Origin: a virus
Taxonomy: Duplodnaviria > Caudoviricetes
Reading direction: 5' to 3' (one strand)
Length of the DNA: 64,000 nucleotides
Virus record (IMG/VR): IMGVR_UViG_3300025735_000003
Coordinates: 1 to 64,000 of that record
Shown here: positions 1 through 64,000 of the stretch, in pieces
How the letters are laid out: the number at the start of each line of letters is the position of its first letter
Position numbering within the stretch: position 1 is the stretch's first letter
Notes under the pieces: model-generated
Told to the model about the DNA's origin: nothing
Database searches by the model: none
What the model saw: only the letters and a program-made list of their open reading frames with translations
Program-made: the position numbers and the translations under genes

Positions 1-80
1 GTGGGAAGCTAGAGATGTTGGGAAAGTGGTGAAGCAAAGAAAAGGTGTGGAAATTTAATTATTGAGAAGGAAATAAGTGC

Positions 81-905
81 ATGGGAAGTCGCGAGAGAGC
101 GTTTGTAGTACAAGTTGACGGTCAGGATATTGCCGTTCCCCGTAAACGTGTTCGTAAGGATAAGGTTGGTAAACCTGCTGTAAATCATAAGTATGATGAT
201 GAAAAAGAGTTTAATTCGTTGCACTTTAAGCCTATCGGAGAGGCGCAGACGCTCGGGGCACAGTATCTACAGGAAGGTCGTAAAATCGTGGCTCTACAAG
301 GCCCAGCCGGTGGTGGTAAGTCAATTTTAGCTGCATGGCACGCTGCAAACTTGCTGAAAGCTAAGTCTATCCACAAATTGTTCTTGGTTCGACCTTATGA
401 ATCTTGTGGGCGTACAATCGGTGCAGTTCCCGGCACGGAGGGCGAAAAACTTTCCGTAATTTTTACCAGTATCTTGGAGCATCTGACTAAGTTCCTTGGC
501 AAAACCCAATTGTCTTATATGCTTGAGAAAAAGGTAATCGAATTCAAAAGTGTTGAATGGATGCGTGGCTATAGTTTTGAGGATGAGGTATTCGTGCTGT
601 GTGAGGAGGTGCAAGGGTTTGATACTGACCTTATGCAGATGCTGACAACCCGTATTGGTGACGGCGCACAACTTTGTATGACGGGAGACTGGCGTCAAAA
701 AGACATCCGTAAAGAAACAGGTCTTAAATACTTGAGTGAAGTCGTAGAAGCTGCAAACAACACACCACCAGAGTTTCTTGATGACGAAGACATTCAGGAG
801 ATTAAGAACAACATTGGTTTTGTAAACTTTACGTTTGAGGATAGTGGACGTCGTAGTAAATTGACTAAGGCACTTGTTAAATTGTTTTACTTTGAGAAGG
901 GGTAG
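81..905 (+). CDS. phoH: PhoH-family ATPase
   Basis: Walker A GPAGGGKS; VRPY..G..IGAVPG..EKL; MRGYSF; EEVQ; LTTRIG; GDWRQKD motifs. Confidence 0.93.
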   Translation: MGSRERAFVVQVDGQDIAVPRKRVRKDKVGKPAVNHKYDDEKEFNSLHFKPIGEAQTLGAQYLQEGRKIVALQGPAGGGKSILAAWHAANLLKAKSIHKLFLVRPYESCGRTIGAVPGTEGEKLSVIFTSILEHLTKFLGKTQLSYMLEKKVIEFKSVEWMRGYSFEDEVFVLCEEVQGFDTDLMQMLTTRIGDGAQLCMTGDWRQKDIRKETGLKYLSEVVEAANNTPPEFLDDEDIQEIKNNIGFVNFTFEDSGRRSKLTKALVKLFYFEKG

Positions 906-913
906 GGAGTAAT

Positions 914-1681
914 TTGAAAGAAATTAATGGAGTAAGAGTTGCATCTAATGCCTTAGACTGGACAGGTCACGAAGTCGGAAGACTGGTTATCAAGAATGTT
1001 GAAGGTAGGCATGCAACTCGGAGGACTTTGGTATGGAATGCAGAATGTTCTTGTGGCAACACTACCAAAGTTACTTCCGCAGAGTTGTCAGCTAATGATA
1101 CGCAATCTTGTGGGTGTCTACACTTAGAAGTGATTGCTGTTACCAATAAGGCTTTTGCAGAGAAGTATTACACCCACGGAATGTCAGGAAGTCTTGAGCA
1201 GAAAGCTTGGAAAAGAATGAAAGGTCGTTGTACTAACCCAAATTCAAAAGAGTATGCAGTTTATTCGAAGATTGGTATTTCACAAGCATTTTCGGAAAGT
1301 TTTGTGAATTTCTACAATGACATTGGACCTATACCGGAAAACTTCAAAGGGCGTGTCTCAGTTGATCGAATAGAAAATTCCCTTGGTTACGTAGAGGGGA
1401 ATGTAAGATGGGCAAATGATGATATGCAAGCCAGAAACAAGGGTATGTATAACAGTAACAAGAGTGGTGTAACTGGGGTAAGATTGCACACTGGATCAGA
1501 TGGCAAAGATTATTGGTGTGCAAGTTGGTATCCTACAAGCGGAAAACAAAAGAGTAGGTACTTTTCAATACCTAAATATGGTGATGAATTAGCTTTCTTT
1601 GCTGCTTGTGAGTTTAGGTCGTTGATGATTGAACGTTTAAATCTAGTCGGTGCGGGTTACACAGAAAATCACGGTAAATAA
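914..1681 (+). CDS. HNH homing endonuclease with C-terminal AP2-like domain (family A)
   Basis: GRLVI..WNAECSCG..SCGC N-terminus; SVDRIENSLGYVEGNVRWA; NKSGVTGV; TTG start. Confidence 0.85.
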   Translation: MKEINGVRVASNALDWTGHEVGRLVIKNVEGRHATRRTLVWNAECSCGNTTKVTSAELSANDTQSCGCLHLEVIAVTNKAFAEKYYTHGMSGSLEQKAWKRMKGRCTNPNSKEYAVYSKIGISQAFSESFVNFYNDIGPIPENFKGRVSVDRIENSLGYVEGNVRWANDDMQARNKGMYNSNKSGVTGVRLHTGSDGKDYWCASWYPTSGKQKSRYFSIPKYGDELAFFAACEFRSLMIERLNLVGAGYTENHGK

Positions 1682-1690
1682 GGGGCTGGT

Positions 1691-2560
1691 ATGAACACAA
1701 CTAACAATGAAGATTTCATGTTTCCACAATTTAGTATGAACGGGTCTGTACGGGAACGAACTATCCCAACTAAAGTGTACACGCTTTACCTAGATGGTGA
1801 AATTGGAGCACCTTCTGAGTATAGGGATCACATGGAAGCTCTTGAATCTGCAAACGAGTGGGATGAAGTGCGGGTTATAATTTCAAGTGGAGGAGGTCGC
1901 CTAGACAGCGGTCTGATGCTGATTGACGGGATTAAAGCTTGTCGTGCCCCAGTAACGGCGTACATTCACGATATCTGCGGTTCTATGGCGACAGGTGTGG
2001 CCCTTGCGTGTCAAAACTGGCTTCTAGGGGATTTTGCATATTTCTTCGTGCACACAGCAAGCTGGGGAACATTTGGCAAAGACAGCGAAATTCGCAGTCA
2101 TGTGCAATTCATGGATAAACGAATTGATAAATTCCTCCACAGTATGTATGATGGTTTTATGTCTAGCGAAGAAATTTCTTTGGTCGGAAAAGGCCAAGAT
2201 TTGTGGATTGATTCGGAAGAACTGAAAGAGCGGCTGGAAGCTTACCAAGAATACCGGAACAATCAACCCTGTAACTGTGGCGATGAATCTTGCCCTCAGA
2301 ACCAACGATTGGCAGCAGAATCACAAAGGGATGACTTCGAAGATATTGAAGACTTCGATCTTGAAGCTCTTATTGCTGAAAAGGTAGCCGAAGGCATCGC
2401 CCTGCATGAGAAAAAGAAATTAGCTGCTGAGAAAAAGGCTTCCCGCGCAAAGAAACCAAACGCCAAAACCCAAGCTGTGATGGATGCTACAGATAAGGGC
2501 GAGGATTTGATCCACTTTGACAGTAAAGAAGCACTTTTTGAAGCTCTTGATCTAAAATAA
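1691..2560 (+). CDS. ClpP-like serine protease with acidic/basic linker and C-terminal DinJ/RelB-antitoxin-like segment
   Basis: YLDGEIG, ISSGGG, CGSMA (Ser), FVH (His), DLWID; the last 34 aa PNAKTQAVMDATDKGEDLIHFDSKEALFEALDLK match the DinJ C-terminal pattern. Confidence 0.85.
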   Translation: MNTTNNEDFMFPQFSMNGSVRERTIPTKVYTLYLDGEIGAPSEYRDHMEALESANEWDEVRVIISSGGGRLDSGLMLIDGIKACRAPVTAYIHDICGSMATGVALACQNWLLGDFAYFFVHTASWGTFGKDSEIRSHVQFMDKRIDKFLHSMYDGFMSSEEISLVGKGQDLWIDSEELKERLEAYQEYRNNQPCNCGDESCPQNQRLAAESQRDDFEDIEDFDLEALIAEKVAEGIALHEKKKLAAEKKASRAKKPNAKTQAVMDATDKGEDLIHFDSKEALFEALDLK

Positions 2561-2563
2561 TTG

Positions 2564-2601
2564 TTGCAATGAATACGTGGGAGGTTTACAATTACTCCCA
2601 C
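2564..2601 (+). promoter_or_regulatory. sigma70 promoter whose -10 lies in the loop of an inverted repeat
   Basis: TTGCAA (2564-69), 17 bp, TACAAT (2587-92); GTGGGAG 2577-83 / CTCCCAC 2595-2601. Confidence 0.7.
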
Positions 2602-2628
2602 TAACCCAAACATAAAGGAGAGAATATT

Positions 2629-4401
2629 ATGACTGACCAAGAAGAACTAGATATTTTGATGGAAAAGATTGCAGTGATTAAAGAGGAGAACTTTGGAGTA
2701 TGTCCTTCTGGTCAATATATGGATGGGCTTCTTGACAAGATGTGGGAACTCCAAGATAAAATTAAACTGGGAGGAGTAAAGTGATTTCATACGAAGAGAT
2801 TGAAGAGTTGCTCGCAGAACAACAAGCTGACCTTCTTGCTGCACAGGAAAAGTCAGAGAATTCTGAGAAGGAAGAATGAAAGAATTAGATTACGATGAAC
2901 GATATGAGGATTATTTAGCAATCGTTGAACACTGTTTCGATGTTGAGCCGATGTGGCATTGGGAAGTTGATCTAGAATCTAACTGTATTGATTAAGGAGA
3001 ATAAAATGCCACTGTACATGTTAGTTAAAGTAGATTTCGGACACCGTGAGAATATGGGGCTGTTTGATACACAAGCTAAAGCACTTGCATTGCAGACATC
3101 TCTTGAGCTAGAATTGTTTGATAGTGGAAGTTTAGCGGGTATTAGTTTTTATATTGAGGAGTGGTATACGAAGTGAGTATTGAAAAAGAAGTAACCCAAA
3201 AGTTTTATGACCATCTTGTAAAGCCTGAATTGTTTCTGGAAGAGATTTGGTTTGAAGATAAGTATGGAAATGTCCACTGGAATGGTGAAAGCAATATTGA
3301 TGATCTGGTAAATGGTGATGGGGACACATATTCTGGTGATATCCGTACAGAGGTAGTGGAGATAGATGGTTTTGCACTGTACACTTTAGGCAATGATTGT
3401 GGTGGAGAAAGCCAACTTATTTTTAAACTTAGTAATAAAATTAATCCAGAGGATTATGCATGAATCAGTTTGCACAATACGAAAATGAAGTAGAAGAAGA
3501 ACCAACCATTAGCGATTGGATTTCCTCAGACGCTTCAGGTGCTAGCAATATGCTTGGGGAGGATATTTATTCAGCAGTTGTAGAGGCACTTGGTTATGAG
3601 TAAGACTGAAGACCGTGCTAAAGGTTTCATCTTACAATGCATTGAGCAATGTAAACAGATTAAACCCGATCCTCAAATAACTGACTTTCACTGTCAACTT
3701 ATCATTCAGTTGACAGGCAAGGTATTTGAACTAGAGGAACAGATTAGGGAGTTGAAAAATGAGCAACAGCGCTTATAATTGTTTTCTTGATGCAGAACTT
3801 GAAAAGTATTACGAAGAATTAGAGGAACCACTAGACCTATGCTGGGATGATGAACCAGTAATAGAACCCAACACTGATTATGATAATTATGATAACTGGG
3901 ATGATATGCAATGACTGAAGAACCTATTGGTGCTTTGTGTGGTAAAGTAAATAAAATCATTCCTCATACCCCTTACTACTTAGCTGATGGGAATGTTGTT
4001 ATAAAGAAATGGAAAGAATCTTTCGTAGACCGAATGGGCAATAAGGCAGAGCTTATGAAAGTGTTGTTTAGGACGAAGAAGAATAAAGAGAATGTTGCAG
4101 TTATTCAAGTAAATTGGGAGTAGAGAATATGGGTGAGAAGAAAGATCCAAAAGTAACTATTGTAGACTACCAGACATTTACGGATTACCTGTTCAACCCA
4201 CCTTCAACCTTTTACATACAGAACGCTATGGGAGAATATTGGTTTGTGCATACTTCTTCAAGAGTTGCTGCACAAGAATATATAGATTCTGTTTATGGTA
4301 AAAATCGGTATACTGTTGTAGCTAGCAAACTTCAGAAGACAGTTAGTAAATCAGAGAGTGGAGAGTTGTCATGCCGAGGGACAGCAACAAGAAAGAAATA
4401 A
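2629..4401 (+). CDS. Run of about 10 small, mostly acidic hypothetical proteins (e.g. 2629-2784, 2781-2879, 3006-3176, 3173-3463, 3596-3778, 3911-4123, 4129-4401)
   Basis: Tightly packed or overlapping ORFs with AGGAG RBS and ATGA couplings. Confidence 0.7.
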
Positions 4402-4904
4402 TCAACAAAGAATACTCACTCTACATGGACATTGCCCTACGTGCAGCCCAAGACAGCCATGCAGTCAGAAAGAAAGTAGGCTCATGCATTCTAACTAATA
4501 GTCGTGGACTTTACGTTGGTTATAACGGAACACTTCCCGGAATGAGCAACACTTGTGAGGAGAGGATTTACAGTAATGGTGCAGGTGGTTGGATGGATGT
4601 CGAAGAGTTTAAAGAAATCTATCCTTACGAAGATGAGAATGGACATTACAAACTTAAAACTTTGGAAGGTGTAGTCCACTCGGAAATTAATTCGCTATGT
4701 AAGATGCTTAAGGAAGGTGTTAGTGCAGAGGGAGCTACAATCTTCGTAACATTGTCCCCATGTGCAACTTGCAGTTCAATTATTGCTTCTAGTGGGATTA
4801 GAAAGGTTGTATACTATGAGGAATATCGGGATACTAAGGGAATTGAGATGCTAGAAGACTTTGGTGTAGAAGTTGTACAATATGAGAAAGGAGAAAAATC
4901 ATGA
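4371..4904 (+). CDS. dCMP deaminase
   Basis: KKVGS, GYNG, VHSEIN, TLSPCATC Zn motifs. Confidence 0.92.
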   Translation: MPRDSNKKEIINKEYSLYMDIALRAAQDSHAVRKKVGSCILTNSRGLYVGYNGTLPGMSNTCEERIYSNGAGGWMDVEEFKEIYPYEDENGHYKLKTLEGVVHSEINSLCKMLKEGVSAEGATIFVTLSPCATCSSIIASSGIRKVVYYEEYRDTKGIEMLEDFGVEVVQYEKGEKS

Positions 4905-5962
4905 ATAAAGTTACATTATACGGCCTCAACAAAGCTGGAGGCTTTAAGATCTGGGCTATCGAAACAAAAGATGAAGAAATTCATATTGAGTTTGGTCAGG
5001 AGAATGGTAAGATTCAGCTCAAAATTGAATCTGTCAAAGGTAAGAACATTGGACGGAGTAACGAGACGACTCCTGTACAACAAGCTGAGTTGGAAGCTCT
5101 TAGTAAGATTGAGAAACAGAAAGATAAAGGTTATCGGCTGGACAAAGATGATCTACAAGACCTAGATATTCTCCCAATGTTGAGTGCAGATTACACAAAA
5201 CAAGGGCACCGTATTAAATACCCTTGCTGGGGTAGTGACAAGATGGACGGATGCCGTGCTCTGGCTATTTGTGAAAACGGTGCTGTAACTTTGAAGTCCC
5301 GAGGTGGTAAACTGTACGATGTAAAACATCTGCAAGGTCAGCTTGCCGCTGTTATGAAAGATGGTGAAGTGTGGGATGGTGAGTTGTTCATCAAAGGTAA
5401 GTATCTTGAAGAGATTGTTTCTGCTATCAAGAAGCCTAATCCACTGACACCTTATCTTGGATTTGTTATATTTGATATTGTGAATACTGAAGAATTTAGT
5501 TCCCGTATTGATACAATCAGAGCTATTCCTAAACGTTTGTTGGGTACTCAGATACAGGTTATTGAGTATCTTAACATTGAGTCTGAACAAGAGATGAAAG
5601 TTAAACACAGAGACTGTGTTGCTCGTGGTTTTGAAGGTTTGATGCTTCGCAATGGTAAGGGTGTCTATGAGTCTGGTAAACGTTCGGCAGACAGCCAGAA
5701 ATTCAAGACTTTCTTTGACTCAGAATTTAAGATTATTGATGTAATATCAGATAAAGATGGTGGTGCAATCTTTGTAGTTGCGAATACCTTTGCCGACAAT
5801 CAATTCAACGTTGTAGGTGGCTCACATGATCAACGTAAACAATGGTTGGCTGATAAAGACTCTCTGATTGGTAAATTCATTACTGTAAAATATCAAACCA
5901 CTTATAAAGACACTCAGATTCCACAATTCCCAACGTTCGTTACGTTTCGAGATTATGAATAA
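4901..5962 (+). CDS. ATP-dependent DNA ligase
   Basis: KMDGCR adenylation motif, DGELF, FDI, EGLMLR, K.K..FDSEF, P+FP terminus. Confidence 0.93.
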   Translation: MNKVTLYGLNKAGGFKIWAIETKDEEIHIEFGQENGKIQLKIESVKGKNIGRSNETTPVQQAELEALSKIEKQKDKGYRLDKDDLQDLDILPMLSADYTKQGHRIKYPCWGSDKMDGCRALAICENGAVTLKSRGGKLYDVKHLQGQLAAVMKDGEVWDGELFIKGKYLEEIVSAIKKPNPLTPYLGFVIFDIVNTEEFSSRIDTIRAIPKRLLGTQIQVIEYLNIESEQEMKVKHRDCVARGFEGLMLRNGKGVYESGKRSADSQKFKTFFDSEFKIIDVISDKDGGAIFVVANTFADNQFNVVGGSHDQRKQWLADKDSLIGKFITVKYQTTYKDTQIPQFPTFVTFRDYE

Positions 5963-5972
5963 GGAGAACAAA

Positions 5973-6401
5973 ATGCATAGCAATGAATCGAGCTGGAATC
6001 CCGACGAAATAGTAGATACTAAATCTCTACAACTATTCACTCTTCGTGAATTTATGAAGTGTCTTAACTACGACTTTGTTGAAGGAACTCTCTGGTCCAA
6101 CCCATTCTTTCACTCATCTCATCATTCTAATAAAGGTCGTAACATTATTGGCTTTGTTGGAGCCCTAAAGCTTTATAACGGGAATAGTGTGAAGTGTGTA
6201 TTCGGTAAGCCACCAGAAAAACTCAGCTTGTGGTCATTTAATGATTACCAAATTGCTAAAGCTAAGGCAGCACGTATCCTTGTCAGACTGAAGCTGCAAC
6301 TGTGTAAGTCTACCAAAACTATTCTGGTTCAGGATCACCGAGTGGAATTTACATTGAAAAGTTACTCTAAACTCTTTCTTTCGAACAAATATCTGGGGTG
6401 A
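5973..6401 (+). CDS. Hypothetical protein
   Basis: ORF with AAGGAG RBS before ATG 5973. Confidence 0.7.
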   Translation: MHSNESSWNPDEIVDTKSLQLFTLREFMKCLNYDFVEGTLWSNPFFHSSHHSNKGRNIIGFVGALKLYNGNSVKCVFGKPPEKLSLWSFNDYQIAKAKAARILVRLKLQLCKSTKTILVQDHRVEFTLKSYSKLFLSNKYLG

Positions 6402-6404
6402 TCC

Positions 6405-6590
6405 ATGAACCACGACAGGGTTTGTTTATTCAAAGATGGCTCTTGGTGCTGGAATTATGAGTTCAGTTTTAAGGAGTTTGGACACAAAGGGGAGTATCAA
6501 GAGATTATTTTAGGCCAAGGGTGGCTAGACAGAGACGTTTCAATCATGCTGGCCGAATATTATAGTGAAAACACCCATCTTTTTGATTAA
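6405..6590 (+). CDS. Hypothetical protein
   Basis: 61-aa ORF in operon, ends just before terminator. Confidence 0.65.
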   Translation: MNHDRVCLFKDGSWCWNYEFSFKEFGHKGEYQEIILGQGWLDRDVSIMLAEYYSENTHLFD

Positions 6591-6594
6591 TTCT

Positions 6595-6635
6595 AAGCCT
6601 CCAGTCTTGACGGACTGGAGGCTTTCTGGTCTAAT
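6595..6635 (+). terminator. Intrinsic terminator fused to sigma70 promoter (-35 is the hairpin loop)
   Basis: AAGCCTCCAGTC-TTGACG-GACTGGAGGCTT-TC; TTGACG, 17 bp, TCTAAT with TG extension. Confidence 0.8.
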
Positions 6636-6658
6636 GGGTTTACTAATCAGGAGGAACT

Positions 6659-7678
6659 ATGGAACAAGATAAACTGAAGAAACAATTGGAGCTGCTTCAT
6701 TCAGACTTGAAGCGCTGCAATAACAGGTGTAATCGTATTTCTAAAGCAATCGGCATTGAACAGAACGATTTAATTCAGTACGCAATGGACGAGACACAAG
6801 CTGTGCTGGATTATATTAGGATGTTGAAGGAGAAAGAAAATGCTAGTCAAACAGAGAATCAAGTGGGAATATGAATACCACTTTGGAAAAGAACCTTGGT
6901 TTCCAGCATTCTTAGATTACAAGAAGAATAGGGGTTCTGAAAGATTCAGACTGAACGCTGCTATGGAAGAGTTTTTCGAATATGTTATTTCATTAGAGGA
7001 AAAGCTAAAATGACACAAGAACAATACTATCTCCTAGAGAGGTTACGTACAAACCTCCTAGATGCAGCATCTGAGCTAGAACTTCTAGGAAAGCTTCCAA
7101 GGTTTGTGCAGAATATTGATTGGATGCTAGACGAGCTTGATGAGTATGTTAAATTGCAAAAGGAGTTGGATGATGAGTAATAGTGATAAATGGTTATTTG
7201 GGTTTATTACCCTGTGGATTATACTGTGTGCCGGTAAGCCTGACTTGATTGATGCACTGACTATACGTGTAATGGGTGATCAAGCTGTTTATGAAAAGAT
7301 GAAAGGAGAGAAAGAATGATCCACCTAGCGCCAATGACTGACGAACAACGCCAAGCTGTCAAAGACCAACGTATTGCTGACCAAGAATACGCACGAGAAA
7401 ACGTAACCTTAGATCGACCAGACGAACCTTACTGGAAAGCTCTTGCCTCCGAACAGGGTATCCGCATGCCACAGTGGCACATCTTAGGTACAGAGATTAA
7501 ATATATTCGAAGGGCTTGTAAAAAGTTAGGTGTTGATGTAAAAGAGTACACAGATTCTACGGGCTTTAAAACACTGAAAGAATTTGCCGAAACTAACCAT
7601 AAATTCAATGCTGTTGCTCAAGTCGGTCTTGTGCTAGAATACTGGGTAGATAAAGAGGGTAATTGCGGGATTAAATAG
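6659..7678 (+). CDS. Cluster of small hypothetical proteins (6659-6874, two unlisted ~55-aa ORFs, a small membrane ORF, 7316-7678)
   Basis: RBS-led, ATGA-coupled ORFs. Confidence 0.7.
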
Positions 7679-7689
7679 GGTAAGTTGGT

Positions 7690-7713
7690 GTAGTTTTACC
7701 CTATTAAAACTAC
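7690..7713. promoter_or_regulatory. Perfect 9-bp inverted repeat, operator-like
   Basis: GTAGTTTTA-CCCTAT-TAAAACTAC in an intergenic gap. Confidence 0.4.
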
Positions 7714-7757
7714 GATCTATTTAATTTCAATGACGGTACATGTGAAGAGGTGGTGCC

Positions 7758-7928
7758 ATGTTCTTTATAGTTTATTTAGCCATTAGTTTAGTAATGTTTT
7801 ACCACGAAGTATTAGATTCATACAGATGTAAAGTTAAGATTGATTTCGTAAGGAGCATATCCTTCTCTCTTTTGTGGGTTGTAAGTATTCCTTTCTCCAC
7901 TTATATGATGTGGAAGGAGCTGAAATGA
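7758..7928 (+). CDS. Small two-TM membrane protein (56 aa, not in ORF track)
   Basis: GAGGTGG RBS; MFFIVYLAISLVMFY...SFSLLWVVSIPF; ATGA overlap with next gene. Confidence 0.65.
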   Translation: MFFIVYLAISLVMFYHEVLDSYRCKVKIDFVRSISFSLLWVVSIPFSTYMMWKELK

Positions 7929-8107
7929 CAAAAGAATATTCCCATGACAGAGAAGTGATCAAAGACTTCATCCGCTACATCTCGGATGAGCATAAATGTG
8001 CAGTGGTGTGTTTTCCAGATGAATTTGCAGCTAACAGTTATGTAAATTACAGGTTTATTAATGTTTCAGATATCTTGGAAGAGTTTATTGAGGGGAGAAA
8101 GCAATGA
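7925..8107 (+). CDS. Hypothetical protein (true start likely 7925)
   Basis: AAGGAG RBS; coupled to phaZ by ATGA overlap. Confidence 0.65.
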   Translation: MTKEYSHDREVIKDFIRYISDEHKCAVVCFPDEFAANSYVNYRFINVSDILEEFIEGRKQ

Positions 8108-8940
8108 ACATTCAAATGCAAAACCAAACAATCATGTTGGGGAATCAATCAATCTACGTTTCGATTAAACCGGGGAAGGTTGGGAGTATTCCTCTTCTGA
8201 TTATGAATGGTATTGGAGCGAATACAACTTTACTGACTCCGTTTGTTGAAGCTATGCACGAATCAAATCCTGATCTTGAGATTATTACTTTTGATGTGCC
8301 GGGGTGTGGAGGATCTTCTACTCCTTCGCTGCCATACAGGTTTAGTGGACTATCTAAGATTGTTTCGCATATGTTGGACTATTTGAACTACGCGCAAGTG
8401 GATCTACTGGGTCTATCGTGGGGCGGATTCTTAGCCCAACAGTTTGCTTATGATTACCCTCAACGCTGTAAGAAACTAATTCTATGCGCTACAGCAACAG
8501 GAGTTACAAGTATACCACCTAGTATGAAAGTACTTTCTTTAATGTCTTCACCTAGACGCTACACTGATTCAGCCTATATGATTGAGATTGCCCCCCTAAT
8601 ATACGGTGGAAAATTCCGAACAGACCCTCAGATAGCAATTAAGTATGCTGAGAAGATGGAGGCTAATAGCTCTGAAAATAAAGCTAGTGCCACTGGGTAC
8701 AAGTTTCAACAGCTAGCAATATGTTGGTGGAGTAGCTTGTGGATGCTTCCTTACATCAAACAACCTACACTTTTGATAGGAGGTAGCGATGACCCGATCA
8801 TACCTCTAGTGAATATGAAGATTATGAAAGGACTTATTCCTAATTCAAAGCTTCATACAGTGGATGATGGGCACCTTTTCCTCCTCTGCTCAACTGATGT
8901 AGTAACACCAATTATTAATGAGTTTTTGGAGGGTAAATGA
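8104..8940 (+). CDS. phaZ: Intracellular medium-chain-length poly(3-hydroxyalkanoate) depolymerase (alpha/beta hydrolase)
   Basis: PLLIMNGIGAN, FDVPG.GGSSTP.LPYRF.GL, lipase box GLSWG, AQQFA.DYP.RCKKL, SPRRY, AP.IYGG.FR.DP, DDPIIPLVNM, DDGHLFL: collinear with Pseudomonas PhaZ as recalled. Confidence 0.92.
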   Translation: MNIQMQNQTIMLGNQSIYVSIKPGKVGSIPLLIMNGIGANTTLLTPFVEAMHESNPDLEIITFDVPGCGGSSTPSLPYRFSGLSKIVSHMLDYLNYAQVDLLGLSWGGFLAQQFAYDYPQRCKKLILCATATGVTSIPPSMKVLSLMSSPRRYTDSAYMIEIAPLIYGGKFRTDPQIAIKYAEKMEANSSENKASATGYKFQQLAICWWSSLWMLPYIKQPTLLIGGSDDPIIPLVNMKIMKGLIPNSKLHTVDDGHLFLLCSTDVVTPIINEFLEGK

Positions 8941-10496
8941 ATAATATTGTAAGTATTGAAGTAGAAATCAAACGAGAGCCTGAATATCCCGTATATTGCT
9001 TTGATATGTGGATGTTGTTTGATAATCAGAATGCTTATTTGGATTGGTCAGACAGTTTGGATAGGGTATGATTGAAATCCTTGGCTATGGGTTTGCTATT
9101 ATAATGTATTTCTTATTCTGTTACTTCATGATATTTAAAACGAGGTTGTGATGACAAGCCCTGAACGCTGCTCATGTGGAACTAGAGAGAAGAATAAGTG
9201 TAATAAAGAATCCACACCTATTGATGGTGTAAGGTATGGTAAAATGTGCGTAAAGGAAGTGAAAGAGGAGAGTAAGAAGGATGTTTGAATTAGATTACCA
9301 ACTACCACCAGAGTATAAAAGCTTAGAGTATCTGCACACAAAACTTGGTGATGTACAGGTTGTGGAGTGTGTTTGTATCATCTGGAATGCCATGCACAAA
9401 GGGAATACACTCCGTGTAAAGAGTGCAGATGATAAGACAGGAATTATTATGATAACTGGTGTTTGTGATGACACACGAGAGGTTATTAAGATTGGTAAGT
9501 GGCTAACTACGTTTGCTTTGGTGCAGATTAGGTATGAGAGGACTATTTTTAGTGTGGAGATTTGAATGGACCAAACAATTGAAGACAGAATGCAGGCTGT
9601 AGAGATTGAGTTGAAAGAGATTAGGAAAGAATTGGAGGGGAGTCTGGCGAGGTATAGTCCACATTACCCAGACGAGAACAGACTGATCAACGATCGTGAA
9701 TATTGCAGTCGGTGGATTAGAGGTGAGATTAAAGCAAGTTCTGAGTGGTTCATGAAGGAGATTTATAAATGAAAGCATATCAAGTGGTGTTGGTTGATGG
9801 TGATGGAGCTAGCTTTGAAGAGTTCGTAACTCCTAAAGTGTTTATGGATAAGGTAAAGGCTGAAGCTTACAAACAGTTCTTTATTGACGAGGATGCTGGT
9901 TGGTGGAAAGTGTATGTTAAGGAAGTGGAGTTGGTAGAATGAAACCAATAATCCTTAAAACACCAGAAGGGCTATATGTCTATGAAATCCCTATTGAGAA
10001 TGAACCAGAAGATGGGGCATCTGACGAGGTTTGGTGGAGATGGGGATAGCTACTACGTAGCGATAGCAGCTTGTGGGGTTGGTAGTAGTCCTGTAGAGGC
10101 TTATAATAATTGGGTGAAGGATTGGGAGGATAATGTGTGATGAAAGTTAGTACGTTGGCTTGCCTATGCTTTGGTGCATGGATCAGTTTAATGTGGACAA
10201 ACGGATAAGATAAAAGAGTTGTCTGCTAAAGTTCAAGTACTGGAATCAATTAATAAGGAGAAGATGTGATGAGTGATTTCAAAAGCTGGTGCGAAGTAGC
10301 TGAATATCTATTAGCTAACAAATGGAACTCTGTAGATGTAGATAGCACATGGTCATTCACAGAGGATAAGAGTTGGAGTAAGGTATATCCTCCTGAAGAT
10401 GCCAGTGACTATGAGCACTATAAGAATATTGGAGATGCGATAGAAGAGATGAAGTATTTCTGTGATGGTGACTTAGGGAGTGTTAGTAGAGAATGA
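8937..10496 (+). CDS. Cluster of small hypothetical proteins (incl. 9281-9565, 9566-9772, 9770-9942, 10266-10496; two look frameshifted)
   Basis: Packed ORFs with RBS; see findings. Confidence 0.6.
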
Positions 10497-10705
10497 ACCT
10501 TAAACCAGAAGACTTAGAAATCAGCACATACCCACCCTATAAAACTGGTGGACAACATGTTGGGCTTACTCACAGCGGTGTGCTGATTGCGCATATTCCT
10601 ACGGGGCTTGGTGTTGTGTCCGTTAGTGAGAGGAGTCAGTATAGGAATAAAGAGAGGGCTTTGACAATGTTGGAAATATTGGTTGAATTGGAGGAAGATG
10701 AATGA
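10493..10705 (+). CDS. Stand-alone peptide chain release factor GGQ domain (RF-1 domain, 70 aa)
   Basis: LKPEDLEISTY...GGQHV...SGVLIAHIPTGLGV.S.SERSQYRNKERALTML follows the RF1/RF2 domain-3 pattern (DLRIDT..GGQHVN..SAVRITHLPTG....QDERSQHKNK..A...L). Confidence 0.85.
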   Translation: MNLKPEDLEISTYPPYKTGGQHVGLTHSGVLIAHIPTGLGVVSVSERSQYRNKERALTMLEILVELEEDE

Positions 10706-10807
10706 GTTTTGTAATATTTACACTTGGTATTGTCGTGGTGTCTTACCCTTTCTTTGGGGCCATTGTTTATGGTGATCCGTGGACTTGGATCTTTAAGGAG
10801 AAGAAAG

Positions 10808-11008
10808 ATGTTTGAACCAAGAGCACCACTAACACAAGAAGAGATAAACCAACTGTTGTCCTCTGTACAACTAAGGTCAACACCAGAAGATCCTTGTGCT
10901 AAATATCCTGAATTGCTCAAGATGAAAGGCCGATACCGTGTTCAGTTTGGAGAGGACCAACTATACAGAGATTATAAACTTGTACAACAAAGGTTGAGAA
11001 ACGAATGA
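10808..11008 (+). CDS. Hypothetical protein
   Basis: RBS before ATG 10808; ATGA-coupled to the next gene. Confidence 0.6.
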   Translation: MFEPRAPLTQEEINQLLSSVQLRSTPEDPCAKYPELLKMKGRYRVQFGEDQLYRDYKLVQQRLRNE

Positions 11009-11556
11009 GTGTAAAGACATTAGAAACCAGACACGAAGGCTTAACAGTCTTCGATACTGAAACAGGAGAGCTTCTATACCACAAGAAACCTAAACCTGTG
11101 AAGATGGGAAGCTTTGATAAGTATGTAGGGATTGATACCAAATATCCACAAGACTGTGTAACCAAAGACAGCTTGCTTGAGTGTCTATCTGTTTTGGATG
11201 GGTACATCAATGATAAACCATACCTTACGTCTCACAATCTGCTAGATGCTTTGAATCAGAATCTACTTACTCCACAAGAGCTGAAGTTGATTACACATAT
11301 AGTTAATAACCTAACAGGTTGGAATATCTACATTGGCACAGTAAAGGACTTATGCACTTGTGGGATTACAGAAGCAAACATCTCTCGTTTGATTAAGGGA
11401 TTAGATCCTAATGTACTGAGAGTGAAGCACAGGAACAAGCCATTCAGAGGAGATATAGTCATTGAAGTCAGTCCTACATATGGTTGGAAAGGAGATATTA
11501 GATATCGAGAAATGAAGATTGGTAGTTGGTATGGAGCTAGTTTAACGCTTGATTAG
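11005..11556 (+). CDS. Winged-helix protein resembling the RepL-type replication protein family
   Basis: FDTETGEL N-terminal motif; ELKLITHIVNN...KDL..CGITEANISRLIKGL HTH; V(S)PTYGWKG. Confidence 0.5.
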   Translation: MSVKTLETRHEGLTVFDTETGELLYHKKPKPVKMGSFDKYVGIDTKYPQDCVTKDSLLECLSVLDGYINDKPYLTSHNLLDALNQNLLTPQELKLITHIVNNLTGWNIYIGTVKDLCTCGITEANISRLIKGLDPNVLRVKHRNKPFRGDIVIEVSPTYGWKGDIRYREMKIGSWYGASLTLD

Positions 11557-11671
11557 AATGAGTTGACAAACGAACTCATCATTGGTGATGAATTGATGTA
11601 CCTGTAAGTCCCTATTTCTGGGGCTGTTTGCATCTACCCTACTTATTAATATACATGTGAGAGAAATATCT

Positions 11672-11893
11672 ATGGGATTATTTAATGTAAATCTGGAAGA
11701 GACCTACTGTGAAGGGTTTAATCAGGACAGCACTGAACAACCTTGAGCTGTATGAACCTTACTGTAGTAAAGGACCAAGAGAAGGCGAGTTCAAGGATTC
11801 GATAGGGCAAACACCACCGATTATCTGGTTAAGGATTTTGCAATGAAGTATCTAAGAGATGCATTGGAAATATTGGAACGTGAAGGAGAGTAA
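11672..11893 (+). pseudogene. Probable ~73-aa gene broken by two compensating single-base indels
   Basis: RBS+ATG 11672; protein-like segments in two frames joined at an A-run (~11690) and a G-run (~11806); ends TAA 11893 before terminator. Confidence 0.35.
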
Positions 11894-11931
11894 GTTCTTG
11901 GAAGTTTAACCTTCACAACCCCCTGTAAATT

Positions 11932-11966
11932 AGGAGTCAGCTTGTGTTAGTGACTCCTTTTCTTTT
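11932..11966 (+). terminator. Intrinsic terminator ending the left + operon
   Basis: AGGAGTCA...TGACTCCT followed by TTTCTTTT. Confidence 0.75.
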
Positions 11967-12700
11967 GTCTGGAAAATATAGCAAAGCCTTTGTTTATAAG
12001 GGTCTAGTTCAAAATTCCTTGGATATCTATCTGAAGGGCTTAACGCTCTTGGCCGGCACCTGTCAAATAGCATGCCAAATAATAAAATATTAGAGAATTC
12101 TATCAGATAACTCTTCCCAATACACCTTACCTATACTCTATTAGCAGTTCTAACCTGATAGTAACAATCAACTAACAGCAAGCTCTGTGCCAAGTCACTC
12201 ATCGATAGTTATTACTCATCACTAGGCGTTACCATAATTCACATTGCGTATAATCTGCCTTCCGTAACATGTTACCTCATACACACTGACTATCAATCAC
12301 CTGTCGTGTACCTCTGATCACTCATACCGACCACTGTATGTCAACCATAGTAATACGTACTGACGTACCCCTACACAACTAGCACACTTCACTAGCTTAA
12401 GTCAATGTATTATGTTACTGAGCAGCATAAGATGTGTAGTACTGATTAGTTATACAGTACTGTACGTGGATACAGATGCAAACTTGGGGATCTTTGCTAC
12501 CGTGCTTGACAAATGAGGACTTATTATCACATGAATAAGTGATTAAAAACTACACTAGGCAGTGTATCTTAAGGGGCTTGCAGACTATGATTAACATAGC
12601 TTACACTTGATTGGTAGGCATTTAGAAGGTAGTTGTAATCACAAAGGTATGGATAAGACTAAGCCGTGCATTGCACGGCTATAATTTTCCTGCTTATTAT
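11967..12700. other. Non-coding convergence region; candidate terminal repeat, packaging end or origin
   Basis: No credible ORF; G-poor + strand; 12-bp palindromes; GTAC cluster. Confidence 0.5.
12662..12680. terminator. Hairpin at end of the minus-strand early unit
   Basis: AGCCGTGCA-T-TGCACGGCT, 20 bp after the HNH stop. Confidence 0.55.
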
Positions 12701-13309
12701 TTAAGAGTGGTAATTCTCATACTTATCAATCAAAGCTTTAGCTACACGCTCATCTGTCTGCTCAGCCGCTAGGATGTAGGCTTGTTCTAGTTTAAATGTA
12801 AGCCATGCTTGATGAGCTTCTTCTGGTGTATCATAACAGCCAAGATTCTTATTTTCACCGGTGATTACATCCCTACACCTAGCAAACAGCCTTTTAGCCA
12901 ATTTGTGATAAGTTACTCCAATGGGCCAATCTCCTCGCGTAGTGTCACGAATAAATGTGTTCACTTTTGGTGTAATAAAAACACAGGTGTTTGGACCATA
13001 GACCTTGTTATTGGGTACTAGCAGATCCTTATCTATCTGCTTTCCTTCCCAATCTTGCTGTTCCATCCAAGATTTAAACTTGCTGAAGGTTAGCCACTCA
13101 TGTGCTACTGAACAACCTACGTAAGATGGAGATTTTTCTTGTACCTTTTCTGAGTAGCACCGTGAAAGCATATCCCGCCAACGAGCATAGAAAGGGCAGA
13201 CTATCAGTACTTTCTTACCATCTTCAAGTGTAACATGTTTACCGACATTATAGTCGGCATCATTTATACCAACACCTATCACTAGTTTCTCTCTATAATT
13301 CAATTTCAT
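12701..13309 (-). CDS. HNH-type homing endonuclease (family B)
   Basis: VIGVGINDADY, CPFY..W..ML.RCYS, WL.FS.FK.WM, IDKDLL..NKVY.P.TC.F; paralogue of 22636 and 49123. Confidence 0.8.
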   Translation of the reverse strand: MKLNYREKLVIGVGINDADYNVGKHVTLEDGKKVLIVCPFYARWRDMLSRCYSEKVQEKSPSYVGCSVAHEWLTFSKFKSWMEQQDWEGKQIDKDLLVPNNKVYGPNTCVFITPKVNTFIRDTTRGDWPIGVTYHKLAKRLFARCRDVITGENKNLGCYDTPEEAHQAWLTFKLEQAYILAAEQTDERVAKALIDKYENYHS

Positions 13310-13332
13310 TTACTTCTCCTTCAATAGATAAA

Positions 13333-13350
13333 ACTCACAGTCAAGTGAGT
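13333..13350 (-). terminator. Hairpin with TTGACT loop just upstream of the HNH RBS
   Basis: Minus strand ACTCAC-TTGACT-GTGAGT-TTT. Confidence 0.5.
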
Positions 13351-13988
13351 AAGTTTTGTTGCTCTGTTTTACGTCATTTAAAACTGTTTCAAGATAGACC
13401 GCACACTAGACACATCATCAATAAGAGAATGTAGCTTCTCAACAGCCTCCCACTCAGAGTAAGCGCAAACAAGAATCCACAAGTGGCCTTTGCAGTAGTT
13501 GGTATCGTAGTTCATGATATACATTTTGTTTTACTCTGCTAGGTTTGTATGGTTAGATTATATATTTGTTTTAAAGACAGAGAAACAATTATTTTCACTC
13601 AACAACACAATTAATTTCCCAATCCACAGCTTCCCCATCCATATGCTCTTCTTTGAAGTTATTCATGTATTCCCGATACGCTTCTTCTACTGGCTTAGAC
13701 ATCAAGAATTTACGTTCTTCTTGAAGACGTTCAATGCAGTCTGAGCGTGTGAGGTTATGGTCTACAATATATTCTTCACAAGTGAGCACTGAGCAGAAGG
13801 CAATCGAAAGGAGCATAGACATGATATTACTTCCAGTATTGAACAGTGAAAGAGTCAGCATTATTCTTAGTGAAGTAGGCTTTGTAGCCTTCACCTTTCA
13901 ACTCGGCTACCAATTCGATTGCTTGAGCTTCTGTGTAGCGTTCGATGTAGCTCATGATGTTTACTCTCCTGTTTGTTTGGTATGGCTT

Positions 13989-14017
13989 ATTATGGGGCTA
14001 CCCACCACACCAGTCAA
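13989..14017 (-). promoter_or_regulatory. sigma70 promoter
   Basis: TTGACT, 17 bp, CATAAT. Confidence 0.75.
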
Positions 14018-14057
14018 CAAGTATTTTAAGATTTATTCATTTAAAGATTCTATTGAT

Positions 14058-14384
14058 TCAGTCTCCTTGATTCATATCATCATAAGCTGTGTAAGCTTGT
14101 CTCTTGCTCCAAACATCGTCAGCAGTGTGCTCAGACAAGGTGTTTTCAATTGTCTCCCATATACTAAACCCTTGATTCAACCAATAGAGTTTATTAGTCT
14201 TTCTATCAAGCTTATAGCTTCCAAGATCAGGACAGAACGCATATGGTGATCGTTGTACAAACCAGACTGTATTGTCTTCTATGTAAACACATTCAATAAC
14301 AATTGATTCATAGTAGTCGGCTTGAAGTTTGTATTTGGTGCCCTCTGTGTAGGTCATTTCAAACCTCTTTATCAAACCAACCAA
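14058..14384 (-). CDS. Hypothetical protein
   Basis: ORF in early cluster. Confidence 0.6.
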   Translation of the reverse strand: MVGLIKRFEMTYTEGTKYKLQADYYESIVIECVYIEDNTVWFVQRSPYAFCPDLGSYKLDRKTNKLYWLNQGFSIWETIENTLSEHTADDVWSKRQAYTAYDDMNQGD

Positions 14385-15517
14385 GACTAATAGCCATTTG
14401 TAGAGACTTTATCAGGTTCTCTGCATCCTCTTTACTACAGATTGCTATACAGATATCCTCTAGGTGGTCGTCAATCCATACAGGGTTCTCTTTGTTGTTC
14501 CTTGTGTGCAAGATCTTGGTTGCATCTCCTTGCCCTTTGTTATCAGCAAAGATAATCTCTGTTGGGCTTACCACTACAGTTCTAATGTCAATTTCCATCA
14601 CTCTTGCCCCCAATTCCGCTTAAGATTTCTCTCAGTGCTGTAGCCTCGTTTCTTGTCTTTACCACCTGTGTCATACTGGTCTGCACACTTGCGCTTAGAA
14701 GATTTGCGTTCATATTTCTGGAATGATTCTTGTGTGTAGTTGTTCATGCTTCTGATTCCTTAATACGTTTATCAATCTCGTTATCAATCTTCACCGACTC
14801 AAATTCACTTGGTTCAGACCAGTCAGGGTGATCTTCTGGCAAGTCTTCAACAGAAAGCCTGTCCCTAAGCCACAAATAACGGATTGCATGTAAAGCAACG
14901 TCAGAGTACATATCCTCTACATCATCAAAAGTAACTCCCAACTCAAGCAAAATCGCATCACGTTTTGCAATCTCAAGCTTAAGGCTTTCTACTTCATTGT
15001 TCATTTCAACATCTCCAATTCAATCATCTGTTTTGTACTATACATTAACAATCACATTCCACAAGCCTAGCTCACGAAACACTTTGAAGCTTGTGTGACC
15101 TTGTGCTACTAGGTCTTCTACGGTGATCAAGGCTGCGCTTAGGGTGATGTGTTGAGTATTCATAGGTCATCATCCAATAGGTTATAAGTATCAACCAACT
15201 CTGTGTATTCTAGACGCATAAGGCAGTCATCGACATTACAGAGATAGCCGTCTACATGAGAGCATCCAAAGTCTTTATACAAGATACAACACTTAACCGG
15301 ATCATCCATTACACTACTCTCCACTTAAAGAGTAAACTGCAATTGATACAAAGCTGAACCGTCTTCTGCATAACCTAACAGTATAGGCTCCTTAGCATCT
15401 GCAATTCGTTCTCTCCACTTAGCTTCTTCAATATCTCTATACCACTTATCTTTGTGCTGTGGAAAGAACGCTAAATCAATTAGTTCTTCTTCCGTCACAA
15501 CAATTACATTACCCATC

Positions 15518-16138
15518 TCACACCTCTTTCAACGTTTGGTAGTAGGCTTTTGCCCTTTGACTAAATTGTACAAGCTTTATGGTGATAGTGCAAGCGATCT
15601 GTAAAATCTTTTTAAAACTATTTGTGCGGGGAAGATCATCTATCCAGCTCACTCCACAAGGTGTGGCTACCTCTGTGTGGGTGTAGTCTACATCAGGGTT
15701 TGAGTAGGGTAAAACTGCCTCAACTTCCTCATATTCTACCTCTGTTTTCATAGGCTTCGCAGAGATTGCTTTCTTATACAAAACTTCTGCACGTTGAAGC
15801 TTAGCGAAAGCTACATCCCTATAGACGCTGTACTCTTCCAAGCTAAACTCACCAGCACGATAGGCTGTCTCAAGCTCAAGGATTTCTGAGCGGAGTTTTT
15901 CTAGTCTGACGGCTTGAGGGAGAATCCTTTGTTTGAGTGGTACTTTAGTTGGAGTCTTACCCATACGAGCAGCAATAGCAGAGTCGCTAAAGGCATTTAC
16001 GTTTGCTTTACCGTAGATGTCGTACAAGGGTATGGCTTCAACAGATCGAACATTACGTGAACCGCACTGATTTCCATCGTAGTCAGGCTCATTTTCGTGG
16101 GAGCCTACCCAAGTTTGTAAAGCGAAATAACGACTCAT
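15518..16138 (-). CDS. Hypothetical protein, first gene after a strong promoter
   Basis: 206-aa ORF, AGGTAGG RBS. Confidence 0.8.
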   Translation of the reverse strand: MSRYFALQTWVGSHENEPDYDGNQCGSRNVRSVEAIPLYDIYGKANVNAFSDSAIAARMGKTPTKVPLKQRILPQAVRLEKLRSEILELETAYRAGEFSLEEYSVYRDVAFAKLQRAEVLYKKAISAKPMKTEVEYEEVEAVLPYSNPDVDYTHTEVATPCGVSWIDDLPRTNSFKKILQIACTITIKLVQFSQRAKAYYQTLKEV

Positions 16139-16177
16139 TGAATACCTACCTTTAAGCTTTTCTGTTTTGATGTCCTC

Positions 16178-16215
16178 ATATTACAGACAAACAAAAAGAG
16201 CGTCAAGCGCTCTTT
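16178..16215 (-). promoter_or_regulatory. Terminator/promoter hybrid
   Basis: AAAGAGCG-CTTGA-CGCTCTTT-TT; TTGACG, 17 bp, TAATAT. Confidence 0.8.
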
Positions 16216-16683
16216 AGAATTATTTCTTAATAAAATAAGCTTTCTCGCCTCTGGGGTATTTCCATCCCGGATAGGTATAGCCCCACACATTCCTGCTCTT
16301 ATCACACCAGACACTATAATTCTCACTCTCTGACACACTTGGCATGATGTCTCTTTTGTCAGCATAGAGAGCCTCAAAGAATTGCTCCCTAGTTACCTCT
16401 TTCATGTCGTTAGGCGTTACGATAGCCATTTGCAGCCTCCTCGATGTCTTCAACTTCCATCACAACTTGTCCCATTGCAGCTTCTTCGCTGATGTCACGA
16501 GCATAACGTTTGTAAGTGCTCATCATATCTTCGACTGCAAATTTGGCAGCGATCATTGCACCACGTTCATCACCGTTCATGTGGTGTTTGTAGCAAACCA
16601 GTCGAGCTTCGTAAAGGCGTTTGAAGAGTTCTGGTAGGTTGTTCATGTCATCACCTGTTGAGTTGTTTTGCTTCAGTCAGGTC

Positions 16684-16712
16684 ATTATGCAACAGGTAGG
16701 ACGTGTGTGCAA
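16684..16712 (-). promoter_or_regulatory. sigma70 promoter
   Basis: TTGCAC, 17 bp, CATAAT. Confidence 0.65.
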
Positions 16713-16715
16713 GCT

Positions 16716-16892
16716 TTATTTGCCACTTTTCCGGGCAATCTCACGTAAAAGCTGAAGCTCTTCCTCACGCATACGCTGATCAGCTTTCTTCCTCTGATTG
16801 CCTGCACTCACAGCACAGATTATCCACAGAAGTGCAAACGGTGGAAAAAGGATTGTAAGGATTAGGAAAACCACATGACTTAGACCGCTCAC
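16716..16892 (-). CDS. Small membrane protein (58 aa, not in ORF track)
   Basis: GTG start; MSGLSHVVFLILTILFPPFALLWIICAVSAG then a charged helix. Confidence 0.65.
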   Translation of the reverse strand: MSGLSHVVFLILTILFPPFALLWIICAVSAGNQRKKADQRMREEELQLLREIARKSGK

Positions 16893-17509
16893 GATGCATC
16901 CTCCAACTCATACTTAAAATAAACAGTCCAAGCTTCTGGCCCACTAGCCCGGAACATATGAACACCCGTCTCAGTCTTCTGAGAAATCTCACCATGAGCG
17001 TTCATACTGAAGTCGTATTCCCGACTAGCTTTGAACGCTACCCTTGCATCTTTATTCATCACAACATCACGTATGCATTTAAGTTTCATCATATCACCTC
17101 AATCATTTCAATTATATACCAATTCTGTAGCCACTTGCCCATACCATCATCAAAAAGTATAGTGGCTGTTTCATTGCCCTCGCCTACATTGTTAAATGTA
17201 ATCTCCTTAACCTCACAAGCTGATTTGAACTTGCTACCACCTACATGAACAAATACTTTGTCACCGGGTTGGAGTTGGCCTATGAGCTTTTTGATGATCA
17301 CACCCCAAACCGGTTAGTCAACATGCGATCACGAGTGGCATTGCTTGCCGAAGCACCGTAGTGAGTCTTGGAAGACAGGGCTGCATAAGCGGCTACAGCT
17401 TGTTCGTTAGAAAGGATGCCAGCTTTGAGGGCTGCTTCTACACGGGCTTTGAGTTGGGACATGTTCATGGCTGTTGCTCCTGTTCGTTTGTTTTGCTTCG
17501 TTAAGGGTA

Positions 17510-17538
17510 AGTTTATAGCTGATCCCACACCTTGTCAA
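17510..17538 (-). promoter_or_regulatory. sigma70 promoter embedded in the 3' end of the HNH gene
   Basis: TTGACA, 17 bp, TAAACT; leader and AGGAG RBS lead to ATG at ~17468. Confidence 0.65.
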
Positions 17539-18028
17539 CCCAATGTCCATTTTCTTTTTCAGCCGTCATTCGGGCAAAGATTGCGTCTTCCTTGTGTGTG
17601 AATTTCCCAAGCCCCACCACCCTACCATCTAAATAGATATAAGCTTGCCACTTAGATTCATTCTTGTTCCAAGACACTCCCGCATAGCCGGACGTGTTGT
17701 TCTTGTGAATAGACCGATTTCTCCCGTTAACCTCCTTAGTCACATCTCGGAGGTTGTCCCATTTATTGTTATCTCTAATTGTGTCTTTGTGGTCAACGTT
17801 GCCTACTGGAAAAGATCCAGTCATGTAAAGAAAAGCAAGCCTGTGGGCCATATACGTTTTATTATCAAGGCCAATACTAATGTACCCACCCGAGTTCTTG
17901 GCTGTAACTACGCTCCCTACCTTACCCGTGCCGCGACCTTTGAGACGTGTAAATAGTCCGGTTTCAGGGTCATAGTGATAGCGATTCTTTAGCTTAATGC
18001 TCAATTGCAACAACTCATCTTCAGTCAT
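17513..18028 (-). CDS. HNH_3-type homing endonuclease with AP2-like domain
   Basis: YDPETGLF, YMAHRLAFLY, VDHKD..R.NN.WDNLR, NTSGYAGV.W. Confidence 0.88.
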   Translation of the reverse strand: MTEDELLQLSIKLKNRYHYDPETGLFTRLKGRGTGKVGSVVTAKNSGGYISIGLDNKTYMAHRLAFLYMTGSFPVGNVDHKDTIRDNNKWDNLRDVTKEVNGRNRSIHKNNTSGYAGVSWNKNESKWQAYIYLDGRVVGLGKFTHKEDAIFARMTAEKENGHWVDKVWDQL

Positions 18029-18049
18029 TTATTTTCTCCACACAGTACA

Positions 18050-18069
18050 AGCCCCTCACTTGAGGGGCT
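18050..18069. terminator. Hairpin immediately upstream of the HNH gene
   Basis: AGCCCCTCA-CT-TGAGGGGCT. Confidence 0.6.
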
Positions 18070-18883
18070 ATTAGTTTTGGCTAACAACAGCCGTTGATTA
18101 CTCTTTTGGCGAAAGCCATTTATTACAACTCTCAGCTATCAATAAAAGCAATCCACGACTCTCCATGATATTGCTCGTTTGTTTACTGGCGAACTCATGA
18201 ATGCTTTCCACCAGTTCTACAGCCTCTTCTAACCTTGCTTTCATTTGAGCTATCTGTTCTTCCTCTAACTCATAAATCTGCTCAAGGAGCTTTAATCGTT
18301 CCGCTGTGTCGTCTGTGTTTGGAAGACTTGGCGCCTCTTGCTCCGGACCGGCAACAATAAACTCATCATAGACAAGAGCTTTACCCATCGGAACTAGAGC
18401 AGTAACTTCGTATTCTGGATCGGACACCGCCCAATCTGCTAACTCACGGAGGAACAACTCACGTCCATCTCTGCTGATCAAGTAGCCTTTAATAGTAGTC
18501 ATTTGCTTGCACCTTTTATTAAGTTGGATTAACTCATTGTGTAAGTGCAAGCTCTAGTTATCGCGCCTAATTGATTTAAACGCATCGGCAAGGTATCGTT
18601 TGGTGCGGATTTTGCCATCTTTCAGGCGGAAGACTCTGTAACCCGAACCATCATCAAGCTTTGTGATTGTACCCAAAAACATATCGTTTTCGTTGAAAAT
18701 TCTGCGGACCTTGCTGCCATTGATTGGGCTGAAGGAACCTTTTGCTGTAGTGGATGCGGTCATGTTAATCACCTTAAGATTTAAGAAAGAACACAAAGGA
18801 TTGTTCCCGTGTGCTTGTCTCCGTGCTCTTCAAGATGGCTACTGCTTGTTTGCCTTCTTCTACATCTCCTTTCCATGTTTGTA

Positions 18884-18912
18884 ATTGTAAGAGATGGCTT
18901 ACGTCCTGTCAA
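18884..18912 (-). promoter_or_regulatory. sigma70 promoter
   Basis: TTGACA, 17 bp, TACAAT. Confidence 0.8.
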
Positions 18913-19308
18913 GCTATTTGATGCAACAATTTGAAATCTTCTGAAACAAACCTACGAATTATAGATAAGTCCTTTATAAACAAGCACTTGCTCAATACTC
19001 CCTAAACTGATAGCGTAAGCTTTAGCCTCATCTGTAGGGTATGCAACATCAAAATCAGCATCCTCAGCGAACCACAGATGACTATCCAGAAACCCTTCCA
19101 GTGTGCTGACAGGAAGGTTTGAATAAGCTAGACAATCCATCAGCGCTTCATTGTGTACACCTTCTACTTTCAAGGATTCCAATACAGCTTTGATGGTAGA
19201 AACTTCGATTCTTGCGATCATTTTAAGCTCCAATGTGCGTTAGTGTTGTATCGTTTTTGTTACAAATCTACAGAGTGTGTTGCTTTGGTGAATCACTCTG
19301 TTAGGCCC

Positions 19309-19336
19309 ATCTTACAGTCTTCGGATCCAAACGCAA
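19309..19336 (-). promoter_or_regulatory. Possible sigma70 promoter with structured leader
   Basis: TTGCGT, 16 bp, TAAGAT; leader has a CAGAGTG/CACTCTG stem (19271-19300). Confidence 0.45.
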
Positions 19337-19361
19337 TAGGTGTTTCACGGAATTATCACAT

Positions 19362-19922
19362 TTATTTTCCAACAATGCCTTGCAATTTCTCAGCTTGTTT
19401 CTGAAGATCCGTGATTTGTTGCATCAGAATGTCAAGCTGTTTTTGCTCCTCTGACTTAATCTCAGGAAACTCTACAGAATCTATGACTGTCTTAAATCTA
19501 AGCTTGATTTCTTTAGACGTATCATATTTAGGATCAATGCTATCCGTGTGACAGAACGCACCGGACGTGAATGGGCTAAGCTTGAGGTAAAGTGAACTTG
19601 TATAACGTACCGAAGTGTCTTCGTGGTGTTGCCACACAAATCCTTGGTCAAACAGCCAGTTCTGCACCATCTTAGAGATTTCATGGGTTGGTGTATAGAC
19701 GAACCACTTATCTTTCTTAATATCGAACACATCTACATCCTCTTTAATAATTTCTACATCGTCTTTGTCAAAATACTTCGTTCCTACAAGCTCACTGCCA
19801 ATCACTTTGTATTCTAGTTTTGAGTGATTATCCAATTTAATTTCAACAACGTCATACTCTTGACCAATCCGGTCTGCATACCAATAACTACTCAGTCCTG
19901 CCTTGATCACTTTAACTTTCAT
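19362..19922 (-). CDS. Hypothetical protein
   Basis: 186-aa ORF, AGGAGAG RBS. Confidence 0.8.
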   Translation of the reverse strand: MKVKVIKAGLSSYWYADRIGQEYDVVEIKLDNHSKLEYKVIGSELVGTKYFDKDDVEIIKEDVDVFDIKKDKWFVYTPTHEISKMVQNWLFDQGFVWQHHEDTSVRYTSSLYLKLSPFTSGAFCHTDSIDPKYDTSKEIKLRFKTVIDSVEFPEIKSEEQKQLDILMQQITDLQKQAEKLQGIVGK

Positions 19923-20199
19923 CTCATCTCTCCTAAAACATTAATTTAAATTATCAAAACATCAGCGCTTTAAAACATCCCAGTCAATTTATGCCACTGC
20001 TCTTCTACAAACCGAATCCCTTTACAATACTCATAGTTATAAGGACCATTCAACCATTTCTCCATGTGCTGCTCAAGGGCTGTCACACTGAGATTGCAAG
20101 CGTAGATACAGTCAGATATGGCCTCTTGATAACAATCTGATTCTGTAGACTCATTCAACACAGCCTGCAAGCGTTCTTTTAGAAGTTCAAGAGGTTCCA

Positions 20200-20535
20200 C
20201 TAGTCGGCTCCAGATTCGTTGGGTTTGAGGGCTGCATCAACTAAGGCTAACTGTCCGAGAGAAAACAGCGAAGGATTTGCGTTAAGGCGTAGGCTACGCA
20301 GAATTTCTAACAGTTCGGTGTTTCTCATGTTCGCTGCTTTTAAGTTATTATTAAGGCCGGAGATCATTGAGTCATTCAGCTCGGCGAAATACTCGTTTTG
20401 TTCTTTCAAGTTCTTTACCTTGGTTGACAGGTTTATAATTGAGTTCCTCTGCCCTTGCATTATGTCAAGGTTATTGATCACCTCTTCCCGCAATGCATCT
20501 AATTCATCTCTCAACAATTTATTTTCAATTTCCAC
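20200..20535 (-). CDS. Coiled-coil hypothetical protein
   Basis: GTG start with AAGGAG RBS; heptad Leu pattern. Confidence 0.7.
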   Translation of the reverse strand: MEIENKLLRDELDALREEVINNLDIMQGQRNSIINLSTKVKNLKEQNEYFAELNDSMISGLNNNLKAANMRNTELLEILRSLRLNANPSLFSLGQLALVDAALKPNESGAD

Positions 20536-20959
20536 AATATTTCTCCTTTACTTCTGCTTGATTATTTAAGTACCCAAACAATACCCCAATTTCCCCCACA
20601 AAACAACCCTTTCATGCAGCTTTTTCGTATTTTTAAGCCGCGTTAGGGTTTAGTTGATAGCTGTAGTAGGCTCTGTAATATTCGTCTTTAAATCCGCTAT
20701 TAATTCATTGAAACTAAATTCACTAGGATAATACTTCTCACGCAAACTAGACGGTCCCCAGAATGTCTCTGCACCTTCACAACTAACAAGGTCTAACAGA
20801 GGCTCATCCAGAACATAACTAACACCTTCAGTGGTGTAAAGATTAAGTCCTGTCAATCGACAAGTGAAGTTTTCATTAGGCTGCACAATAGCATGGATTG
20901 TGTATTCACCATTATATTCAGACAGGTTTGGACTTTGTAAGATGATTACTTCACCAACA

Positions 20960-21157
20960 CTAAACAGGTTTTTCATCACTGCCTTCCTTCGTAACACTTT
21001 TCTGTATGACGTTACTCGCTAGATAGCAAGTTAGGATTGTCATAGTAAGAATCTGGAAATTCTCAACGGGTAGTTTACCAATGTAAAGAAACAAAAACAA
21101 GAGCATCTGCACAACGGCAGATAGTAGAAATTTCCTAGAAATGTATTTGATGTTCAT
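20960..21157 (-). CDS. Small two-TM holin-like membrane protein
   Basis: SRKF then two hydrophobic helices, Y..SN motif, charged tail. Confidence 0.5.
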   Translation of the reverse strand: MNIKYISRKFLLSAVVQMLLFLFLYIGKLPVENFQILTMTILTCYLASNVIQKSVTKEGSDEKPV

Positions 21158-22635
21158 ACCTCAATCCCCTCTTCAATAACTTGTCCAAATACATTAGCCA
21201 ATACATACTCTCGGCAGGCTTTATCAAACCTAAAACGACATTGTTTCAACTCTTCACGGCAAAGTATGTACTCAAGGCTATTATCTAGCGAACTTTTCGA
21301 CTTTGCATAGGCACTTTCTGCCTGCTGGAGACGTTCTAACAGTGAAGTAAGGTGGTTCATAGGGGTAGCTCCCAAGCCCGACTTACGGGGATATTATAGT
21401 CGGATGTTCCAGAGTAGTAAATTCTAATCGAGTCTACATCTTCTCTCACATCATACTCTTGATAGGATTTTCTGTATCCTGAAACATATTTTGTAAATGG
21501 TGCGACATTATATAAATAACCAAAGATGATTTGAACTTCTCTCAAGGACAAATTGTTCATTTCTGCACCCCAATAATCCGTGTTGTACGAGCTACACATT
21601 CCCACTCATCAAAATCTAGGAAATGATACCCCGACACTTTACTCCACACAACCAGAGTTTTATCTTTAATAGATTGATTTGTGTACTCTTCAAAGTCGTT
21701 GATGTTATTCATTTTATCATCCTCAATTCAACAGTCATATCAACCTTCCCCGGAATACCTTCCAGCCATTTGTTGAAGAAGTCCATAGCCTGTTGACCCT
21801 CTGCACAAACACTTAGGTAGAATGTGTCTATACGTCTTGGGTATTTACCGTTTGCATCAACGAGGCTGTAGTCAACATTAATAGTAACCTCATCCCATGG
21901 TAACGATTTTGTATATTTCTTCAAAGAGAAGTGATCTAGAAAATCACCCTCAACCGTACCAGTTGCACTGCTCCAGACACTCATTTCACCAACTCCTGCG
22001 CATATATCATCGCATCACTCACATTTCCAAATGGCTTAGCAATGTTGTTAAAGATTACTGTCCAAGTGCCGTTTTGTTTGAATGGGAGGATTCCCAATCC
22101 GTTCATGACCATTAGTTGGTTTGAATTACTCATTTGATATGCTCCTTGCCACACACTGTACACTTATTATAGCTGTCATCACAATTATTGTGATAGTCCC
22201 AACCATCTACCACTTCTTTCGTTGGGTGTGTGCAAACCTTTTGAGCCTCTTGTCTTACTTTGTAAATCTCTTGAAGTCTGGCTTTGTTCTTAGCTTCTTG
22301 ATTTTTAACTTCTTCTTCATGTGAAGCAAGAGCACTTTTATAGGCAACCATCAAACTTTCTGCTACGATATTCATCTCAATTCACCTTAATCATAATGGC
22401 ATTACGCCAAACAGTTGGATAAGTAGCATACTCACGTTGATCCAATACCCCATGAACACGGATACCAGATTCTGTGTAACCATCGGAGATTATTGCAAAT
22501 CCTTCACCCTCAGGAGTAAAAGGATCTTCCCAATCTTGAAGAACAACTTTACCCATCCAGCCGAAATCAATATTCATTTAACACCTCGTGCCAAATCGAT
22601 TGCATTATTAATATCTTCTTCGCTAGACTCTGTGC

Positions 22636-23331
22636 TCAAATACATCTTGTTATTACTCCCATAGAAGCTTCATTTTTAAGTCTACTAGCTCTCGCTAAAA
22701 GTGAGTCTGCCACATTCTCTTGGTAAGAGTACATATATTTTGGATCAGTGTACCACCATTCTACGGCTTGCTCAATAGCCCTTGCTTTATTTACCTGCCA
22801 AAATCTGTGAGCTTCTTCTTTTGTTTTGAAGAATCCGCTCACTTGTCCGCTAGGTAGGAATACAGAACTACAATTGACAGCATAGTCAATACTTGTTTTC
22901 TTTTTACCCTTATATACTCGTAAGCATACGCCTGTAGGAAGATCACGATCTTTTTGTACACTTCTAATGAGCAGCAAGTTAATAACTTTTGGTACAAAGC
23001 TGCAAGTTTCTGGTGAATATATTTTATTACCTTGCACCAAGATGTCCTTGTCGAGCTCCAGTCCTTGCCATACTTGTGTGTTCATCCACTCCACGAATTT
23101 GCTTGCATAAAGCCAATCCTCACAAGTATGTACTCCAAAATAACTTGAAGTTTCTACACTGTACCTTTTGGCGTATGCCCTATCCATCATATGGCCCCAT
23201 GCAACGTAATAGGGACATTTCCACATATCCACCGCCTTTACCTTGCCATTTACTTCTTGATATGTGGTCTTGCAGTATTGATAATCAAGATCATTAATGC
23301 CGACGCCATGTACTATTCTAGTCTTTACCAC
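22636..23331 (-). CDS. HNH-type homing endonuclease (family B)
   Basis: VHGVGINDLDY, CPYY..W..M..R, WLY.S.F..WM, LDKDIL.QGNKIYSP.TC.F. Confidence 0.8.
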   Translation of the reverse strand: MVKTRIVHGVGINDLDYQYCKTTYQEVNGKVKAVDMWKCPYYVAWGHMMDRAYAKRYSVETSSYFGVHTCEDWLYASKFVEWMNTQVWQGLELDKDILVQGNKIYSPETCSFVPKVINLLLIRSVQKDRDLPTGVCLRVYKGKKKTSIDYAVNCSSVFLPSGQVSGFFKTKEEAHRFWQVNKARAIEQAVEWWYTDPKYMYSYQENVADSLLARASRLKNEASMGVITRCI

Positions 23332-23802
23332 TTAATTTACCCATCGCCTTGTCAATTAAACTATTAAGCTCCACATCCGTGTATTCCTGATGCCCCATCC
23401 CACAAAAGAAGTCTTTAGAGTTGTCTGTCAAGCTATCCCACTCAATAGCGCACTGAGACAGGAAGAATGTCCAACGAGCACTATTCAATTTCTCATCTTC
23501 TGGTACACGTTTGCTCACTACAGCCTTGCGTGGAGTTTTCATTTTAGATTGACTCCTTCAACTTGATAATTTCTTTTGTGGTGTTCATAATCGAAGGAGT
23601 ACTGTTCAATCATCAAATCTCTATGGATAACAGCATCTTCGAACTCGTAATAGGCGTCCAGCAATTTGGTTTTAGTTCCATCAATATCATCCCACCAAAT
23701 TTCCTTTACAGTATAAATTTTCATAACATTCTCTCCTATTTATCCTACATAACATACCTATTTCATTTATTTCAGCGCTTTAACGCCATGTCTTGTGTGT
23801 TG

Positions 23803-23831
23803 ATTATGATGGGTTGAAAGGAAGCTGTCAA
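23803..23831 (-). promoter_or_regulatory. sigma70 promoter
   Basis: TTGACA, 17 bp, CATAAT. Confidence 0.8.
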
Positions 23832-24488
23832 GAATTACTTGAATAATATTTCTGACCTTCTTCTGTCTCCATCCATTTATCATGGTGTTCACACATTTTG
23901 TCATAATCGTGACAAGCTGAGTCCCACATTGTCCACTCTTCTACGGGTTTATTTTTATAGTCTTGGTTATATTCTAGATTTTCATAATTCATTTTGTTTT
24001 CTCCTCATTATCAATGAAGAATTTACATTCTTTTACAGGATCTTTAATCGAGGCTTCCATGCATATCCACGGCTGATATCTAGGAGCAGCCTCTACCAAA
24101 GACCGATAGCAAAGTTCCTTTCGTGGGCAGTTTGTGCCGGGGCACTTGGAGAACACGCTCATTCTGAATAATCCCAATCAAGACAGAAATCTTCATATTC
24201 ACTACTTTCTAGCCACTGAGAGTGTATTGAGTCACAGTCTCCTGATGGTGTATATTTATATAACCAATCTTCAAACGCCCGCTGTTCTGCATTCTTTAAA
24301 TCTTTGTTCATCACTCTTCTCCCAAATCAAACTCAAACGCTTCAATAATTAGCTCAATTTCAAATGTGGTCATAGACCAAACCTATTCCACACTGTACCA
24401 TCATCGCACAATGCTGTCATCACAAAATTGCACTGAGTATCTTGTACATTCTCAACACCTGTCACACAGATTTGAATGATTTTACGTG

Positions 24489-24710
24489 TCATTTCTCTTC
24501 CCCATTAATTGTCTGAATAACTGTAACTTTTAATTTAGTCATATCCTCTGCACAACCTGCAACCAGTCTAGGCCCAAGCCACGTAGGAACAGTGACAGTG
24601 AAATAATAACCCTTTTGTTGAGCACATGAGATCATTATTTTATAGTAGTCGGGGGATTGGAGGTTGCATCCTGACAAGAGCAAAACTGATAATAAGAGAA
24701 TGTATTTCAT
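24489..24710 (-). CDS. Small lipoprotein
   Basis: MKYILLLSVLLLSG-C lipobox. Confidence 0.75.
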   Translation of the reverse strand: MKYILLLSVLLLSGCNLQSPDYYKIMISCAQQKGYYFTVTVPTWLGPRLVAGCAEDMTKLKVTVIQTINGEEK

Positions 24711-26127
24711 TAAAATAAATCTCCTTTTGGATAAGTCGTTACTGGAGTGAACGGAAGGGTCTTGTCCATTACAATCATCTCTCCAAACATAATATAATCA
24801 GAGAAACAAATCCATTCTACATCGTAATCTTTGAAGACTTCTTTGTGAGCAGTGTTCATCACAATAACACACGTTCTTGTATCAAACCAAGATGGGAGCT
24901 TTAAAAGTTTGATTAACTCTTCTGTTGCTGGTGGTTTGTATTCTTCAAGCAACCCGAGCATACCTTGGATTTGGCTGATTTGGTTTTCTGTAATCATTTC
25001 TTACTCCTATATTCTTCAGGCCAAGGTTGGTCACAATGACGACAGTGATTGAATCCCCACATATGAAGTCCACCAGTTTGTGGACAGATTGAACAATCAT
25101 CTGGTGGGTAGTCGATGTACACAGTCTTAGGTTGTTCTTCAGAGTCGTCAATAGATCCAAACGATTCAAACCCACCAACACCTAGAACACAGTCTAAGTA
25201 ATCGCTACCTGTACCGCTGTAAGTGTGTCCCTGTTCAGCTTGTGCTACCTGTTGAGCAGCAACCCAGCCTTGCCACTTTAGATTGAATTCCCCGATTGCT
25301 CCTAGTGGATATTTGAACCTGTAGTCTGTATGTTCGAAGTACAGTCCCATTTGCTCTGAATAAATAAACCCTTCAGGTTTTTGGAAGAACTGTTCAAATT
25401 GTTGTTGGTTCATTTCCATTTAGCCTCCAAGTGTTTGTAGACATCAATGAATGCACGTTCCAATGCATAGAATTCATCATCGTGAACTAGGCTGACGATA
25501 GTCTGTACAGATGGAATATCTGCAAATTCTTCAGCTACTAAGATCTGGAAGCTTTCGTACTCGTCTTGTTTTGTGTAGTATTCTGTCATTCTGGTTTCTC
25601 CAATTCTCTAGTCAAACGTTCAACCTCATTCCGAAGATATTCATTATCGATACCTAGGTAAACAATAACCTGTGCTGCTGACATACCAGCGAAACCAAGG
25701 TGGTTGCTGGCTTCCATAGCCTCATCATACCAACATTTATAGTCGTTGTTCATTTCATTTCTCCTATAATTGCAACTCTGCGGAAGTCCCTTCGGAATAA
25801 CTTGTGACTAACCATTGGAATTTTCATCCAAGCAAAACAATCTGTCATCTTAACTACTTCGCCTGAATACAAGTATGATCCATTATCAGCACCAAATACA
25901 ACTTTATCGCCTACTCGTATTTGTTTATTATTCACGTCAAGCGGCAGTGTTGGTAGCATTATTCTTCTCCGTACATATGTCTATAGCTCATCATTGTATT
26001 CAAGTAGTCCTCATAAGATGAGTGGTCAATATCTTCCCAATTACCTTTTGGGTATTCATAGCTGACTGTCAGAAACTCCTTGTCGCCTTTGTACTCTTCG
26101 AATTGCTCTCTTGTGTAAGCACTCATT

Positions 26128-26622
26128 TTAAATCCACTCCGGTTCATTTCTAAGGCTCCAACTTACACTAATCGGCTTCTCTCTGCAAGCCCATTCACGG
26201 AATTTCTCACGGAGATAGGCTTTATAGGCAACCGTCTGATCAAAAATCCCCAATCGTTTATACTCATCATCCATACACATAGCAAATGGGTCGAGCGGTG
26301 CTCTTTTAATATTGCATGGAAGCTTATCCAGCACAGATAGTAGCTCAGAAGTCTTATGAATCTTTCCTGTGCGAAAGGTGTATTCATTGCAAAGAGCTTC
26401 GAAGTGAGCATAGAGCCATTGGTAGTTTCATGAGGTTGAGCGGGTCCAGACAGCGCTAGGATGGTTACGATGAGTAGGTTTGTATCCAACCTGAATACCG
26501 TCCAATTCAAAGTGTACAGTAGACAGCAATTGGCTAGCCTCAATTATCATTTTTCGGTTATGTACGTCACAGTGGTCTTGTGCCGATTTGATTGGGCAAA
26601 TGTCGGTGACAAAGATATTCAT
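26128..26622 (-). pseudogene. Pyrimidine-dimer DNA glycosylase/endonuclease V-like gene interrupted by one in-frame TGA (26428-26430)
   Basis: MNIF.TD..P..SA..HCD.H..KMI.EA.QLLST..YK.TH.NHP..W.R then *NYQWL...LC.EY..R..K.H...AY; frame intact over 165 codons. Confidence 0.8.
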
Positions 26623-26655
26623 GAGAAGGCCTCTGTGTGAATGGCTGATGTGAGA

Positions 26656-26691
26656 ATAATACAGACAAAAGAAAAGGCCGTCAAGCGGCCT
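26656..26691 (-). promoter_or_regulatory. Terminator/promoter hybrid
   Basis: AGGCCG-CTTGA-CGGCCT-TTTCTTTT; TTGACG, 17 bp, TATTAT. Confidence 0.8.
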
Positions 26692-27066
26692 GTAGGGTTA
26701 TTTGTGTTTATCTGCTTCAGCCATTAATTCCTTAGCAGTCTTCGCAATACGTTCTTTCCAAACCTTCTCAGCCTCTTGCCAAGTATTCCTGTTGTAATTG
26801 CAAGGACCAACAAGATTCGCTGCTACAAGCATGTATTGGTCAAATCTTGACATTTCATTGTCCATCACTTTTCCTCGTATTTAGATTTATCACAGGACAA
26901 GATCATTTCAGCTTGTCCTTCCCAATTAAAATTAAGCTGGTCGTGCATATCTTTGTAAGAGAACCCTAGACGTTTCATAGCATGGAGTGCTTCCTTACGA
27001 GCTTCAAGGAAATCTCCCCACCACTTGTACGATTCGTCAAATTGTTTTAGTTCCTGTTTGTTCATA

Positions 27067-27558
27067 TCAATACTCCAAATCATCAGGATTAAAATTACTT
27101 TCAGGATAATAATTCACATCAGACATGCTGTCAAGTACATCTTCAGGGAAATCGTATTCAAATTCCAACATCTCAACGACTACAACAGCCTTTTGGCTTC
27201 CTTTTTTCTTATCCTTATACCACAACTGTAGGTTTGGCACATATGTATATACGTTTTTAGGATAACCATTAAAGCGCTTCTTATATACAGTTGTCAAACC
27301 ATCTTCAATAAACTTGCGTAGAATATTCCCTGTTGCCTTCAAGTCCATGTTACACATATCAGCGATAGATTGCTGCGTGTCGTAGTATTCATTTCCTAGA
27401 CTTTTGAAGAAGTCAAATCTATTTTTAAGATGTGCGTAAATAACCTTATCACTAAGGTTCATCTTGACACACTCACCGTTACTATTTACATACCCACCAG
27501 CATTAAGCAGCTTATAGGGCATCATCAGAAATTGATTTTCGTTTCGTTGCTTTGTCAT
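27067..27558 (-). CDS. Winged-helix DNA-binding protein, Rep-initiator-like (DUF6945-like)
   Basis: DKVIYAHL..R; YYDTQQSIADMCNMDLKATGNILRKFIEDG HTH plus wing (VYKK..KNVY); acidic tail. Confidence 0.6.
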   Translation of the reverse strand: MTKQRNENQFLMMPYKLLNAGGYVNSNGECVKMNLSDKVIYAHLKNRFDFFKSLGNEYYDTQQSIADMCNMDLKATGNILRKFIEDGLTTVYKKRFNGYPKNVYTYVPNLQLWYKDKKKGSQKAVVVVEMLEFEYDFPEDVLDSMSDVNYYPESNFNPDDLEY

Positions 27559-27621
27559 ATTTCACCTGCGTTCTTAGAGTTCTTTTCATTTGGTTGTGAT
27601 TCCTAAAGTTCTTAGTTTCTA

Positions 27622-27750
27622 TTAATTATTCTTCATTTCAGACACCTCCATAATTTTAAACATACACTGCAAAATGAAAGACTGACGTGACTTGCTGCCA
27701 CGATTCTGGTCAATCCAAGTAAGCAAGTGTTTAGGAATAATAAGGCTCAT
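27622..27750 (-). CDS. Ribbon-helix-helix (CopG-like) protein, 42 aa (47 if started at 27765)
   Basis: (RYK)MSLIIP strand, KHLLTWIDQNR helix, GSK turn, SRQSFILQCM helix; GGAGAG RBS. Confidence 0.55.
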   Translation of the reverse strand: MSLIIPKHLLTWIDQNRGSKSRQSFILQCMFKIMEVSEMKNN

Positions 27751-27777
27751 TTTGTATCTCTCCATAAGGATAATTTC

Positions 27778-28070
27778 GTATGGGGTGAAAATGCCCATAC
27801 ACATTCATATCTCTTTCACTTCGTTCTGGCACACAAACAATATTAAGATCATACACCTATGTGATGCCGAACGCAAGACAAAGGCATGCAATTATGCAAT
27901 CAAAAGAGAAAAGCTCTTCGCTCTGCTCATGTCGTGCTCCGCTCTTGAATTGTACGCTATCTATTTATCAATCTTATTATTTCAATCTATCTCATTCAAT
28001 ATAATTATTGGTGTGAAAATACCCATAGGGTGTGTGGCGAAAGTACCTACAGGCTATGGGTAGAAAATGA
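27778..28070. repeat. Inverted and direct repeat array with AT-rich tract and promoter (ori/operator-like)
   Basis: TATGGG/CCCATA half-sites next to GAAAAT at 27778-27800 and 28013-28069; GCTC x5; AT-rich 27960-28010. Confidence 0.55.
27848..27876 (-). promoter_or_regulatory. sigma70 promoter for the RHH-wHTH operon
   Basis: TTGCGT, 17 bp, TATGAT. Confidence 0.7.
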
Positions 28071-29432
28071 CTACAGAGGCTCTTCCCATTGAATCACAAT
28101 CTCATCAGTCTTGTAATCATGAAACTCAAAGTATGTCAATCCATCTTTAGGCTTAGGATTTAGCACACTGTCATTACAAGGAAATCCTTTCTCTTTTAGT
28201 AGGTGCATGATTGAACAGTTAGGTGGTTGATTTAGGATATCACCCATTCCTATACGAATCTCTTTAATCATTCCTCAACCTCCAAGAATTCCCAAGTGTC
28301 TACCACATCTTTATCATATGTGTAATCATAAAAACCATTACCAATAATAAATTGGTGGCTTGTTTCTTCAAAGGTGATAACTGGATCTACCCAATCTTGT
28401 GAACCATCTTTAAATGTTACGTGAAACTGTTTCATATCAATCTCCTTAATTTGTACAACCAATTTATTGATAAATCATCTCACATTCACCCCTCAAATAG
28501 CAAGGAAATGAAGATGGTATTATTTCAAGTGGTTAGGGTTTAACTTGAAGATTGTTCATCCTCAAAAAGTTTCATGTCCTCTACAAACCTCTCTACAGCT
28601 TCCTTGCTAGCATTGATTTCAAAGAAACGTGTTTCACCTACTTGAATAAAATCATCCGCATCTAATGTGAAACCATAACCTTCTTTATCATCACTCATTT
28701 CCATTCCTCTCGATTACGATATTGGACAGTCCCATCTACAAAATACATAGGCTCTTTAGTGCTATAATTCTTAAGCCAAACACCTGTATTAACCCAATGA
28801 CTCCAAAGCATGTAGGATTGTTCAAGTGTAAGCTTCCAACAATTCATCTTAACATCATCAGGGATTTGCTTATCCCATGTGTCCTCTGTGAACATCTGTA
28901 GAGTGATCTTGGCATCTTCGTTCATCAAATAGCGACCAGAATTGTACCTTGTGTACCAAGGCTGAGCTACTGGTGACGGTTTAGGTTTCTTATTCCAGAA
29001 CATCACTCTTCTCCCTTCCATTCCACATCATAAACAGGACACACATCAGACAACATCCTGACGTACGTATCATAATCCATAAAATTCCCTACCAAGAAGA
29101 ATATTCCCTGACTATTCATAACAATCATCTCTCCCTCTTTCAGCTTAATCTTCTGTCCCGTAGATGTGTCGATTATTTTGAATTTCTTTTTCATTTAATC
29201 TGACCCTTCTCAAGCTCATCCATTACAAAATTCCAGCCGTTTCGTCGCTCTAGATCAAACTTGACCAATTCGTACATTTTGACTAAGGTTGTGGTCTTGA
29301 TGCTGAATCGGGCACCATCTACGTCAGTGAACGTACTGTAATATTGGTTTGGGTTGGCTGACTGGTAATCTTCAATAGTCAGTCCTTTATCGGTAATTTT
29401 CATGGTGCTTCTCCTCATTGGTTGATGTGCCT

Positions 29433-29461
29433 AGAATAACGTCATCAGATCATGCTGTCAA
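29433..29461 (-). promoter_or_regulatory. Leftward promoter of the divergent region
   Basis: TTGACA, 17 bp, TATTCT. Confidence 0.75.
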
Positions 29462-29596
29462 GCACCCTTTTCGAAAAATCTTCTGACAGAGTGTAGATAA
29501 ATCTACCAAACAAATTTGCTAGACAAATCTACTGAATAAATGTGCCCAGGGGGTTTCCCCTGAAATGAGAGCTTAGAGAATATTTTAAATCAACCC

Positions 29597-29625
29597 TTGA
29601 CAGGTGTGGATCTGAGGGGTAGGAT
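29597..29625 (+). promoter_or_regulatory. Rightward promoter of the divergent region
   Basis: TTGACA, 17 bp, TAGGAT. Confidence 0.75.
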
Positions 29626-29668
29626 TGGTGTATCTGAAGTAAATCAATGAACGTTAAGGAGTAGTGAA

Positions 29669-30145
29669 ATGGGCATGTACACAGGTCTTCGTGGTAAAAT
29701 CACCCTTAAAGATGATAGCTTGAGCAAGGTAATTATTGAGAAAGATTTCGATTGGGGTTCTATCAGAAATTCTTACTTCAATGAAACCGTGTCAGCATGG
29801 GCGAATGTTGGTCGTTGCAATTTTATTCCGTTTGGTGCAGTCTGCTATATGCCAGATTCTTGGGGCGATTGGTTCCAGACAGTTAATGGCCTAACCTTGA
29901 CATTCTGCTGCTCACTGAAAAATTATGAGCAAGAGATGCAGACATTTATTGACAAGCTACTTCCAGAGGTTGCTGAAGATTGGTCACTGGAGAGCTTGTA
30001 TGAGGAATCGGCTTATAGTACACTCTACAAGAAGGGTCAAGAACCAGATGAAGAATTCAACACATATAAAGATTATGATCCGTATGACCAGTACGAAAGA
30101 GCTATCGAACAGAAACCTTTCACGGATGTGTTCAAGCTCTCTTGA
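29669..30145 (+). CDS. Hypothetical protein
   Basis: 158-aa ORF, AAGGAG RBS. Confidence 0.8.
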   Translation: MGMYTGLRGKITLKDDSLSKVIIEKDFDWGSIRNSYFNETVSAWANVGRCNFIPFGAVCYMPDSWGDWFQTVNGLTLTFCCSLKNYEQEMQTFIDKLLPEVAEDWSLESLYEESAYSTLYKKGQEPDEEFNTYKDYDPYDQYERAIEQKPFTDVFKLS

Positions 30146-30170
30146 CCCCTCACAAACAATGTGACAAGAT
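30142..30170 (+). promoter_or_regulatory. Possible promoter with TCACA-N5-TGTGA palindrome in the spacer
   Basis: TTGACC, 17 bp, CAAGAT. Confidence 0.45.
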
Positions 30171-30222
30171 GCTGTGACTTGTAGAAATGTAAGCAAACAA
30201 ATTTGAATGAATTATTAATGTA

Positions 30223-30988
30223 ATGCTATGCAGCGAAAGCTATTCTAAGAGTAGTGGCTGTGGGAGAGATGGGATGATTTCAGGATATGTGTTAGCAAGG
30301 CAAACTGCCGTAGAAATGCCTAATGGTGCTCGTAGTGAGCTAGGTTATACACTTTTGGATGGTGTTGGCGTATTCCACTCTATTGAAGAGGTGTATGAAG
30401 TCATCAAGGATTTGAATTTACCTCTTGGCTGGGTGGCTATGTCGGTAGACCAACTTCTTCCGGGTTATATGCTTCCAAAGGAGAATAAATAATGAGTATG
30501 CATCAAGAGATTATGAATATTCCTGTACCAAAATCGGTTATCCACAATCTTGAGCATCCTGATTGTAAAGACATGTTTTCCGCCCATTCTTACAAGATTG
30601 GACATCGAGACGCTCGCCATGCGGCTGCTGAATTGTCTTTGAAGGCTGAAGCTAGGATTGAGGAGATTGAGTTGCTCCTGAGACAAGCAAGGAGTATGGT
30701 TAACGGGGCCAGTGATGAGTGGCACAATAAAGTCGCTGAAATTCTGGGGAATAGATAATGGAATACATGGAAAGCATGATGCAGAATCAACTGGAAGCTT
30801 CGCTTGCTTTTGAGAAGCAATGTGAGGATATTATTTTTAAGCTGGACGAGATTGCACGAAATGCCTGTCGTTATGAATACGGACTTCCTACACACGATTG
30901 TCCTGAATTTCAGTTGATGAAGTATGCGATTCGGGATATTCTTTATGGTAGTCCTGTTGAAGCTAACGGGTTTAGTTTGGAAGATTGA
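30223..30988 (+). CDS. Three small hypothetical proteins (30223-30492, 30492-30758, 30758-30988)
   Basis: Coupled ORFs (TAATG overlaps). Confidence 0.7.
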
Positions 30989-31098
30989 TTAATATTCTTT
31001 GCAGGGTGTTGGAGGGGAGAAGAGCGTGAGTACGCGAAACAAGTTCGCTGTCATTCAGTCGCCATTGGGCTTTAAAGGCAATTAGCTAGGAGAGAATT

Positions 31099-32745
31099 TT
31101 GAGTTATTTTAAAAAGCTAAAGGAGCGAGAAGTGGAAATTTTTAATAAAGAAACAATTGAAGATGTTAAGCAATATGCGTCTGTTGATGCACCGGAACGT
31201 GGAGTACGTAAAGCTACTCTTGAGCGTTTTGGTGTTAAAGTTGCTGTGTCTGAGAAAGATGGGAAAACACCAGAGGCTTTCTATTTCCCTTCTTACAATC
31301 AGAAGGGAAAGGTTGTTGGTTACACAAAACAGGATGTGACTAAAGGGAAAGATGAGAAAGGTCACTGGTCTGCTGTCGGCAGTGTTTCAATTGGCAATAA
31401 GTTGTTCGGCCAAGAAGTTGCTGAAAATATTAATCGGAAACGTACTAATCTTATCTGCTCGGAAGGCCAATGGGACACACTGAGTATTTACCAAGCTTTG
31501 TGTGACAATGTAAAGGGCACTAAGTATGAAGGTATTGAACCACTTGTTGTAAGTATCCCTTTGGGTACAGCTAATGCTGTTGAAGCTTTGCTACACAACG
31601 AAGAGTACATTAAGAGCCACGATAGCCTGACTATTTTCTTTGATGATGATTACTGCACACCAGCAGAGACAAAGAAAGGAATTATGAAAGGCCACGAAGC
31701 CCGTGAAGCTGTTGCGAATGCTTTTGTAGGTTCTGGTTTGTCTTTGATGACAGTAGTTCCAGCAGACGGGCTGAAAGATGCTAGTGATTATCTACAAGCT
31801 GGTCGTACTGAAGAATTGGCGAAACTTGTTCAATTCGGTAAGCGCGCTTATTCAGCAGAAAAGATTGTTAAAGCTTGTGATATCAGTCTTGAAGAGCTGC
31901 TTGAGCCGCGTCCAGAGGGTGTGTATGTAAACAGCTTTCCTAAACTGATGGACAAATTACACGGCTTCCGTATGCGTGAATTGGTGTTGCTAACAAGTCC
32001 TAGCGGTGTTGGTAAATCGACAGTGACTTCTATTTTCGCTAGTTCTTTTATGGAGTCTGGTGAAAAACTCGGGATGATCTATCTTGAAGAAACCAACAAA
32101 GAAACAATGCAACGATTGATTGCTTCTAAACTTAAAGTTAGTTATTTGAAGTTCAAAGATAAACCACTTGAATGTGCAACACTGGAACAAATTACGGCAG
32201 CACGTAATGAAATTGTAGATAATGATCTTCTTGTTATGTTGGGACACTTCGGTAGCTTGCCAGTAAGTGAGCTGATGAACAAAGTTAAACATATGCATTT
32301 GGTTGAAGGGTGTAAGTACATTCTTATTGACCACTTGAGTATGGTAGTTAGTGGCAGTCATGTTACAGACGAACGAAAGGAGCTTGATATTGTAATGACA
32401 GAGTTGGCAGCCTTTTGTGCAGCTAACGATGTTTGTGTTATTGCGGTCAGTCACATTAACCGAAGTGCAGCGGAACAATTCAAACCACCGAAAGGTAATG
32501 AAGACAAGCCGTTTTGGGTAAAAGTTACGAAGGAGATGATGCGAGGGAGTAGTGCTCTGGAGCAATTGAGTTTCGTTATCATTGGCTTGGAGCCACAGAT
32601 TATGCCAGACCGCTCACGCGGTAATGTACGACTGACTGTTCTGAAGAACAGGCCTTGGAGCTATCTTGGCGTCGCTGACGAATTTAGTATTGATGAAAAC
32701 ACTTGGGAGGTATTGCTTGCGCAAGAAGTCCCGGAAGATTTTTAA
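31099..32745 (+). CDS. DNA primase-helicase (TOPRIM + DnaB/SF4), no N-terminal Zn-binding domain
   Basis: EGQWD, FFDDD, KDASD TOPRIM motifs; Walker A SPSGVGKS; ILIDHL; VSHINR; MRGS; VLKNR. Confidence 0.93.
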   Translation: MSYFKKLKEREVEIFNKETIEDVKQYASVDAPERGVRKATLERFGVKVAVSEKDGKTPEAFYFPSYNQKGKVVGYTKQDVTKGKDEKGHWSAVGSVSIGNKLFGQEVAENINRKRTNLICSEGQWDTLSIYQALCDNVKGTKYEGIEPLVVSIPLGTANAVEALLHNEEYIKSHDSLTIFFDDDYCTPAETKKGIMKGHEAREAVANAFVGSGLSLMTVVPADGLKDASDYLQAGRTEELAKLVQFGKRAYSAEKIVKACDISLEELLEPRPEGVYVNSFPKLMDKLHGFRMRELVLLTSPSGVGKSTVTSIFASSFMESGEKLGMIYLEETNKETMQRLIASKLKVSYLKFKDKPLECATLEQITAARNEIVDNDLLVMLGHFGSLPVSELMNKVKHMHLVEGCKYILIDHLSMVVSGSHVTDERKELDIVMTELAAFCAANDVCVIAVSHINRSAAEQFKPPKGNEDKPFWVKVTKEMMRGSSALEQLSFVIIGLEPQIMPDRSRGNVRLTVLKNRPWSYLGVADEFSIDENTWEVLLAQEVPEDF

Positions 32746-32767
32746 ATGAAACGATAAGAGGTAATGC

Positions 32768-33682
32768 TTGAATATAATTTACTTACTAACAAACTTAGAC
32801 AGAACTGAAGGCCGGAGGTTTTATGTAGGATCAAAAGCTGAATGTTTTATTGAAAATATAAACGGTATCGATAGGATTGTATCAGCAAAGACTGGACTTC
32901 CTTACTATGGGAGTAGCTCTTGCCCTTTAATGAAAGATGATATGGCAAAAGGAGCGAGACTTTCAGCAACTATCTTAGAAGAAGTTCCTAACAAGAAACT
33001 CTTACTCGAAACAGAGGATAAGTGGATTGTTGAGCTAGATGCTGTAGAATCTCCTGAATACTATAATATTTCCTACGCTAGAATTGGTGGACACACAATC
33101 GACCAAACCGCAATGTACAATATGTACGGAGAAACTATTGTGGGGTACGGTAAAGCAGTGTCTTCTTTGAATAAGAGACATAATACAGCCAAACGATTTG
33201 GACATAAAAACCTAGGAGAATTTTGTGTATGGATTTATAGTGAAATACTTTCAGGTAAGACGAGCGCTCAAATTGCCAGAGAGATTGGTTGGAACCGTTG
33301 GGAGCCTTACCGGTACATGAAAGACTATGATATGACTAAATGTTTGAATGAATATTGGGAAGAAGATCATGAGTTAGAAAGAGAAATTCGTCTGTTAATT
33401 GCCGAAGGTGTTTCTGCCCGAAGAATTGCAGAGCTGAAAGGGCTTGAATTACCCACCGTATGTCTGTATATTGGAGATTATGACCAAGTGCACACGAAAG
33501 CATTCTTAGTAGCTCAAAGACGTGGACAAACAAAAGAAGAACTCGAAATTCAGGTTACTAAGCGAATTCTGCAAGGTGCAGGCTTTACAGAAGTTTCCCG
33601 TGAGCTTAGTATCAATGAAACAAGTGTGAAACGATATTTCTTACGTTATGTTCGTGCAAATTTGGATCACAACAATCTTTAG
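32768..33682 (+). CDS. GIY-YIG-type homing endonuclease with C-terminal HTH repeats
   Basis: IIYLLTN...FYVGSK; E..W...LDAV.SP.YYN; SAQIAREIG, ARRIAELKG, TEVSRELSINETSVKR. Confidence 0.75.
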   Translation: MNIIYLLTNLDRTEGRRFYVGSKAECFIENINGIDRIVSAKTGLPYYGSSSCPLMKDDMAKGARLSATILEEVPNKKLLLETEDKWIVELDAVESPEYYNISYARIGGHTIDQTAMYNMYGETIVGYGKAVSSLNKRHNTAKRFGHKNLGEFCVWIYSEILSGKTSAQIAREIGWNRWEPYRYMKDYDMTKCLNEYWEEDHELEREIRLLIAEGVSARRIAELKGLELPTVCLYIGDYDQVHTKAFLVAQRRGQTKEELEIQVTKRILQGAGFTEVSRELSINETSVKRYFLRYVRANLDHNNL

Positions 33683-33691
33683 GAGAAATAA

Positions 33692-35989
33692 ATGAAACGG
33701 GTTGTATTAGACATTGAAGCTTCAAACCTTATTCAAAACGCTTTGGATTATACGAAACTGCCATACCGATTGAGAGGTGACTTCAATGTCTGGTGCGTCG
33801 TTTGCAATGACGTTGACACCAAAGAAGTTACTACATTTGTAGGTGAAGAGCAGATTAAAAAGGATCTGCCTAAATATCTTGAGAACGTTACAGAGATTAT
33901 TGGTCACAATTTAATCTCATATGATCTTGTAGTCCTTAAGTTGTGGGCAGATATTGATTTTACTGTAGGGTATTTGGGTGAGTCTGATTCTATTAATGGA
34001 AATTCTGTAAAGATTTGGGATACGCTTGTACTTTCTAAACTCCTTTACAGTGCAACTATTATGGAACACTCTCTAGGAGCTTGGGGTAAGAAGTTTGGTA
34101 ATGAGAAGATCGATTTCCATGATTTCTCTAGATACTCAGAAGATATGCTCACATACTGCGTACAGGATACGGCAGTCAACGCACAACTGTTCTTCAAACT
34201 GATGGAAGAATATAATAGTTATACTTGGCAACAAGCTTATGAGATTGAAAAGAAACTGATGGAGATTACTTTCCGCCAGAGTGAGTATGGCTTTAAATTC
34301 AACAAAGAGTTAGCTGAAGAATGTGTTGTTGAGTTGACTCAATTGATGAAGGATATTGCAGTGCAGGTTGATCCACTCTTGCCACCAAAGAAACTGAATA
34401 AAGGTGATGTGAAACAATATATCCCACCAAAAATTCAATTTAAAAAATGTGGTAATGTTTCTGCTGTGATGGAAAAATGGGTTGAGAAGCATGGAGGTAA
34501 GATTGAAGATCGGAAAGTTGAACTGTATGGTAAAGTATATGAACTGCCGCTTGAGCAAGAACCGATAATCACAGAAGGTGTAGCCTCCATTGATGATATG
34601 GAGCATATTAAATGGCACCTTATGGAGTTGGGTTGGGTTCCGATGCAACACAAAGAGCGAGATTTGACAGTTGACGCTAAAAAACGGAAACGTACCGCTC
34701 AAGAGTATCAAGACACTGTTGAACGTTATGTAAAACAATGTGAGGAAGGTTTGTTTGGACCATTCCGTTATGATGTTCTTGAAACAACACCAACTAAAAT
34801 TAAAGCTATGCTTCTTGCAAAAGACACAAAGAAACCTGTACGAGTTCCAACAAGCCCTAGTTTGACAGTTGGGGTAGAAAAGGAGATTTGCCCTAACCTT
34901 ATTGCAATGGCTGATAAATTTCCATTTGCAAAACAGGTAGTAAACTACTATACTTATAAACATCGTAAAAATTCTATTGCTGGCGGTGTAGATGAAGATG
35001 GAGAACCAACAACCGGTTTCTTGAGTCAACCTAGGATTAACACTGATGGGCGTATTCAAACGCCATGTGACACCAACGGGGCCGCCACGAGCCGCTATTT
35101 ACACAAAATCGTGTGCAACATTCCTCGTGTTACATCACTTTATGGTGATAAGATGCGAGCACTTTTTGGAGTAAATCGTGAAGCAAAACAAGTACAATTG
35201 GGATTCGACTTCTCAAGCCTTGAAGCCTTGTGCCAAGCGTCGTTTTGTTTGCCTTACACTAAAGGTCAAGAGCTTGCAGAATCATTGCTTGCAGAAAAAC
35301 CGAATGATGTTCACAGTGTGACTGGTCGTAAGATGGGTGTAGACCGTAACACAGCTAAAAGTTTGAACTACATGTCGATGTATGGGGCACAACCTCCTAA
35401 GATTGCCAAGGCACTGGGGTTGACGCTGCCACAAGCACAGAAGTTGTTTAATGACTATTGGGAAGCTGTACCTGCACTTGGTGAACTCAAGAAACGAATT
35501 GAAGCTCACTGGGAAAGTAATGGGCAGAAGTATATTCGAGGCATGGACGGACGTAAACTTTATAGCCGCTCTCGGCATAGTTTAGTCAATCTGGCCTTTC
35601 AAAATGCTGGAGCACTTGCTTCAAAGTACACTGTGGTATTTATTGACAAGATTCTGAAAGAACGTGGTATCCTAGGTAATCCTTTTGAATTTGATTGCCA
35701 TGCGATTCCATCGGTAATGCAAATGATCGTAAACCACGACGAAGGACAATACAGTGTCCATCAGAAATTGGTAACGTTTAAAATCTTTGAAACTGAAGAA
35801 GAAGCAAAGAAAGCACAGACACCAGACTCTAGCGCTGTTTGTCATGTAAAAGATAAATATTTCCTTGCATATTCTCCAGTAGCTGTTATTATACGTGAAG
35901 CAATTGATGAAGGGACTAAGGTATTGAATTTCCGGGTGCCGTTGGGTTTTGAGTGGCAGGTTGGGGATAATTGGGCTTCCTGTCACTGA
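33692..35989 (+). CDS. Family A DNA polymerase with 3'-5' exonuclease
   Basis: LDIEA, GHNL..YD, YC.QD exo motifs; motif A FDFSSLE, B AKSLNY..MYG, C HDE. Confidence 0.95.
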   Translation: MKRVVLDIEASNLIQNALDYTKLPYRLRGDFNVWCVVCNDVDTKEVTTFVGEEQIKKDLPKYLENVTEIIGHNLISYDLVVLKLWADIDFTVGYLGESDSINGNSVKIWDTLVLSKLLYSATIMEHSLGAWGKKFGNEKIDFHDFSRYSEDMLTYCVQDTAVNAQLFFKLMEEYNSYTWQQAYEIEKKLMEITFRQSEYGFKFNKELAEECVVELTQLMKDIAVQVDPLLPPKKLNKGDVKQYIPPKIQFKKCGNVSAVMEKWVEKHGGKIEDRKVELYGKVYELPLEQEPIITEGVASIDDMEHIKWHLMELGWVPMQHKERDLTVDAKKRKRTAQEYQDTVERYVKQCEEGLFGPFRYDVLETTPTKIKAMLLAKDTKKPVRVPTSPSLTVGVEKEICPNLIAMADKFPFAKQVVNYYTYKHRKNSIAGGVDEDGEPTTGFLSQPRINTDGRIQTPCDTNGAATSRYLHKIVCNIPRVTSLYGDKMRALFGVNREAKQVQLGFDFSSLEALCQASFCLPYTKGQELAESLLAEKPNDVHSVTGRKMGVDRNTAKSLNYMSMYGAQPPKIAKALGLTLPQAQKLFNDYWEAVPALGELKKRIEAHWESNGQKYIRGMDGRKLYSRSRHSLVNLAFQNAGALASKYTVVFIDKILKERGILGNPFEFDCHAIPSVMQMIVNHDEGQYSVHQKLVTFKIFETEEEAKKAQTPDSSAVCHVKDKYFLAYSPVAVIIREAIDEGTKVLNFRVPLGFEWQVGDNWASCH

Positions 35990-36085
35990 TAAAACAAATC
36001 CAAAATACCTGAAAATACCGCTGTACAAACCCAATAAATCATGCGAGAATAGATAGTACAAATTAAATTGTAAAGGAGAGAAGAG

Positions 36086-36937
36086 ATGGGATGCTTTAGT
36101 TTTCTATGTAAGAAAAGTGGTAAAGCTGCATTAAGCACTAGTTTTGATGGAAGCCCTTGCTACCTTTTCTTGCTGAAAGATGGTAAGGTCATTGAAGAGA
36201 TGTACGGTAACTATGACAGTTACGGTTGTGTGTTTGACGAGAATGGAGAATCATTTGAGTGGAGTATTCCTTGGCATTCAGTCTGTGATTTGATGTTTGA
36301 TGAACGGAATCTTGGTAATGGTATTGCAGTTATTCTGGATCATTACTATGATGGCGTCCTCCCTACAACACGAAGTGAGGGTGATCCAAACCAAGGATGG
36401 GGCAGCTATGAAGAAGACGGGGAAGACCTGATGGGAAATTGTTCACCCAACAAATTTCCCAAAGTTGAAAACCCATACCATAAAGTTTACTGAGGAGAAA
36501 TAACATGCAAATTAAATTCAACTACACAGTACAAGATTCCAACAACCTGTTCGCAGATGATATTCCAAGCCGCTCTATTGCTCGTGAGGAGCTTCGCGAG
36601 ATTAAAGCATTGGGTTACAAAGATGCTAAGATTGTTCGCGAAGAGTTTGTAAAGATTTCTGAGAAGGTAGTGCGCTAATATGGGTACAGTAACCCTTCGC
36701 GATTCTGTAGAAAAAGTTGGTGATGCATCAATTTCCACTGTAGAATATACCTTCTCAGATATTCAGGACTTTCTACTTTGGGAGTCCAGTAAAAGAGACG
36801 CTATGAATCAAGCTGTAAAGAGCTTTGTTGATAGTCAATTGTTTGGTGGGTTTGAAGAGCCTGTTGAGGAGGTAGATTCTGCCGCATCTGCTGTAGTGGA
36901 TATTAATGTGAAACCTAAAAAGGAGAAGCTACATTGA
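36086..36937 (+). CDS. Three hypothetical proteins (36086-36493, 36505-36678, 36680-36937)
   Basis: RBS-led ORFs. Confidence 0.7.
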
Positions 36938-37234
36938 AAGCACTGTCTGTATTTGGCATCATCATTGCTGCAATTGTAGGGCTGTTTCTGTTTGCAATCT
37001 ACAATGCTTGGGTATTGACAATCTTGTGGGGGTTGGTTCATTGTCCCACTTGGTGTTAAAGCTCTTAGTATTGCTCATGCATATGGCTTTACACTTGTAA
37101 CTGGTTTGATCCTTAGTACTCGTGGTATTAAAGAGAACAAAGGAAAAGATGATTGGGTGAGCAGTATTGTCACTTGGCTGTTGCTGCCACTTGTAGCCCT
37201 GTTCTTTGGCTGGATTGCTGTAGGCTTTATGTAA
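36934..37234 (+). pseudogene. ~99-aa membrane protein gene with +1 frameshift in a G5 tract (37028-37032)
   Basis: Removing one G gives ...VLTILWGWFIVPLGVKALSIAHAYGFTLV...WLLLPLVALFFGWIAVGFM*. Confidence 0.7.
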
Positions 37235-37312
37235 AGAATTTAGCGAAAGCTAAATATACCCTCACAATAATGTGAACAAAACTTATACACAACTTAATAG
37301 AGAAAATTAAAT

Positions 37313-38032
37313 ATGACTACTTCTGTAATTGTAAAGCAACTTCCTAAAAGCGGTACTTTGGAAACTTTTAACGTGTACATCTTGAACACGCCTGTGTTCT
37401 ATGCATCGGTACATGATGTCCGCACCAAATATCAATCGACAGACAAGGAGTTCAGCCTTCAATCCTTTGTAAGTGAAGAAACTAAGGACAAATTGATTGA
37501 TGAAGTGATGTTGAACAAGAGTTTTGCTGAAGTTGGTGTGACAAAGACCAGTAAAGCGCCCCGGCGCATCAAGTTCCCCCTGTCTTCTCAAGTTGAGGAA
37601 GGGAAAGTAAACTACGATGTTGTCAAAGGTATGCATGGTTTCACTGTTGCCAAACCTGAGTTTTCAAAGAAAGGCAATAAAATGACCGTCAATGTCATTG
37701 ATAAAGACGGTAATGCCTTCACTGATAACATCGGTAACGGGAGCATCTGTACGCTCAAGCTGTTTGGTTATAAAAACGTAGAAGGTCAACTGACTGTTAC
37801 AATTGATACAGTCCAAGTGATTGAGCACGTAGCTTATGAAGGTAAAGGTTCGTCTGACTCTGTTGATGATGATGTCTTGGGTGTTAGTTACAAGGTTAAG
37901 AAGACTGAGGCTAAGCCTGCTGAAAAAGAAGAGGAACAAGAACTTCCAACTCCAGCGGCTAAACCAAAAGCCAAGGCTGCTCCACAGCCAGCACAAGACT
38001 TTGACAGCTTCGATGATGATATTCCCTTCTAA
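37313..38032 (+). CDS. Single-stranded DNA-binding protein
   Basis: Phage SSB-like core (NIGNGS...L); Pro/Lys linker; acidic C-terminus FDSFDDDIPF. Confidence 0.75.
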   Translation: MTTSVIVKQLPKSGTLETFNVYILNTPVFYASVHDVRTKYQSTDKEFSLQSFVSEETKDKLIDEVMLNKSFAEVGVTKTSKAPRRIKFPLSSQVEEGKVNYDVVKGMHGFTVAKPEFSKKGNKMTVNVIDKDGNAFTDNIGNGSICTLKLFGYKNVEGQLTVTIDTVQVIEHVAYEGKGSSDSVDDDVLGVSYKVKKTEAKPAEKEEEQELPTPAAKPKAKAAPQPAQDFDSFDDDIPF

Positions 38033-38088
38033 ATCAAGCACTTAGGAACTTTAGGACAGGGATTGTCCACTTATTTAAGGAGAGATTT

Positions 38089-38340
38089 ATGACAACAGAT
38101 ATTCAATCCATACTGAACTGTCCACTAGAAGAAAATGATTCTGGGGCAGATACGGTAAAAGGGTATCTTAAAGCACTTCTGTCTACATTATGGGACGAAG
38201 GTGAAGGTTTTAGTGGTAAACGCCCATTTGGTAATTCGGGCTGGGAGTACGACCTTACGGATGCATTGATTGACAACAAACTTGCACAAACCCGAAGTGA
38301 AGCTAAGAAACTGATTTTCAAAGCTATCCAAGCAATTTAA
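38089..38340 (+). CDS. Hypothetical protein
   Basis: 83-aa ORF; EGEGFSGKRPFGNSGWEYD motif. Confidence 0.75.
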   Translation: MTTDIQSILNCPLEENDSGADTVKGYLKALLSTLWDEGEGFSGKRPFGNSGWEYDLTDALIDNKLAQTRSEAKKLIFKAIQAI

Positions 38341-38357
38341 ATTATTAGGAGAAATAT

Positions 38358-38609
38358 ATGAAAGAGAAACAAGCACTGTTTGATCGTACTTACCAGCTGG
38401 AACAAGAAATCCTCACTCTGCAAGAGGATCTGAAAGAGTTGAAATCAGAATTCACTTACGAGAAAGAATACAACACTGATGGTTTCCCTAAAGCCGATGT
38501 TGCAGATATTATGAAAGCAGCTAAGGCTAAAGTGAAACAGGATGACTTGAAAGCTAAAGCAGAAGAATTTAGTAAGCTGCAAGAGATTCAGGATTTGTAT
38601 TCGAAGTAA
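38358..38609 (+). CDS. Small helical dsDNA-binding protein, GapR/DUF2312 or T4 DsbA-like
   Basis: R..QLEQE...LQEDLKELK.E...GF.K..V..I.KA.K pattern. Confidence 0.5.
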   Translation: MKEKQALFDRTYQLEQEILTLQEDLKELKSEFTYEKEYNTDGFPKADVADIMKAAKAKVKQDDLKAKAEEFSKLQEIQDLYSK

Positions 38610-38617
38610 AACTGATT

Positions 38618-38637
38618 GCCCCGAAAGGGGCTTTCTT
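38618..38637 (+). terminator. Intrinsic terminator
   Basis: GCCCC-GAAA-GGGGC-TTTCTT. Confidence 0.75.
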
Positions 38638-38823
38638 ATAAGGAGAAAGTTATGGGGTATGAAAAGACACACGACGGTGTAATGAACAACATTGAAAGTC
38701 TAACAGAAAGCCTTTACGGCCTAGACTTCCCTGATTATGTAGACACTAAAGAATACCAAGACATGGCACACTCTATCTTCATGTTCCTGAAAGCGGCTGA
38801 AGAAAAAGACTTTATTTCGGTGC

Positions 38824-39834
38824 GTGATGATGAGTAAACTAACATCTATTATAGACCTAGATTACGTAAAGTATGCCTCTGCATCAGTTGGTGAGAAACG
38901 TTCTATCATCGTCACGCACAAATCATCTGGACGCGAAAAGGAGTTCAACACACGAACAGAATTCTACGGACGAGATAAAGCAAAGTCTGGCGGCTGGCTT
39001 GGCGAACTAAATGCAAAACGTGACAGTCCATTTGCGGTAGACGAGTTTGATATTGTTGATCGTCAAGTTGCTGAACCAATTGATCATGTATTGCAGATTG
39101 CAAAGACTCAAGTTGAAGGTGATCTAAAGAGGCTTGGTACAAACAAATACAAAGCGTTCTTGGGTAAAGGTGATAGCTTCCGAGTAGAACTGTCTACACT
39201 CAAGAAATATAAAGATAACCGAAAGGATATGCTTCGCCCCTTGCATATGGATGCAGTTACAGAGTATCTTGAACGTAAGTTTAAAGCTGAGATTGTCACA
39301 GGTATTGAAGCTGATGATCGTTGTGTAATTGAGGCTTACAATAATCCTAATGCTGTAATTCAGGGTTTGGATAAAGACTACTATGGACAACCAGTAAAGT
39401 TCTTCAACGTCAATCGACCAGAAGAGGGTATTCAAGACTGCAATCAGTTTGGTAGCTTGTGGCTCGATGATAAAGGAGACGTTCGTGGTATTGGACGTAT
39501 GCACCTTTATTGGCAAGTAGCTTCAAATGATACATCAGATAACTATGCTGCAAACTGTTTCTCAGACATTAAGTGGGCAGGAAAATCAGCCTATAAAAGC
39601 TTAGTAGAAGCTAAGACTGACTCTGAGGCATGGAACAAGCTTAAAGAGGTTTTCCAGCACCTTTATCCCGAGAAAAGGACTGTTTTAGGCTGGAGAAATT
39701 ATCCTATTGAAATCAGTTGGGATTATGTTTTGAATGAGATGTTTATGATGGCTAGGATGTTGAAGGTTGAGGGTGAAAATATTAATGCTTATGATGTGAT
39801 GGATAAATTGGGAGTTAGTTATGGAGATTCCTAG
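38824..39834 (+). CDS. 5'-3' exonuclease (T7 gp6/FEN-like)
   Basis: IDLDY, YK.NR, IEADD, LDKD, D.SDNY acidic motifs. Confidence 0.88.
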   Translation: MMMSKLTSIIDLDYVKYASASVGEKRSIIVTHKSSGREKEFNTRTEFYGRDKAKSGGWLGELNAKRDSPFAVDEFDIVDRQVAEPIDHVLQIAKTQVEGDLKRLGTNKYKAFLGKGDSFRVELSTLKKYKDNRKDMLRPLHMDAVTEYLERKFKAEIVTGIEADDRCVIEAYNNPNAVIQGLDKDYYGQPVKFFNVNRPEEGIQDCNQFGSLWLDDKGDVRGIGRMHLYWQVASNDTSDNYAANCFSDIKWAGKSAYKSLVEAKTDSEAWNKLKEVFQHLYPEKRTVLGWRNYPIEISWDYVLNEMFMMARMLKVEGENINAYDVMDKLGVSYGDS

Positions 39835-40492
39835 TCAAATTAAGAACAGAATAGGAGATAAATCTGGAAGACTTACAGTAGTTGCCTTTGAGGGGTTCAG
39901 GGATTTTGCTAACACAAGTCGGCAAACTATGTGGAAGTGTCTTTGTGAATGTGGTACAGAAGTGGTTGTACAAGGAAGCGGTTTATATGGTAATAGTAAA
40001 TCTTGTGGGTGCTGGAACCGAGAACGGGCAGCAGAGCATGGCAGGACAGTATTAAAAAAGGCAAATACAAAACATGGATTAAGTCAACATCCTCTATATG
40101 ATGCATGGGATGCAATGATGAATCGGTGCTTCAATCCCGAAGATAAGGATTGGGATAACTATGGAGGTAGGGGTATAGGTGTTTGTGAACGGTGGAAGAC
40201 AATTACAGGTTATGTAGAGGACTTGGTTGAAAGACCAGAAGGCTATACTCTGGATAGGATTGATGTAAACGCAGACTATAGTCCAGAAAATTGTAAGTGG
40301 TCATCATTTAGAGAGCAAAATCTTAACACCCGATTTAATAGGGATTTCCCAAATGTTTATCCTGACGGTAATTCTTGGAAAGCTATTTTCCAATGGAAGG
40401 GTGAGAAATATTATGTAGGCATGTTCCCAACAGAAGAACTTGCTAATGATGCTTTACAGATCAAGTTAAAACAGGTGGGTTGGTATGACTGA
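39821..40492 (+). CDS. HNH homing endonuclease with AP2-like domain (family A)
   Basis: GRLTV..W.CLCECG..SCGC; YGGRGI.VC.RW; TLDRIDVN.DYSP.NC.W. Confidence 0.88.
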   Translation: MEIPSQIKNRIGDKSGRLTVVAFEGFRDFANTSRQTMWKCLCECGTEVVVQGSGLYGNSKSCGCWNRERAAEHGRTVLKKANTKHGLSQHPLYDAWDAMMNRCFNPEDKDWDNYGGRGIGVCERWKTITGYVEDLVERPEGYTLDRIDVNADYSPENCKWSSFREQNLNTRFNRDFPNVYPDGNSWKAIFQWKGEKYYVGMFPTEELANDALQIKLKQVGWYD

Positions 40493-41027
40493 TGAGAAAT
40501 ACCAACCTTGGGTGGTCTACAATAATATATGGAAGACTAAGGCAGCGTGGTTGAGTTGGTTAAGGGGGGGTATAAGACGTGCTCTGTGGAATCGGTCACC
40601 AATTAAGCTTGAGTTTATCAAGAAATATAGACGTAAGATTAAGAACCCTAATCCCAAAGGTAAAGTGAAAGAGGTTTGGGGTGGCATTTGCAATCTCTGT
40701 GGTGATGAATTTCCTAGTAATCAGTTGAACGTTGACCACCGAGAAGGACAGAATGGTTTGAGGGAGCTTTCTGATTTACAATCTTTTATGGAAAGTATTG
40801 TACTTGTGCAGGAAAGTGATTTACAATTCGTTTGTCTGCCATGCCATAAGATCAAGAATTTACAGGAAAGAACAGGAGTAGATTTCGAGACAGCACGAGT
40901 GGAAAAAGCTGTAATTGAAATATGCAAAAATAAGCAAGACAAACAGTGGCTCTTAGATAAAGGCATCACACCACTAGGGAATGCTAAGTTGAGACGCCAA
41001 CAAATCACTGAGGAGATGATGAAATGA
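40485..41027 (+). CDS. HNH endonuclease (conserved replication-module nuclease)
   Basis: CNLC...VDH...LQ.VC..CH..K. Confidence 0.8.
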   Translation: MTDEKYQPWVVYNNIWKTKAAWLSWLRGGIRRALWNRSPIKLEFIKKYRRKIKNPNPKGKVKEVWGGICNLCGDEFPSNQLNVDHREGQNGLRELSDLQSFMESIVLVQESDLQFVCLPCHKIKNLQERTGVDFETARVEKAVIEICKNKQDKQWLLDKGITPLGNAKLRRQQITEEMMK

Positions 41028-41753
41028 GCGAAGTCTATGTAGTAACAAATCCAGAGCTTGGTTGGGATTGTGTTGTAGCTGTCTTCAAATGTGATGATGT
41101 TTCTAAAGAGCATCTCAAAGAAGTATTTCCTGAAGGTGAATATGTAATTCACTATCCACGAGAAGTCCACAAAGATACTGGAGAATTTCAATGACCAATA
41201 AAACAAAGATGAGCAACCTTGAATCTTATCAGGAACTAACTATTCAAATCTCTACGCTTAATCTTAAGCTTGATAAAATTCTAAGTTTGTTGAATAAGCC
41301 CGAGCTTAGTAACCAGCCGCTAGAAATTATGAGTCTTAATGATATAGTTAAGCATAACGAAAAGGTAGCAGAAAATTTGTTCTCAGCCCTTATGAAATCA
41401 GATAATGAAAAGTTTCAGGAGGATTTCAAATGATTAAAGATTATTGGACAGCAATCTTCTGGTGTGAATTTATCCAGTTTAGTGTTTATTTTAATGTGTG
41501 GTGCTCAGTCTTGGGTGTGTAACCGGAGGATCTAGATATGTCAGTTATAGAGATGTTTCCAAAGAAACCAGACACAGACAAATCAGTTGATCACACTATT
41601 TCTAAGTTAGATTTTTGGATCGGGAGGAATCAGATCATATCGAGGGACTTCCATCAATTCAGTGTTTATCAAAAGCAGGAGACGCTGGACACTGTGCTTG
41701 ACATCAATAACAAACTTTATCAGCTTATTTTAGAATTGAAGGGAGAGATTTAA

Positions 41754-42656
41754 TTGAGTGAAGTAGAATGGAAACAACAAGCAATTGAACTAGCTAAGAC
41801 AGGCAAGAGTTGGAGGAAGATTTCCGAGTTGTTGGACAAACCACGCTCAACTGTTTCTGATTACTTGCGTAAAGAGTTCAGCCAAGTTGTTGTAGACAAC
41901 CGTCGTTCTTCAGAAACTTATTCTGTACGAAAGAACGATAAAGTTGAACATGACAACAGTCGAATCTTGTTGATCAGCGATTTGCATATTCCTTATCACC
42001 ACCAAGATGCTATTGATTTCTTGAAGCACTTGAAAGATAAATACAATCCAACACGAGTAATCTGTTTGGGTGATGAGGTGGATGGTCACGCCTTGAGTTT
42101 TCATGATAGTGATCCAGATTTGCCAAGTGCTGGTGATGAAATTCGTCAAGCTTTGCCTGTAATTGCAGAACTGTTCAAGATCTTTCCAAAGATGGATATT
42201 CTTGAAAGTAATCACGGCAGTTTGGTATGGCGTAAGGCTAAAGTATTCGGTATTCCGAAGCACTATATCAAAAGTTACAACGAAGTGTTGGGCGTAGATA
42301 GTGGTTGGAAGTGGAGCTTTGATCTTACTGTAGATTTACCAAATGGTCAGAAATGCTATATGCATCATGGTAAGACAAGTAATATTATCCAACTTAGTCA
42401 ACAGATGGGGATGAATGCAACTCAAGGCCATTACCACGAGACCTTCAAGATTGATTACTGGGGCAATAGTACAGGACTTTATTGGGGTATGCAGTGTGGT
42501 TGTTTGATTGATGATGACAAACTTGCATTCAATTACAACAATGTAAATATTAAACGTCCAATCATAGGGACCGGGCTGATTATTGACTCTATGCCTGTAT
42601 TGGAACCAATGCGGTTAAATTCAGAAGGAAGGTGGGTAGGTGCAAAAGTTAGTTGA
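41754..42656 (+). CDS. Calcineurin-like metallophosphoesterase with N-terminal HTH
   Basis: SWRKISELLDKPRSTVSDYL; SDLHIP, GDEVD, SNHG, HHG, GHYH. Confidence 0.88.
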   Translation: MSEVEWKQQAIELAKTGKSWRKISELLDKPRSTVSDYLRKEFSQVVVDNRRSSETYSVRKNDKVEHDNSRILLISDLHIPYHHQDAIDFLKHLKDKYNPTRVICLGDEVDGHALSFHDSDPDLPSAGDEIRQALPVIAELFKIFPKMDILESNHGSLVWRKAKVFGIPKHYIKSYNEVLGVDSGWKWSFDLTVDLPNGQKCYMHHGKTSNIIQLSQQMGMNATQGHYHETFKIDYWGNSTGLYWGMQCGCLIDDDKLAFNYNNVNIKRPIIGTGLIIDSMPVLEPMRLNSEGRWVGAKVS

Positions 42657-43302
42657 TTTGACAGGGAAAACTTTCGGTCGTTGGGTGGTTATTTCTAGAG
42701 GTTTGGATTATACTTACCCTTCAACCGGTAAAAGCGCACCTCGTTGGAACTGCCTTTGCGAATGTGGTAAAGAAAAGTTGGTGCATGGAGCGCACCTTAA
42801 GAATGGCACAAGTATTAGTTGTGGATGCTACAACATTGAACAAAGCTCAACTCACGGCCTTTCTCATACCCGTGTGTATAATGCTTATTGGCATATGAAA
42901 CGAAGATGCTCTGAAGATGCAGCACCGAAAGATAAAGAGCTTTACTTTGATAAAGGTATTGGTGTATGTGAACGATGGTCCGATGTTGTAGTGTTCATTA
43001 AGGATATGGGAGAATGTCCAGATGGCTACGAACTTGAAAGGATTGATGGCAGTCTAGGGTACAGTCCTGATAATTGCATTTGGGCAAGTGAGTTTACTCA
43101 AGCACAGAATAGGTCAACATTCAAGAATAATACTTCTGGTAAGACGGGTGTTGCTTGGAGTCCACAACACGAGAAATGGCGTGTTGGAATCTCTCATAAT
43201 AAGATCCGTTACGAGGGTGGGTTGTACTCAGACTTTGATGAAGCTGTAAAAGCAAGAGAAGCTTTAGAACTTGAACATCTTGGATATATCAAGGAGAATT
43301 AA
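42640..43302 (+). CDS. HNH homing endonuclease with AP2-like domain (family A)
   Basis: DLTG..FGRW..W.CLCECG; LERIDG..GYSP.NC.WA; NTSG.TGV.W. Confidence 0.88.
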   Translation: MQKLVDLTGKTFGRWVVISRGLDYTYPSTGKSAPRWNCLCECGKEKLVHGAHLKNGTSISCGCYNIEQSSTHGLSHTRVYNAYWHMKRRCSEDAAPKDKELYFDKGIGVCERWSDVVVFIKDMGECPDGYELERIDGSLGYSPDNCIWASEFTQAQNRSTFKNNTSGKTGVAWSPQHEKWRVGISHNKIRYEGGLYSDFDEAVKAREALELEHLGYIKEN

Positions 43303-43351
43303 TTGATCGATTACAAACTCTACAAGACAATTGAAATATTAGAATTAACTG

Positions 43352-43380
43352 TTGACAACCTTAGCCGTGAAGTCCATACT
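43352..43380 (+). promoter_or_regulatory. sigma70 promoter inside a small ORF
   Basis: TTGACA, 17 bp, CATACT. Confidence 0.65.
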
Positions 43381-43441
43381 CTTAAACAACAGCAAGCGGA
43401 TATGCTTGAGCAGATTAAACGATTGAAGGAGGCTGTATCGA

Positions 43442-43951
43442 ATGACGACTGTAAGTGAATTTAAGGTTGGAGATAAAGTAAAAATTAAACAAGAGATGTG
43501 GGAGCAATATGAGGATGCTCTTAGTAGACTTGGATTTCAGTCACCTAATATATTTGAGGGCTACGAAGTCTCCCTAGTATTTGAGAACCAAAAAAGAATT
43601 TCCCTCAAAGGTTGTTCTAATGCATATAACTCTGAGTATTTTGAAGTTTGTGAAGTTGAGTCGACTACAGAAATGGTGTTTAAAAAGAAAGCTAAAGTAA
43701 AATCAGACGGCGGCAGTTCATCCTACTACGAACTTACTATCACCAATAAAGCTGGCGAATCAATCAAGTGTGAAACTGGGGACGTGATCCGTGCATTGGT
43801 TGGTAATGACTTTGACTTTGGAAACTGTGTAAAAGCCCTTCGACGTATGTACTTGGCAACACTCGGTATGGGCAAGGAAGGGACAGACATTCCTTATGAT
43901 TGTAATAAAGTTCGATACTTCCTTAGTGAGATTGAACGGGTGAATAAGTGA
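43442..43951 (+). CDS. Protein with C-terminal DUF3310-like (nucleotide kinase-associated) domain
   Basis: DGGSSSYY...E..DVI......F..GN..KA..R...GK...YD.NK..YF. Confidence 0.5.
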   Translation: MTTVSEFKVGDKVKIKQEMWEQYEDALSRLGFQSPNIFEGYEVSLVFENQKRISLKGCSNAYNSEYFEVCEVESTTEMVFKKKAKVKSDGGSSSYYELTITNKAGESIKCETGDVIRALVGNDFDFGNCVKALRRMYLATLGMGKEGTDIPYDCNKVRYFLSEIERVNK

Positions 43952-44463
43952 CCAGCATTATCGCAGTGGATGTGGACGACTGCATTATTGACATGCGTCC
44001 ACTGTGGATCAACTATTGTCAAGAACGTTTTGGCTATGTTAAATGCCCAATCACTAGTTATAATCTTTGTGATTATTGGGGCGACAAAGCAATGGATTTC
44101 TGGAGTAATGAAAGTCTTTATGATAATCTTACTCCTAATCCACAAGCTGCAAAGACACTTAGTAAATTGAATGATATAGATTATGAGGTTGGATTTTGTT
44201 CATATACTAAGAAAGGCCATTTTTCAAGTAAATGTGATTTTATTAATACATATTTCCCTTACAGGAAGTTCATTCTAAACACTAAAGAAAAGAATTATAC
44301 AAGGTGTGATTGGTTTATTGATGATAGAGCATCTAACCTTGTGATTCAACCAAGTAGTGTAAACACAATCTTGTACAAAACAAATGTTGAGAATGAGGAG
44401 AGAGATGTAGATTTTGTGACAGATTCGTGGGAAGATGTTTACAGTATTATTGTTAATAATTAA
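43948..44463 (+). CDS. HAD 5'(3')-deoxyribonucleotidase
   Basis: IAVDVDD motif I; FIDDR motif. Confidence 0.8.
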   Translation: MTSIIAVDVDDCIIDMRPLWINYCQERFGYVKCPITSYNLCDYWGDKAMDFWSNESLYDNLTPNPQAAKTLSKLNDIDYEVGFCSYTKKGHFSSKCDFINTYFPYRKFILNTKEKNYTRCDWFIDDRASNLVIQPSSVNTILYKTNVENEERDVDFVTDSWEDVYSIIVNN

Positions 44464-44472
44464 GGAGAAGTT

Positions 44473-44958
44473 GTGAAAGATTTGCCAAAGCTTTACAAGA
44501 ACATTGTTGATTGGAACAAGAAGGCTGGGAGCCGCTATGAACCATTCGATACAGTTGAGTGGTGGAGTAAGATGGGGCTTCAATCAAACCTCCTGAAAGA
44601 AGAGTCTGGAGAAGTTGGTGAAGCTGTAGAGTATTGTGATGCAGAGAATCTTCTTGCTGAAGCTTGTGATGTCTTTGTTATCTGGTCTTACCTTGTTAAT
44701 CAACTAGAGAAAGCGGGTTATAATGTACAAGGCGCAATTGAAGAGATTGGGCGAGTAAATAACACAAAGATTTTCAACACTTACACCGATGCTTCTGATA
44801 CACTTGCTTGGTATGAATCTAAAGGTGATGATGGGTATTATATTGAAGAGTCTTACTTGAACAACCTTCCTTACTACACAGTCCGAAATAAGAACGGTAA
44901 GGTAGTTAAACCAAAGGACTTTGTTAAAGTAGATTTGAAGGGGTATGTACCTAAATGA
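44473..44958 (+). CDS. MazG-like/all-alpha NTP pyrophosphohydrolase
   Basis: LLKEESGE...EA.CD; N..K; GKVVKP. Confidence 0.75.
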   Translation: MKDLPKLYKNIVDWNKKAGSRYEPFDTVEWWSKMGLQSNLLKEESGEVGEAVEYCDAENLLAEACDVFVIWSYLVNQLEKAGYNVQGAIEEIGRVNNTKIFNTYTDASDTLAWYESKGDDGYYIEESYLNNLPYYTVRNKNGKVVKPKDFVKVDLKGYVPK

Positions 44959-45123
44959 TTATAGCTACAGTGTCGACAGAACGTGGTAAACTTAAGTGGC
45001 AAGATATTGTGAAGACCAAAGAAGATTATAAGCTTGCATTTAATTCTGGAATGGCTTATGTTTGGTGGGAAGATTTTCCATCTGTAAAAGAGTTTGAAGA
45101 GTATTTGAATAAGGGGAAAGAAG

Positions 45124-45831
45124 TTGTCGCAGATTAAAGTAGAGTTGTTGGATCATATGGGTGATGATCTTCGTGTGGCGAACGTAGCACGAGTGAGCTT
45201 TGGTAAGTGGAAAGAAGAGATTGATGAAAAAGATGTAAAACTTATCAACTACCTTGCAGCACATGAGCACAACAGTCCATTCCGGCATGTACAAATTAGC
45301 GTTCGGTGTAAAGCTCCTTTGTTCCTTGCACGTCAACTTGTAAAGCATTGCGTAGGACTTAGTTGGAACGAAATTAGTCGTCGATATGTGGATACAGACT
45401 TTGAGTTCTATCATCCTGAAGAGTGGCGAGCACGTCCAGAGGGAGGCATTAAACAAGGGAGTGGCACTGAGGTTATTGACCAACTGAATGTTGCTTTTAT
45501 GTGGGACGAAAAAGATGGTGAACAAGAGTGTGTCGGTACACAGTCCATTCATGATGCATATCAAGATCTTGTAAGTTACACAATTGAGTTTTATGACTTA
45601 CTCATTAAAAATGGTGTGGCACCAGAAATGGCTAGGATGTCACTTCCTCAGTCAATGATGGTTGATTGGGTATGGACAGGAAGTCTTGAGGCAATGTACA
45701 ATGTTTATCGGTTGCGCTCAGGGGAAGGCGCTCAAGAAGAAGCTAAAGATTTCTCAGGACAATTGAAACAAGTTATTGAACCAATCTTTCCAAATGCTTG
45801 GAAGGCTCTTGAAAGTAGTAAGGAGAAATAA
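45124..45831 (+). CDS. thyX: FAD-dependent thymidylate synthase
   Basis: N.ARVSF, HNSPFRH, ARQL.KH, SWNEISRRY, PEMARM.LP. Confidence 0.95.
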   Translation: MSQIKVELLDHMGDDLRVANVARVSFGKWKEEIDEKDVKLINYLAAHEHNSPFRHVQISVRCKAPLFLARQLVKHCVGLSWNEISRRYVDTDFEFYHPEEWRARPEGGIKQGSGTEVIDQLNVAFMWDEKDGEQECVGTQSIHDAYQDLVSYTIEFYDLLIKNGVAPEMARMSLPQSMMVDWVWTGSLEAMYNVYRLRSGEGAQEEAKDFSGQLKQVIEPIFPNAWKALESSKEK

Positions 45832-46032
45832 AATGAAATTTAAAGAACAATCAGATTATGCAATTGCAGCTTGGATCAATGATTTGCTGAACATCATTAA
45901 AGTCCGTAGTTTCCTGCTGAATAAAGAAGATAGCTTTCTAGTCTTCATGGAAAACAGTAAAGAGTTCCTAGATTACTACCTTGACAGCTACAGCCCTCGT
46001 GAAGCTTATGATGCATTTGATGGAGAAGAAGT

Positions 46033-46434
46033 ATGAGCAGTAAGAATTTTAATTTCCCGGTAAGTGAATATGATCAATACCTTTCCTTTGTCGATGTTGA
46101 GCAACATCCTGAATGGCAAGAAGCTTGGAAAGCGCAAGATAAAGAAAAAGTAGATGCAATTCTTTATAGCTTTGGGGTTGACCTAGAAAATGGTTACGAA
46201 GTAGAGATTAATACCCACCGAACACGACTTACACAGAAAGTTGAATATGGTCCTCGGTTCTCCTTTAGTGAACGACAAGATAAAGTTTGGAAAGAGTCCG
46301 GTATGAGTATTGAAGACCAGATTCGTAATTGTGGTGATATCTCTTTGCAGAATATGCTCAGTGGAATGAATAAGTTTGGGTTTGGCAAGTGTGATACAGT
46401 TAAGACAGTTGAACAATTGGCCTCAGAGTTTTAA
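46033..46434 (+). CDS. Hypothetical protein
   Basis: 133-aa ORF in operon. Confidence 0.7.
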   Translation: MSSKNFNFPVSEYDQYLSFVDVEQHPEWQEAWKAQDKEKVDAILYSFGVDLENGYEVEINTHRTRLTQKVEYGPRFSFSERQDKVWKESGMSIEDQIRNCGDISLQNMLSGMNKFGFGKCDTVKTVEQLASEF

Positions 46435-46462
46435 TATTTATTTAGTAATTAAGGAGTAAGAC

Positions 46463-48481
46463 TTGAAACACATTGAACTACAACAGACTTCCTACGAAAT
46501 TTGGGAAAAGAAGTATCAGCTTAAAGATGAACATCAACAACCATTTGACCTAAACATTGAAGATACTTACAACCGAGTTGCAACAGCTCTTGCTGAACCT
46601 GAAAAGGATTCGGAGTATTGGAAAGAGAAGTTTGCTTGGGCTTTGCGTAACGGTGCAACTCCTGCTGGTCGTATCATGTCTAACGCTGGGGCAGGAGCTT
46701 ATAAGCCAGCAACTAGTTTGATTAACTGTACAGTAAGTCAGATTGTTGGTGATGGGATGCAAGATATCCTTGATTCTGTAATGCAAGCTGGTATGACGTT
46801 AAAAGCAGGTTGTGGTATTGGTTATGAGTTCTCTACACTTCGCCCTAAAGGTGCATTTGTAAGTGGTGCTGGTGCTCACACTTCTGGTCCACTAACATTT
46901 ATGGATATCTTTGATTCCATGTGCTTTACCATTAGTTCTGCTGGTGGTCGCCGTGGTGCTCAGATGGGAACGTTTGCTGTGTGGCACCCAGACGTTGAGG
47001 ACTTCATTAAAGCTAAACGTGAAGATGGTCGTCTACGTCAGTTCAACTTGTCGCTACTGATTGATGATGAATTCATGGCTGCTGTTAAAGCAGAAGGTAA
47101 ATACAACCTAGTCTTTCCAGTAAAACAATCTGAAGTTGATCGTGATTTGGTTAAAGCTGAAACTGTTTATAAGAAACGCTTTTGGGAGAAAGAATACTGC
47201 CTGAAACAAGATTACATTATCAATGATGAAGATATGATCTTGTGCAAAGTGTACAAACAGATTGAAGCCAAAGAGTTGTGGGATACAATGATGCGTTCCA
47301 CTTATGATTACTCTGAGCCGGGCTTCTTGCTGATTGATCGTATTAACGAGTACAACAACAACTGGTTCTGTGAAGAGATTCGTGCGACGAACCCATGTGG
47401 TGAACAGCCACTACCACCAGAAGGCTCATGCTTGCTTGGTAGTATTAACGTAGCAATGTTTGTTATTGATCCTTTCACTGGTAAAGCTCATTTTAACTGG
47501 GATAAGTACAAAGAAGTAGTTCGTATCTTTACTCGTATGCTTGACAACGTAGTTGAGATTAACGGTCTTCCTCTTGAGGGTCAACGTAAGTCGATTGGAT
47601 ACAAACGTCGTCACGGTATGGGCATTCTTGGTGTTGGTAGTGCGTTGTCTTTGCTTGGTGACACATACGGTTCTGAGAGTTCGATTGCTTTCACTGAAGA
47701 ACTTATGAAAGTTATGGCTGTTGTTGGTAACGAAGTTGGTATTGACCTCGCTGTTGAGAAAGGTCCAGCTCCAATCTTTCATGACACAACGAATGGTGTG
47801 AGCAATAAAGTGTTGTGGTGTGCTGGTAAGTACATGGCTAAGATTTGGGAAGTTGCTCCAGAACTTAAAGAGAAAGCGTTGCAATATGGTTGCCGCTTCA
47901 CTCACCATACATCGATTGCGCCAACTGGCACTATTAGTTTGTCTTTGAACAACAACGCAAGTAATGGTATCGAACCTTCGTTCTCTCACAAGTACACACG
48001 TAACGTGATTGTAGAAGGTAAGAAGTCCAAACAAGCAGTTGATGTTTACAGCTATGAAATGTTGTTCCATAAAGAGATTACTGGTGAAGATGTTGTACCG
48101 GCTACATTCAGTACGGCAGATAACGTAACAACATACGCTCACGTAGATATTCAAGCAGCAGCACAAAAATGGTGTGATAGTAGTATCTCCAAGACTATTA
48201 ACGTTCCATCTGATATTGCTTTTGATGACTTCAAAGACATCTACATCTATGCGTATGACAATGGTTTGAAGGGCTGCACCACCTTCCGCTTTAACCCCGA
48301 AGCCTTCCAAGGCGTATTGGTTAACGAAGAAGACCTTGAAGCTACAACATACATCTTCAAATTGGATGATGGTAGTGAAGTAGTTGCAAAAGGTAATGAC
48401 ACAATTAATTATGCTGGTGAAGAACACTCAGCTGCAAACCTGTATGATGCAATTAAGGAGAACTATTTTGGCAAGTTTTGA
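46463..48481 (+). CDS. nrdJa: Class II (B12-dependent) ribonucleotide reductase, large part
   Basis: TPAGRI, NC, GGRRGAQM, TNPCGEQPL, CLLGS, IAPTGTIS, SNGIEP, DSSISKT, LKGCT. Confidence 0.93.
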   Translation: MKHIELQQTSYEIWEKKYQLKDEHQQPFDLNIEDTYNRVATALAEPEKDSEYWKEKFAWALRNGATPAGRIMSNAGAGAYKPATSLINCTVSQIVGDGMQDILDSVMQAGMTLKAGCGIGYEFSTLRPKGAFVSGAGAHTSGPLTFMDIFDSMCFTISSAGGRRGAQMGTFAVWHPDVEDFIKAKREDGRLRQFNLSLLIDDEFMAAVKAEGKYNLVFPVKQSEVDRDLVKAETVYKKRFWEKEYCLKQDYIINDEDMILCKVYKQIEAKELWDTMMRSTYDYSEPGFLLIDRINEYNNNWFCEEIRATNPCGEQPLPPEGSCLLGSINVAMFVIDPFTGKAHFNWDKYKEVVRIFTRMLDNVVEINGLPLEGQRKSIGYKRRHGMGILGVGSALSLLGDTYGSESSIAFTEELMKVMAVVGNEVGIDLAVEKGPAPIFHDTTNGVSNKVLWCAGKYMAKIWEVAPELKEKALQYGCRFTHHTSIAPTGTISLSLNNNASNGIEPSFSHKYTRNVIVEGKKSKQAVDVYSYEMLFHKEITGEDVVPATFSTADNVTTYAHVDIQAAAQKWCDSSISKTINVPSDIAFDDFKDIYIYAYDNGLKGCTTFRFNPEAFQGVLVNEEDLEATTYIFKLDDGSEVVAKGNDTINYAGEEHSAANLYDAIKENYFGKF

Positions 48482-49070
48482 GATCACCAATAAAATCACT
48501 TCCGTACATCTTGGTGATAAGAAAGAAAAAGCTCTTGAGTTTGATAAAGTAATCATCACTAACGTTCCACTTCCAGATGATGCACAAGCCCGTGTTAAAA
48601 CGCTGAAAGCTGAGGGTAAAAAGTGGTATGTAACCGTCGTTTACCACCCAGAGTCTACATTGCCCTTTGCTATGTTTTGCCTCACTAACAACAAGGAAAA
48701 GACCGCACAAACGAGTGATGCTGTTGAACGTCTACTGGTATTGGCTCGTAAGTCTGGGATTCTTGAGGAGCATGTTGTAAGTCTTGAAGATAAGATGTCA
48801 GCAGATAGCAATGTAAACAAACTCACTCGTGCAATTAGTTTGCTACTTCGTCACCGTGTACCGATCCAGAACATCGTATTTACATTGGATCAAATGGATA
48901 ACATCTTTGTTGGATCGTTCCTCTTTCAAATCAAGAAGTTTCTTTCTTTTTATGTAAAGGATGGTGAAAAGGTTGAAGGTGGTACTTGTGGCGATTGTGG
49001 CAGTACACACCTAGTTTACTCAGAGGGGTGCATGACTTGTGCAGATTGTGGTTCAAGCAAGTGTGGCTAA
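48468..49070 (+). CDS. nrdJb: Class II RNR small/C-terminal subunit
   Basis: AAGGAG + TTG 48468 overlapping the nrdJa end; C-terminal CGDC..C.TC..CG.SKCG. Confidence 0.85.
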   Translation: MASFEITNKITSVHLGDKKEKALEFDKVIITNVPLPDDAQARVKTLKAEGKKWYVTVVYHPESTLPFAMFCLTNNKEKTAQTSDAVERLLVLARKSGILEEHVVSLEDKMSADSNVNKLTRAISLLLRHRVPIQNIVFTLDQMDNIFVGSFLFQIKKFLSFYVKDGEKVEGGTCGDCGSTHLVYSEGCMTCADCGSSKCG

Positions 49071-49085
49071 TTAAGTAACACAAAT

Positions 49086-49109
49086 AGCCCGCCTCGTGCG
49101 GGCTTTCTT
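49086..49109 (+). terminator. Intrinsic terminator after nrdJ
   Basis: AGCCCGC-CTCGT-GCGGGCT-TTCTT. Confidence 0.75.
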
Positions 49110-49122
49110 AGTAGGAGATTTT

Positions 49123-49737
49123 ATGAGTGATAGTTTGGTCTACGGTGTAGGCATAAATGATGCTGATTACACAGTACAAATAAATGAGTTTGTAGGTTTT
49201 GATGCAAGAGGAAAGAAACTGTATAAATTAGCTTGGATGTGTCCCTTTTATAGCGTTTGGCACAATATGATTTCCCGCTGCTACTCCTCATCCTATCAAA
49301 AGCGGCAACCATCTTACGTGGGTTGCAAAGTAGACACAAGGTGGTTGAGATTTAGCACCTTTAAGATCTGGATGATCACGCAACCGTGGGAAGGTAACGC
49401 CCTAGACAAAGATATTCTATTTCCGGGTAACAGGGACTATAGTCCCGATGCTTGTGTTTTTGTAACTCAAAAGGTTAATAGCTTTTTGGCTGAGAGAGGT
49501 AATGACCGTGGTGAATACCCAATTGGGGTAGGCCTTCATAAACAGTCTGGTTTGTTCAGGGCTAGGTGCGGTGACACAGAAGGAGGCAGACAAAATCTGG
49601 GATACTTTCAAACACCTGAAGAGGCTCACCAAGCTTGGTTGTCTTACAAATTAGAACAAGCTAGGATATTAGCATCAAAACAGACAGACATCAGAGTTGC
49701 AGAAGCTCTGGTCAAAAGGTACGAGGATTATAAATAA
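49123..49737 (+). CDS. HNH-type homing endonuclease (family B)
   Basis: VYGVGINDADY, CPFY..W..M..RCYS, LDKDIL; AGGAG RBS before ATG 49123. Confidence 0.82.
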   Translation: MSDSLVYGVGINDADYTVQINEFVGFDARGKKLYKLAWMCPFYSVWHNMISRCYSSSYQKRQPSYVGCKVDTRWLRFSTFKIWMITQPWEGNALDKDILFPGNRDYSPDACVFVTQKVNSFLAERGNDRGEYPIGVGLHKQSGLFRARCGDTEGGRQNLGYFQTPEEAHQAWLSYKLEQARILASKQTDIRVAEALVKRYEDYK

Positions 49738-49929
49738 ATGGACTACATTGAACTAATGGAAAAGGTAGGAACACAATCAAACGTAACTCACTCTTGTCCA
49801 AGCTGTAACCAGCCTGTTCGATGCGACATTATGCTAGGTAAAAACATCTGTTGGTGCTTCAGTGTACAGAGCAAGGGATTGGAGCTGAACGACGTTTGTA
49901 TGTGTAAAAACTGCCTTAACAAAGCTTGA
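49738..49929 (+). CDS. Cysteine-rich CWC-family protein
   Basis: CPSC...C...CWC...CMCKNC. Confidence 0.75.
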   Translation: MDYIELMEKVGTQSNVTHSCPSCNQPVRCDIMLGKNICWCFSVQSKGLELNDVCMCKNCLNKA

Positions 49930-49992
49930 CACAATAAAATAATCTGCTATCCTAGACCGTACTGAGCAGAGATGTTCGTGCGGTCTTTTCTT
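49926..49992 (+). promoter_or_regulatory. Extended -10 promoter overlapping a terminator hairpin
   Basis: TTGACA, 16 bp, TG-c-TATCCT; AGACCGTAC...GTGCGGTCT-TTTCTTTT. Confidence 0.6.
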
Positions 49993-50006
49993 TTGGAGAA
50001 TTTAAA

Positions 50007-50484
50007 TTGAGATTAACACGCAAGCAATTCCTAAGCGACTCCCCGAGAGTTGAAGATATGGAAGATTCTTCTTGGTATCGTGACAACACTTCTGTAGAAT
50101 CTCAAGTACAGATTGGAGACTGCTCACAGAAGGTTTATCTTAACTTTGATGTAAATAGCACAGAAAATCTTAAGAAGAGACTGGACAAGCTTGATGTGTT
50201 GATCAATAATCTACAAGAGCTTAAAGAGAAGCTTCCATTACTTTGGGATGATGCTGTAAAGAATGCTGAAGCTTATAAAGAGACTAATAGGGAGAAAGAA
50301 GATGAAAAGTCCGTTGGTTGACGTTGCTGCTATCTTAATCTGCATCCTTGCAGTAGTGCTGATTGGTCAATATTATATTCACAAGAAAGATAAAGAAATG
50401 AGTTTACAACAGCTTGATAAACGTATAGAATTGAAGGAACAGTCTATCCCTGAGTTTGAGGCTGCCGTAAAACACACTGAATGA
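50007..50484 (+). CDS. Two hypothetical proteins (50007-50321; single-TM 50302-50484)
   Basis: RBS-led ORFs. Confidence 0.7.
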
Positions 50485-50492
50485 GGTATAAA

Positions 50493-51182
50493 ATGAGACA
50501 CTTTCTATCTGCAACACTTATGTTCCTAACCCTAGCTGTATTCACTATAAATGCGAATGCTACAGTCACATGGATTCTGCTTGGCGATAGTATCATGTCG
50601 GATGTACCGGGAGGTACAGCAAGTCAGTTATCAATCAATCTTGTAAGTAATGAGAGAGATGTTATATTCAAGAGTATCGCATCTCCCGGTATAGGACTGG
50701 GGCAATCTGGTCAATATGGTTATAATACTAATAGTCTTGATGATACGCTGACTCGCATTGGTGGATTTTACAGTGCATACCACGGCATCATGATTCAAGC
50801 TGGTACAAATGACTATTCAATGAATGTGCCTTGGCAAGACACTTATTCATCGTTAACAAGAATAATGCTTCATGCCCGAAATCACGGGAAAAAAGTTATG
50901 GTGTTAGATCCACTGTGGAGGAACGGGGAAGGCAATAAAAATACACTGGGCTATGACCTAAGTACTTATCGGTACATAATGAAAACTGTCTGCACTAAAG
51001 ATTTTGCAGACGTCTGTCGGTTTGCTCCAAGGGAGCACACTTTCATGGGTACAAGTGCAGCATGGAACTACTACAAAGCAGAGGAGGTGACGAATGGCAC
51101 ACAGTTGCACCCTAACGCTACAGGGCACCGATACATGGCGGATTGGATTAAAGCGGAAGGTGCTGAGTTTGGTTACTTTTAG
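50493..51182 (+). CDS. Exported SGNH/GDSL hydrolase (esterase/deacetylase)
   Basis: Signal peptide MRHFLSATLMFLTLAVFTINANA; GDS block I, G block II, GTND block III, LHPN block V. Confidence 0.85.
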   Translation: MRHFLSATLMFLTLAVFTINANATVTWILLGDSIMSDVPGGTASQLSINLVSNERDVIFKSIASPGIGLGQSGQYGYNTNSLDDTLTRIGGFYSAYHGIMIQAGTNDYSMNVPWQDTYSSLTRIMLHARNHGKKVMVLDPLWRNGEGNKNTLGYDLSTYRYIMKTVCTKDFADVCRFAPREHTFMGTSAAWNYYKAEEVTNGTQLHPNATGHRYMADWIKAEGAEFGYF

Positions 51183-51210
51183 TCTTTCAGTGGTTGATAA
51201 ATTTTAAGCA

Positions 51211-51251
51211 AAAGAAAGCCTCGCTTCCCATTGACGGAGAGCGAGGCTTTT
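51211..51251. terminator. Bidirectional terminator between convergent units
   Basis: AAAGCCTCGCT...AGCGAGGCTTT with A/T tracts both sides; TTGACG in the loop. Confidence 0.8.
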
Positions 51252-51311
51252 AAATAGCTGAGATATAGTGAATGGCGAGGCTTTTAAATAGCTGAGATAT
51301 AGTGAATGGCG
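51241..51311. repeat. Perfect 34-bp tandem duplication
   Basis: GCGAGGCTTTTAAATAGCTGAGATATAGTGAATG x2 (51241-74, 51275-308) plus GCG. Confidence 0.95.
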
Positions 51312-51353
51312 TCACTATTCAAATGTCTTCTAGGGAAGTTCTTATTCTTAGAT

Positions 51354-51695
51354 TTAATTATTTGTCAGAGTGTTGATATTATTGTTGATTACTTTCTGAC
51401 TCAATTTCTTATCTTGCTCTAACATATCAACACGCTTAGTCAACAAACTAATCTGTCCGCTACTTGTATTCTGATAGTTATCTTGTTTCTCATCTGTTCT
51501 GTTGATTCGTGTTTCCAGATAGGCAGTGTTGTTACCAACCAACTTAACCATCTCTTGCTTTGCACTCTCAAGCTTATTACTGAAAGCTAGGCTATCATCA
51601 CCAGACTTATTACTAATAAAAAGAACAGATGCCATAAGGATTAGGACAGTGAAGTGAATAATGTCAATCGCCCTCTTAAGAATATCCCATCCCAT
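51354..51695 (-). CDS. Single-TM coiled-coil protein (lysis cassette)
   Basis: N-terminal TM, long polar helix. Confidence 0.7.
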   Translation of the reverse strand: MGWDILKRAIDIIHFTVLILMASVLFISNKSGDDSLAFSNKLESAKQEMVKLVGNNTAYLETRINRTDEKQDNYQNTSSGQISLLTKRVDMLEQDKKLSQKVINNNINTLTNN

Positions 51696-51707
51696 AAGTG
51701 AAGCTCC

Positions 51708-52022
51708 TTAGTTCTTATTCTTTATGCTGCCTAGATAACGATCAAGCTGACGCATAATGTCTTGTTGATTAGAGTCAATTCTTTGTGCTAGGTTAGAAAA
51801 ACCTGCATCCATTCTGCTGTTAGTCCTGACTTCCATCTCACGCATATCTGACTTCCCAACCTTATCCATCTGAAGGAGGACAATCTTGTCATTAGCAGAA
51901 CGTACATCATTTACAACATCTTTATAGGCCATGCCCATATATGTAACCACTAATGTGAGCAAGGCTATACAAGCACGCTCCCACAGGTTATTCATCCGTT
52001 CATTAGCACTATCATTTGGCAT
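51708..52022 (-). CDS. Single-TM coiled-coil protein, holin/antiholin candidate
   Basis: ACIALLTLVVTYMG TM; start probably 52022. Confidence 0.6.
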   Translation of the reverse strand: MPNDSANERMNNLWERACIALLTLVVTYMGMAYKDVVNDVRSANDKIVLLQMDKVGKSDMREMEVRTNSRMDAGFSNLAQRIDSNQQDIMRQLDRYLGSIKNKN

Positions 52023-52302
52023 TGTAGAGTTCCATCTGAAATTTCTTGTTCTTACGGATAGCATCCATCTGTTTTTCCCACAAACCAATACAACCCACAT
52101 TCTTGTTCTGTGCAAGAGCTAGGTCAATCAAACTCTCACCGGCAGGTTTAGCACGGCAAGGGCTCACAAGAAGTACATCACTTGGGTAGACATTCGTTAT
52201 CATTGGGGTAGGTGGTGCAATAACCTTGTTTGAGCAGCTGGACAATACGAGGACTAAGCAACCCATCGTCAGGTAGGACAGAACTTTCTTTAAGACTTTC
52301 AT
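52012..52302 (-). CDS. o-spanin (Rz1-like lipoprotein)
   Basis: Lipobox LSS-C, Pro-rich PPTP..YP, overlaps the i-spanin end. Confidence 0.8.
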   Translation of the reverse strand: MKVLKKVLSYLTMGCLVLVLSSCSNKVIAPPTPMITNVYPSDVLLVSPCRAKPAGESLIDLALAQNKNVGCIGLWEKQMDAIRKNKKFQMELYNAK

Positions 52303-52612
52303 TCTTAATTATCTCTTGTTTTACTTGAGGCTTTGGTAATCTTAGTTTCTCAATATTGTCAGATACCACTTCAATTTTAGTTTGAAGATCTTTTTTCTCA
52401 GCTTCCACTTCAACTACTGAAGTATGATCAATCTTACAGCTCAAATCCTTTAAGTTAAGGGACTTTTGCATATCAGAATTGACGTTGATGGCTTGGGTAA
52501 GTGCTTCCACAGCTATCACTTTATCGTCGTGTAGAGATAGAGAAAGCCAACCTAAAGCTGCTGTACTTGCAGACAATCCAAGGATAATGTAGAACGTTAA
52601 ACTATTGAACAT
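52178..52612 (-). CDS. i-spanin (Rz-like)
   Basis: N-terminal TM, coiled coil, C-terminal C..YP...C; RBS before ATG 52612. Confidence 0.75.
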   Translation of the reverse strand: MFNSLTFYIILGLSASTAALGWLSLSLHDDKVIAVEALTQAINVNSDMQKSLNLKDLSCKIDHTSVVEVEAEKKDLQTKIEVVSDNIEKLRLPKPQVKQEIIKNESLKESSVLPDDGLLSPRIVQLLKQGYCTTYPNDNECLPK

Positions 52613-52847
52613 TATCCTCTTCCTTATCAGAGCTTTGCTTAATAAATTTACCAGCAGCACCTAAGCAAGCAACAAACCCCATTGCTAGAATAATGTATGT
52701 AGGGCTCAATGAAACAAGCCCCATACCAAACGCTAGACTAAGGCCGTAGGCAACACTGAGGAGGACAGTGCCAACTAACGATAGGAAAGAGTAAGACTTC
52801 AGATGAGCAATAGGATTATCAATTATCTTTGGTTTCTTTATCTTCAT
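52602..52847 (-). CDS. Two-TM holin (pinholin-like)
   Basis: 81 aa, two TM helices, charged ends, directly after endolysin. Confidence 0.65.
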   Translation of the reverse strand: MKIKKPKIIDNPIAHLKSYSFLSLVGTVLLSVAYGLSLAFGMGLVSLSPTYIILAMGFVACLGAAGKFIKQSSDKEEDNVQ

Positions 52848-53385
52848 TGGCTAAATCCTTTACTTCTTGTGGAACATCACCTATGCACCATAGGTACTCT
52901 GCTGAGGCCCTGTTAATCAAACCTTTGATAACAACCTTTTCACCTTTCATGTTCTTGCCATAAACCCATTTGTTAAGTTCATCGCAAACAAGGTCGTGTC
53001 TACCAGCATTGAAATACTTCAGCATTGTGCTAGATTGCAGATTGCCAATCCCCTTGTTAAAGGTGAAATCTAGCATTGCTCCATATTCCCAATCTGACTT
53101 GAAAGGAACTTTAGTAACAGAGCGCAGTTGTTTATCGTGTTTGATAAGATCATCTGCATACTTCTGAATACACTGATCATAAGTAAGAGACTTCCCAACC
53201 TTAACATCTGGTCCCGTACTTCCTAGACAAATAGTAGGAACACCACCTGTATCTAGGTAAGTTTTCAGAACAGGTTGCCCATTAGGTGCCTCAGAAGGTG
53301 CTGTCATAAATGCACCGACTAATGCCAAGGAGCTAGCAAGACCAACCCCAAGAAGCTTTTTATACAAATTAGAGTTGATGCTCAT
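52819..53385 (-). CDS. SAR-type endolysin, GH24 lysozyme
   Basis: Gly/Ala-rich N-terminal SAR helix; E...YLD.GGVPTIC.G; FN.G; GLINR. Confidence 0.88.
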   Translation of the reverse strand: MSINSNLYKKLLGVGLASSLALVGAFMTAPSEAPNGQPVLKTYLDTGGVPTICLGSTGPDVKVGKSLTYDQCIQKYADDLIKHDKQLRSVTKVPFKSDWEYGAMLDFTFNKGIGNLQSSTMLKYFNAGRHDLVCDELNKWVYGKNMKGEKVVIKGLINRASAEYLWCIGDVPQEVKDLANEDKETKDN

Positions 53386-53398
53386 ATTACCTCAATAC

Positions 53399-53560
53399 TC
53401 AGATAAACAAAGATTTCATAGAGTCCATAAAAGTGATATACCGAATATCATCTTCCTCCACCTCACCAAGATTTTCCCAAACCTCTGGATCTTGCTCACA
53501 AGTAAACACTGTAGAAACAGTCTCTTCTGTACTATCAGAAAAAGCAACGTATATAATCAT
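53399..53560 (-). CDS. Small acidic tail-fibre-associated protein (53 aa, not in ORF track)
   Basis: MIIYVAFSDSTEETVSTVFTCEQDPEVWENLGEVEEDDIRY...; sits between fibre and endolysin. Confidence 0.7.
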   Translation of the reverse strand: MIIYVAFSDSTEETVSTVFTCEQDPEVWENLGEVEEDDIRYITFMDSMKSLFI

Positions 53561-53567
53561 ATTAATC

Positions 53568-54674
53568 TCAGACTGTGTAGGAGCTTACATTCACCACGAC
53601 ATTATACGTCCCCAACGAGGCCACTCCACGATAATAGAGGGTTTGAGGGGTTGCAATAGGTATAGAGGGGAAAGAGCTTACCATTGTTGCGTTAGCTGTT
53701 GGGCTAGTTGTTCCACAAGCCACCCTGCCGATTTCAAGGGAAGACCCAGATATAACCAAGCTGCATCCAGCCCCCGCGCTGGAAGACCCAACAGTAAAAT
53801 CTCCCCGGCAGGAATTGGCATTTCTAGGAACTACAGCAGCAATAGAGAATGATGTCAAACTAGCCTGTTGAGTAGATGTAGCCAACACCGTATTTGTCAG
53901 TAAACCAACTTCTCTGCCAGCCTGTACATACTGCACGAACTGGTTACTTCCATTTGTAGGAAGTACACTTATAAGTGCAGAAGAAGTATACCCCGAAGGC
54001 ATGTTTACGCCGGGGTAGACATTTGAAAGCACCACACTTGTTGCGTTCACCCCCAACAACGCACTAACACCAGTAGTGGGGTTGTAAATAGCATATACAC
54101 CAACATAGCCAGATGTTGGTGCAGCCCCAGTATCCATTCCACCAACCCCTACCGTTGCAATATTTAAAGATTTACTGAAGGATGATAGCTTATATCGTGC
54201 ACCTGTGAACCCCACCCCGACAACCAGCTCATCTGCCGTAAAAGATGTTGTGGTGCTAGCCGCAGCAAGAGAGGACTTTAAGTTCAGCTCTTTCCCTACA
54301 ATAGTTCCAGCTGCTGCAAGAGCTGCTGAATCAATCCAAGCTATTTTCCAATAAGTGTCGGTGGTGTCTGTGGTGGGGTTCTGCCCGAGACTGTCTTGGA
54401 CCGCTACATAAACTACACCATCAGATCCTTGCACATAAGAACGCACGCCAGATGTGGTAAAATAATAGTTAGATGCAGCATCCCATTCACTAATCCCTTT
54501 CTGAAATAAGTGCAGAATTGCATTGTCTTGACGATTCTGGAGAAAGTTTTCCCACTGAAAAGGTGGTACTTCTGCTGTCCAACCTGTTTGAATTTTAACA
54601 TTACTTGGTGATACAATTGCACCACCAGAAGACCACTGGTAGGAGAAGTCTGGTTTTACAACTTCGTTAGCCAT
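53568..54674 (-). CDS. Tail fibre protein
   Basis: N-terminal W..GG...P....I.TGW..E.PP.QWEN anchor; position after wedge; beta-rich C-terminus. Confidence 0.85.
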   Translation of the reverse strand: MANEVVKPDFSYQWSSGGAIVSPSNVKIQTGWTAEVPPFQWENFLQNRQDNAILHLFQKGISEWDAASNYYFTTSGVRSYVQGSDGVVYVAVQDSLGQNPTTDTTDTYWKIAWIDSAALAAAGTIVGKELNLKSSLAAASTTTSFTADELVVGVGFTGARYKLSSFSKSLNIATVGVGGMDTGAAPTSGYVGVYAIYNPTTGVSALLGVNATSVVLSNVYPGVNMPSGYTSSALISVLPTNGSNQFVQYVQAGREVGLLTNTVLATSTQQASLTSFSIAAVVPRNANSCRGDFTVGSSSAGAGCSLVISGSSLEIGRVACGTTSPTANATMVSSFPSIPIATPQTLYYRGVASLGTYNVVVNVSSYTV

Positions 54675-54689
54675 TAATATATTTCCTTG

Positions 54690-55439
54690 TTAGAGGAGCT
54701 GACCATATTGTCCGCCCAACGATAAATCACTTAAATCTCCATAACCTTTGGCGTTAGGAGCACCTTGAAAACCAAAGAAGTTTTCAGCAATAAATTGTCC
54801 AAAGTTAATTCTTACACCAATGGGTTTAGGAACAAACCTTGAAGGATAACCTGAAGAGTAGGATGTATAATTTAGTAGCACCCTCTCAAACGAAGTAAGG
54901 ACACGCCCCATCATCAATGTAAATTCAGCATTACCTTCCGCAACCACTAGATTAATATCAATACCGAATACGAATTGCATGAATTCAATAAATTGGTTTG
55001 GTGTAGCATTTGTATTGTTCTTAATAATTTTAGCTTTGATAAACAGACGGTATTGCTCGTCTGTAAGGAGTGTGTTCCCAGCCAGTGGATTGTTGATGTC
55101 GTAATAAGGTCCGCCAAGAGATGGGTTATCCAAATCACCATAGGACTGAGCATCTGGATAACCTTGGAAGGCAAAGAATACAAGGAGTGCTGTATCAATA
55201 AGCTCTCTCGGTTGACCAACAATATCTCCAATGATGTCTAGTTGAGCACCAACAGCAGTGTCGATAGATCGTTCTTGCATCAATTGACGGAAGACTTCTT
55301 GAAGCTCAATCTTGCCACCGAGGAGGAGTTGGAGGTACTTGTCAAACACCGGGTGGTCATCAGTTTTGAACTGTTCAGTTACACGAGAGCGAGCAACTTC
55401 TAGGTACTCTTGAATCTCAAAAAGGTTGACTTCTGACAT
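54690..55439 (-). CDS. Baseplate wedge protein (DUF2612-like)
   Basis: SIDTAVGAQLDIIG.IVG; L.D..YRLFIKAKI..N. Confidence 0.85.
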   Translation of the reverse strand: MSEVNLFEIQEYLEVARSRVTEQFKTDDHPVFDKYLQLLLGGKIELQEVFRQLMQERSIDTAVGAQLDIIGDIVGQPRELIDTALLVFFAFQGYPDAQSYGDLDNPSLGGPYYDINNPLAGNTLLTDEQYRLFIKAKIIKNNTNATPNQFIEFMQFVFGIDINLVVAEGNAEFTLMMGRVLTSFERVLLNYTSYSSGYPSRFVPKPIGVRINFGQFIAENFFGFQGAPNAKGYGDLSDLSLGGQYGQLL

Positions 55440-55448
55440 ACAACCTCC

Positions 55449-56888
55449 TTAAGTTATAATGATGTTTACGCTTGAAATTGAGGCAATACTGTCGAAGCTA
55501 ATTGGAATATTAATAGTTCCAACCGGACTTGGAGAGGTGCCAATAGTGAGTGTGTTAACTTGATGACCGCTGACTGCGTTTATTGGGGTGTAGACACGGC
55601 TATATATGACATCATCCCCTGTGCCGAAGTTAGCGGCAAAGTATGCAAGGATGTTAGAACGAATAAGATCATTACCATTAGCTGGGAAGTTCACATCTGT
55701 AGTGATATCCATGCTAATGTAGGTAACAACTGGGTTTGGACGTGAGAAACTAACAGCGTGAGGAGAACCTTGCACGTCATTAATGTTTACAGTGGTATTA
55801 CCGTAACTCAAGATACCAACAGGCTTATTGTTCCAGATTGCATTAGCAATATCTGTAGACAACCCACCAGAAACAATGGGGAGGAAGCTGTGTGCAGGGA
55901 CGCCATTACCATCTACTACGCTTGTATCATTCTCATAGATAGTGACTTCACTCACATTATCAAGATTGATAAGAGCAGAGTAGATGGCATCTAATGTGTT
56001 AGTTGCTCGATCAAACTTACCGTTACGAAAGCGTAAACGAAGCTCTTCATCCGTTTCACGATCTTCACCGGGAGTTGCAGCAACTGGGTTGTTTACACTA
56101 TCCCATCCAAGCATCGGTGTAAGAATGGTATCAATAGTATTTGCTGGTTGAACAATGATGCCAGAGTCTACAGCAACCACTTCCCCGACGGTTCTTACCT
56201 TGTTAATACCAAGATTAACAGAAGTAGTGAAGCTTACGGTCTGGAAGATATCATTACGATCAATTACAAGCGTGGTGCCAACAACAGAAGAAGTCAGTGT
56301 TGGGTGAGCACCAGCAATAACACTTTGCATTCCAGAAAGAATCTCTGCGAGCGTAGCACTCGCATCAGATGTAAATGTGATGGTGTTAGAGGTTGTTGTA
56401 TTGGCATAAGTGATGGTGTAAGCAGTGCTATTCTGTAGGGTGACTACGGAGATGGTAATGCCGCTAGCGTTGCTGGCTGCTAGAGAAATCGCGCCAGTTG
56501 TAGTGAATTGCTCACCAGTTGTAGAGCTACTTACAGTCTGTCCTACAGGGATAAGTGTATTAGTGTCACCAGCAACTAGAATAGACGAAGTAGTGAAGGT
56601 TTGCTCTTTACGTGTCAGACCGGCATAGGCTACGAGGTTATCAAGAGCAATGCCCGTAGCAGAGTTTGGGTCAAAGGCTGCGTAGACTTCTTGGGCAGCT
56701 TCCCATAGGTCGGCTTCACTTGGGGAATCTAATGCAATCAAACGGCCTAGAATAGAGCTGGAGGACGTGTCAACAATATCTCCAACAGCTACTAAGTCTT
56801 GGAATAGCTGGACAGCAAGGGCGGCTTTATCCCCATAGATTTCAGTAAGCCTTTTAATTATAAATCCCGCGTCTGTTACGCCCGCCAT
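55449..56888 (-). CDS. Baseplate J-like wedge protein
   Basis: A.G.ALD.L....G..R; GEDRETD.ELR.R; PAHS. Confidence 0.9.
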   Translation of the reverse strand: MAGVTDAGFIIKRLTEIYGDKAALAVQLFQDLVAVGDIVDTSSSSILGRLIALDSPSEADLWEAAQEVYAAFDPNSATGIALDNLVAYAGLTRKEQTFTTSSILVAGDTNTLIPVGQTVSSSTTGEQFTTTGAISLAASNASGITISVVTLQNSTAYTITYANTTTSNTITFTSDASATLAEILSGMQSVIAGAHPTLTSSVVGTTLVIDRNDIFQTVSFTTSVNLGINKVRTVGEVVAVDSGIIVQPANTIDTILTPMLGWDSVNNPVAATPGEDRETDEELRLRFRNGKFDRATNTLDAIYSALINLDNVSEVTIYENDTSVVDGNGVPAHSFLPIVSGGLSTDIANAIWNNKPVGILSYGNTTVNINDVQGSPHAVSFSRPNPVVTYISMDITTDVNFPANGNDLIRSNILAYFAANFGTGDDVIYSRVYTPINAVSGHQVNTLTIGTSPSPVGTINIPISFDSIASISSVNIIIT

Positions 56889-56901
56889 ATCTTTGAATCC
56901 T

Positions 56902-57276
56902 TTAAATTATATTGTTTAGCGTAATCAGAGATGTATTCTCACCATTCACCACTTTGGCTTGAAACACTAAGGAATACTGTCTGTTCTTGAATGTAGACTT
57001 GAAGGAGACAATTTCCTTAACACCGACTTCCGAGAGAATTTGGCTTTGAAATATTAGGTCAGTAGCGGCTTTACTTACTTGCTTGTGGCCGAGCAAAGAT
57101 TGAAAGTAGGGAACACCATAAGTAGTGTCCCAAAACCACTCTTCCAAAAAAGTCTGTAGCCGAATACGCAAACGTTGTTCTACAGTTTGAGTAAATGGTT
57201 GGGTTGTATATTCTTTAGTGAGAGGGCCGTTAAAGAATACAGCATCGTTGGTTTCAACTATAAGTAGTAGATCCAT
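56902..57276 (-). CDS. Baseplate wedge/sheath initiator (gp25-like)
   Basis: V.QRL.IRL.TF..EWF.D..YGVPY. Confidence 0.8.
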   Translation of the reverse strand: MDLLLIVETNDAVFFNGPLTKEYTTQPFTQTVEQRLRIRLQTFLEEWFWDTTYGVPYFQSLLGHKQVSKAATDLIFQSQILSEVGVKEIVSFKSTFKNRQYSLVFQAKVVNGENTSLITLNNII

Positions 57277-57277
57277 A

Positions 57278-58024
57278 TTAAATCATTGTCCCCGAAGTTC
57301 CTGTACCAACCGTAACACCTGTATGCTTATGCAGGTTGATGTTAATAGTATTAAGTATGTAAGTTCCAGTTTGAGTGTAGTCACCCTGCTGAACAATCTT
57401 ACCTATCCACAAGGTATTGGGTACATCCACCGTCATAGTTTCGGCATTAAGATTGATACTTTCAGAGGCATTCACAGTGGCGTTGGCACAATTAATGATT
57501 ACATCTTTGTTAGATGTATTAATCTCAATATTACCATCAGCTTTAATTCTTACTTCAGCTTCAGAACCACCGACATTGGAGAACATGACAGTATCTTTAG
57601 TGTCATGAGTAAGAACATGCTTACCAACACTGTTTACTGATACGCCGGGAGGCTGGATACCGGGAATAAAGATTGCATCCCCTTTATCCATCTTAGCAAA
57701 GTTCATTGGGCTTGCTGGTCTACCATTACCACCCTTCCAACCATCCATATTCCTCATAGAGAAAATGGCTGTCCCAGTATCTCCGGGGTTGATTGGGAAA
57801 GTCATGCCGCCAGTATTGCTTACAGGAAAGGAGATTGGAACACCAAGAATCACAGTACGTTCTTTAATAGTCCCATCTTTAAACTTTTGATTAATAGTTG
57901 GTTGGATGTCTACAGTAGAACCATCTCTTACACTAACTACAATACAAGGGATTGCTGTGTAAAGGTTATTAATTTGAGAGTTAAAGGCTGACACTATAAG
58001 ATCTTGAATAACATCTGTTGTCAT
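57278..58024 (-). CDS. Baseplate central spike (Gp138-like)
   Basis: VP..FP..G..TFPI..GD.G; beta-helix; HKH metal tip. Confidence 0.88.
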   Translation of the reverse strand: MTTDVIQDLIVSAFNSQINNLYTAIPCIVVSVRDGSTVDIQPTINQKFKDGTIKERTVILGVPISFPVSNTGGMTFPINPGDTGTAIFSMRNMDGWKGGNGRPASPMNFAKMDKGDAIFIPGIQPPGVSVNSVGKHVLTHDTKDTVMFSNVGGSEAEVRIKADGNIEINTSNKDVIINCANATVNASESINLNAETMTVDVPNTLWIGKIVQQGDYTQTGTYILNTININLHKHTGVTVGTGTSGTMI

Positions 58025-58911
58025 TAAGTGGTTACCTTCTCTAGTGCCGTTGCTCTTATTTCCGTATACCAGTCATTGGAACGCCATCCGCCAGTATGAC
58101 GAAGGTCATCTACTCGGAACCAACCTGTAATAAGGGAGTCTTCAAGTTTGATGATATCTCCGGCCACAATGTCAGGGTTCAATAGAATCTTAAGTTGAAC
58201 ACCGGGTTTACGGGCTTGGTCTTTCTTTGACCTACGCTTATCACCAGCAACACGATATGCTTTATCCATCAACCCTGTATAACGAGAGATGACGTAAGCT
58301 TGTGGGAAGTTCTCGGTGTTTGCCCTATCAATGTTGTGCAGGTAAAGAGTGTCACCCTCAACTTGCCAATCTACAGCGTACTTTTCAGACAGCTCGTCAA
58401 GCATCTCGCGAGGAGTACCCATTAAAGGGTAACCGTAGATAATTGGATTATTAAGGTTAGTTCCGTTGTACAACCCACGAGAGACACCCGGAAGATTCTT
58501 TCTAATAGCTTCAGCTACATCTCTAACTGTACCACCCGGAGGAACCAACTCACTCAACACTTGGTGATTAAGTTCTGTGTACCCAGCCCCCATCTGAATT
58601 TGAGTAACCCGGTCAGCACCACTTTTACGTGTACTCACGTTAGTTACTTTACCAGAGAATAGAAGCTTTATCCCGCCTGTATCTTTATAGCCAGTAGAGA
58701 AGGAAGCAACAGGGTAGTCTAAGTCAAGTAGTTTTAATGATTCATCTGAAAGATTATAGATTTCAATGGCTGCTGAGTTTGTTCGCTTTTTATTATTCGT
58801 GCTTTTGCTGATATCAAAGGTAACTTGCAAACTATCAACTAACAAACCTTGTTTATTTTTGTAATCCCCAATGATTAGTTGGTAGACTCTGTTTCGTTGA
58901 TAAATTTCCAT
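58024..58911 (-). CDS. Baseplate hub
   Basis: TFDI.KS...N.A.I.IYNL; LLNP.I..G. Confidence 0.8.
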   Translation of the reverse strand: MEIYQRNRVYQLIIGDYKNKQGLLVDSLQVTFDISKSTNNKKRTNSAAIEIYNLSDESLKLLDLDYPVASFSTGYKDTGGIKLLFSGKVTNVSTRKSGADRVTQIQMGAGYTELNHQVLSELVPPGGTVRDVAEAIRKNLPGVSRGLYNGTNLNNPIIYGYPLMGTPREMLDELSEKYAVDWQVEGDTLYLHNIDRANTENFPQAYVISRYTGLMDKAYRVAGDKRRSKKDQARKPGVQLKILLNPDIVAGDIIKLEDSLITGWFRVDDLRHTGGWRSNDWYTEIRATALEKVTT

Positions 58912-58913
58912 GT

Positions 58914-59249
58914 TTACTCTTCGTCGTCATAGATATAAAAGAATGAGTAAAACTGATTGATTGAATCAGGATACCTTTTATAAGCTTCAGTTTTAATTTC
59001 AGCTTTCTCTTCCAACCAAAAGAAACCAGTTAGCGGGAAAGTGGCATAGTCTTGTAGAATTGGATAATCTGGAACCATAGCCATACTGGAAACAATCACT
59101 TCATTATCGGCTGTCAACAGTGTAAGAAAGTACAACTGACAGCGTTCATTGTAAGTGAATTGCAGCATATAGGATACGCCTTGCAAAGCCACAGGATACT
59201 CATAAAATGCATCTGGAAATAAGTCCAGTGAGATATATTTAAGTGCCAT
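58914..59249 (-). CDS. Baseplate/virion structural protein
   Basis: Position and size in conserved myovirus order. Confidence 0.7.
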   Translation of the reverse strand: MALKYISLDLFPDAFYEYPVALQGVSYMLQFTYNERCQLYFLTLLTADNEVIVSSMAMVPDYPILQDYATFPLTGFFWLEEKAEIKTEAYKRYPDSINQFYSFFYIYDDEE

Positions 59250-60028
59250 TATTGCACCACCGTAGCTTGTCTTAGTGGGTCAGTTTCTTTAGGTGAGGTT
59301 GTACCAGCACCAACATCTTGTGGTGTGCTGTCTTGTTTACCTTTCATACTCTTCTGTGAAGCTTTCTTAAGCAGTATGTTTGAAGGGATCCGAGTCTTCT
59401 TAAGATAGGCAAAAGTCACTTGTTCAAAAGTGATGTCACAATACAAACCATAGCCACTGTTGGCATCTTCTTTGAAGATGATATTTGTGATTACAAGTCT
59501 GTTGATAATCTTCTTGAGCAGTTGAGCATCAAATTCAAACAACCGAACCAGTTGAATATTAGGATCAAATTGTCCAGTGTCTTCGTTGAAGATTTCCCCA
59601 GATATGAGGCTAACCAAAGCATCACGAATCTGTTCAGTGAGGTCAATCCTTGCAGGATCCATTGCAACATCAGGAGTACTATCAGGGAGGAACTGACCAA
59701 TACTGTCTGGAATAAACCTTTTAAGAACACTAGAATCTGTAGAATTTACAGAGACAGCAATAGGAGCTTCTTGGGAGTTGAATGGTGCATTACCGGTGTT
59801 ATCTTGAATTAGGTAAGTACCAGTGGAGATATCAACACCAGAGATTACACAAGATAGGGTAATTTTCAAGTTGTCCCTGATGAAGTGGTCAGTGATGTTG
59901 ACCCCTGAGTCTACCGGGTGTTTCGTTACCTTACCACTATAGTTCTGTGTGTATACTGTCACAGAGTCTAGGTATACAAACCCACCTGTTTCCTCATTAT
60001 CTTCTCCCCAGCGAATTGCCAAAGACAT
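59249..60028 (-). CDS. Tail tube initiator/baseplate organiser
   Basis: LDSV......VTKHPVDSG..ITDH motif. Confidence 0.8.
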   Translation of the reverse strand: MSLAIRWGEDNEETGGFVYLDSVTVYTQNYSGKVTKHPVDSGVNITDHFIRDNLKITLSCVISGVDISTGTYLIQDNTGNAPFNSQEAPIAVSVNSTDSSVLKRFIPDSIGQFLPDSTPDVAMDPARIDLTEQIRDALVSLISGEIFNEDTGQFDPNIQLVRLFEFDAQLLKKIINRLVITNIIFKEDANSGYGLYCDITFEQVTFAYLKKTRIPSNILLKKASQKSMKGKQDSTPQDVGAGTTSPKETDPLRQATVVQ

Positions 60029-60042
60029 ATATTACTCCTTAA

Positions 60043-61941
60043 CTATTCTTTTTCGGGGAAGTTAACAGTTGCTTTTTCTAGTTGAGCCCTGAACCAATTA
60101 CCCAAGTCTTCTGCTTGAGCTTCAACGTCCATATTAGCCAAAGTAACAGGGTCCACATTAATACTGATATCAAACTGCTGTGTAACTATTGGTTGAGATG
60201 CTTCTTTAGCTTGGTCCATAGCCATAGCTTTCTGATTTTCATCATACATCTCTGGTTTTTGGTAGAAGATTGAGTCAGGTTTGTCATAAACTTCTTGACC
60301 ACGAACTCGTGCATTGTTCAAATTGATTTTAGTATTCTGCCAAGCGGCGCTAAGAACCCCAGCAGGACTTGTATAAGACCCTAATCCAAATGGGTCAATC
60401 TTGTCAATCTGGTTGAACGTGGTGGGCGTACCTAAAGGGTCTAAACCCCCGCCAACTTCAGCAGGTTTATTTTGAGCTTCTTTCCACCTTTGAAACTCAG
60501 CAATAGCTCCGAGAATAGTTGCAATTTCTTTGGATGTGGATTGTAAGTTCGGGAGGAAGTCAAACTTAATGGTGGAGATGTCAGTAAAGATTTGTTTGAT
60601 ATCTTTCCAATCTTGTTGTAGTTGTTTTGTTTTATCAACACCCAGCCATTCAGCAACTAAACTATCTTTACCTTCAAGCGCTCGAATGAAAGACTGTGGG
60701 AAAAGAAGAAGATCGTCAGCCCATTTAGTGGCTTCATTAAAGCCTTCAGCAAGACCCTTAACCAGACTACCACTTTCACTTAAGCCTGCGTTTAGTGTAC
60801 GAAAGATGCGGGCAAAACCCTCTTCTACACCGGCGTTAGATGCCACAATAGCCATATCACTTACGGTATTCTGGTAACGTGCTTGTTCAGCTTGTGATGC
60901 CTGTGAGGCTTTAGCAAGTCCGGGCTGGGATTTCTGACTGGCAATGTCAGCAGCTACGTTAAGAATATCACCACGAACTTGACCTTTCTTCATTGCAGCT
61001 TCAAGAGCAATGATTGCCTTACTTCCTGTGAGATTACCACCCGTCTTTTGCTGCCAAGCTTGCGCAAAGATATCTTTAGCTCCCGGAAGGCTGTTACCAA
61101 GTTGTTTGGTAAGTTCTTCAGCTTGGAGCTTATCTTTACCCGCAATCTGACTCAAGGCGTTAAATACAAGTTTTTGTCTTGCTGGGCTTAGTTTGTTAAC
61201 TCGTCCATACTCAGCAAAACCTTTGAAAATATTCTGGGCTTGCTTTACTGTACCACCAGAGCCAAGAAGGTTAGAAGTTAGTACGTTGAAGTCACCAGAG
61301 GACTCAAGATAATTAAAACCCACTCGGTTTGCGGTGCTGCGCAGCCAATCAAAAGATTGTTCACCTTGCTGTGCCGTACCACCATTACCCATGATAACAG
61401 CTTGTGTCTGTAGTTGAGCGGCTACAACTTCTTGGTTTCTTTTGTTTAAGGCATTGAGCCCATACCCACCCAAACCCAGTGCAATGGCCGGTCCCAGTAA
61501 ACTAGGCATTCCACGACCACGAGTAGCACCAGCAGCAACGCCAGTAATAGCCGCTTCTCTATTACGACCTCTTGGAGCAGGAGCCACGACCCCCGGTACA
61601 TGTGGGCCAGTTGGTACTTGAGGAGTAATCCGCATAGGGTGAGCCATGCCAGCTCTAGCCATTGCAAGACCAACAGTTTGATTCAAAGCAGCTTGATTGA
61701 CAACAAATCTGTTAATATCGAAGACAACACGATTGCTAGCTACGTCCAAGGCAGTACCAAGAACTCTTTCAAGCTTGCGTTGATCAACTGTGAAGTTGCC
61801 AATACCAAAGTTCAGAGAGTTACCAAAACCACTAAATTTCTTAAGTCTCTTTTCCAGTGTCTCTAAGGCTTTATCAACCTTTTTAAGACCTTTAGTGTCG
61901 ATATTAAAACCGATTGACGCGAAGTAGGTTGCAATATTAAT
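60043..61941 (-). CDS. Tape measure protein; frame extends to an ATT codon at 61941 (632 aa)
   Basis: Tape-measure domain (K.KLQAEELT.QLG..LPGA); upstream INIATYFASIGF segment with GGAG RBS and no ATG/GTG/TTG before 61749. Confidence 0.85.
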   Translation of the reverse strand: MNIATYFASIGFNIDTKGLKKVDKALETLEKRLKKFSGFGNSLNFGIGNFTVDQRKLERVLGTALDVASNRVVFDINRFVVNQAALNQTVGLAMARAGMAHPMRITPQVPTGPHVPGVVAPAPRGRNREAAITGVAAGATRGRGMPSLLGPAIALGLGGYGLNALNKRNQEVVAAQLQTQAVIMGNGGTAQQGEQSFDWLRSTANRVGFNYLESSGDFNVLTSNLLGSGGTVKQAQNIFKGFAEYGRVNKLSPARQKLVFNALSQIAGKDKLQAEELTKQLGNSLPGAKDIFAQAWQQKTGGNLTGSKAIIALEAAMKKGQVRGDILNVAADIASQKSQPGLAKASQASQAEQARYQNTVSDMAIVASNAGVEEGFARIFRTLNAGLSESGSLVKGLAEGFNEATKWADDLLLFPQSFIRALEGKDSLVAEWLGVDKTKQLQQDWKDIKQIFTDISTIKFDFLPNLQSTSKEIATILGAIAEFQRWKEAQNKPAEVGGGLDPLGTPTTFNQIDKIDPFGLGSYTSPAGVLSAAWQNTKINLNNARVRGQEVYDKPDSIFYQKPEMYDENQKAMAMDQAKEASQPIVTQQFDISINVDPVTLANMDVEAQAEDLGNWFRAQLEKATVNFPEKE

Positions 61942-61955
61942 GGTATGTTACTCCG

Positions 61956-62231
61956 TCATTTCGGTTTATTTTTATCAGCTTTAGCTTTATCTGCTGCTTG
62001 CTTTGCAAATGAGTCGTGGATGTCAAGAAGTTCTATCATTTGCAGCATCTGCCTTGTAGAATACTTCCAATCCATCTCAGCGGCTAGCTCAAGACCACCT
62101 TTCTCATGCATAGCAATTCGATAGATGCTCCAATGCTGAGAGAATGTACGATCAATTTCTTTTTCTAGCTGTGTTGGTACTTTGCCCGATACAGACGGAT
62201 CAATTACTCTTCTGTATCGGGTGCCTGAAAA
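61956..62231 (-). CDS. -1 frame extension of tail assembly chaperone (T-like; fusion about 189 aa)
   Basis: 90-codon open frame with no RBS-led start; slippery CTT-TTT and an 11-bp stem 6 nt downstream. Confidence 0.75.
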   Translation of the reverse strand, partial: FSGTRYRRVIDPSVSGKVPTQLEKEIDRTFSQHWSIYRIAMHEKGGLELAAEMDWKYSTRQMLQMIELLDIHDSFAKQAADKAKADKNKPK

Positions 62232-62524
62232 AGTTCTTCGAAGTTAAAGTTCAGCACCTCTTTATAAAGCTTGTTGAGGCGAGCATATTTACGAGAGAAG
62301 AAAATATCAAAAGTCTTTTCAGTGATTTGCATATTATCTTTAGAGACATAGTTGCAGATGATTTGTTTCATCTGACTCAAATCAGCCTTACCTTCATCAA
62401 TCGCTGCCTGATGCTTTTCAATAAACATCAAACCTTTGGTTGCAGGCATAGCACTTACTAGATAGTCTTCACCATCTACGGTAATAGTTGTTTGTTCTAA
62501 TACTTGAAACTGTGGAGCTGCCAT
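62204..62524 (-). CDS. Tail assembly chaperone (G-like)
   Basis: 106 aa, acidic, between tube genes and TMP. Confidence 0.82.
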   Translation of the reverse strand: MAAPQFQVLEQTTITVDGEDYLVSAMPATKGLMFIEKHQAAIDEGKADLSQMKQIICNYVSKDNMQITEKTFDIFFSRKYARLNKLYKEVLNFNFEELFQAPDTEE

Positions 62525-62540
62525 TTATTTTATCTCAGAA

Positions 62541-63035
62541 TTAAAATAGATCACTTACGAAATCAGTAGCCTCGTCTAAAAGAGTATCAAATATACTAGA
62601 AGGACGAGCATTGCCACCGATGCTATATGTTGCAGTAGATAGGGCATATATCTCCCAATTACGGTACTCAAACTGACCAGAAAAGGATGAGGTAGGAAAC
62701 CCTGAAACGAAAGCTTCATTAGATGAAAATACACTTCTTCCTGAGTTATCCTTAAGCATCAGTGTCAGTCTACCTGTTCCGAACAACAAGTCTTGTTCGT
62801 GAATACTAGATAGTACATCGTTCCCTTGAGAGGACTGTATAAGGGATATATATAAAGTAGCAGATGAGTCTTTATTACGAACTCGGGTATTCTTACCTCT
62901 AATACCACGAATAGGAACAAAACCTTTTGCATTTCTGCTGATTGTTATGTTCTCCCAACCAGTGAACTGATAGCCGCTGATAGTCAGTACCACATCTTTA
63001 GGCGAATAGGTATTTACAGTGAAACTATTCGTCAT
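62541..63035 (-). CDS. Tail-tube-like structural protein (DUF3277-like)
   Basis: TY.P.DV...I.G; SL.Q.S..ND.L; KD.SG. Confidence 0.78.
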   Translation of the reverse strand: MTNSFTVNTYSPKDVVLTISGYQFTGWENITISRNAKGFVPIRGIRGKNTRVRNKDSSATLYISLIQSSQGNDVLSSIHEQDLLFGTGRLTLMLKDNSGRSVFSSNEAFVSGFPTSSFSGQFEYRNWEIYALSTATYSIGGNARPSSIFDTLLDEATDFVSDLF

Positions 63036-63532
63036 CGGAGTATGTCCTCAATCACTGGGATGCCAATAGATGCAATATTCAACAAGTCTTGCAAAATCCC
63101 ACTAGCGTCTTGGTTACTACCAATGTTAATGGCAGCTTGAGAAGAACGAAGTACCCAAGTGCGTGTATCAAAGTTTGCACTTTGTACCATACTGGGGATA
63201 CCTTCTATCCAAGTATTAGTTGAAAAGAAGATGTCGGTTCCAGATAAGTCTTTAATAAATAAAGGAAACTTGGCTCGTTGTGTTAGTTCATCCAACTGCC
63301 AAAGTTTTGTTAACACATCATTAGAGGTTGAACCTCTGTGGAGTGTTAGTGAGATGGTGTAGGTTTGACTATTACTGTACAATCTAGCAACACTACCATC
63401 TGCTGTTTCAGTGGTACGGTACGGCATTCTATCTTTTGTGACAGTAATGAATGTACCATCCGCAAAACCATTTAAAGGGATACCAAAAGCTAGACAATTC
63501 ACATCGTCAGGGCAATAATTACCAATGTCCAT
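63032..63532 (-). CDS. Tail-tube-like structural protein (DUF3277-like)
   Basis: Y.P.DV...G..L.GFADGTFI; TL...S.SND.L; IKDLSG. Confidence 0.8.
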   Translation of the reverse strand: MDIGNYCPDDVNCLAFGIPLNGFADGTFITVTKDRMPYRTTETADGSVARLYSNSQTYTISLTLHRGSTSNDVLTKLWQLDELTQRAKFPLFIKDLSGTDIFFSTNTWIEGIPSMVQSANFDTRTWVLRSSQAAINIGSNQDASGILQDLLNIASIGIPVIEDILR

Positions 63533-63544
63533 AAAATCTCCTTA

Positions 63545-63583
63545 AATAAAGGGGTGTTTGAGTAAACTCAGTTTATCACCCCT
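63545..63583 (-). terminator. Terminator after the major tail tube gene
   Basis: AGGGGTG...CACCCCT then TTATTT on the minus strand. Confidence 0.6.
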
Positions 63584-63591
63584 AATAACAA

Positions 63592-64000
63592 TTAAGGATT
63601 TAGTCTCCACCGACTTTCAACGGTCCCACCCGCTGCTTCTACAGCAGCAACTTCGGCCGGAGCCAATGGCATGTTACCGCCTACAAACAAATCACTACCA
63701 AACAGATAGATCTGCCAGCCGCGAGTAGAGGTTTCAGAACCAAACTCCACAGTTGGAGGTGCAGCAATGATTGCACTGTTAGAAGACACAACAGTTTGAC
63801 CACTCAAATCCTTGATGGTTACGGAAAACACCCAAGTGTTATCTGTGGTATTAGCATCGGCAATTTGAAGTTGTTGCAGAACGGTGTTAGATGGAGAGTA
63901 TTGATGTAGAGTAACATCAACAGTCATACCAGTAACGCTACGCTTGACACGACCAAAGGAGTTAGATTTACCAACTCCTTGATATGGCGTCGAGCTCGGA
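63592..64000 (-). CDS. Major tail tube protein (5' end outside window)
   Basis: Frame open to the window edge; RVKR..TG..VTLHQYSPSN.VL; TIKDLSG. Confidence 0.8.
   Translation of the reverse strand, partial: PSSTPYQGVGKSNSFGRVKRSVTGMTVDVTLHQYSPSNTVLQQLQIADANTTDNTWVFSVTIKDLSGQTVVSSNSAIIAAPPTVEFGSETSTRGWQIYLFGSDLFVGGNMPLAPAEVAAVEAAGGTVESRWRLNP

Follow-up and report, generated by a model that had tools for sequence, protein, structure and literature searches.

How does a phage protease come to end in a peptide resembling the toxin-binding end of a bacterial antitoxin, and what might such an end do for the phage? The question is raised by a gene in a 64,000-nucleotide stretch of phage DNA, referred to here as the window, which belongs to a virus record that is complete at 85.6 kb and has direct terminal repeats. 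The open reading frame starts with ATG, preceded by GGGGCTGG, and its product has four parts in the order ClpP-fold protease, Cys motif, a linker that is first acidic and helical and then basic, and a tip of 34 aa (Table 1). A first-pass annotation, made from the letters of the DNA, had proposed that the phage captured the tip of a DinJ/RelB antitoxin and fused it to a protease. The analyses described here bear out the fusion. They also suggest a role, namely that the early-region ClpP-fold protease with its DinJ-type end serves as a surrogate antitoxin against host defence, an interpretation to which we give about an even chance of being right.

Table 1. Coordinates of the protease gene, its parts, its neighbours and the closest bacterial antitoxins (window positions unless a locus is named)
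Feature	Position	Strand	Details
Whole gene: ClpP-like protease, C-terminal extension and DinJ-type tip	1691..2560	+	single open frame, 289 aa plus stop
ClpP-fold serine protease domain	1769..2266	+	residues ~27-192
Ser98, predicted nucleophile	1982..1984	+	invariant in 21 and in 43 aligned relatives
His121, predicted general base	2051..2053	+	invariant in 21 and in 43 aligned relatives
Asp170, predicted third triad residue	2198..2200	+	invariant in 21 closest relatives
Cys motif CNCGDESC (C194, C196, C201)	2270..2293	+	residues 194-201; pLDDT ~80
Linker arm: acidic stretch, long amphipathic helix, basic patch	2330..2455	+	residues ~214-255
DinJ/RelB-type tip, judged homologous to toxin-binding ends	2456..2557	+	residues 256-289, starts P256; no ribbon-helix-helix domain
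Promoter-like site TTGCAA, 17 nt, TACAAT	2564..2592	+	consensus scan, 9/12 matches; just past stop codon; overlaps inverted repeat
PhoH / PhoH-like gene	81-905		upstream of protease gene
HNH/AP2 endonuclease gene	914-1681		directly before protease gene
Small ORFs			between protease gene and dCMP deaminase gene
dCMP deaminase gene	4371-4904		downstream of protease gene
DNA ligase gene	4901-5962		downstream of dCMP deaminase gene
Tail module (structural genes identified within window)	53-62 kb	-	
Pseudomonas DinJ-family antitoxins	L058:1498-1758; L059:1495-1755		86 aa each, PF04221 match E ~1e-18

The first part of the protein is a ClpP-like protease, as the annotation had read it. PF00574 matches residues 47–153 at 31.3 bits, above its cut-off of 20.2 (E 2.4e-7), and the best PHROG is phrog_1827, ‘ATP-dependent protease’ (E 8.8e-52). 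AlphaFold2 gives pLDDT values above 90 across residues 29–190, and in a Foldseek comparison with the PDB the top matches are all ClpP, at probability 1.0 and with TM scores by target of 0.65–0.73. Ser98 presumably lies at the ClpP active-site serine, a placement that we took from a comparison of motifs with ClpP and not from a tool alignment. The protease looks active, a prediction made from the invariance of Ser98 and His121; the position of Asp170 is occupied by Glu in a distant protein from another phage, L012.

The protein has the same fold and the same Ser-His-Asp arrangement as bacterial ClpP (peptidase family S14), but it is only 14–23% identical to ClpP and carries a C-terminal extension of ~100 aa. 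Orthology to cellular ClpP can be ruled out because NCBIfam scores fall far under the cut-offs, the best being 20.3 bits against cut-offs of 228–361. Judged by these scores, the protein belongs to a phage ClpP-related family and is not a ClpP orthologue. A genome scan shows it to be the one ClpP-like gene of the phage (PF00574, 32 bits).

The gene is set in an early, metabolic gene row on the + strand and is not among head genes. In relatives of the phrog_1827 family, including Otagovirus-type Pseudomonas phages, it likewise lies beside PhoH. The likely host of the phage is suggested by its relatives only. The setting bears on an alternative in which the protein is a head-maturation protease, its C-terminal arm targeting the procapsid and its tip contributing to a tail that binds capsid or scaffold. 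Weaker ‘head maturation protease’ PHROG matches do extend to residue 265, the NCBIfam model NF045542 (Clp_rel_HeadMat, ClpP-related phage head-maturation protease) scores 58.2 bits, and neither a second ClpP nor an S77 or S78 prohead protease was found in the phage genome. That score is, however, far under the model's cut-off of 120, and the best family remains the ‘ATP-dependent protease’ one. Moreover, the gene sits among PhoH, dCMP deaminase and ligase on the + strand, whereas the structural genes that were seen are on the − strand. A capsid-targeting tail would also be expected to be present in a phage that is 98% identical, described below, and to be unlike a bacterial antitoxin. A head-maturation role is thus highly unlikely.

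Between the protease domain and the tip, the annotation had pointed to a CNCGDESC motif followed by an acidic and then a basic linker, and both elements are found. The three-Cys motif occurs at the same site in long-tailed relatives and in L012, and is missing in the short-tailed relatives (P0017–P0021). Following the motif, AlphaFold2 places a helix at residues 202–213 and the long linker helix at ~224–250, the latter with pLDDT 84–93. The linker arm is found in most relatives, where it comes in at least two sequence types. Motif and arm together are also present in Pseudomonas phage vB_PsaM_M1, the closest cultured relative, and in ~15 metagenomic relatives. Comparison of 39 linker codons (residues 214–252) between the window and L012 reveals 14 synonymous and no non-synonymous changes, and the linker is therefore under purifying selection. 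Matches of PF25734, ‘RelB_like_antitoxin’, to the linker helix of relatives P0006 and P0013 (E 0.06 and 0.7) were dismissed as insignificant.

The tip begins at P256, the codon of which starts exactly at nucleotide 2456, where the annotation had placed the start of its antitoxin-like segment. The comparison originally offered for it was with the C-terminus of E. coli DinJ. The DinJ sequence quoted there proves to be letter-perfect and the ungapped alignment exists, but alone it is weak, with 8 identities in 35 positions (23%) and an E of 0.24 in a single comparison. What the tip shares with RelB/DinJ antitoxins (DinJ, PDB 4Q2U/4ML0, and the two Pseudomonas proteins of Table 1) is a C-terminal pattern consisting of PN..T, a central Gly and a terminal LF..L helix.

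A blind tblastn search of 7.3 Gb of plasmids with the 37-aa tip returned only four matches covering at least 89% of the query. These come from three plasmids, of C. difficile, Pseudomonas silesiensis and, in two near-identical records of one plasmid, Pseudorhizobium. Three of the four, those from C. difficile and Pseudorhizobium, are annotated as C-termini of RelB/DinJ antitoxins, and the antitoxins concerned have as neighbour a toxin gene, of YafQ type in the one plasmid and of RelE/StbE type in the other. The P. silesiensis match is unannotated in its record; its protein carries PF04221 and NCBI's RelB/DinJ name. Identity between the tip and the plasmid antitoxins is 46–53%, three of them being 46–49% identical, and the alignments reach the last or second-to-last residue of the antitoxin.

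Closer matches are present in bacterial genomes. When the tip was searched against 401 genomes of the genus Pseudomonas, two matches were obtained, with 63% and 59% identity over 35 aa (E 3.7e-8 and 4.3e-8 per genome); an E of ~4e-8 per genome becomes ~1.5e-5 when corrected for 401 genomes. Both alignments finish at the same C-terminal position as the tip. Each of these antitoxin genes is found 33–43 bp from a gene, at L058:1192-1461 and L059:1179-1448, that matches PF15738 (YafQ_toxin) above the Pfam cut-off. In addition, one of the two antitoxins matches the solved E. coli DinJ (4Q2U) at E 1.8e-11, and the tip is thus tied by transitivity to a structure in which this segment wraps YafQ.

An independent DinJ profile avoids circularity, as it was built from 28 antitoxins that were chosen by Pfam RelB alone from 151 gammaproteobacterial genomes. 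When it was run unfiltered on the complete set of 1,384 six-frame segments from the window, the tip came out first. Its E is 2.1e-4 if the C-terminal columns are used and 5e-3 if the whole model is, and the next-ranked segments follow at E 0.07 and 0.44. In a shuffle test, none of 20,000 shuffles reached the 23.1 bits of the tip, the top shuffle scoring 17.0 bits.

Standard family models give a different picture. The annotation had counted on a RelB/DinJ profile hit to the end of the protein. Neither Pfam nor NCBIfam provides one: tails of 34, 46 and 97 aa, scanned at E up to 10, gave no RelB/DinJ match, which is formally the outcome against the proposal, and it is a DinJ profile that includes the C-terminus which does match. 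PF04221 at E up to 10 likewise has no match on the protein, its tail or the genome. It should be pointed out that the silence of the Pfam RelB model says little, because on one of the Pseudomonas antitoxins the model aligned only profile positions 2–62 of 82; on other family members it extends to position 80. TetR_N and Sororin_C matches to the tail in the same scans were set aside as sub-threshold noise.

Other searches were also negative. With phmmer, the tail has no RelB/DinJ match among PDB sequences, just an unrelated one at E 1.7, and the 37-aa tip finds nothing at E up to 0.001 among 1.84 billion representatives, a space for which the query is too short. A word-indexed homologue search with residues 246–289 yielded no candidates among shorter proteins, and a profile search of genome contigs with a small alignment of the tip gave no match. 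Two unpublished genomes, G142 and G522, were present in the sets searched, and none of the conclusions drawn here depends on them.

Perhaps, then, two short amphipathic peptides are alike by chance. The low identity to E. coli DinJ and the empty Pfam, NCBIfam, PDB and 1.84-billion-protein searches are what such a coincidence would produce. They have to be set against an E that stays near 1.5e-5 after correction for the genomes searched, against the result of the independent profile and its shuffles, and against the fact that every match ends at the antitoxin's own C-terminus. Furthermore, the 40-aa tails of two relatives, P0007 and P0013, used as controls against the plasmid database, find nothing. 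Chance resemblance is extremely improbable and, at the level of the alignments, can be regarded as effectively refuted. The tip is, on this sequence evidence, truly homologous to the toxin-neutralizing C-terminus of RelB/DinJ antitoxins, and capture of an antitoxin end by the protease gene, as the annotation had proposed, is the reading that the Pseudomonas antitoxins, the profile, the shuffles and the DinJ link together favour.

The annotation had further stated that the DNA-binding ribbon-helix-helix half of DinJ is missing from the phage protein. This is indeed so: the alignment is limited to the last ~35 residues of the antitoxins. Unlike RelB/DinJ antitoxins, the tip has no ribbon-helix-helix domain, no PF04221 match, no adjacent toxin gene and no operon, and it terminates a protease of 289 aa that is encoded by a phage genome of lytic type. 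The protein is accordingly outside the RelB/DinJ family as defined, with neither the domain, the operon nor the profile match. The part that is present aligns through the terminal helix that DinJ requires for complex formation, and the full 34-aa motif is intact. [quoted passage not shown] The tip plausibly works like the toxin-neutralizing half of the RelB/DinJ family, to judge from the homology.

In the AlphaFold2 model the tip has pLDDT 50–57 and two short helices, at residues 260–266 and 279–287. The low predicted confidence and the short helices are as expected for an antitoxin end that would fold on its partner. A structural comparison with the ESM Atlas brings up a RelB/DinJ cluster first, at a length of 35 residues where TM scores have little meaning.

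The predicted flexibility is also compatible with a different role. Antitoxins are known to be protease-labile and their ends are substrates of host Lon/ClpXP; the Gp4.5 protein of phage T7 blocks Lon and prevents toxin-antitoxin activation. The tip might thereby be a decoy, a competing Lon/ClpXP substrate that spares the host antitoxins, or it might be a degron that sets the half-life of the phage protein. The features that are conserved, however, are those of the toxin-binding surface (PMC12301738), and nothing marks the segment as a degron of DinJ. A decoy or degron function is therefore considered very unlikely.

The distribution of the tip is informative about its history. Whether ClpP orthologues of related phages lack the tail was a question raised by the annotation, and the tail proves not to be conserved. 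By the independent profile, the tip is absent in all 43 ClpP-like relatives, none of which scores above 2 bits. The last 20–35 residues differ in every lineage of relatives, and some relatives have no extension whatever. The M1 protein (UZS00893.1; 262 aa), with a protease domain 78.9% identical to that of the phage studied here, ends differently, as do all the other phrog_1827 relatives; many are without the extension, e.g. that of ventosus, which has 193 aa.

Two phages are of major interest in this respect. The first is a 98%-identical relative (loci L003–L006), in which 69 nt (23 codons) are missing in frame at ~2460–2528. The short variant ends in APFPETDVK, where the window has ALFEALDLK, and its end thus has two prolines. 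The second is L012, from metagenome 3300005288, which also holds one short-variant contig. The L012 protein has 279 aa and its protease domain is 31% identical to that of the window, yet from residue 214 onwards, through the stop codon and into the intergenic promoter-like region, the two sequences hardly differ. The tip DNA is ~99% identical between the two, and the 37 tip codons show a single change, A258T. After the stop codon, the window, L003/L004 and L012 have almost the same intergenic sequence, which makes up the 3′ boundary of a shared mosaic block. The presence of a ~99% identical tip on proteases that are 31% identical implies transfer and retention. Compared with the linker, the tip seems to be a unit exchanged even more recently.

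No further copies of the tip were found in IMG/VR or JGI metagenome contigs beyond one other contig. Among 50,697 deposited phage records, the sole match is to a 4-kb record that carries no annotation (52.9% identity, E 0.1). Only two phage genomes are known to have the tip. The DNA of the tip and that of the Pseudomonas antitoxin genes are ~70% identical, a figure estimated by eye from the first 50 aligned bases, and the capture is therefore not very recent. As far as these comparisons go, the tip is accessory and mobile, with a sporadic distribution, and an ordinary conserved structural element is ruled out. It is dispensable in some settings, because the 98%-identical phage does without it.

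A free GGQ domain is present as a real open reading frame in the phage genome. No RF-1 match was found in M1, in ventosus or in a 35-kb tip-carrying contig (~40% complete), so that these genomes yield no sign of tip and GGQ domain occurring together, and a link between the two was dropped.

Such a distribution invites the view that the tip is a neutral or decaying passenger, an antitoxin end gained by illegitimate recombination at a tolerant, fast-evolving C-terminus and with no function of its own. The tips of relatives vary widely in length and sequence, as this view would have it; the tip is rare; and the missing 23 codons and the two prolines of the end that remains can be read as erosion already under way. 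On the other hand, the 34-aa motif is whole, including the terminal helix needed by DinJ for complex formation, and the same tip is carried almost unchanged by two very different proteases. Loss in one lineage is, moreover, equally typical of anti-defence genes. A passenger is accordingly unlikely, although of the alternatives considered here it is the one that deserves most weight.

If the tip acts as an antitoxin end, where is the toxin? Searches for YafQ, ParE/RelE and RelB (PF15738, PF05016 and a YafQ alignment) found no match in the complete phage genome, and any partner would therefore be encoded by the host. In the YafQ-family proteins encoded beside the two closest antitoxins, N, R/K and V stand in place of the three conserved His residues, and their genes are transcribed convergently with the antitoxin genes. 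The natural partner may thus not be a classical RNase toxin. Among the Pseudomonas proteins from the plasmid search, the subfamily closest to the tip is the P0048 group; it is carried on megaplasmids and has no adjacent toxin.

These neighbours are the main reason for considering that the tip binds a YafQ-fold host protein unrelated to defence, e.g. to bring a ribosome-associated factor to the protease or to localize the protease. RelE, however, lacks catalytic histidines and yet functions, so that replacement of the His residues is no proof that toxicity is lost. Canonical YafQ or RelE toxins are found next to other antitoxins related to the tip. A non-defence partner is for these reasons a doubtful proposition, less probable than a passenger.

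The surrogate-antitoxin interpretation can be formulated as follows. As infection brings the expression of host genes to a halt, the host antitoxin, which is labile, would decay, and a YafQ/RelE-type mRNA interferase would be freed. The phage protein would then offer surrogate antitoxin ends, by which the toxin may be wrapped, as YafQ is by DinJ, and kept off the ribosome. ClpP-fold proteins usually form rings, and one particle assembled in this way could carry 7–14 tips. Once captured, the toxin may in addition be degraded by the protease to which the tip is tethered. Oligomerization, binding of the toxin, its neutralization or degradation and a benefit to the phage are all steps that we infer.

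A broader version extends the scheme to the whole ClpP-like family, seen as modular ‘bait-and-degrade’ ring proteases in which the DinJ-type tip delivers RelE/YafQ toxins to be destroyed and other variable tips act as bait for other host targets. This generalization is rather improbable. In such a reading, the baits would be interchangeable peptides taken from proteins of the host and borne on the long C-terminal arms. The tails of P0007 and P0013 lend no support yet to the idea that other tips are host mimics.

A growing view is that toxin-antitoxin modules belonging to the RelE/ParE superfamily act as anti-phage defences (PMC11980606). Phage-borne antitoxin mimics are an established means of counter-defence, as with AdfA and the DarG-like proteins that act against DarTG (PMC11825919, PMC11481870). 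Antitoxin mimicry by phages is in this sense already known, and a RelB/DinJ tip on a protease is a variation on that theme. A further example of a phage-borne orphan antitoxin, or antitoxin mimic, is Dmd of phage T4. To our knowledge, phage countermeasures to toxin-antitoxin systems are few and consist of free-standing inhibitors or whole antitoxin-like enzymes.

The likeness to AdfA, the DarG-like proteins and Dmd is that a phage-carried stand-in for the host antitoxin would keep a defence from firing. The difference is one of construction and of target. Those proteins are free-standing, being whole antitoxin-like enzymes or unrelated inhibitors, whereas in the phage protease a bare toxin-binding peptide is fused to a protease, and its target would be a mRNA interferase of the RelE/YafQ type. 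A full-text literature search found no description of a bare RelB/DinJ toxin-binding peptide fused to a protease. The tip-bearing protease probably represents a new phage route to disarming host toxin-antitoxin defence.

The solution would be a minimal one, in which only the 34-residue end that grips the toxin is kept, the repressor domain is dropped, and the remainder is grafted onto a probably multimeric protease. If the surrogate-antitoxin interpretation is true, this would be the first counter-defence directed at interferases of the DinJ/YafQ type, and a natural example of targeted capture, possibly followed by degradation, by way of a bait peptide. It would also provide a first clue to the role of the ClpP-like proteases that are found beside PhoH in many Pseudomonas phages.

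Across the window, the DinJ C-terminal profile places the tip of the ClpP-like protease first. The second-ranked match is a short ORF (E 0.07) whose alignment is limited to the distal half of the motif, and this match is probably due to chance. The window also encodes a stand-alone release-factor-type GGQ domain, the Pfam match of which exceeds the cut-off (E 2.7e-16). Co-occurrence provides no support for a functional link between the GGQ ORF and the tip, as RF-1 matches were not detected in Pseudomonas phage vB_PsaM_M1, in phage ventosus or in the 35-kb tip-carrying contig, which is ~40% complete.

The bacterial antitoxins closest to the tip are found at two Pseudomonas loci, L058 and L059. 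At both, the antitoxin gene and the YafQ-family gene converge, with 33-43 bp between their 3' ends, instead of forming an operon. In the YafQ-like proteins all three conserved His positions are replaced, by N, R/K and V. These pairs may be non-canonical or inactivated. The L058 copy is adjoined by a serine-recombinase-like ORF, assigned by reading of the ORF sequence. Two large Pseudomonas plasmids, as well as metagenome contigs, carry a further set of DinJ-like antitoxins, the P0048 group. The neighbourhood of these genes is conserved, no RelE/YafQ-type gene adjoins them at L008, L013 or L054, and they are apparent orphan antitoxins.

Coordinates of the features discussed
Feature	Location	Strand or orientation	Remarks
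HNH/AP2-type endonuclease ORF	window 914-1681	+	between PhoH and ClpP-like genes
Promoter-like TTGCAA-17-TACAAT site and overlapping inverted repeat (GTGGGAG...CTCCCAC)	window 2564-2610		directly 3' of protease stop codon
ORF, 56 aa	window 7010-7180	+	second-ranked DinJ C-terminal profile match in window
Stand-alone GGQ (release-factor RF-1) domain ORF, 70 aa	window 10493-10705	+	PF00472
DinJ-family antitoxin and YafQ-family gene pair	L058:1180-1758	convergent	Pseudomonas genome G515
DinJ-family antitoxin and YafQ-family gene pair	L059:1179-1755	convergent	Pseudomonas genome G379
P0048-group DinJ-like antitoxins, Pseudomonas subfamily	L008:845-1108; L013:1420-1794; L054:2001-2273		

The endonuclease ORF upstream of the protease gene probably encodes a homing endonuclease that is mobile. 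In phage M1 the PhoH and protease genes overlap and nothing is encoded between them, and ORF calls at the junction differ in L005 and L006, two relatives with a 98%-identical protease. Downstream, the stretch carrying the promoter-like site and inverted repeat is nearly identical in three phages that have diverged elsewhere, and it marks where the exchanged block ends on its 3' side. Within the protease itself, close relatives differ in the linker arm, which occurs in at least two sequence types that are unrelated to each other (P0009, P0010, P0014 and P0016 vs the rest; protease alignment A1, columns ~250-300). Judged from these sequences, this indicates that mosaicism covers the entire C-terminal extension of the phage ClpP-like family and not the tip alone.

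What the first reader, a model, noticed from the sequence alone, without database searches (positions are those of the whole stretch)
8104..8940. Phage-encoded intracellular PHA depolymerase (PhaZ): raiding the host carbon store
Seen: a full-length PhaZ-like hydrolase with an intact Ser (GLSWG), Asp (DDP) and His (DDGH) triad, no signal peptide, translationally coupled within a phage operon. It ends at EFLEGK and lacks the short basic C-terminal tail I recall in host PhaZ. Knowledge: Pseudomonas stores mcl-PHA granules under N/P limitation, and PhaZ releases 3-hydroxyacids for beta-oxidation. Inference: an auxiliary metabolic gene that fuels infection of starved cells by liquidating granules outside host control. 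phoH in the same unit fits a nutrient-limited niche. I cannot check whether this has been reported before.
Basis: partly seen in the sequence, partly recalled or inferred. Interest (0 to 1): 0.82.

Follow-up and report, generated by a model that had tools for sequence, protein, structure and literature searches.

The report
Phage-encoded PHA storage-polymer depolymerase (PhaZ)
A complete 85.6-kb phage genome, related to a known Pseudomonas phage, carries an intact and selectively maintained copy of the enzyme Pseudomonas uses to break down its polyester (PHA) carbon store; this suggests, but does not show, that the phage taps that store during infection.

Summary
ORF 8104-8940 (+) encodes a 278-aa cytoplasmic alpha/beta hydrolase. 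It passes NCBIfam's equivalog cut-off for the intracellular mcl-PHA depolymerase PhaZ (331.8 vs 250.6 bits). It is 54% identical to P. putida PhaZ. It keeps the published triad (S105/D230/H257), the essential NGIG loop and a helical lid.

The gene sits in a complete phage genome with terminal repeats, overlaps both neighbours by ATGA, and matches the phage's GC. It is therefore not a chimera.

Orthologues occur at the same slot in many 85-93-kb contigs, with dN/dS of 0.06-0.14. Homologues also occur in at least seven other phage lineages. On a careful tree the phage copies form one clade, sister to the phaC-linked Pseudomonadaceae genes.

The host is probably Pseudomonas. The phage is collinear with Pseudomonas phage vB_PsaM_M1, which has the same 41% GC.

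The fuelling role is inferred, not shown. The lid hinge carries a hypervariable insertion at a site where a point mutation in PhaZKT switches it from depolymerase to esterase. The disordered C-terminal tail is missing. The phoH link is not supported.

I found no published report of this. This scan had already noted phage PhaZ in at least five other genomes.

The parts
8104..8940 (+). phaZ-like gene: 278-aa intracellular mcl-PHA-depolymerase-family alpha/beta hydrolase (the end coordinate includes the stop codon)
   Evidence: TIGR02240 331.8 bits against a cut-off of 250.6. Pfam Abhydrolase_1. 54% identity to P. putida PhaZ. AF2 model pLDDT 84.3.
8203..8217 (+). MNGIG loop (residues 34-38), equivalent to the FNGIG 34-38 loop of PhaZKT
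   Evidence: Deleting this loop, or mutating Asn35, abolishes PhaZKT activity (PMC12504323). In 157 phage sequences N35 is 92% conserved and G36-I37-G38 are 100% conserved.
8416..8418 (+). Codon of the nucleophile Ser105 (GLSWGG), equivalent to Ser102 of PhaZKT
   Evidence: It lies at the strand-helix elbow (E99-104 / H107-117) in the model. It is 100% conserved in the phage clade.
8506..8748 (+). Helical lid domain (about residues 135-215), carrying the family motifs SPRRY, IYGG.F and GY..Q
   Evidence: Helices 141-208 lie between strands 122-128 and 222-227. Twenty-one lid positions are shared with Pseudomonadaceae PhaZ. The lid is as conserved as the core.
8659..8694 (+). Hypervariable hinge segment (residues 186-197) with an insertion of about 7 residues relative to PhaZKT; it covers the position equivalent to S184
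   Evidence: Alignment. Low conservation. Low pLDDT for residues 181-210. S184F converts PhaZKT from a depolymerase to an esterase.
8791..8793 (+). Codon of Asp230 (DDP), equivalent to Asp221 of PhaZKT
8872..8874 (+). Codon of His257 (DGH), equivalent to His248 of PhaZKT
7925..8107 (+). Upstream 60-aa ORF of unknown function; its stop overlaps the phaZ start (ATGA)
   Evidence: No Pfam family. Homologues are also present in relatives that lack phaZ.
8937..9071 (+). Downstream 44-aa ORF; its ATG overlaps the phaZ stop (ATGA)
   Evidence: No Pfam family. No homologue in the related loci checked.

Best explanation
The gene encodes a catalytically competent cytoplasmic serine hydrolase. It belongs to a phage-borne sister lineage of the Pseudomonas intracellular mcl-PHA depolymerase PhaZ.

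Proposed mechanism:
1. The gene is transcribed with the early/middle same-strand block (phoH, clpP, dCMP deaminase, ligase and many small ORFs) and is translated by coupling to its neighbours.
2. The enzyme binds the host's PHA granules through its lid.
3. The Ser105-His257-Asp230 triad hydrolyses the polyester to (R)-3-hydroxyalkanoic acids.
4. Host acyl-CoA synthetase and beta-oxidation convert these acids to acetyl-CoA and reducing power.
5. Stored carbon is thereby turned into energy and precursors for phage replication, after host gene expression (including the host's own regulated phaZ) has been taken over.

Shown here: family membership, intact catalytic and lid motifs, purifying selection, a genuine phage location, the spread of the gene among unrelated phages, and kinship of the phage to a Pseudomonas phage.

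Inferred: expression timing, the substrate (mcl-PHA), the benefit to the phage and the host genus.
For: Family and sequence:
- Scores above the TIGR02240 equivalog cut-off.
- 53-55% identity to PhaZ of 80 Pseudomonas/Atopomonas genomes, every one flanked by phaC1 and phaC2.
- The triad aligns with the published S102/D221/H248 of PhaZKT.
- The triad and G36-I37-G38 (of the NGIG loop) are 100% conserved in 157 phage sequences; N35 is 92%.
- 87 of the 224 positions fixed in Pseudomonadaceae are kept in at least 90% of phage copies. These include 21 lid positions (SPRRY, IYGG.F, GY..Q).
- The lid is as constrained as the core.
- dN/dS is 0.06-0.14 against unsaturated orthologues.
- The AF2 model shows a canonical alpha/beta hydrolase with a helical lid. 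Top solved neighbours are esterases and the B. thuringiensis intracellular PHB depolymerase.

Phage setting and spread:
- Complete phage genome with terminal repeats.
- The gene's GC matches the phage's.
- ATGA overlaps at both ends.
- Syntenic orthologues occur in many contigs.
- On the careful tree the 38 phage rows form one clade (95/91), sister to the Pseudomonadaceae clade (99/99).
- No partner gene travels with it, so it must act on a host component.

Host:
- 45 of 156 ORFs are collinear with Pseudomonas phage vB_PsaM_M1: PhoH 78%, ClpP 79%, primase-helicase 80%, baseplate proteins 65-70%. Its GC is 41.0% against 40.6% here.
- Other PhaZ-bearing lineages are nearest to Pseudomonas phages Noxifer and EL.
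- Intracellular mcl-PHA degradation is described as a Pseudomonas-specific trait (PMC12504323).
- Only 4 of 400 sampled Gammaproteobacteria pass the family cut-off.
Against: - There is no enzymatic, expression or infection evidence of any kind.
- The score (332 bits) is about half that of a true Pseudomonas PhaZ (622 bits).
- The hinge around the S184 equivalent carries a hypervariable insertion of about 7 residues. The single change S184F turns PhaZKT from a depolymerase into an esterase, so substrate preference could differ.
- The disordered C-terminal tail is absent. A mutation there (G286R) modulates depolymerase activity in PhaZKT.
- The hinge motif YYWQLF reads YKFQQL here.
- Close relatives do without the gene: vB_PsaM_M1, L148 and L149.
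- Ralstonia jumbo phages RP12 and RP31 carry a homologue at 46% identity. To my knowledge their host stores short-chain PHB, so the family in phages may not be restricted to mcl-PHA.
- The host is inferred, not demonstrated.
Confidence: 0.6

Rival explanations
1. Retuned esterase. The phage lineage descends from PhaZ, but its altered lid hinge and missing tail have shifted it to another ester substrate, such as a host lipid, an acyl-ester metabolite or an oligomer. Its benefit to the phage would then be unrelated to PHA granules.
For: The hinge segment 186-197 is hypervariable and longer than in PhaZKT. S184F in this hinge raises esterase activity and nearly abolishes depolymerase activity. 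Six clade-specific fixed differences exist, including A109F next to the nucleophile and G139P/K140S at the start of the lid. The RefSeq record of RP12 calls its homologue only 'esterase/lipase'. The nearest solved structures are generic esterases.
Against: Family-specific lid motifs are retained, and the lid is under the same constraint as the core. The score is over the equivalog cut-off. Some phage lineages (for example L137) keep a PhaZKT-like short hinge and part of the tail, yet they fall in the same clade. PhaZKT itself is highly substrate-specific.
Confidence: 0.17
2. The enzyme degrades PHA, but not for fuel. It might remove granules that crowd the cytoplasm. It might release granule-bound proteins such as phasins. 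It might stop carbon flowing into storage, or it might ease lysis and virion release.
For: This rival rests on the same sequence evidence for PHA depolymerase identity. The phage encodes no acyl-CoA synthetase or beta-oxidation enzyme of its own: every ORF of 400 aa or more is accounted for as a replication or structural protein. No partner gene co-travels with phaZ. When Bdellovibrio preys on P. putida, progeny number is reported to be independent of prey mcl-PHA, although the predator does degrade it (PMC4834554).
Against: Nothing in the sequence distinguishes this reading from fuelling. The gene lies in the early/middle metabolic block and not beside the lysis genes. Host beta-oxidation would use the released monomers in any case.
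Confidence: 0.18
3. The gene is an assembly chimera, a recent accidental capture of a host gene, or a decaying passenger with no function for the phage.
For: Some close relatives lack the gene.
Against: The genome is complete with terminal repeats. The gene's GC is 41% against about 63-68% for Pseudomonas phaZ. Both ends overlap phage ORFs. No phaC gene is nearby. dN/dS is 0.06-0.14. The phage copies form a deep clade of their own, outside the cellular clade.
Confidence: 0.02

Closest known systems
PhaZKT, the intracellular mcl-PHA depolymerase of Pseudomonas putida KT2440/KT2442 (NCBIfam TIGR02240, PHA_depoly_arom)
   Same: 54% identity over the whole length. Both have the Ser-Asp-His triad at aligned positions, the (F/M)NGIG loop with the essential Asn35, a helical lid, the lid motifs SPRRY / IYGG.F / GY..Q, and no signal peptide.
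   Different: The window gene is encoded by a phage and not between phaC1 and phaC2. It lacks the 14-aa disordered basic C-terminal tail. It has a 3-aa insertion (HES, residues 53-55) and a hypervariable hinge insertion of about 7 aa at the S184 region. The hinge reads YKFQQL where PhaZKT has YYWQLF. It belongs to a sister clade, not the cellular clade. Its activity is untested.
ORF269 (YP_009598962.1) of Ralstonia jumbo phages RP12/RP31, annotated 'esterase/lipase' or 'hypothetical protein'
   Same: This is the only homologue found in a cultured phage: 46% identity over 98% of the length, with the triad and NGIG loop kept and no C-terminal tail.
   Different: It falls outside the main phage clade on a long branch. 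It lacks the hinge insertion. To my knowledge its host makes short-chain PHB rather than mcl-PHA. It has never been discussed as a PHA depolymerase in the literature I could search.
PhaZBd (Bd3709) of the predator Bdellovibrio bacteriovorus HD100
   Same: The concept is the same: an intruder brings its own mcl-PHA depolymerase and degrades the PHA store of a Pseudomonas prey (PMC4834554).
   Different: PhaZBd is an extracellular-type depolymerase of a different family without the lid. It belongs to a cellular predator, not a virus.
Candidate PHA-related viral AMGs from metagenomes: phaC, phbB and fadD in PHA-producing mixed cultures (PMC12013262), and a PHB-depolymerase candidate in a Gloeobacter prophage (preprint PMC13317609)
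   Same: These are virus-borne genes of PHA metabolism proposed as auxiliary metabolic genes.
   Different: They are synthesis genes or a PHB (short-chain) depolymerase in a prophage, found in single contigs. None is a TIGR02240-type enzyme, and none is shown to be a conserved multi-lineage phage clade.

Membership tests
Intracellular mcl-PHA depolymerase PhaZ (TIGR02240 / PhaZKT type) | Whole-protein score over the curated equivalog cut-off | tested here: met
   331.8 bits against a cut-off of 250.6. For scale, P. putida PhaZ scores 621.9 bits.
Intracellular mcl-PHA depolymerase PhaZ (TIGR02240 / PhaZKT type) | Catalytic triad Ser102/Asp221/His248 (PMC12504323) | tested here: met
   S105/D230/H257 align with the published triad. 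Their codons were verified. All three are 100% conserved in 157 phage sequences. They occupy the canonical positions after strands 99-104, 222-227 and 248-253 of the model.
Intracellular mcl-PHA depolymerase PhaZ (TIGR02240 / PhaZKT type) | FNGIG loop 34-38 with the essential Asn35 | tested here: met
   The window protein reads MNGIG at residues 34-38. N35 is 92% conserved and G36-I37-G38 are 100% conserved in phage copies.
Intracellular mcl-PHA depolymerase PhaZ (TIGR02240 / PhaZKT type) | Helical lid domain over the active site (residues 133-192 in PhaZKT), essential for activity | tested here: met
   Helices 141-208 are inserted between strands 122-128 and 222-227. Twenty-one lid residues are shared with the cellular clade. 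Lid conservation is 0.66 against 0.69 for the core.
Intracellular mcl-PHA depolymerase PhaZ (TIGR02240 / PhaZKT type) | Hydrophobic hinge YYWQLF (190-195) | tested here: inconclusive
   The window protein reads YKFQQL (199-204). Y199 and Q202 are invariant in phage copies; the other positions vary.
Intracellular mcl-PHA depolymerase PhaZ (TIGR02240 / PhaZKT type) | Hinge around Ser184 (RSGG), which controls depolymerase versus esterase behaviour | tested here: not met
   It is replaced by a hypervariable segment about 7 residues longer (186-197). It is modelled with low confidence.
Intracellular mcl-PHA depolymerase PhaZ (TIGR02240 / PhaZKT type) | Disordered C-terminal tail (residues 266-283) | tested here: not met
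   The window protein ends at FLEGK. P. putida PhaZ has 14 more residues.
Intracellular mcl-PHA depolymerase PhaZ (TIGR02240 / PhaZKT type) | Gene located between phaC1 and phaC2 in the pha cluster | tested here: not met
   All 86 bacterial loci have an adjacent phaC. No viral or metagenomic phage locus has one.
Intracellular mcl-PHA depolymerase PhaZ (TIGR02240 / PhaZKT type) | Specific hydrolysis of mcl-PHA granules to 3-hydroxyalkanoic acids | not testable with these tools
   This needs a purified enzyme assay or complementation.
Phage auxiliary metabolic gene (AMG) | Encoded inside a bona fide, complete phage genome and not on a host fragment | tested here: met
   An 85.6-kb genome with terminal repeats, rated 100% complete. 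Phage replication and structural genes lie on both sides. The gene's GC is like the phage's.
Phage auxiliary metabolic gene (AMG) | Homologue of a host metabolic enzyme, kept under purifying selection in phages | tested here: met
   It is sister to the Pseudomonadaceae PhaZ clade. dN/dS is 0.06-0.14.
Phage auxiliary metabolic gene (AMG) | Expressed during infection and changing host metabolism to the phage's benefit | not testable with these tools

The most novel reading that the evidence does not exclude
Phage PhaZ is a distinct, old, deregulated lineage of the Pseudomonas depolymerase, with no C-terminal tail and a remodelled lid hinge. It has been passed among at least eight unrelated lineages of probable Pseudomonas phages as a single-gene cassette. 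It is used to liquidate the host's PHA store. That would make carbon-storage polymers a general target of viral metabolic takeover, and it would make the PHA status of a cell a determinant of phage yield.
Probability: 0.5. Interest if true: 0.75.

Novelty: new variant of a known kind. Interest (0 to 1): 0.62.

Why it matters
PHA is the main carbon and energy reserve of Pseudomonas and many other bacteria, and it is an industrial bioplastic. Suppose phages routinely carry their own depolymerase. Then the storage state of a starved cell becomes a resource that viruses exploit. Phage infection could directly lower PHA yields in open or mixed-culture bioproduction, and viral lysis would release carbon from a pool not usually counted in viral-shunt budgets.

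The phage clade is also a ready-made natural library of more than 150 divergent PhaZ variants with different lid hinges and no disordered tail. This bears on current efforts to engineer PhaZKT for bioplastic recycling (PMC12504323).

The claim is directly testable with standard enzyme assays and with phage-host experiments in laboratory Pseudomonas strains.

Tried and rejected
- Megablast of 7000-10000 against 50,697 phage records found no match, so the lineage has no close cultured member in that collection.
No read mapping, expression evidence or sample metadata could be obtained.
- I first took the 40% GC as evidence against a Pseudomonas host. I rejected this because Pseudomonas phage vB_PsaM_M1, which is collinear with this phage, has 41.0% GC.
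- Scans of IMG/VR with single proteins (ligase, ClpP), meant to survey presence or absence among relatives, returned only 2 loci each. They still yielded two relatives without phaZ.
- A search for a gene that co-travels with phaZ across 13 lineages found none. The only shared 'families' were spurious frames inside phaZ itself.
- Pfam on ten neighbouring small ORFs found only DUF7390 and an RF-1 domain, nothing related to PHA.
- The class-level genome sample gave a frequency (4 of 400) but no taxon names, so the non-Pseudomonas cellular relatives remain unnamed.
- The listing of cluster members gave no organism names for the NCBI-derived homologues.
- Literature searches for a phage PHA depolymerase or phaZ AMG found no report of this gene type. 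A search for PRJNA327808 found nothing.
- The PDB holds no solved structure of a TIGR02240 member, so pocket-level comparison was not possible.
- The Ro60-like protein of L137 gave no information on host.
Full report
**1. The observation**

ORF 8104-8940 on the + strand encodes 278 aa.
- Pfam sees an alpha/beta hydrolase: Abhydrolase_1, E = 1.7e-27.
- NCBIfam places it in the equivalog model TIGR02240, 'poly(3-hydroxyalkanoate) depolymerase'. The score is 331.8 bits, E = 3.2e-99, against a curated cut-off of 250.6. The next family, PcaD, scores only 86.7 bits.
- PHROGs offers only a generic 'esterase/lipase' family.
- The start ATG overlaps the stop of the upstream ORF, and the stop overlaps the ATG of the downstream ORF. 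Both overlaps are ATGA.
- There is no signal peptide. In the AlphaFold model the N-terminus forms the first beta-hairpin of the fold.

**2. The setting is a real, complete phage**

The window is the first 64 kb of an 85,606-bp IMG/VR virus record with direct terminal repeats, rated 100% complete. I found a 127-bp exact repeat. GC is about 40% throughout.

The + strand block 1-12,100 holds PhoH, an HNH endonuclease, a ClpP-like protease, dCMP deaminase, an ATP-dependent ligase and many small ORFs. Further on lie primase-helicase, PolA and RNR genes. A myovirus structural module follows.

The phaZ gene has 41% GC and its flanks 39%. Bacterial phaZ genes have 60-68% GC. Together with the overlapping neighbours, this excludes a host-contaminated chimera.

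**3. Comparison with the characterised enzyme**

The protein is 54% identical to P. putida PhaZ.

A 2025 study of PhaZKT (PMC12504323) reports the following:
- The catalytic triad is Ser102/Asp221/His248.
- The lid spans residues 133-192.
- Deleting the FNGIG loop (34-38) or the YYWQLF hinge (190-195) abolishes activity, as does mutating Asn35.
- S184F in the hinge raises esterase activity and nearly abolishes depolymerase activity.
- The C-terminal region 266-283 is disordered, and G286R there increases depolymerase activity.

In the window protein:
- The triad aligns as S105/D230/H257.
- The loop reads MNGIG.
- The lid is present as helices 141-208, between strands 122-128 and 222-227.
- The YYWQLF hinge reads YKFQQL.
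- The S184 region is replaced by a segment about 7 residues longer.
- The 14-residue tail RQRAVMHPRPASGG is absent.

Across 157 phage homologues:
- S105, D229, D230, H257 and G36-A39 are invariant, and N35 is 92% conserved.
- The lid is as conserved as the core (mean top-residue frequency 0.66 against 0.69).
- The hinge 186-197 is hypervariable.

Of 224 positions fixed in 81 Pseudomonadaceae sequences, 87 keep the same residue in at least 90% of phage copies. These include 21 lid positions: SPRRY, IYGG.F, GY..Q and W.S. Only six positions are fixed differently, among them A109F next to the nucleophile and G139P/K140S.

No member of this family has a solved structure. The model (pLDDT 84.3) is closest to metagenomic esterases and to the intracellular PHB depolymerase of Bacillus thuringiensis.

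**4. Distribution**

The large protein database holds 4,734 homologues. The best 120 are 54-92% identical to the window protein. Many of them lie on contigs of 84-92 kb.

One such contig (L002, 74% identity) is syntenic: ClpP, dCMP deaminase, ligase, small ORFs, then phaZ.

IMG/VR holds 50 viral contigs with a homologue. None of the viral or metagenomic loci has a phaC gene, whereas all 86 bacterial loci do.

The carriers are clearly different phages:
- this 85-93-kb lineage at 39% GC;
- 223-228-kb contigs at 50% GC with a GroEL gene, whose nearest cultured relatives are the EL-like Pseudomonas jumbo phages;
- a 283-kb contig whose virion protein is 72% identical to that of Pseudomonas phage Noxifer;
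- a 307-kb contig;
- a 116-kb type with NAPRTase, PRPP synthetase and a Ro60-like protein;
- a 90-kb type at 58.5% GC with virion or lysin proteins;
- several others.

Among cultured phages, only the Ralstonia jumbo phages RP12 and RP31 have a homologue. It is 46% identical and annotated 'hypothetical protein' or 'esterase/lipase'.

No other gene travels with phaZ across 13 lineages. Within the window's own lineage the surrounding early region is highly mosaic. Two relatives (L148, L149) lack phaZ. L149 keeps the genes on both sides, with only about 500 bp between them. The gene is therefore an accessory single-gene cassette.

**5. Phylogeny and selection**

The best bacterial matches in 185,579 species genomes are all Pseudomonas or Atopomonas, at 53-55% identity. 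In an even sample of 400 Gammaproteobacteria, only 4 genomes pass the family cut-off.

A FastTree of 180 sequences and a careful IQ-TREE of 52 sequences (LG+C20+F+G4) agree:
- The phaC-linked Pseudomonadaceae genes form one clade (99/99).
- The 38 phage representatives form one clade (95/91), which is its sister (80/75).
- The window's lineage is a 100/100 subclade of 14.
- A small group (L126-L131, 59% GC) lies outside. Its neighbours are a ParA-like protein and a 'DNA transfer protein', so it may be plasmid-like.
- RP12 and three other gammaproteobacterial PhaZ genes also lie outside.

The phage genes are therefore not recent captures from present-day hosts. They form an old lineage that has moved between phages.

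Against six orthologues with dS below 1, dN/dS is 0.06-0.14. This is strong purifying selection.

**6. Host**

I first read the 40% GC as an argument against Pseudomonas. That was wrong.

The genome shares 45 of 156 ORFs, in collinear order, with Pseudomonas phage vB_PsaM_M1, which was isolated from seawater on Pseudomonas sp. ZM01. PhoH is 78% identical, ClpP 79%, primase-helicase 80% and the baseplate proteins 65-70%. That phage has 41.0% GC, and it has no phaZ.

The C-terminal domain of the tail fibre matches fibres of Burkholderia, Ralstonia and many Pseudomonas phages.

These results, the sister position to Pseudomonadaceae PhaZ, and the Pseudomonas-phage kinship of two other carrier lineages make a Pseudomonas or closely related host likely. 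It is not proven.

**7. Interpretation**

The most economical reading has these steps:
1. The phage makes a cytoplasmic PhaZ early or mid-infection.
2. The enzyme hydrolyses the host's mcl-PHA granules to 3-hydroxyalkanoic acids.
3. Host acyl-CoA synthetase and beta-oxidation turn these acids into acetyl-CoA and reducing power. This pathway logic is taken from the description of PhaZKT in PMC4834554.

The phage carries no beta-oxidation or synthetase gene of its own, so it relies on the host for these steps.

The main caveat is the remodelled hinge and the missing tail, both at positions that modulate PhaZKT's behaviour. These changes could deregulate the enzyme, which would fit 'outside host control'. 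They could equally shift its substrate.

A second caveat concerns benefit. Degradation need not mean fuel: Bdellovibrio degrades prey mcl-PHA without a change in progeny number.

PhoH lies 7 kb away and is conserved in the phaZ-less relative.

**8. Novelty**

Full-text searches found no report of a phage-encoded PhaZ of this type.

The nearest items are:
- PHA-synthesis AMG candidates in PHA-producing mixed cultures (PMC12013262);
- a PHB-depolymerase candidate in a Gloeobacter prophage (preprint PMC13317609).

Within this scan, other agents had already noted phage PhaZ in at least five other genomes. These were jumbo and other 'Pseudomonas-type' phages, and the conclusions were similar.

My results were obtained independently on this genome, and they agree. 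They add the following:
- the 85-93-kb vB_PsaM_M1-like lineage as a carrier;
- the mapping onto the 2025 mutagenesis data;
- the relatives with an empty slot;
- the lack of any co-travelling partner gene.

I rate it a new variant of a known kind: a known enzyme family and the known AMG concept, in an undescribed phage-specific clade with structural differences.

Noticed in passing
window 10493-10705 (+): A 70-aa ORF consists only of a release-factor RF-1 (GGQ) domain (Pfam PF00472, E = 1.9e-15). Homologues at 91-94% identity occur in two related phage contigs, L086 and L088.
   Followed up: partly
window 1691-2560 (+): A ClpP-like protease. Its first 185 residues or so are 79% identical to the protease of Pseudomonas phage vB_PsaM_M1. 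Its C-terminal 100 residues have no match there.
   Followed up: partly
window 53568-54674 (-): A tail-fibre protein. Its N-terminus matches vB_PsaM_M1 (56%). Its C-terminal 230 residues are 45-50% identical to tail fibres of temperate Burkholderia and Ralstonia phages (BcepMu, phiE131, Raharianne). This looks like a swapped receptor-binding domain.
   Followed up: no
window 914-1681, 12701-13309, 22636-23331, 49096-49737: Four paralogous HNH/T7-gp3.8-like homing endonuclease genes are scattered through the genome. All four match the same endonuclease gene of vB_PsaM_M1.
   Followed up: no
L149 9951-10652 (IMGVR_UViG_3300005288_000100): A close relative keeps the genes on both sides of the phaZ slot, with only about 500 bp between them and no phaZ. 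This is a natural 'empty site' for comparison.
   Followed up: partly
L126-L131 (IMG/VR contigs, about 59% GC): A separate small clade of PhaZ homologues sits next to a ParA-like partition protein and a 'DNA transfer protein' (phrog_1745). The carrier may be a plasmid or phage-plasmid rather than a lytic phage.
   Followed up: partly
L137 300-2898 and 13566-15059 (GCA_040384045.1 contig JAWVHH010001103.1): Another PhaZ-bearing phage type also encodes PRPP synthetase, NAPRTase (NAD salvage), a Band_7 protein and a Ro60/vWA-like protein whose nearest phage matches are in actinobacteriophages.
   Followed up: no
window 5955-6401 (+): A DUF7390 protein lies directly after the DNA ligase. It is conserved at 54-97% identity across most related contigs.
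   Followed up: no

What the first reader, a model, noticed from the sequence alone, without database searches (positions are those of the whole stretch)
10493..10705. 70-aa stand-alone GGQ release-factor domain
Seen: the ORF reproduces only the catalytic domain 3 of class I release factors (GGQHV, HIPTG, ERSQYRNK). It has no codon-recognition domain, and its tail is acidic (ELEEDE). Knowledge: ArfB/YaeJ needs a basic C-terminal tail to sense the empty mRNA channel, and PrmC methylates the GGQ glutamine. Inference: this is either a minimal peptidyl-tRNA hydrolase that needs a partner or a damaged ribosome, a host-translation saboteur causing premature release, or a decoy for PrmC or ribosome-targeting defences.
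Basis: partly seen in the sequence, partly recalled or inferred. Interest (0 to 1): 0.78.

Follow-up and report, generated by a model that had tools for sequence, protein, structure and literature searches.

The report
Phage bare release-factor GGQ domain
A complete uncultured phage genome carries a well-conserved 70-residue gene that copies only the peptide-releasing (GGQ) domain of bacterial release factors; it belongs to a large, catalogued but unstudied phage family that probably docks in the ribosome's catalytic centre, and its function is untested.

Summary
Its AlphaFold model (pLDDT 89.9) is exactly domain 3 of RF1/RF2: three strands, the GGQ loop and one helix. It is not RF1, RF2, PrfH or ArfB; all fall far below their family cut-offs, and there is no basic tail (net charge -5).

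It is not a stray fragment. dN/dS is 0.09-0.25 among close copies on 87-93 kb phage genomes. At least 120 related small phage proteins exist (PHROGs 35727 and 20323; 118 phage records, some labelled "peptide chain release factor 1"). I found no paper on them.

The family keeps the two glycines, H-x-P-T-G and (E)RSQxxN. It has lost four cellular-invariant residues and the positive charge. The Gln is replaced repeatedly, mostly by Met: GGQ in 98 of 121 members against 103 of 103 cellular RFs. Longer relatives add an EF-Ts/L12-like module. No neighbouring gene is conserved.

Best reading (about 0.4): a GGQ module that docks at the peptidyl-transferase centre, catalytically competent here, releasing peptides from ribosomes with a long-vacant A site and needing help to dock. 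A non-catalytic binder is the main rival. A PrmC decoy is less likely.

This scan has met the family before on other DNA (57 notes, at least 54 genomes).

The parts
10493..10705 (+). 70-aa stand-alone GGQ (RF-1, domain 3) protein; GGQ at residues 19-21 (codons at 10547-10555)
   Evidence: ORF; Pfam RF-1 57.3 bits; PHROG 35727 E 3e-19 and PHROG 20323 E 1e-10; model pLDDT 89.9; fold match to RF1/RF2 domain 3; dN/dS 0.09-0.25
10266..10496 (+). Upstream 76-aa ORF of unknown function, translationally coupled (ATGA overlap); the only neighbour shared with some relatives
   Evidence: ORF. 93% identical ORF upstream of the homologue in L010 and 81% in L012, but absent from L011, L013 and L014. No PHROG, Pfam or PADLOC hit
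10702..11556 (+). Three downstream translationally coupled ORFs (37-aa hydrophobic, 10702-10815; 66-aa, 10808-11008; 183-aa, 11005-11556); no link to the GGQ gene beyond adjacency
   Evidence: ORFs and overlaps. None has a counterpart next to the homologue in any related locus. No PHROG or Pfam hits

Best explanation
The gene encodes a functional, phage-specific bare version of the release-factor peptidyl-hydrolase domain. It most likely inserts its GGQ loop into the A-site side of the peptidyl-transferase centre of the host large ribosomal subunit. Because this member keeps an intact Gly-Gly-Gln, it can probably hydrolyse peptidyl-tRNA there without reading a codon. It has no decoding domain and no mRNA-channel tail, so its affinity should be low. 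It would then act only where the A site stays empty for a long time: ribosomes stalled by mRNA or tRNA damage or depletion during infection, or split 50S subunits still holding peptidyl-tRNA. Alternatively a host factor may bring it in. The benefit to the phage would be recycling of blocked ribosomes. SHOWN: the ORF, its fold, purifying selection, family membership, the conservation pattern, the lack of a tail and the lack of a conserved neighbour. INFERRED: ribosome docking, catalysis, the choice of substrate and the benefit.
For: The protein is the complete domain-3 fold and nothing else. Selection is purifying: dN/dS 0.09-0.25 in six close copies, and the 70-aa length is kept in about 30 close relatives on 88-94 kb contigs. 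Across 32 diverse family members at 39-69% identity, the invariant or near-invariant positions are G19, G20, G29, H34, P36, R47, S48, Q49, N52 and A56. Most of these, except G29, are also conserved in cellular release factors. The two glycines matter because they take glycine-only torsion angles in the peptidyl-transferase centre, and mutating either abolishes release (PMC5799190). Keeping them therefore points to the same docking site. Gln is kept in this clade. The usual replacement elsewhere is Met. By my inference, Met could imitate the hydrophobic packing of N5-methyl-Gln on U2506/A2451/A2452 (PMC5799190). Longer relatives fuse the same core to a module resembling the EF-Tu-binding N-domain of EF-Ts and helices 4-5 of L7/L12 (Pfam E down to 5e-8; fold match). 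This ties the family to the translation machinery and shows that an anchor is added in some lineages.
Against: ArfB stops binding the ribosome when 10 C-terminal residues are removed (PMC8012679), so a bare GGQ domain is not expected to bind a 70S ribosome alone. The mini-family has lost the positive charge of cellular domain 3: core +2.8 to -0.6, and helix end +2.1 to -1.7. It has also lost four cellular-invariant residues (R14, N24, R31, Q44 in query numbering), and both changes argue against strong rRNA binding. Catalysis is not needed family-wide: 23 of 121 members lack GGQ, against 0 of 103 cellular RFs (p = 3.8e-7). Close relatives with CGQ, AGQ or a stop codon at the first Gly exist. 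No conserved partner gene is adjacent. There is no experimental evidence at all.
Confidence: 0.4

Rival explanations
1. It is a non-catalytic binder. The domain is kept for its shape and acts as a plug or mimic that binds the A-site/peptidyl-transferase region, or a protein that normally recognises release-factor domain 3. It would tune termination, rescue or elongation without cutting peptidyl-tRNA; the GGQ in this clade would be ancestral baggage or serve only for fit.
For: The catalytic Gln is dispensable in the family: GGM in 14 members and other triplets in 9 of 121, needing at least 2 and by parsimony about 9 independent Q/M changes. A Vibrio phage homologue has no GGQ at all. Close relatives have CGQ or AGQ. 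The best-conserved block is H-x-P-T-G plus ERSQxxN, not the Gln. The loss of positive charge suggests a partner other than rRNA. Earlier notes of this scan report RRW-loop variants in Acinetobacter phages (not checked here).
Against: In this clade GGQ is kept in 28 of 31 aligned relatives under purifying selection. The second Gly is invariant and the first about 92% conserved family-wide; that is expected if the loop must take its conformation in the peptidyl-transferase centre. By my recollection of the release-factor literature, Gln substitutions other than Pro keep substantial hydrolysis in vitro, so GGM does not prove a loss of catalysis.
Confidence: 0.27
2. It is a host-translation saboteur. 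Expressed in quantity, the codon-independent GGQ domain causes premature peptide release on host ribosomes and helps shut the host off.
For: The GGQ is intact and there is no codon-recognition domain to restrict it. The gene lies in a block of small accessory genes of the kind that often holds host-takeover functions.
Against: It could not tell host from phage messages, so phage translation would suffer too. Low expected affinity and competition with abundant ternary complex make release on actively elongating ribosomes unlikely. Nonsense and deletion alleles occur in otherwise intact relatives, which suits an accessory helper better than a core shut-off function.
Confidence: 0.1
3. It is a decoy or inhibitor of PrmC. 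The free GGQ loop occupies the host glutamine methyltransferase and so lowers methylation of RF1 and RF2.
For: PrmC recognises the GGQ domain (complex 2B3T; the model aligns to chain B with rmsd 2.5 A over 64 columns). A Met at the acceptor position could in principle act as a dead-end occupant.
Against: Members without any GG(Q/M) motif exist. Four residues invariant in cellular RFs near the loop, and the basic charge, are lost. No benefit to a phage from weaker termination is evident. No binding prediction could be run.
Confidence: 0.07
4. It is a decaying remnant of a captured host prfA or prfB fragment with no function.
For: Broken alleles exist: an in-frame TGA in L012 and an internal deletion in P0035.
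Against: dN/dS is 0.09-0.25. Length and start are conserved across many genomes. The family has its own conserved signature ([YW]PP before GGQ, and HVG rather than HVN) across about 120 diverse members and many viral clusters.
Confidence: 0.03

Closest known systems
Domain 3 (GGQ / peptidyl-hydrolase domain, Pfam RF-1 PF00472) of bacterial class I release factors RF1 and RF2
   Same: Same fold over all 70 residues (query-normalised TM-score 0.70-0.79), about 41-45% identity, and the same GGQ, H-x-P-T-G and ERSQxxNK motifs.
   Different: Lacks domains 1, 2 and 4, so there is no stop-codon reading and no switch loop. Has lost the cellular-invariant R14, N24, R31 and Q44 and the positive charge. 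Carries its own [YW]-P-P signature before GGQ.
ArfB (YaeJ) and mitochondrial ICT1: codon-independent rescue hydrolases
   Same: A GGQ domain without a codon-recognition domain; codon-independent action is the expected mode.
   Different: ArfB needs a linker and a basic C-terminal helix in the mRNA channel, and loses ribosome binding without it (PMC8012679). The phage protein ends in an acidic helix, has no linker or tail, and scores only 14 bits on the ArfB model against a cut-off of 100. In sequence it is nearer to RF1/RF2 than to ArfB.
MTRFR (C12orf65) with MTRES1 on split mitoribosomal large subunits, and PrfH with RtcB2 on damaged ribosomes
   Same: GGQ-domain proteins that act on special ribosome states, with a partner or a damage signal in place of a stop codon. 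Both appear among the fold matches (7a5h, 2rsm, 7sa4, 9mor).
   Different: Both are larger and keep extra ribosome-binding parts (PrfH model 45 bits against a cut-off of 167). No partner gene is conserved next to the phage gene.
PHROG families 35727 and 20323 ('RF-1 domain peptide chain release factor') and GenBank phage genes labelled 'peptide chain release factor 1' (Otagovirus phiPsa374 group, VCM, Boevelstad)
   Same: Same family: E 3e-19 and 1e-10; 47-59% identity to Pseudomonas phage proteins.
   Different: These are database clusters and automatic labels only; no functional study was found. Otagovirus members are 131-159 aa, carry GGM rather than GGQ, and add an EF-Ts/L12-like module with or without a Cys-rich tail. 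This gene is the bare GGQ form.

Membership tests
Pfam RF-1 domain (PF00472; bacterial release-factor peptidyl-hydrolase fold) | Score above the curated gathering cut-off | tested here: met
   57.3 bits against a cut-off of 35, E 1.9e-15
Pfam RF-1 domain (PF00472; bacterial release-factor peptidyl-hydrolase fold) | Three-stranded sheet, GGQ loop and long helix, as in RF1/RF2 domain 3 | tested here: met
   Model pLDDT 89.9; query-normalised TM-score 0.70-0.79 to RF1/RF2 domain 3
Pfam RF-1 domain (PF00472; bacterial release-factor peptidyl-hydrolase fold) | Gly-Gly-Gln catalytic motif | tested here: met
   GGQ at residues 19-21; kept in most of the close clade
Class I release factors RF1/RF2 (TIGR00019, TIGR00020) | Full-length match including codon-recognition domains 2/4 and domain 1 | tested here: not met
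   58 bits against 423 and 54.6 against 370; only model positions about 218-289 are matched
ArfB / YaeJ (NF006718) | Family model score | tested here: not met
   14.2 bits against a cut-off of 100
ArfB / YaeJ (NF006718) | Flexible linker plus basic C-terminal helix that enters the empty mRNA channel | tested here: not met
   The protein ends at residue 70 within the domain helix; tail ELEEDE; net charge -5
PrfH (TIGR03072) | Family model score, and pairing with RtcB2 | tested here: not met
   45 bits against a cut-off of 166.65; the adjacent ORFs have no PHROG or Pfam hit
Phage stand-alone mini RF-1 family (PHROG 35727 / 20323) | Profile match over the whole short protein | tested here: met
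   E 3.1e-19 (residues 3-69) and 1.2e-10 (residues 3-64)
Phage stand-alone mini RF-1 family (PHROG 35727 / 20323) | Family signature [YW]-P-P-x3-4-GG(Q/M)-H-V-G, H-x-P-T-G, (E)RSQxxN...A; 65-90 aa; viral context | tested here: met
   Alignments A1 and A2; contexts on phage contigs; nearest Atlas clusters are viral
Peptidyl-tRNA hydrolase activity on the ribosome | GGQ-dependent release of peptide from P-site peptidyl-tRNA | not testable with these tools
   Needs biochemistry
PrmC substrate | Binding to PrmC and N5-methylation of the GGQ Gln | not testable with these tools

The most novel reading that the evidence does not exclude
Phages carry a family of minimal trans-acting GGQ modules that reach the peptidyl-transferase centre without any decoding or mRNA-channel sensor. 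They would select their targets kinetically (a long-vacant A site or a split 50S), or ride on EF-Tu in the longer relatives. This would be a new, partner-free or EF-Tu-borne route of ribosome rescue that phages use to keep ribosomes available when host defences or host-mRNA decay stall translation. The recurrent Gln-to-Met change would be a built-in substitute for PrmC methylation.
Probability: 0.2. Interest if true: 0.85.

Novelty: new variant of a known kind. Interest (0 to 1): 0.6.

Why it matters
Every characterised GGQ hydrolase (RF1/2, ArfB/ICT1, PrfH, MTRFR) pairs the catalytic domain with a sensor that tells it which ribosome to act on. A conserved, widespread phage protein consisting of the catalytic domain alone raises a clear question: how is the smallest release module targeted, or is the domain used for something other than catalysis? 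The natural series in this family reads like a ready-made mutational experiment on the release-factor active site: GGQ, GGM, no motif, with or without an EF-Tu-binding-type module. If it rescues ribosomes, it would add translation-stall repair to the list of phage counter-measures against RNA-targeting defences. If it is a non-catalytic mimic, it would be a small natural ligand of the peptidyl-transferase centre or of a release-factor partner. Either way it is cheap to test, being 70 residues and soluble-looking, with standard release assays available.

Tried and rejected
3. Megablast of the locus against isolated phages: no match.
4. Looked for a split-off partner. There is no L7/L12-like domain (PF00542) anywhere in the 85.6 kb genome. 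tblastn with the extensions of the longer relatives, and a motif scan for the Cys-rich tail, found only chance hits.
5. Looked for a conserved neighbouring gene. The neighbourhood is mosaic even among copies 87-94% identical. Divergent members sit in unrelated contexts: an array of small early-type genes in one case, and between large genes next to a lysis cassette in another.
6. Neighbouring ORFs against PHROGs, Pfam and PADLOC: no hits. The GGQ protein itself has no PADLOC hit.
7. Recoding idea. Stop-codon use in the genome is ordinary (TGA 69, TAA 63, TAG 20), and there is no tRNA or suppressor tRNA. A role in switching the genetic code is therefore not supported.
8. The profile-based locus search failed because the alignment was too divergent. 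The single-protein search gave six loci.
9. Literature: seven searches found no paper on stand-alone phage GGQ domains. Burroughs and Aravind 2019 (PMC6514570) never mention phages. Mizuno et al. 2019 (PMC6375957) describe phage bL12 domains but not the fusion to an RF domain.
10. The tree of the family is poorly resolved (67 columns), so the number of independent Gln/Met switches is only bounded: at least 2, about 9 by parsimony.

Full report
**1. What is there.**
window:10493-10705 (+) is an ATG-started ORF of 70 codons. Its start overlaps the stop of an upstream 76-aa ORF (ATGA), and its stop overlaps the start of a 37-aa ORF (ATGA). Two further coupled ORFs follow, up to 11556. The window is the first 64 kb of a complete 85,606-bp virus record with 127-bp direct terminal repeats. 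That record is 40.6% G+C, has no tRNA genes, and has no second RF-1 domain.

**2. It is a real release-factor domain 3, and only that.**
- Pfam RF-1 scores 57.3 bits against a cut-off of 35, E 1.9e-15, covering profile positions 6-69 of 116.
- The full-length models fall far below their cut-offs: prfA 58 against 423, prfB 54.6 against 370, prfH 45 against 167, ArfB 14 against 100.
- The best solved relatives are residues about 190-290 of RF1 and RF2.
- An AlphaFold2 model built on 32 family sequences is confident (pLDDT 89.9). It shows strand 8-12, a long loop 13-29 carrying GGQ, strands 30-34 and 39-43, and one helix 49-69.
- Foldseek aligns 62-72 columns to domain 3 of RF1, RF2 and mtRF1a, with query-normalised TM-score 0.70-0.79.
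- Net charge is -5, with an acidic helix end.

**3. It is a maintained gene of a large phage family.**
- The indexed protein search found 33 relatives at 55-96% identity. Nearly all are about 70 aa, and several lie on 88-94 kb contigs.
- Five close viral loci were fetched. Pairwise dN/dS for the gene is 0.09-0.25 at dS 0.29-0.63.
- The exhaustive HMMER search gave 4,174 hits, mostly cellular RFs. Of the best 150, 60 lack the cellular signature, and many of those are 65-90 aa proteins that begin and end with the domain.
- A profile of 32 diverse members (A2, 39-69% identity to the query) retrieved 92 small proteins.
- PHROGs already holds the family: phrog_35727 at E 3e-19, and phrog_20323 'RF-1 domain peptide chain release factor' at E 1e-10.
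- 118 phage records hold a homologue, 42 of them Pseudomonas phages. Some are annotated 'peptide chain release factor 1'.
- In the ESM Atlas, 27 of the 30 nearest clusters carry PF00472. The top ones are 70-81 aa and viral.
- I found no paper that studies these proteins.

This scan has met the family before: 57 notes in at least 54 genomes, including Met and RRW variants. I treat those as leads only.

**4. What the family keeps and what it has lost.**
Positions are in query numbering.
- Kept: G20, H34, N52 and A56 are invariant. P14, G19, G29, P36, R47, S48 and Q49 are conserved at 90% or more.
- Lost: I compared 91 mini-family cores with 87 cellular domain-3 segments drawn from the same searches. 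The mini-family has lost four residues that are near-invariant in cellular factors: R14 becomes P, N24 becomes G, and R31 and Q44 become variable.
- Changed: A29 becomes G, and a [YW]-P-P signature appears before GGQ.
- Charge: the mean core charge falls from +2.8 to -0.6, and the helix end from +2.1 to -1.7.
- The catalytic triplet is relaxed: GGQ in 98 of 121 members, GGM in 14, others in 9. All 103 cellular-type hits keep GGQ (Fisher p = 3.8e-7).
- On a poorly resolved tree, the Q/M state needs about 9 changes by parsimony and at least 2 on well-supported branches. One of those is a GGQ member nested in the GGM Otagovirus-type clade. Gln to Met needs two or three base changes (CAA here), so the recurrence looks selected.
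- A Vibrio phage homologue has no GGQ at all.
- In the query's own clade GGQ is the rule. The exceptions are CGQ, AGQ and GGM, an in-frame TGA at the first Gly in L012, an allele also seen as a truncated gene call (P0037) from another sample, and an internally deleted allele (P0035).

**5. Context.**
- The neighbourhood is mosaic. The upstream 76-aa ORF is shared by two of the five close loci, and the three downstream ORFs by none.
- Divergent members sit in quite different places.
- The neighbours have no PHROG, Pfam or PADLOC hits.
- Hence there is no evidence for an adjacent phage-encoded partner.
- The host is not established. The DNA polymerase is at most 45% identical to that of isolated phages of Edwardsiella and Acinetobacter. 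The nearest homologues of the GGQ protein itself are in Pseudomonas phages, at no more than 59% identity.

**6. Fusions in relatives.**
- Otagovirus-type homologues (131-178 aa) join a GGM core through a disordered linker to a segment that hits Pfam Ribosomal_L12 helices 4-5, with E from 3e-5 to 5e-8.
- In a model of the L015 protein this segment is a confident three-helix unit (residues 91-127).
- Its structural matches are UBA-like domains, with Z about 6-7, which is middling. Those with the highest sequence identity are the EF-Tu-binding N-terminal domain of EF-Ts: 1aip 34% identity at rmsd 1.3 A, 7vmx 30%, 1efu 26%.
- Many of these relatives also end in a Cys-rich CxCGGD...RxGCxN[WY] motif, and one other member carries a phage zinc finger.
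- The query phage has none of these modules anywhere in its genome.
- The fusions tie the family to the translation apparatus. They also suggest that an anchor is supplied in some lineages.

**7. Mechanism.**
Established knowledge bearing on this:
- The two glycines take glycine-only torsion angles in the peptidyl-transferase centre, and mutating either abolishes release.
- The N5-methyl group packs on U2506, A2451 and A2452 (PMC5799190).
- ArfB without its last 10 residues no longer binds ribosomes (PMC8012679).

The near-universal retention of the glycine pair and of the residues shared by all bacterial release-factor hydrolase domains is best explained by docking at the same site on the 50S subunit. 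With GGQ intact, this member is probably able to hydrolyse peptidyl-tRNA.

The missing anchor, the lost charge and the lost Arg/Asn/Gln residues mean that docking must be weak or assisted. I therefore favour action on ribosomes whose A site stays empty, on split 50S-peptidyl-tRNA, or delivery by a host factor (0.4).

The main rival is a non-catalytic mimic (0.27), which the family-wide relaxation at the Gln supports. A saboteur (0.1), a PrmC decoy (0.07) and a decaying remnant (0.03) are less likely, for the reasons given in their entries. No step of the mechanism is demonstrated.

**8. Verdict.**
The gene is a new member of a catalogued but unstudied phage family, and that family is a new architectural variant of the release-factor hydrolase domain. 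Interest is moderate to high (0.6), because the question is clear and easy to test.

Noticed in passing
L012:4001-4213 (IMG/VR contig of 89,919 bp); also P0037 and P0035: A close relative (87% identical) has an in-frame TGA exactly at the first Gly codon of GGQ (ACT TGA GGG CAA), with the rest of the frame intact and conserved. P0037 is the C-terminal gene call of the same allele from another sample. P0035 is an internally deleted allele. This is either recent loss of an accessory gene or read-through; it is unresolved.
   Followed up: partly
L015:3998-4387, L002:3001-3396, L003:2498-2977; P0073, P0079, P0098, P0130: Otagovirus-type homologues (phiPsa374 group, VCM) have GGM in place of GGQ. 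They add a UBA-like three-helix module resembling the EF-Ts N-terminal domain and L7/L12 helices 4-5 (an EF-Tu-binding type), often followed by a Cys-rich CxCGGD...RxGCxN[WY] tail. I found no paper describing this fusion.
   Followed up: partly
L004:2501-2845 (Vibrio phage K412): A 114-aa homologue annotated 'RF-1 domain peptide chain release factor' has no GGQ at all (HNLGNWSMQ in its place) but keeps H-x-P-T-G and the xKSQxxNK helix.
   Followed up: no
window:11557-12700: About 1.1 kb with no ORF of 50 aa or more on either strand, lying between the end of the + strand gene block and a minus-strand HNH endonuclease gene. A strong terminator-like hairpin sits at 12662-12680 (+). There is no Rfam match in 1-20000.
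   Followed up: partly
window:12701-13309 (-): A 202-aa HNH-type homing endonuclease (phrog_953, E 2e-84) sits alone on the minus strand beside the gap.
   Followed up: no
window:8104-8940 (+): The PhaZ-like alpha/beta hydrolase (phrog_789 esterase/lipase, E 1e-27) is shared at about 90% identity by only two of the five close relative loci (L010, L011). It is therefore another mobile accessory gene in this mosaic arm.
   Followed up: no
L006:1601-1813 (Logan contig of 9.2 kb): A divergent 70-aa GGQ family member (P0040) sits between 532-, 863- and 518-aa genes, just upstream of a lysozyme and holin cassette. This late-gene context is unlike the early-type small-gene arrays seen elsewhere.
   Followed up: no
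P0038 (726 aa): A 726-aa protein matched residues 25-49 of the query in eight separate stretches. It looks like a repeat protein built from the strand-turn-strand segment, or a low-complexity artefact.
   Followed up: no
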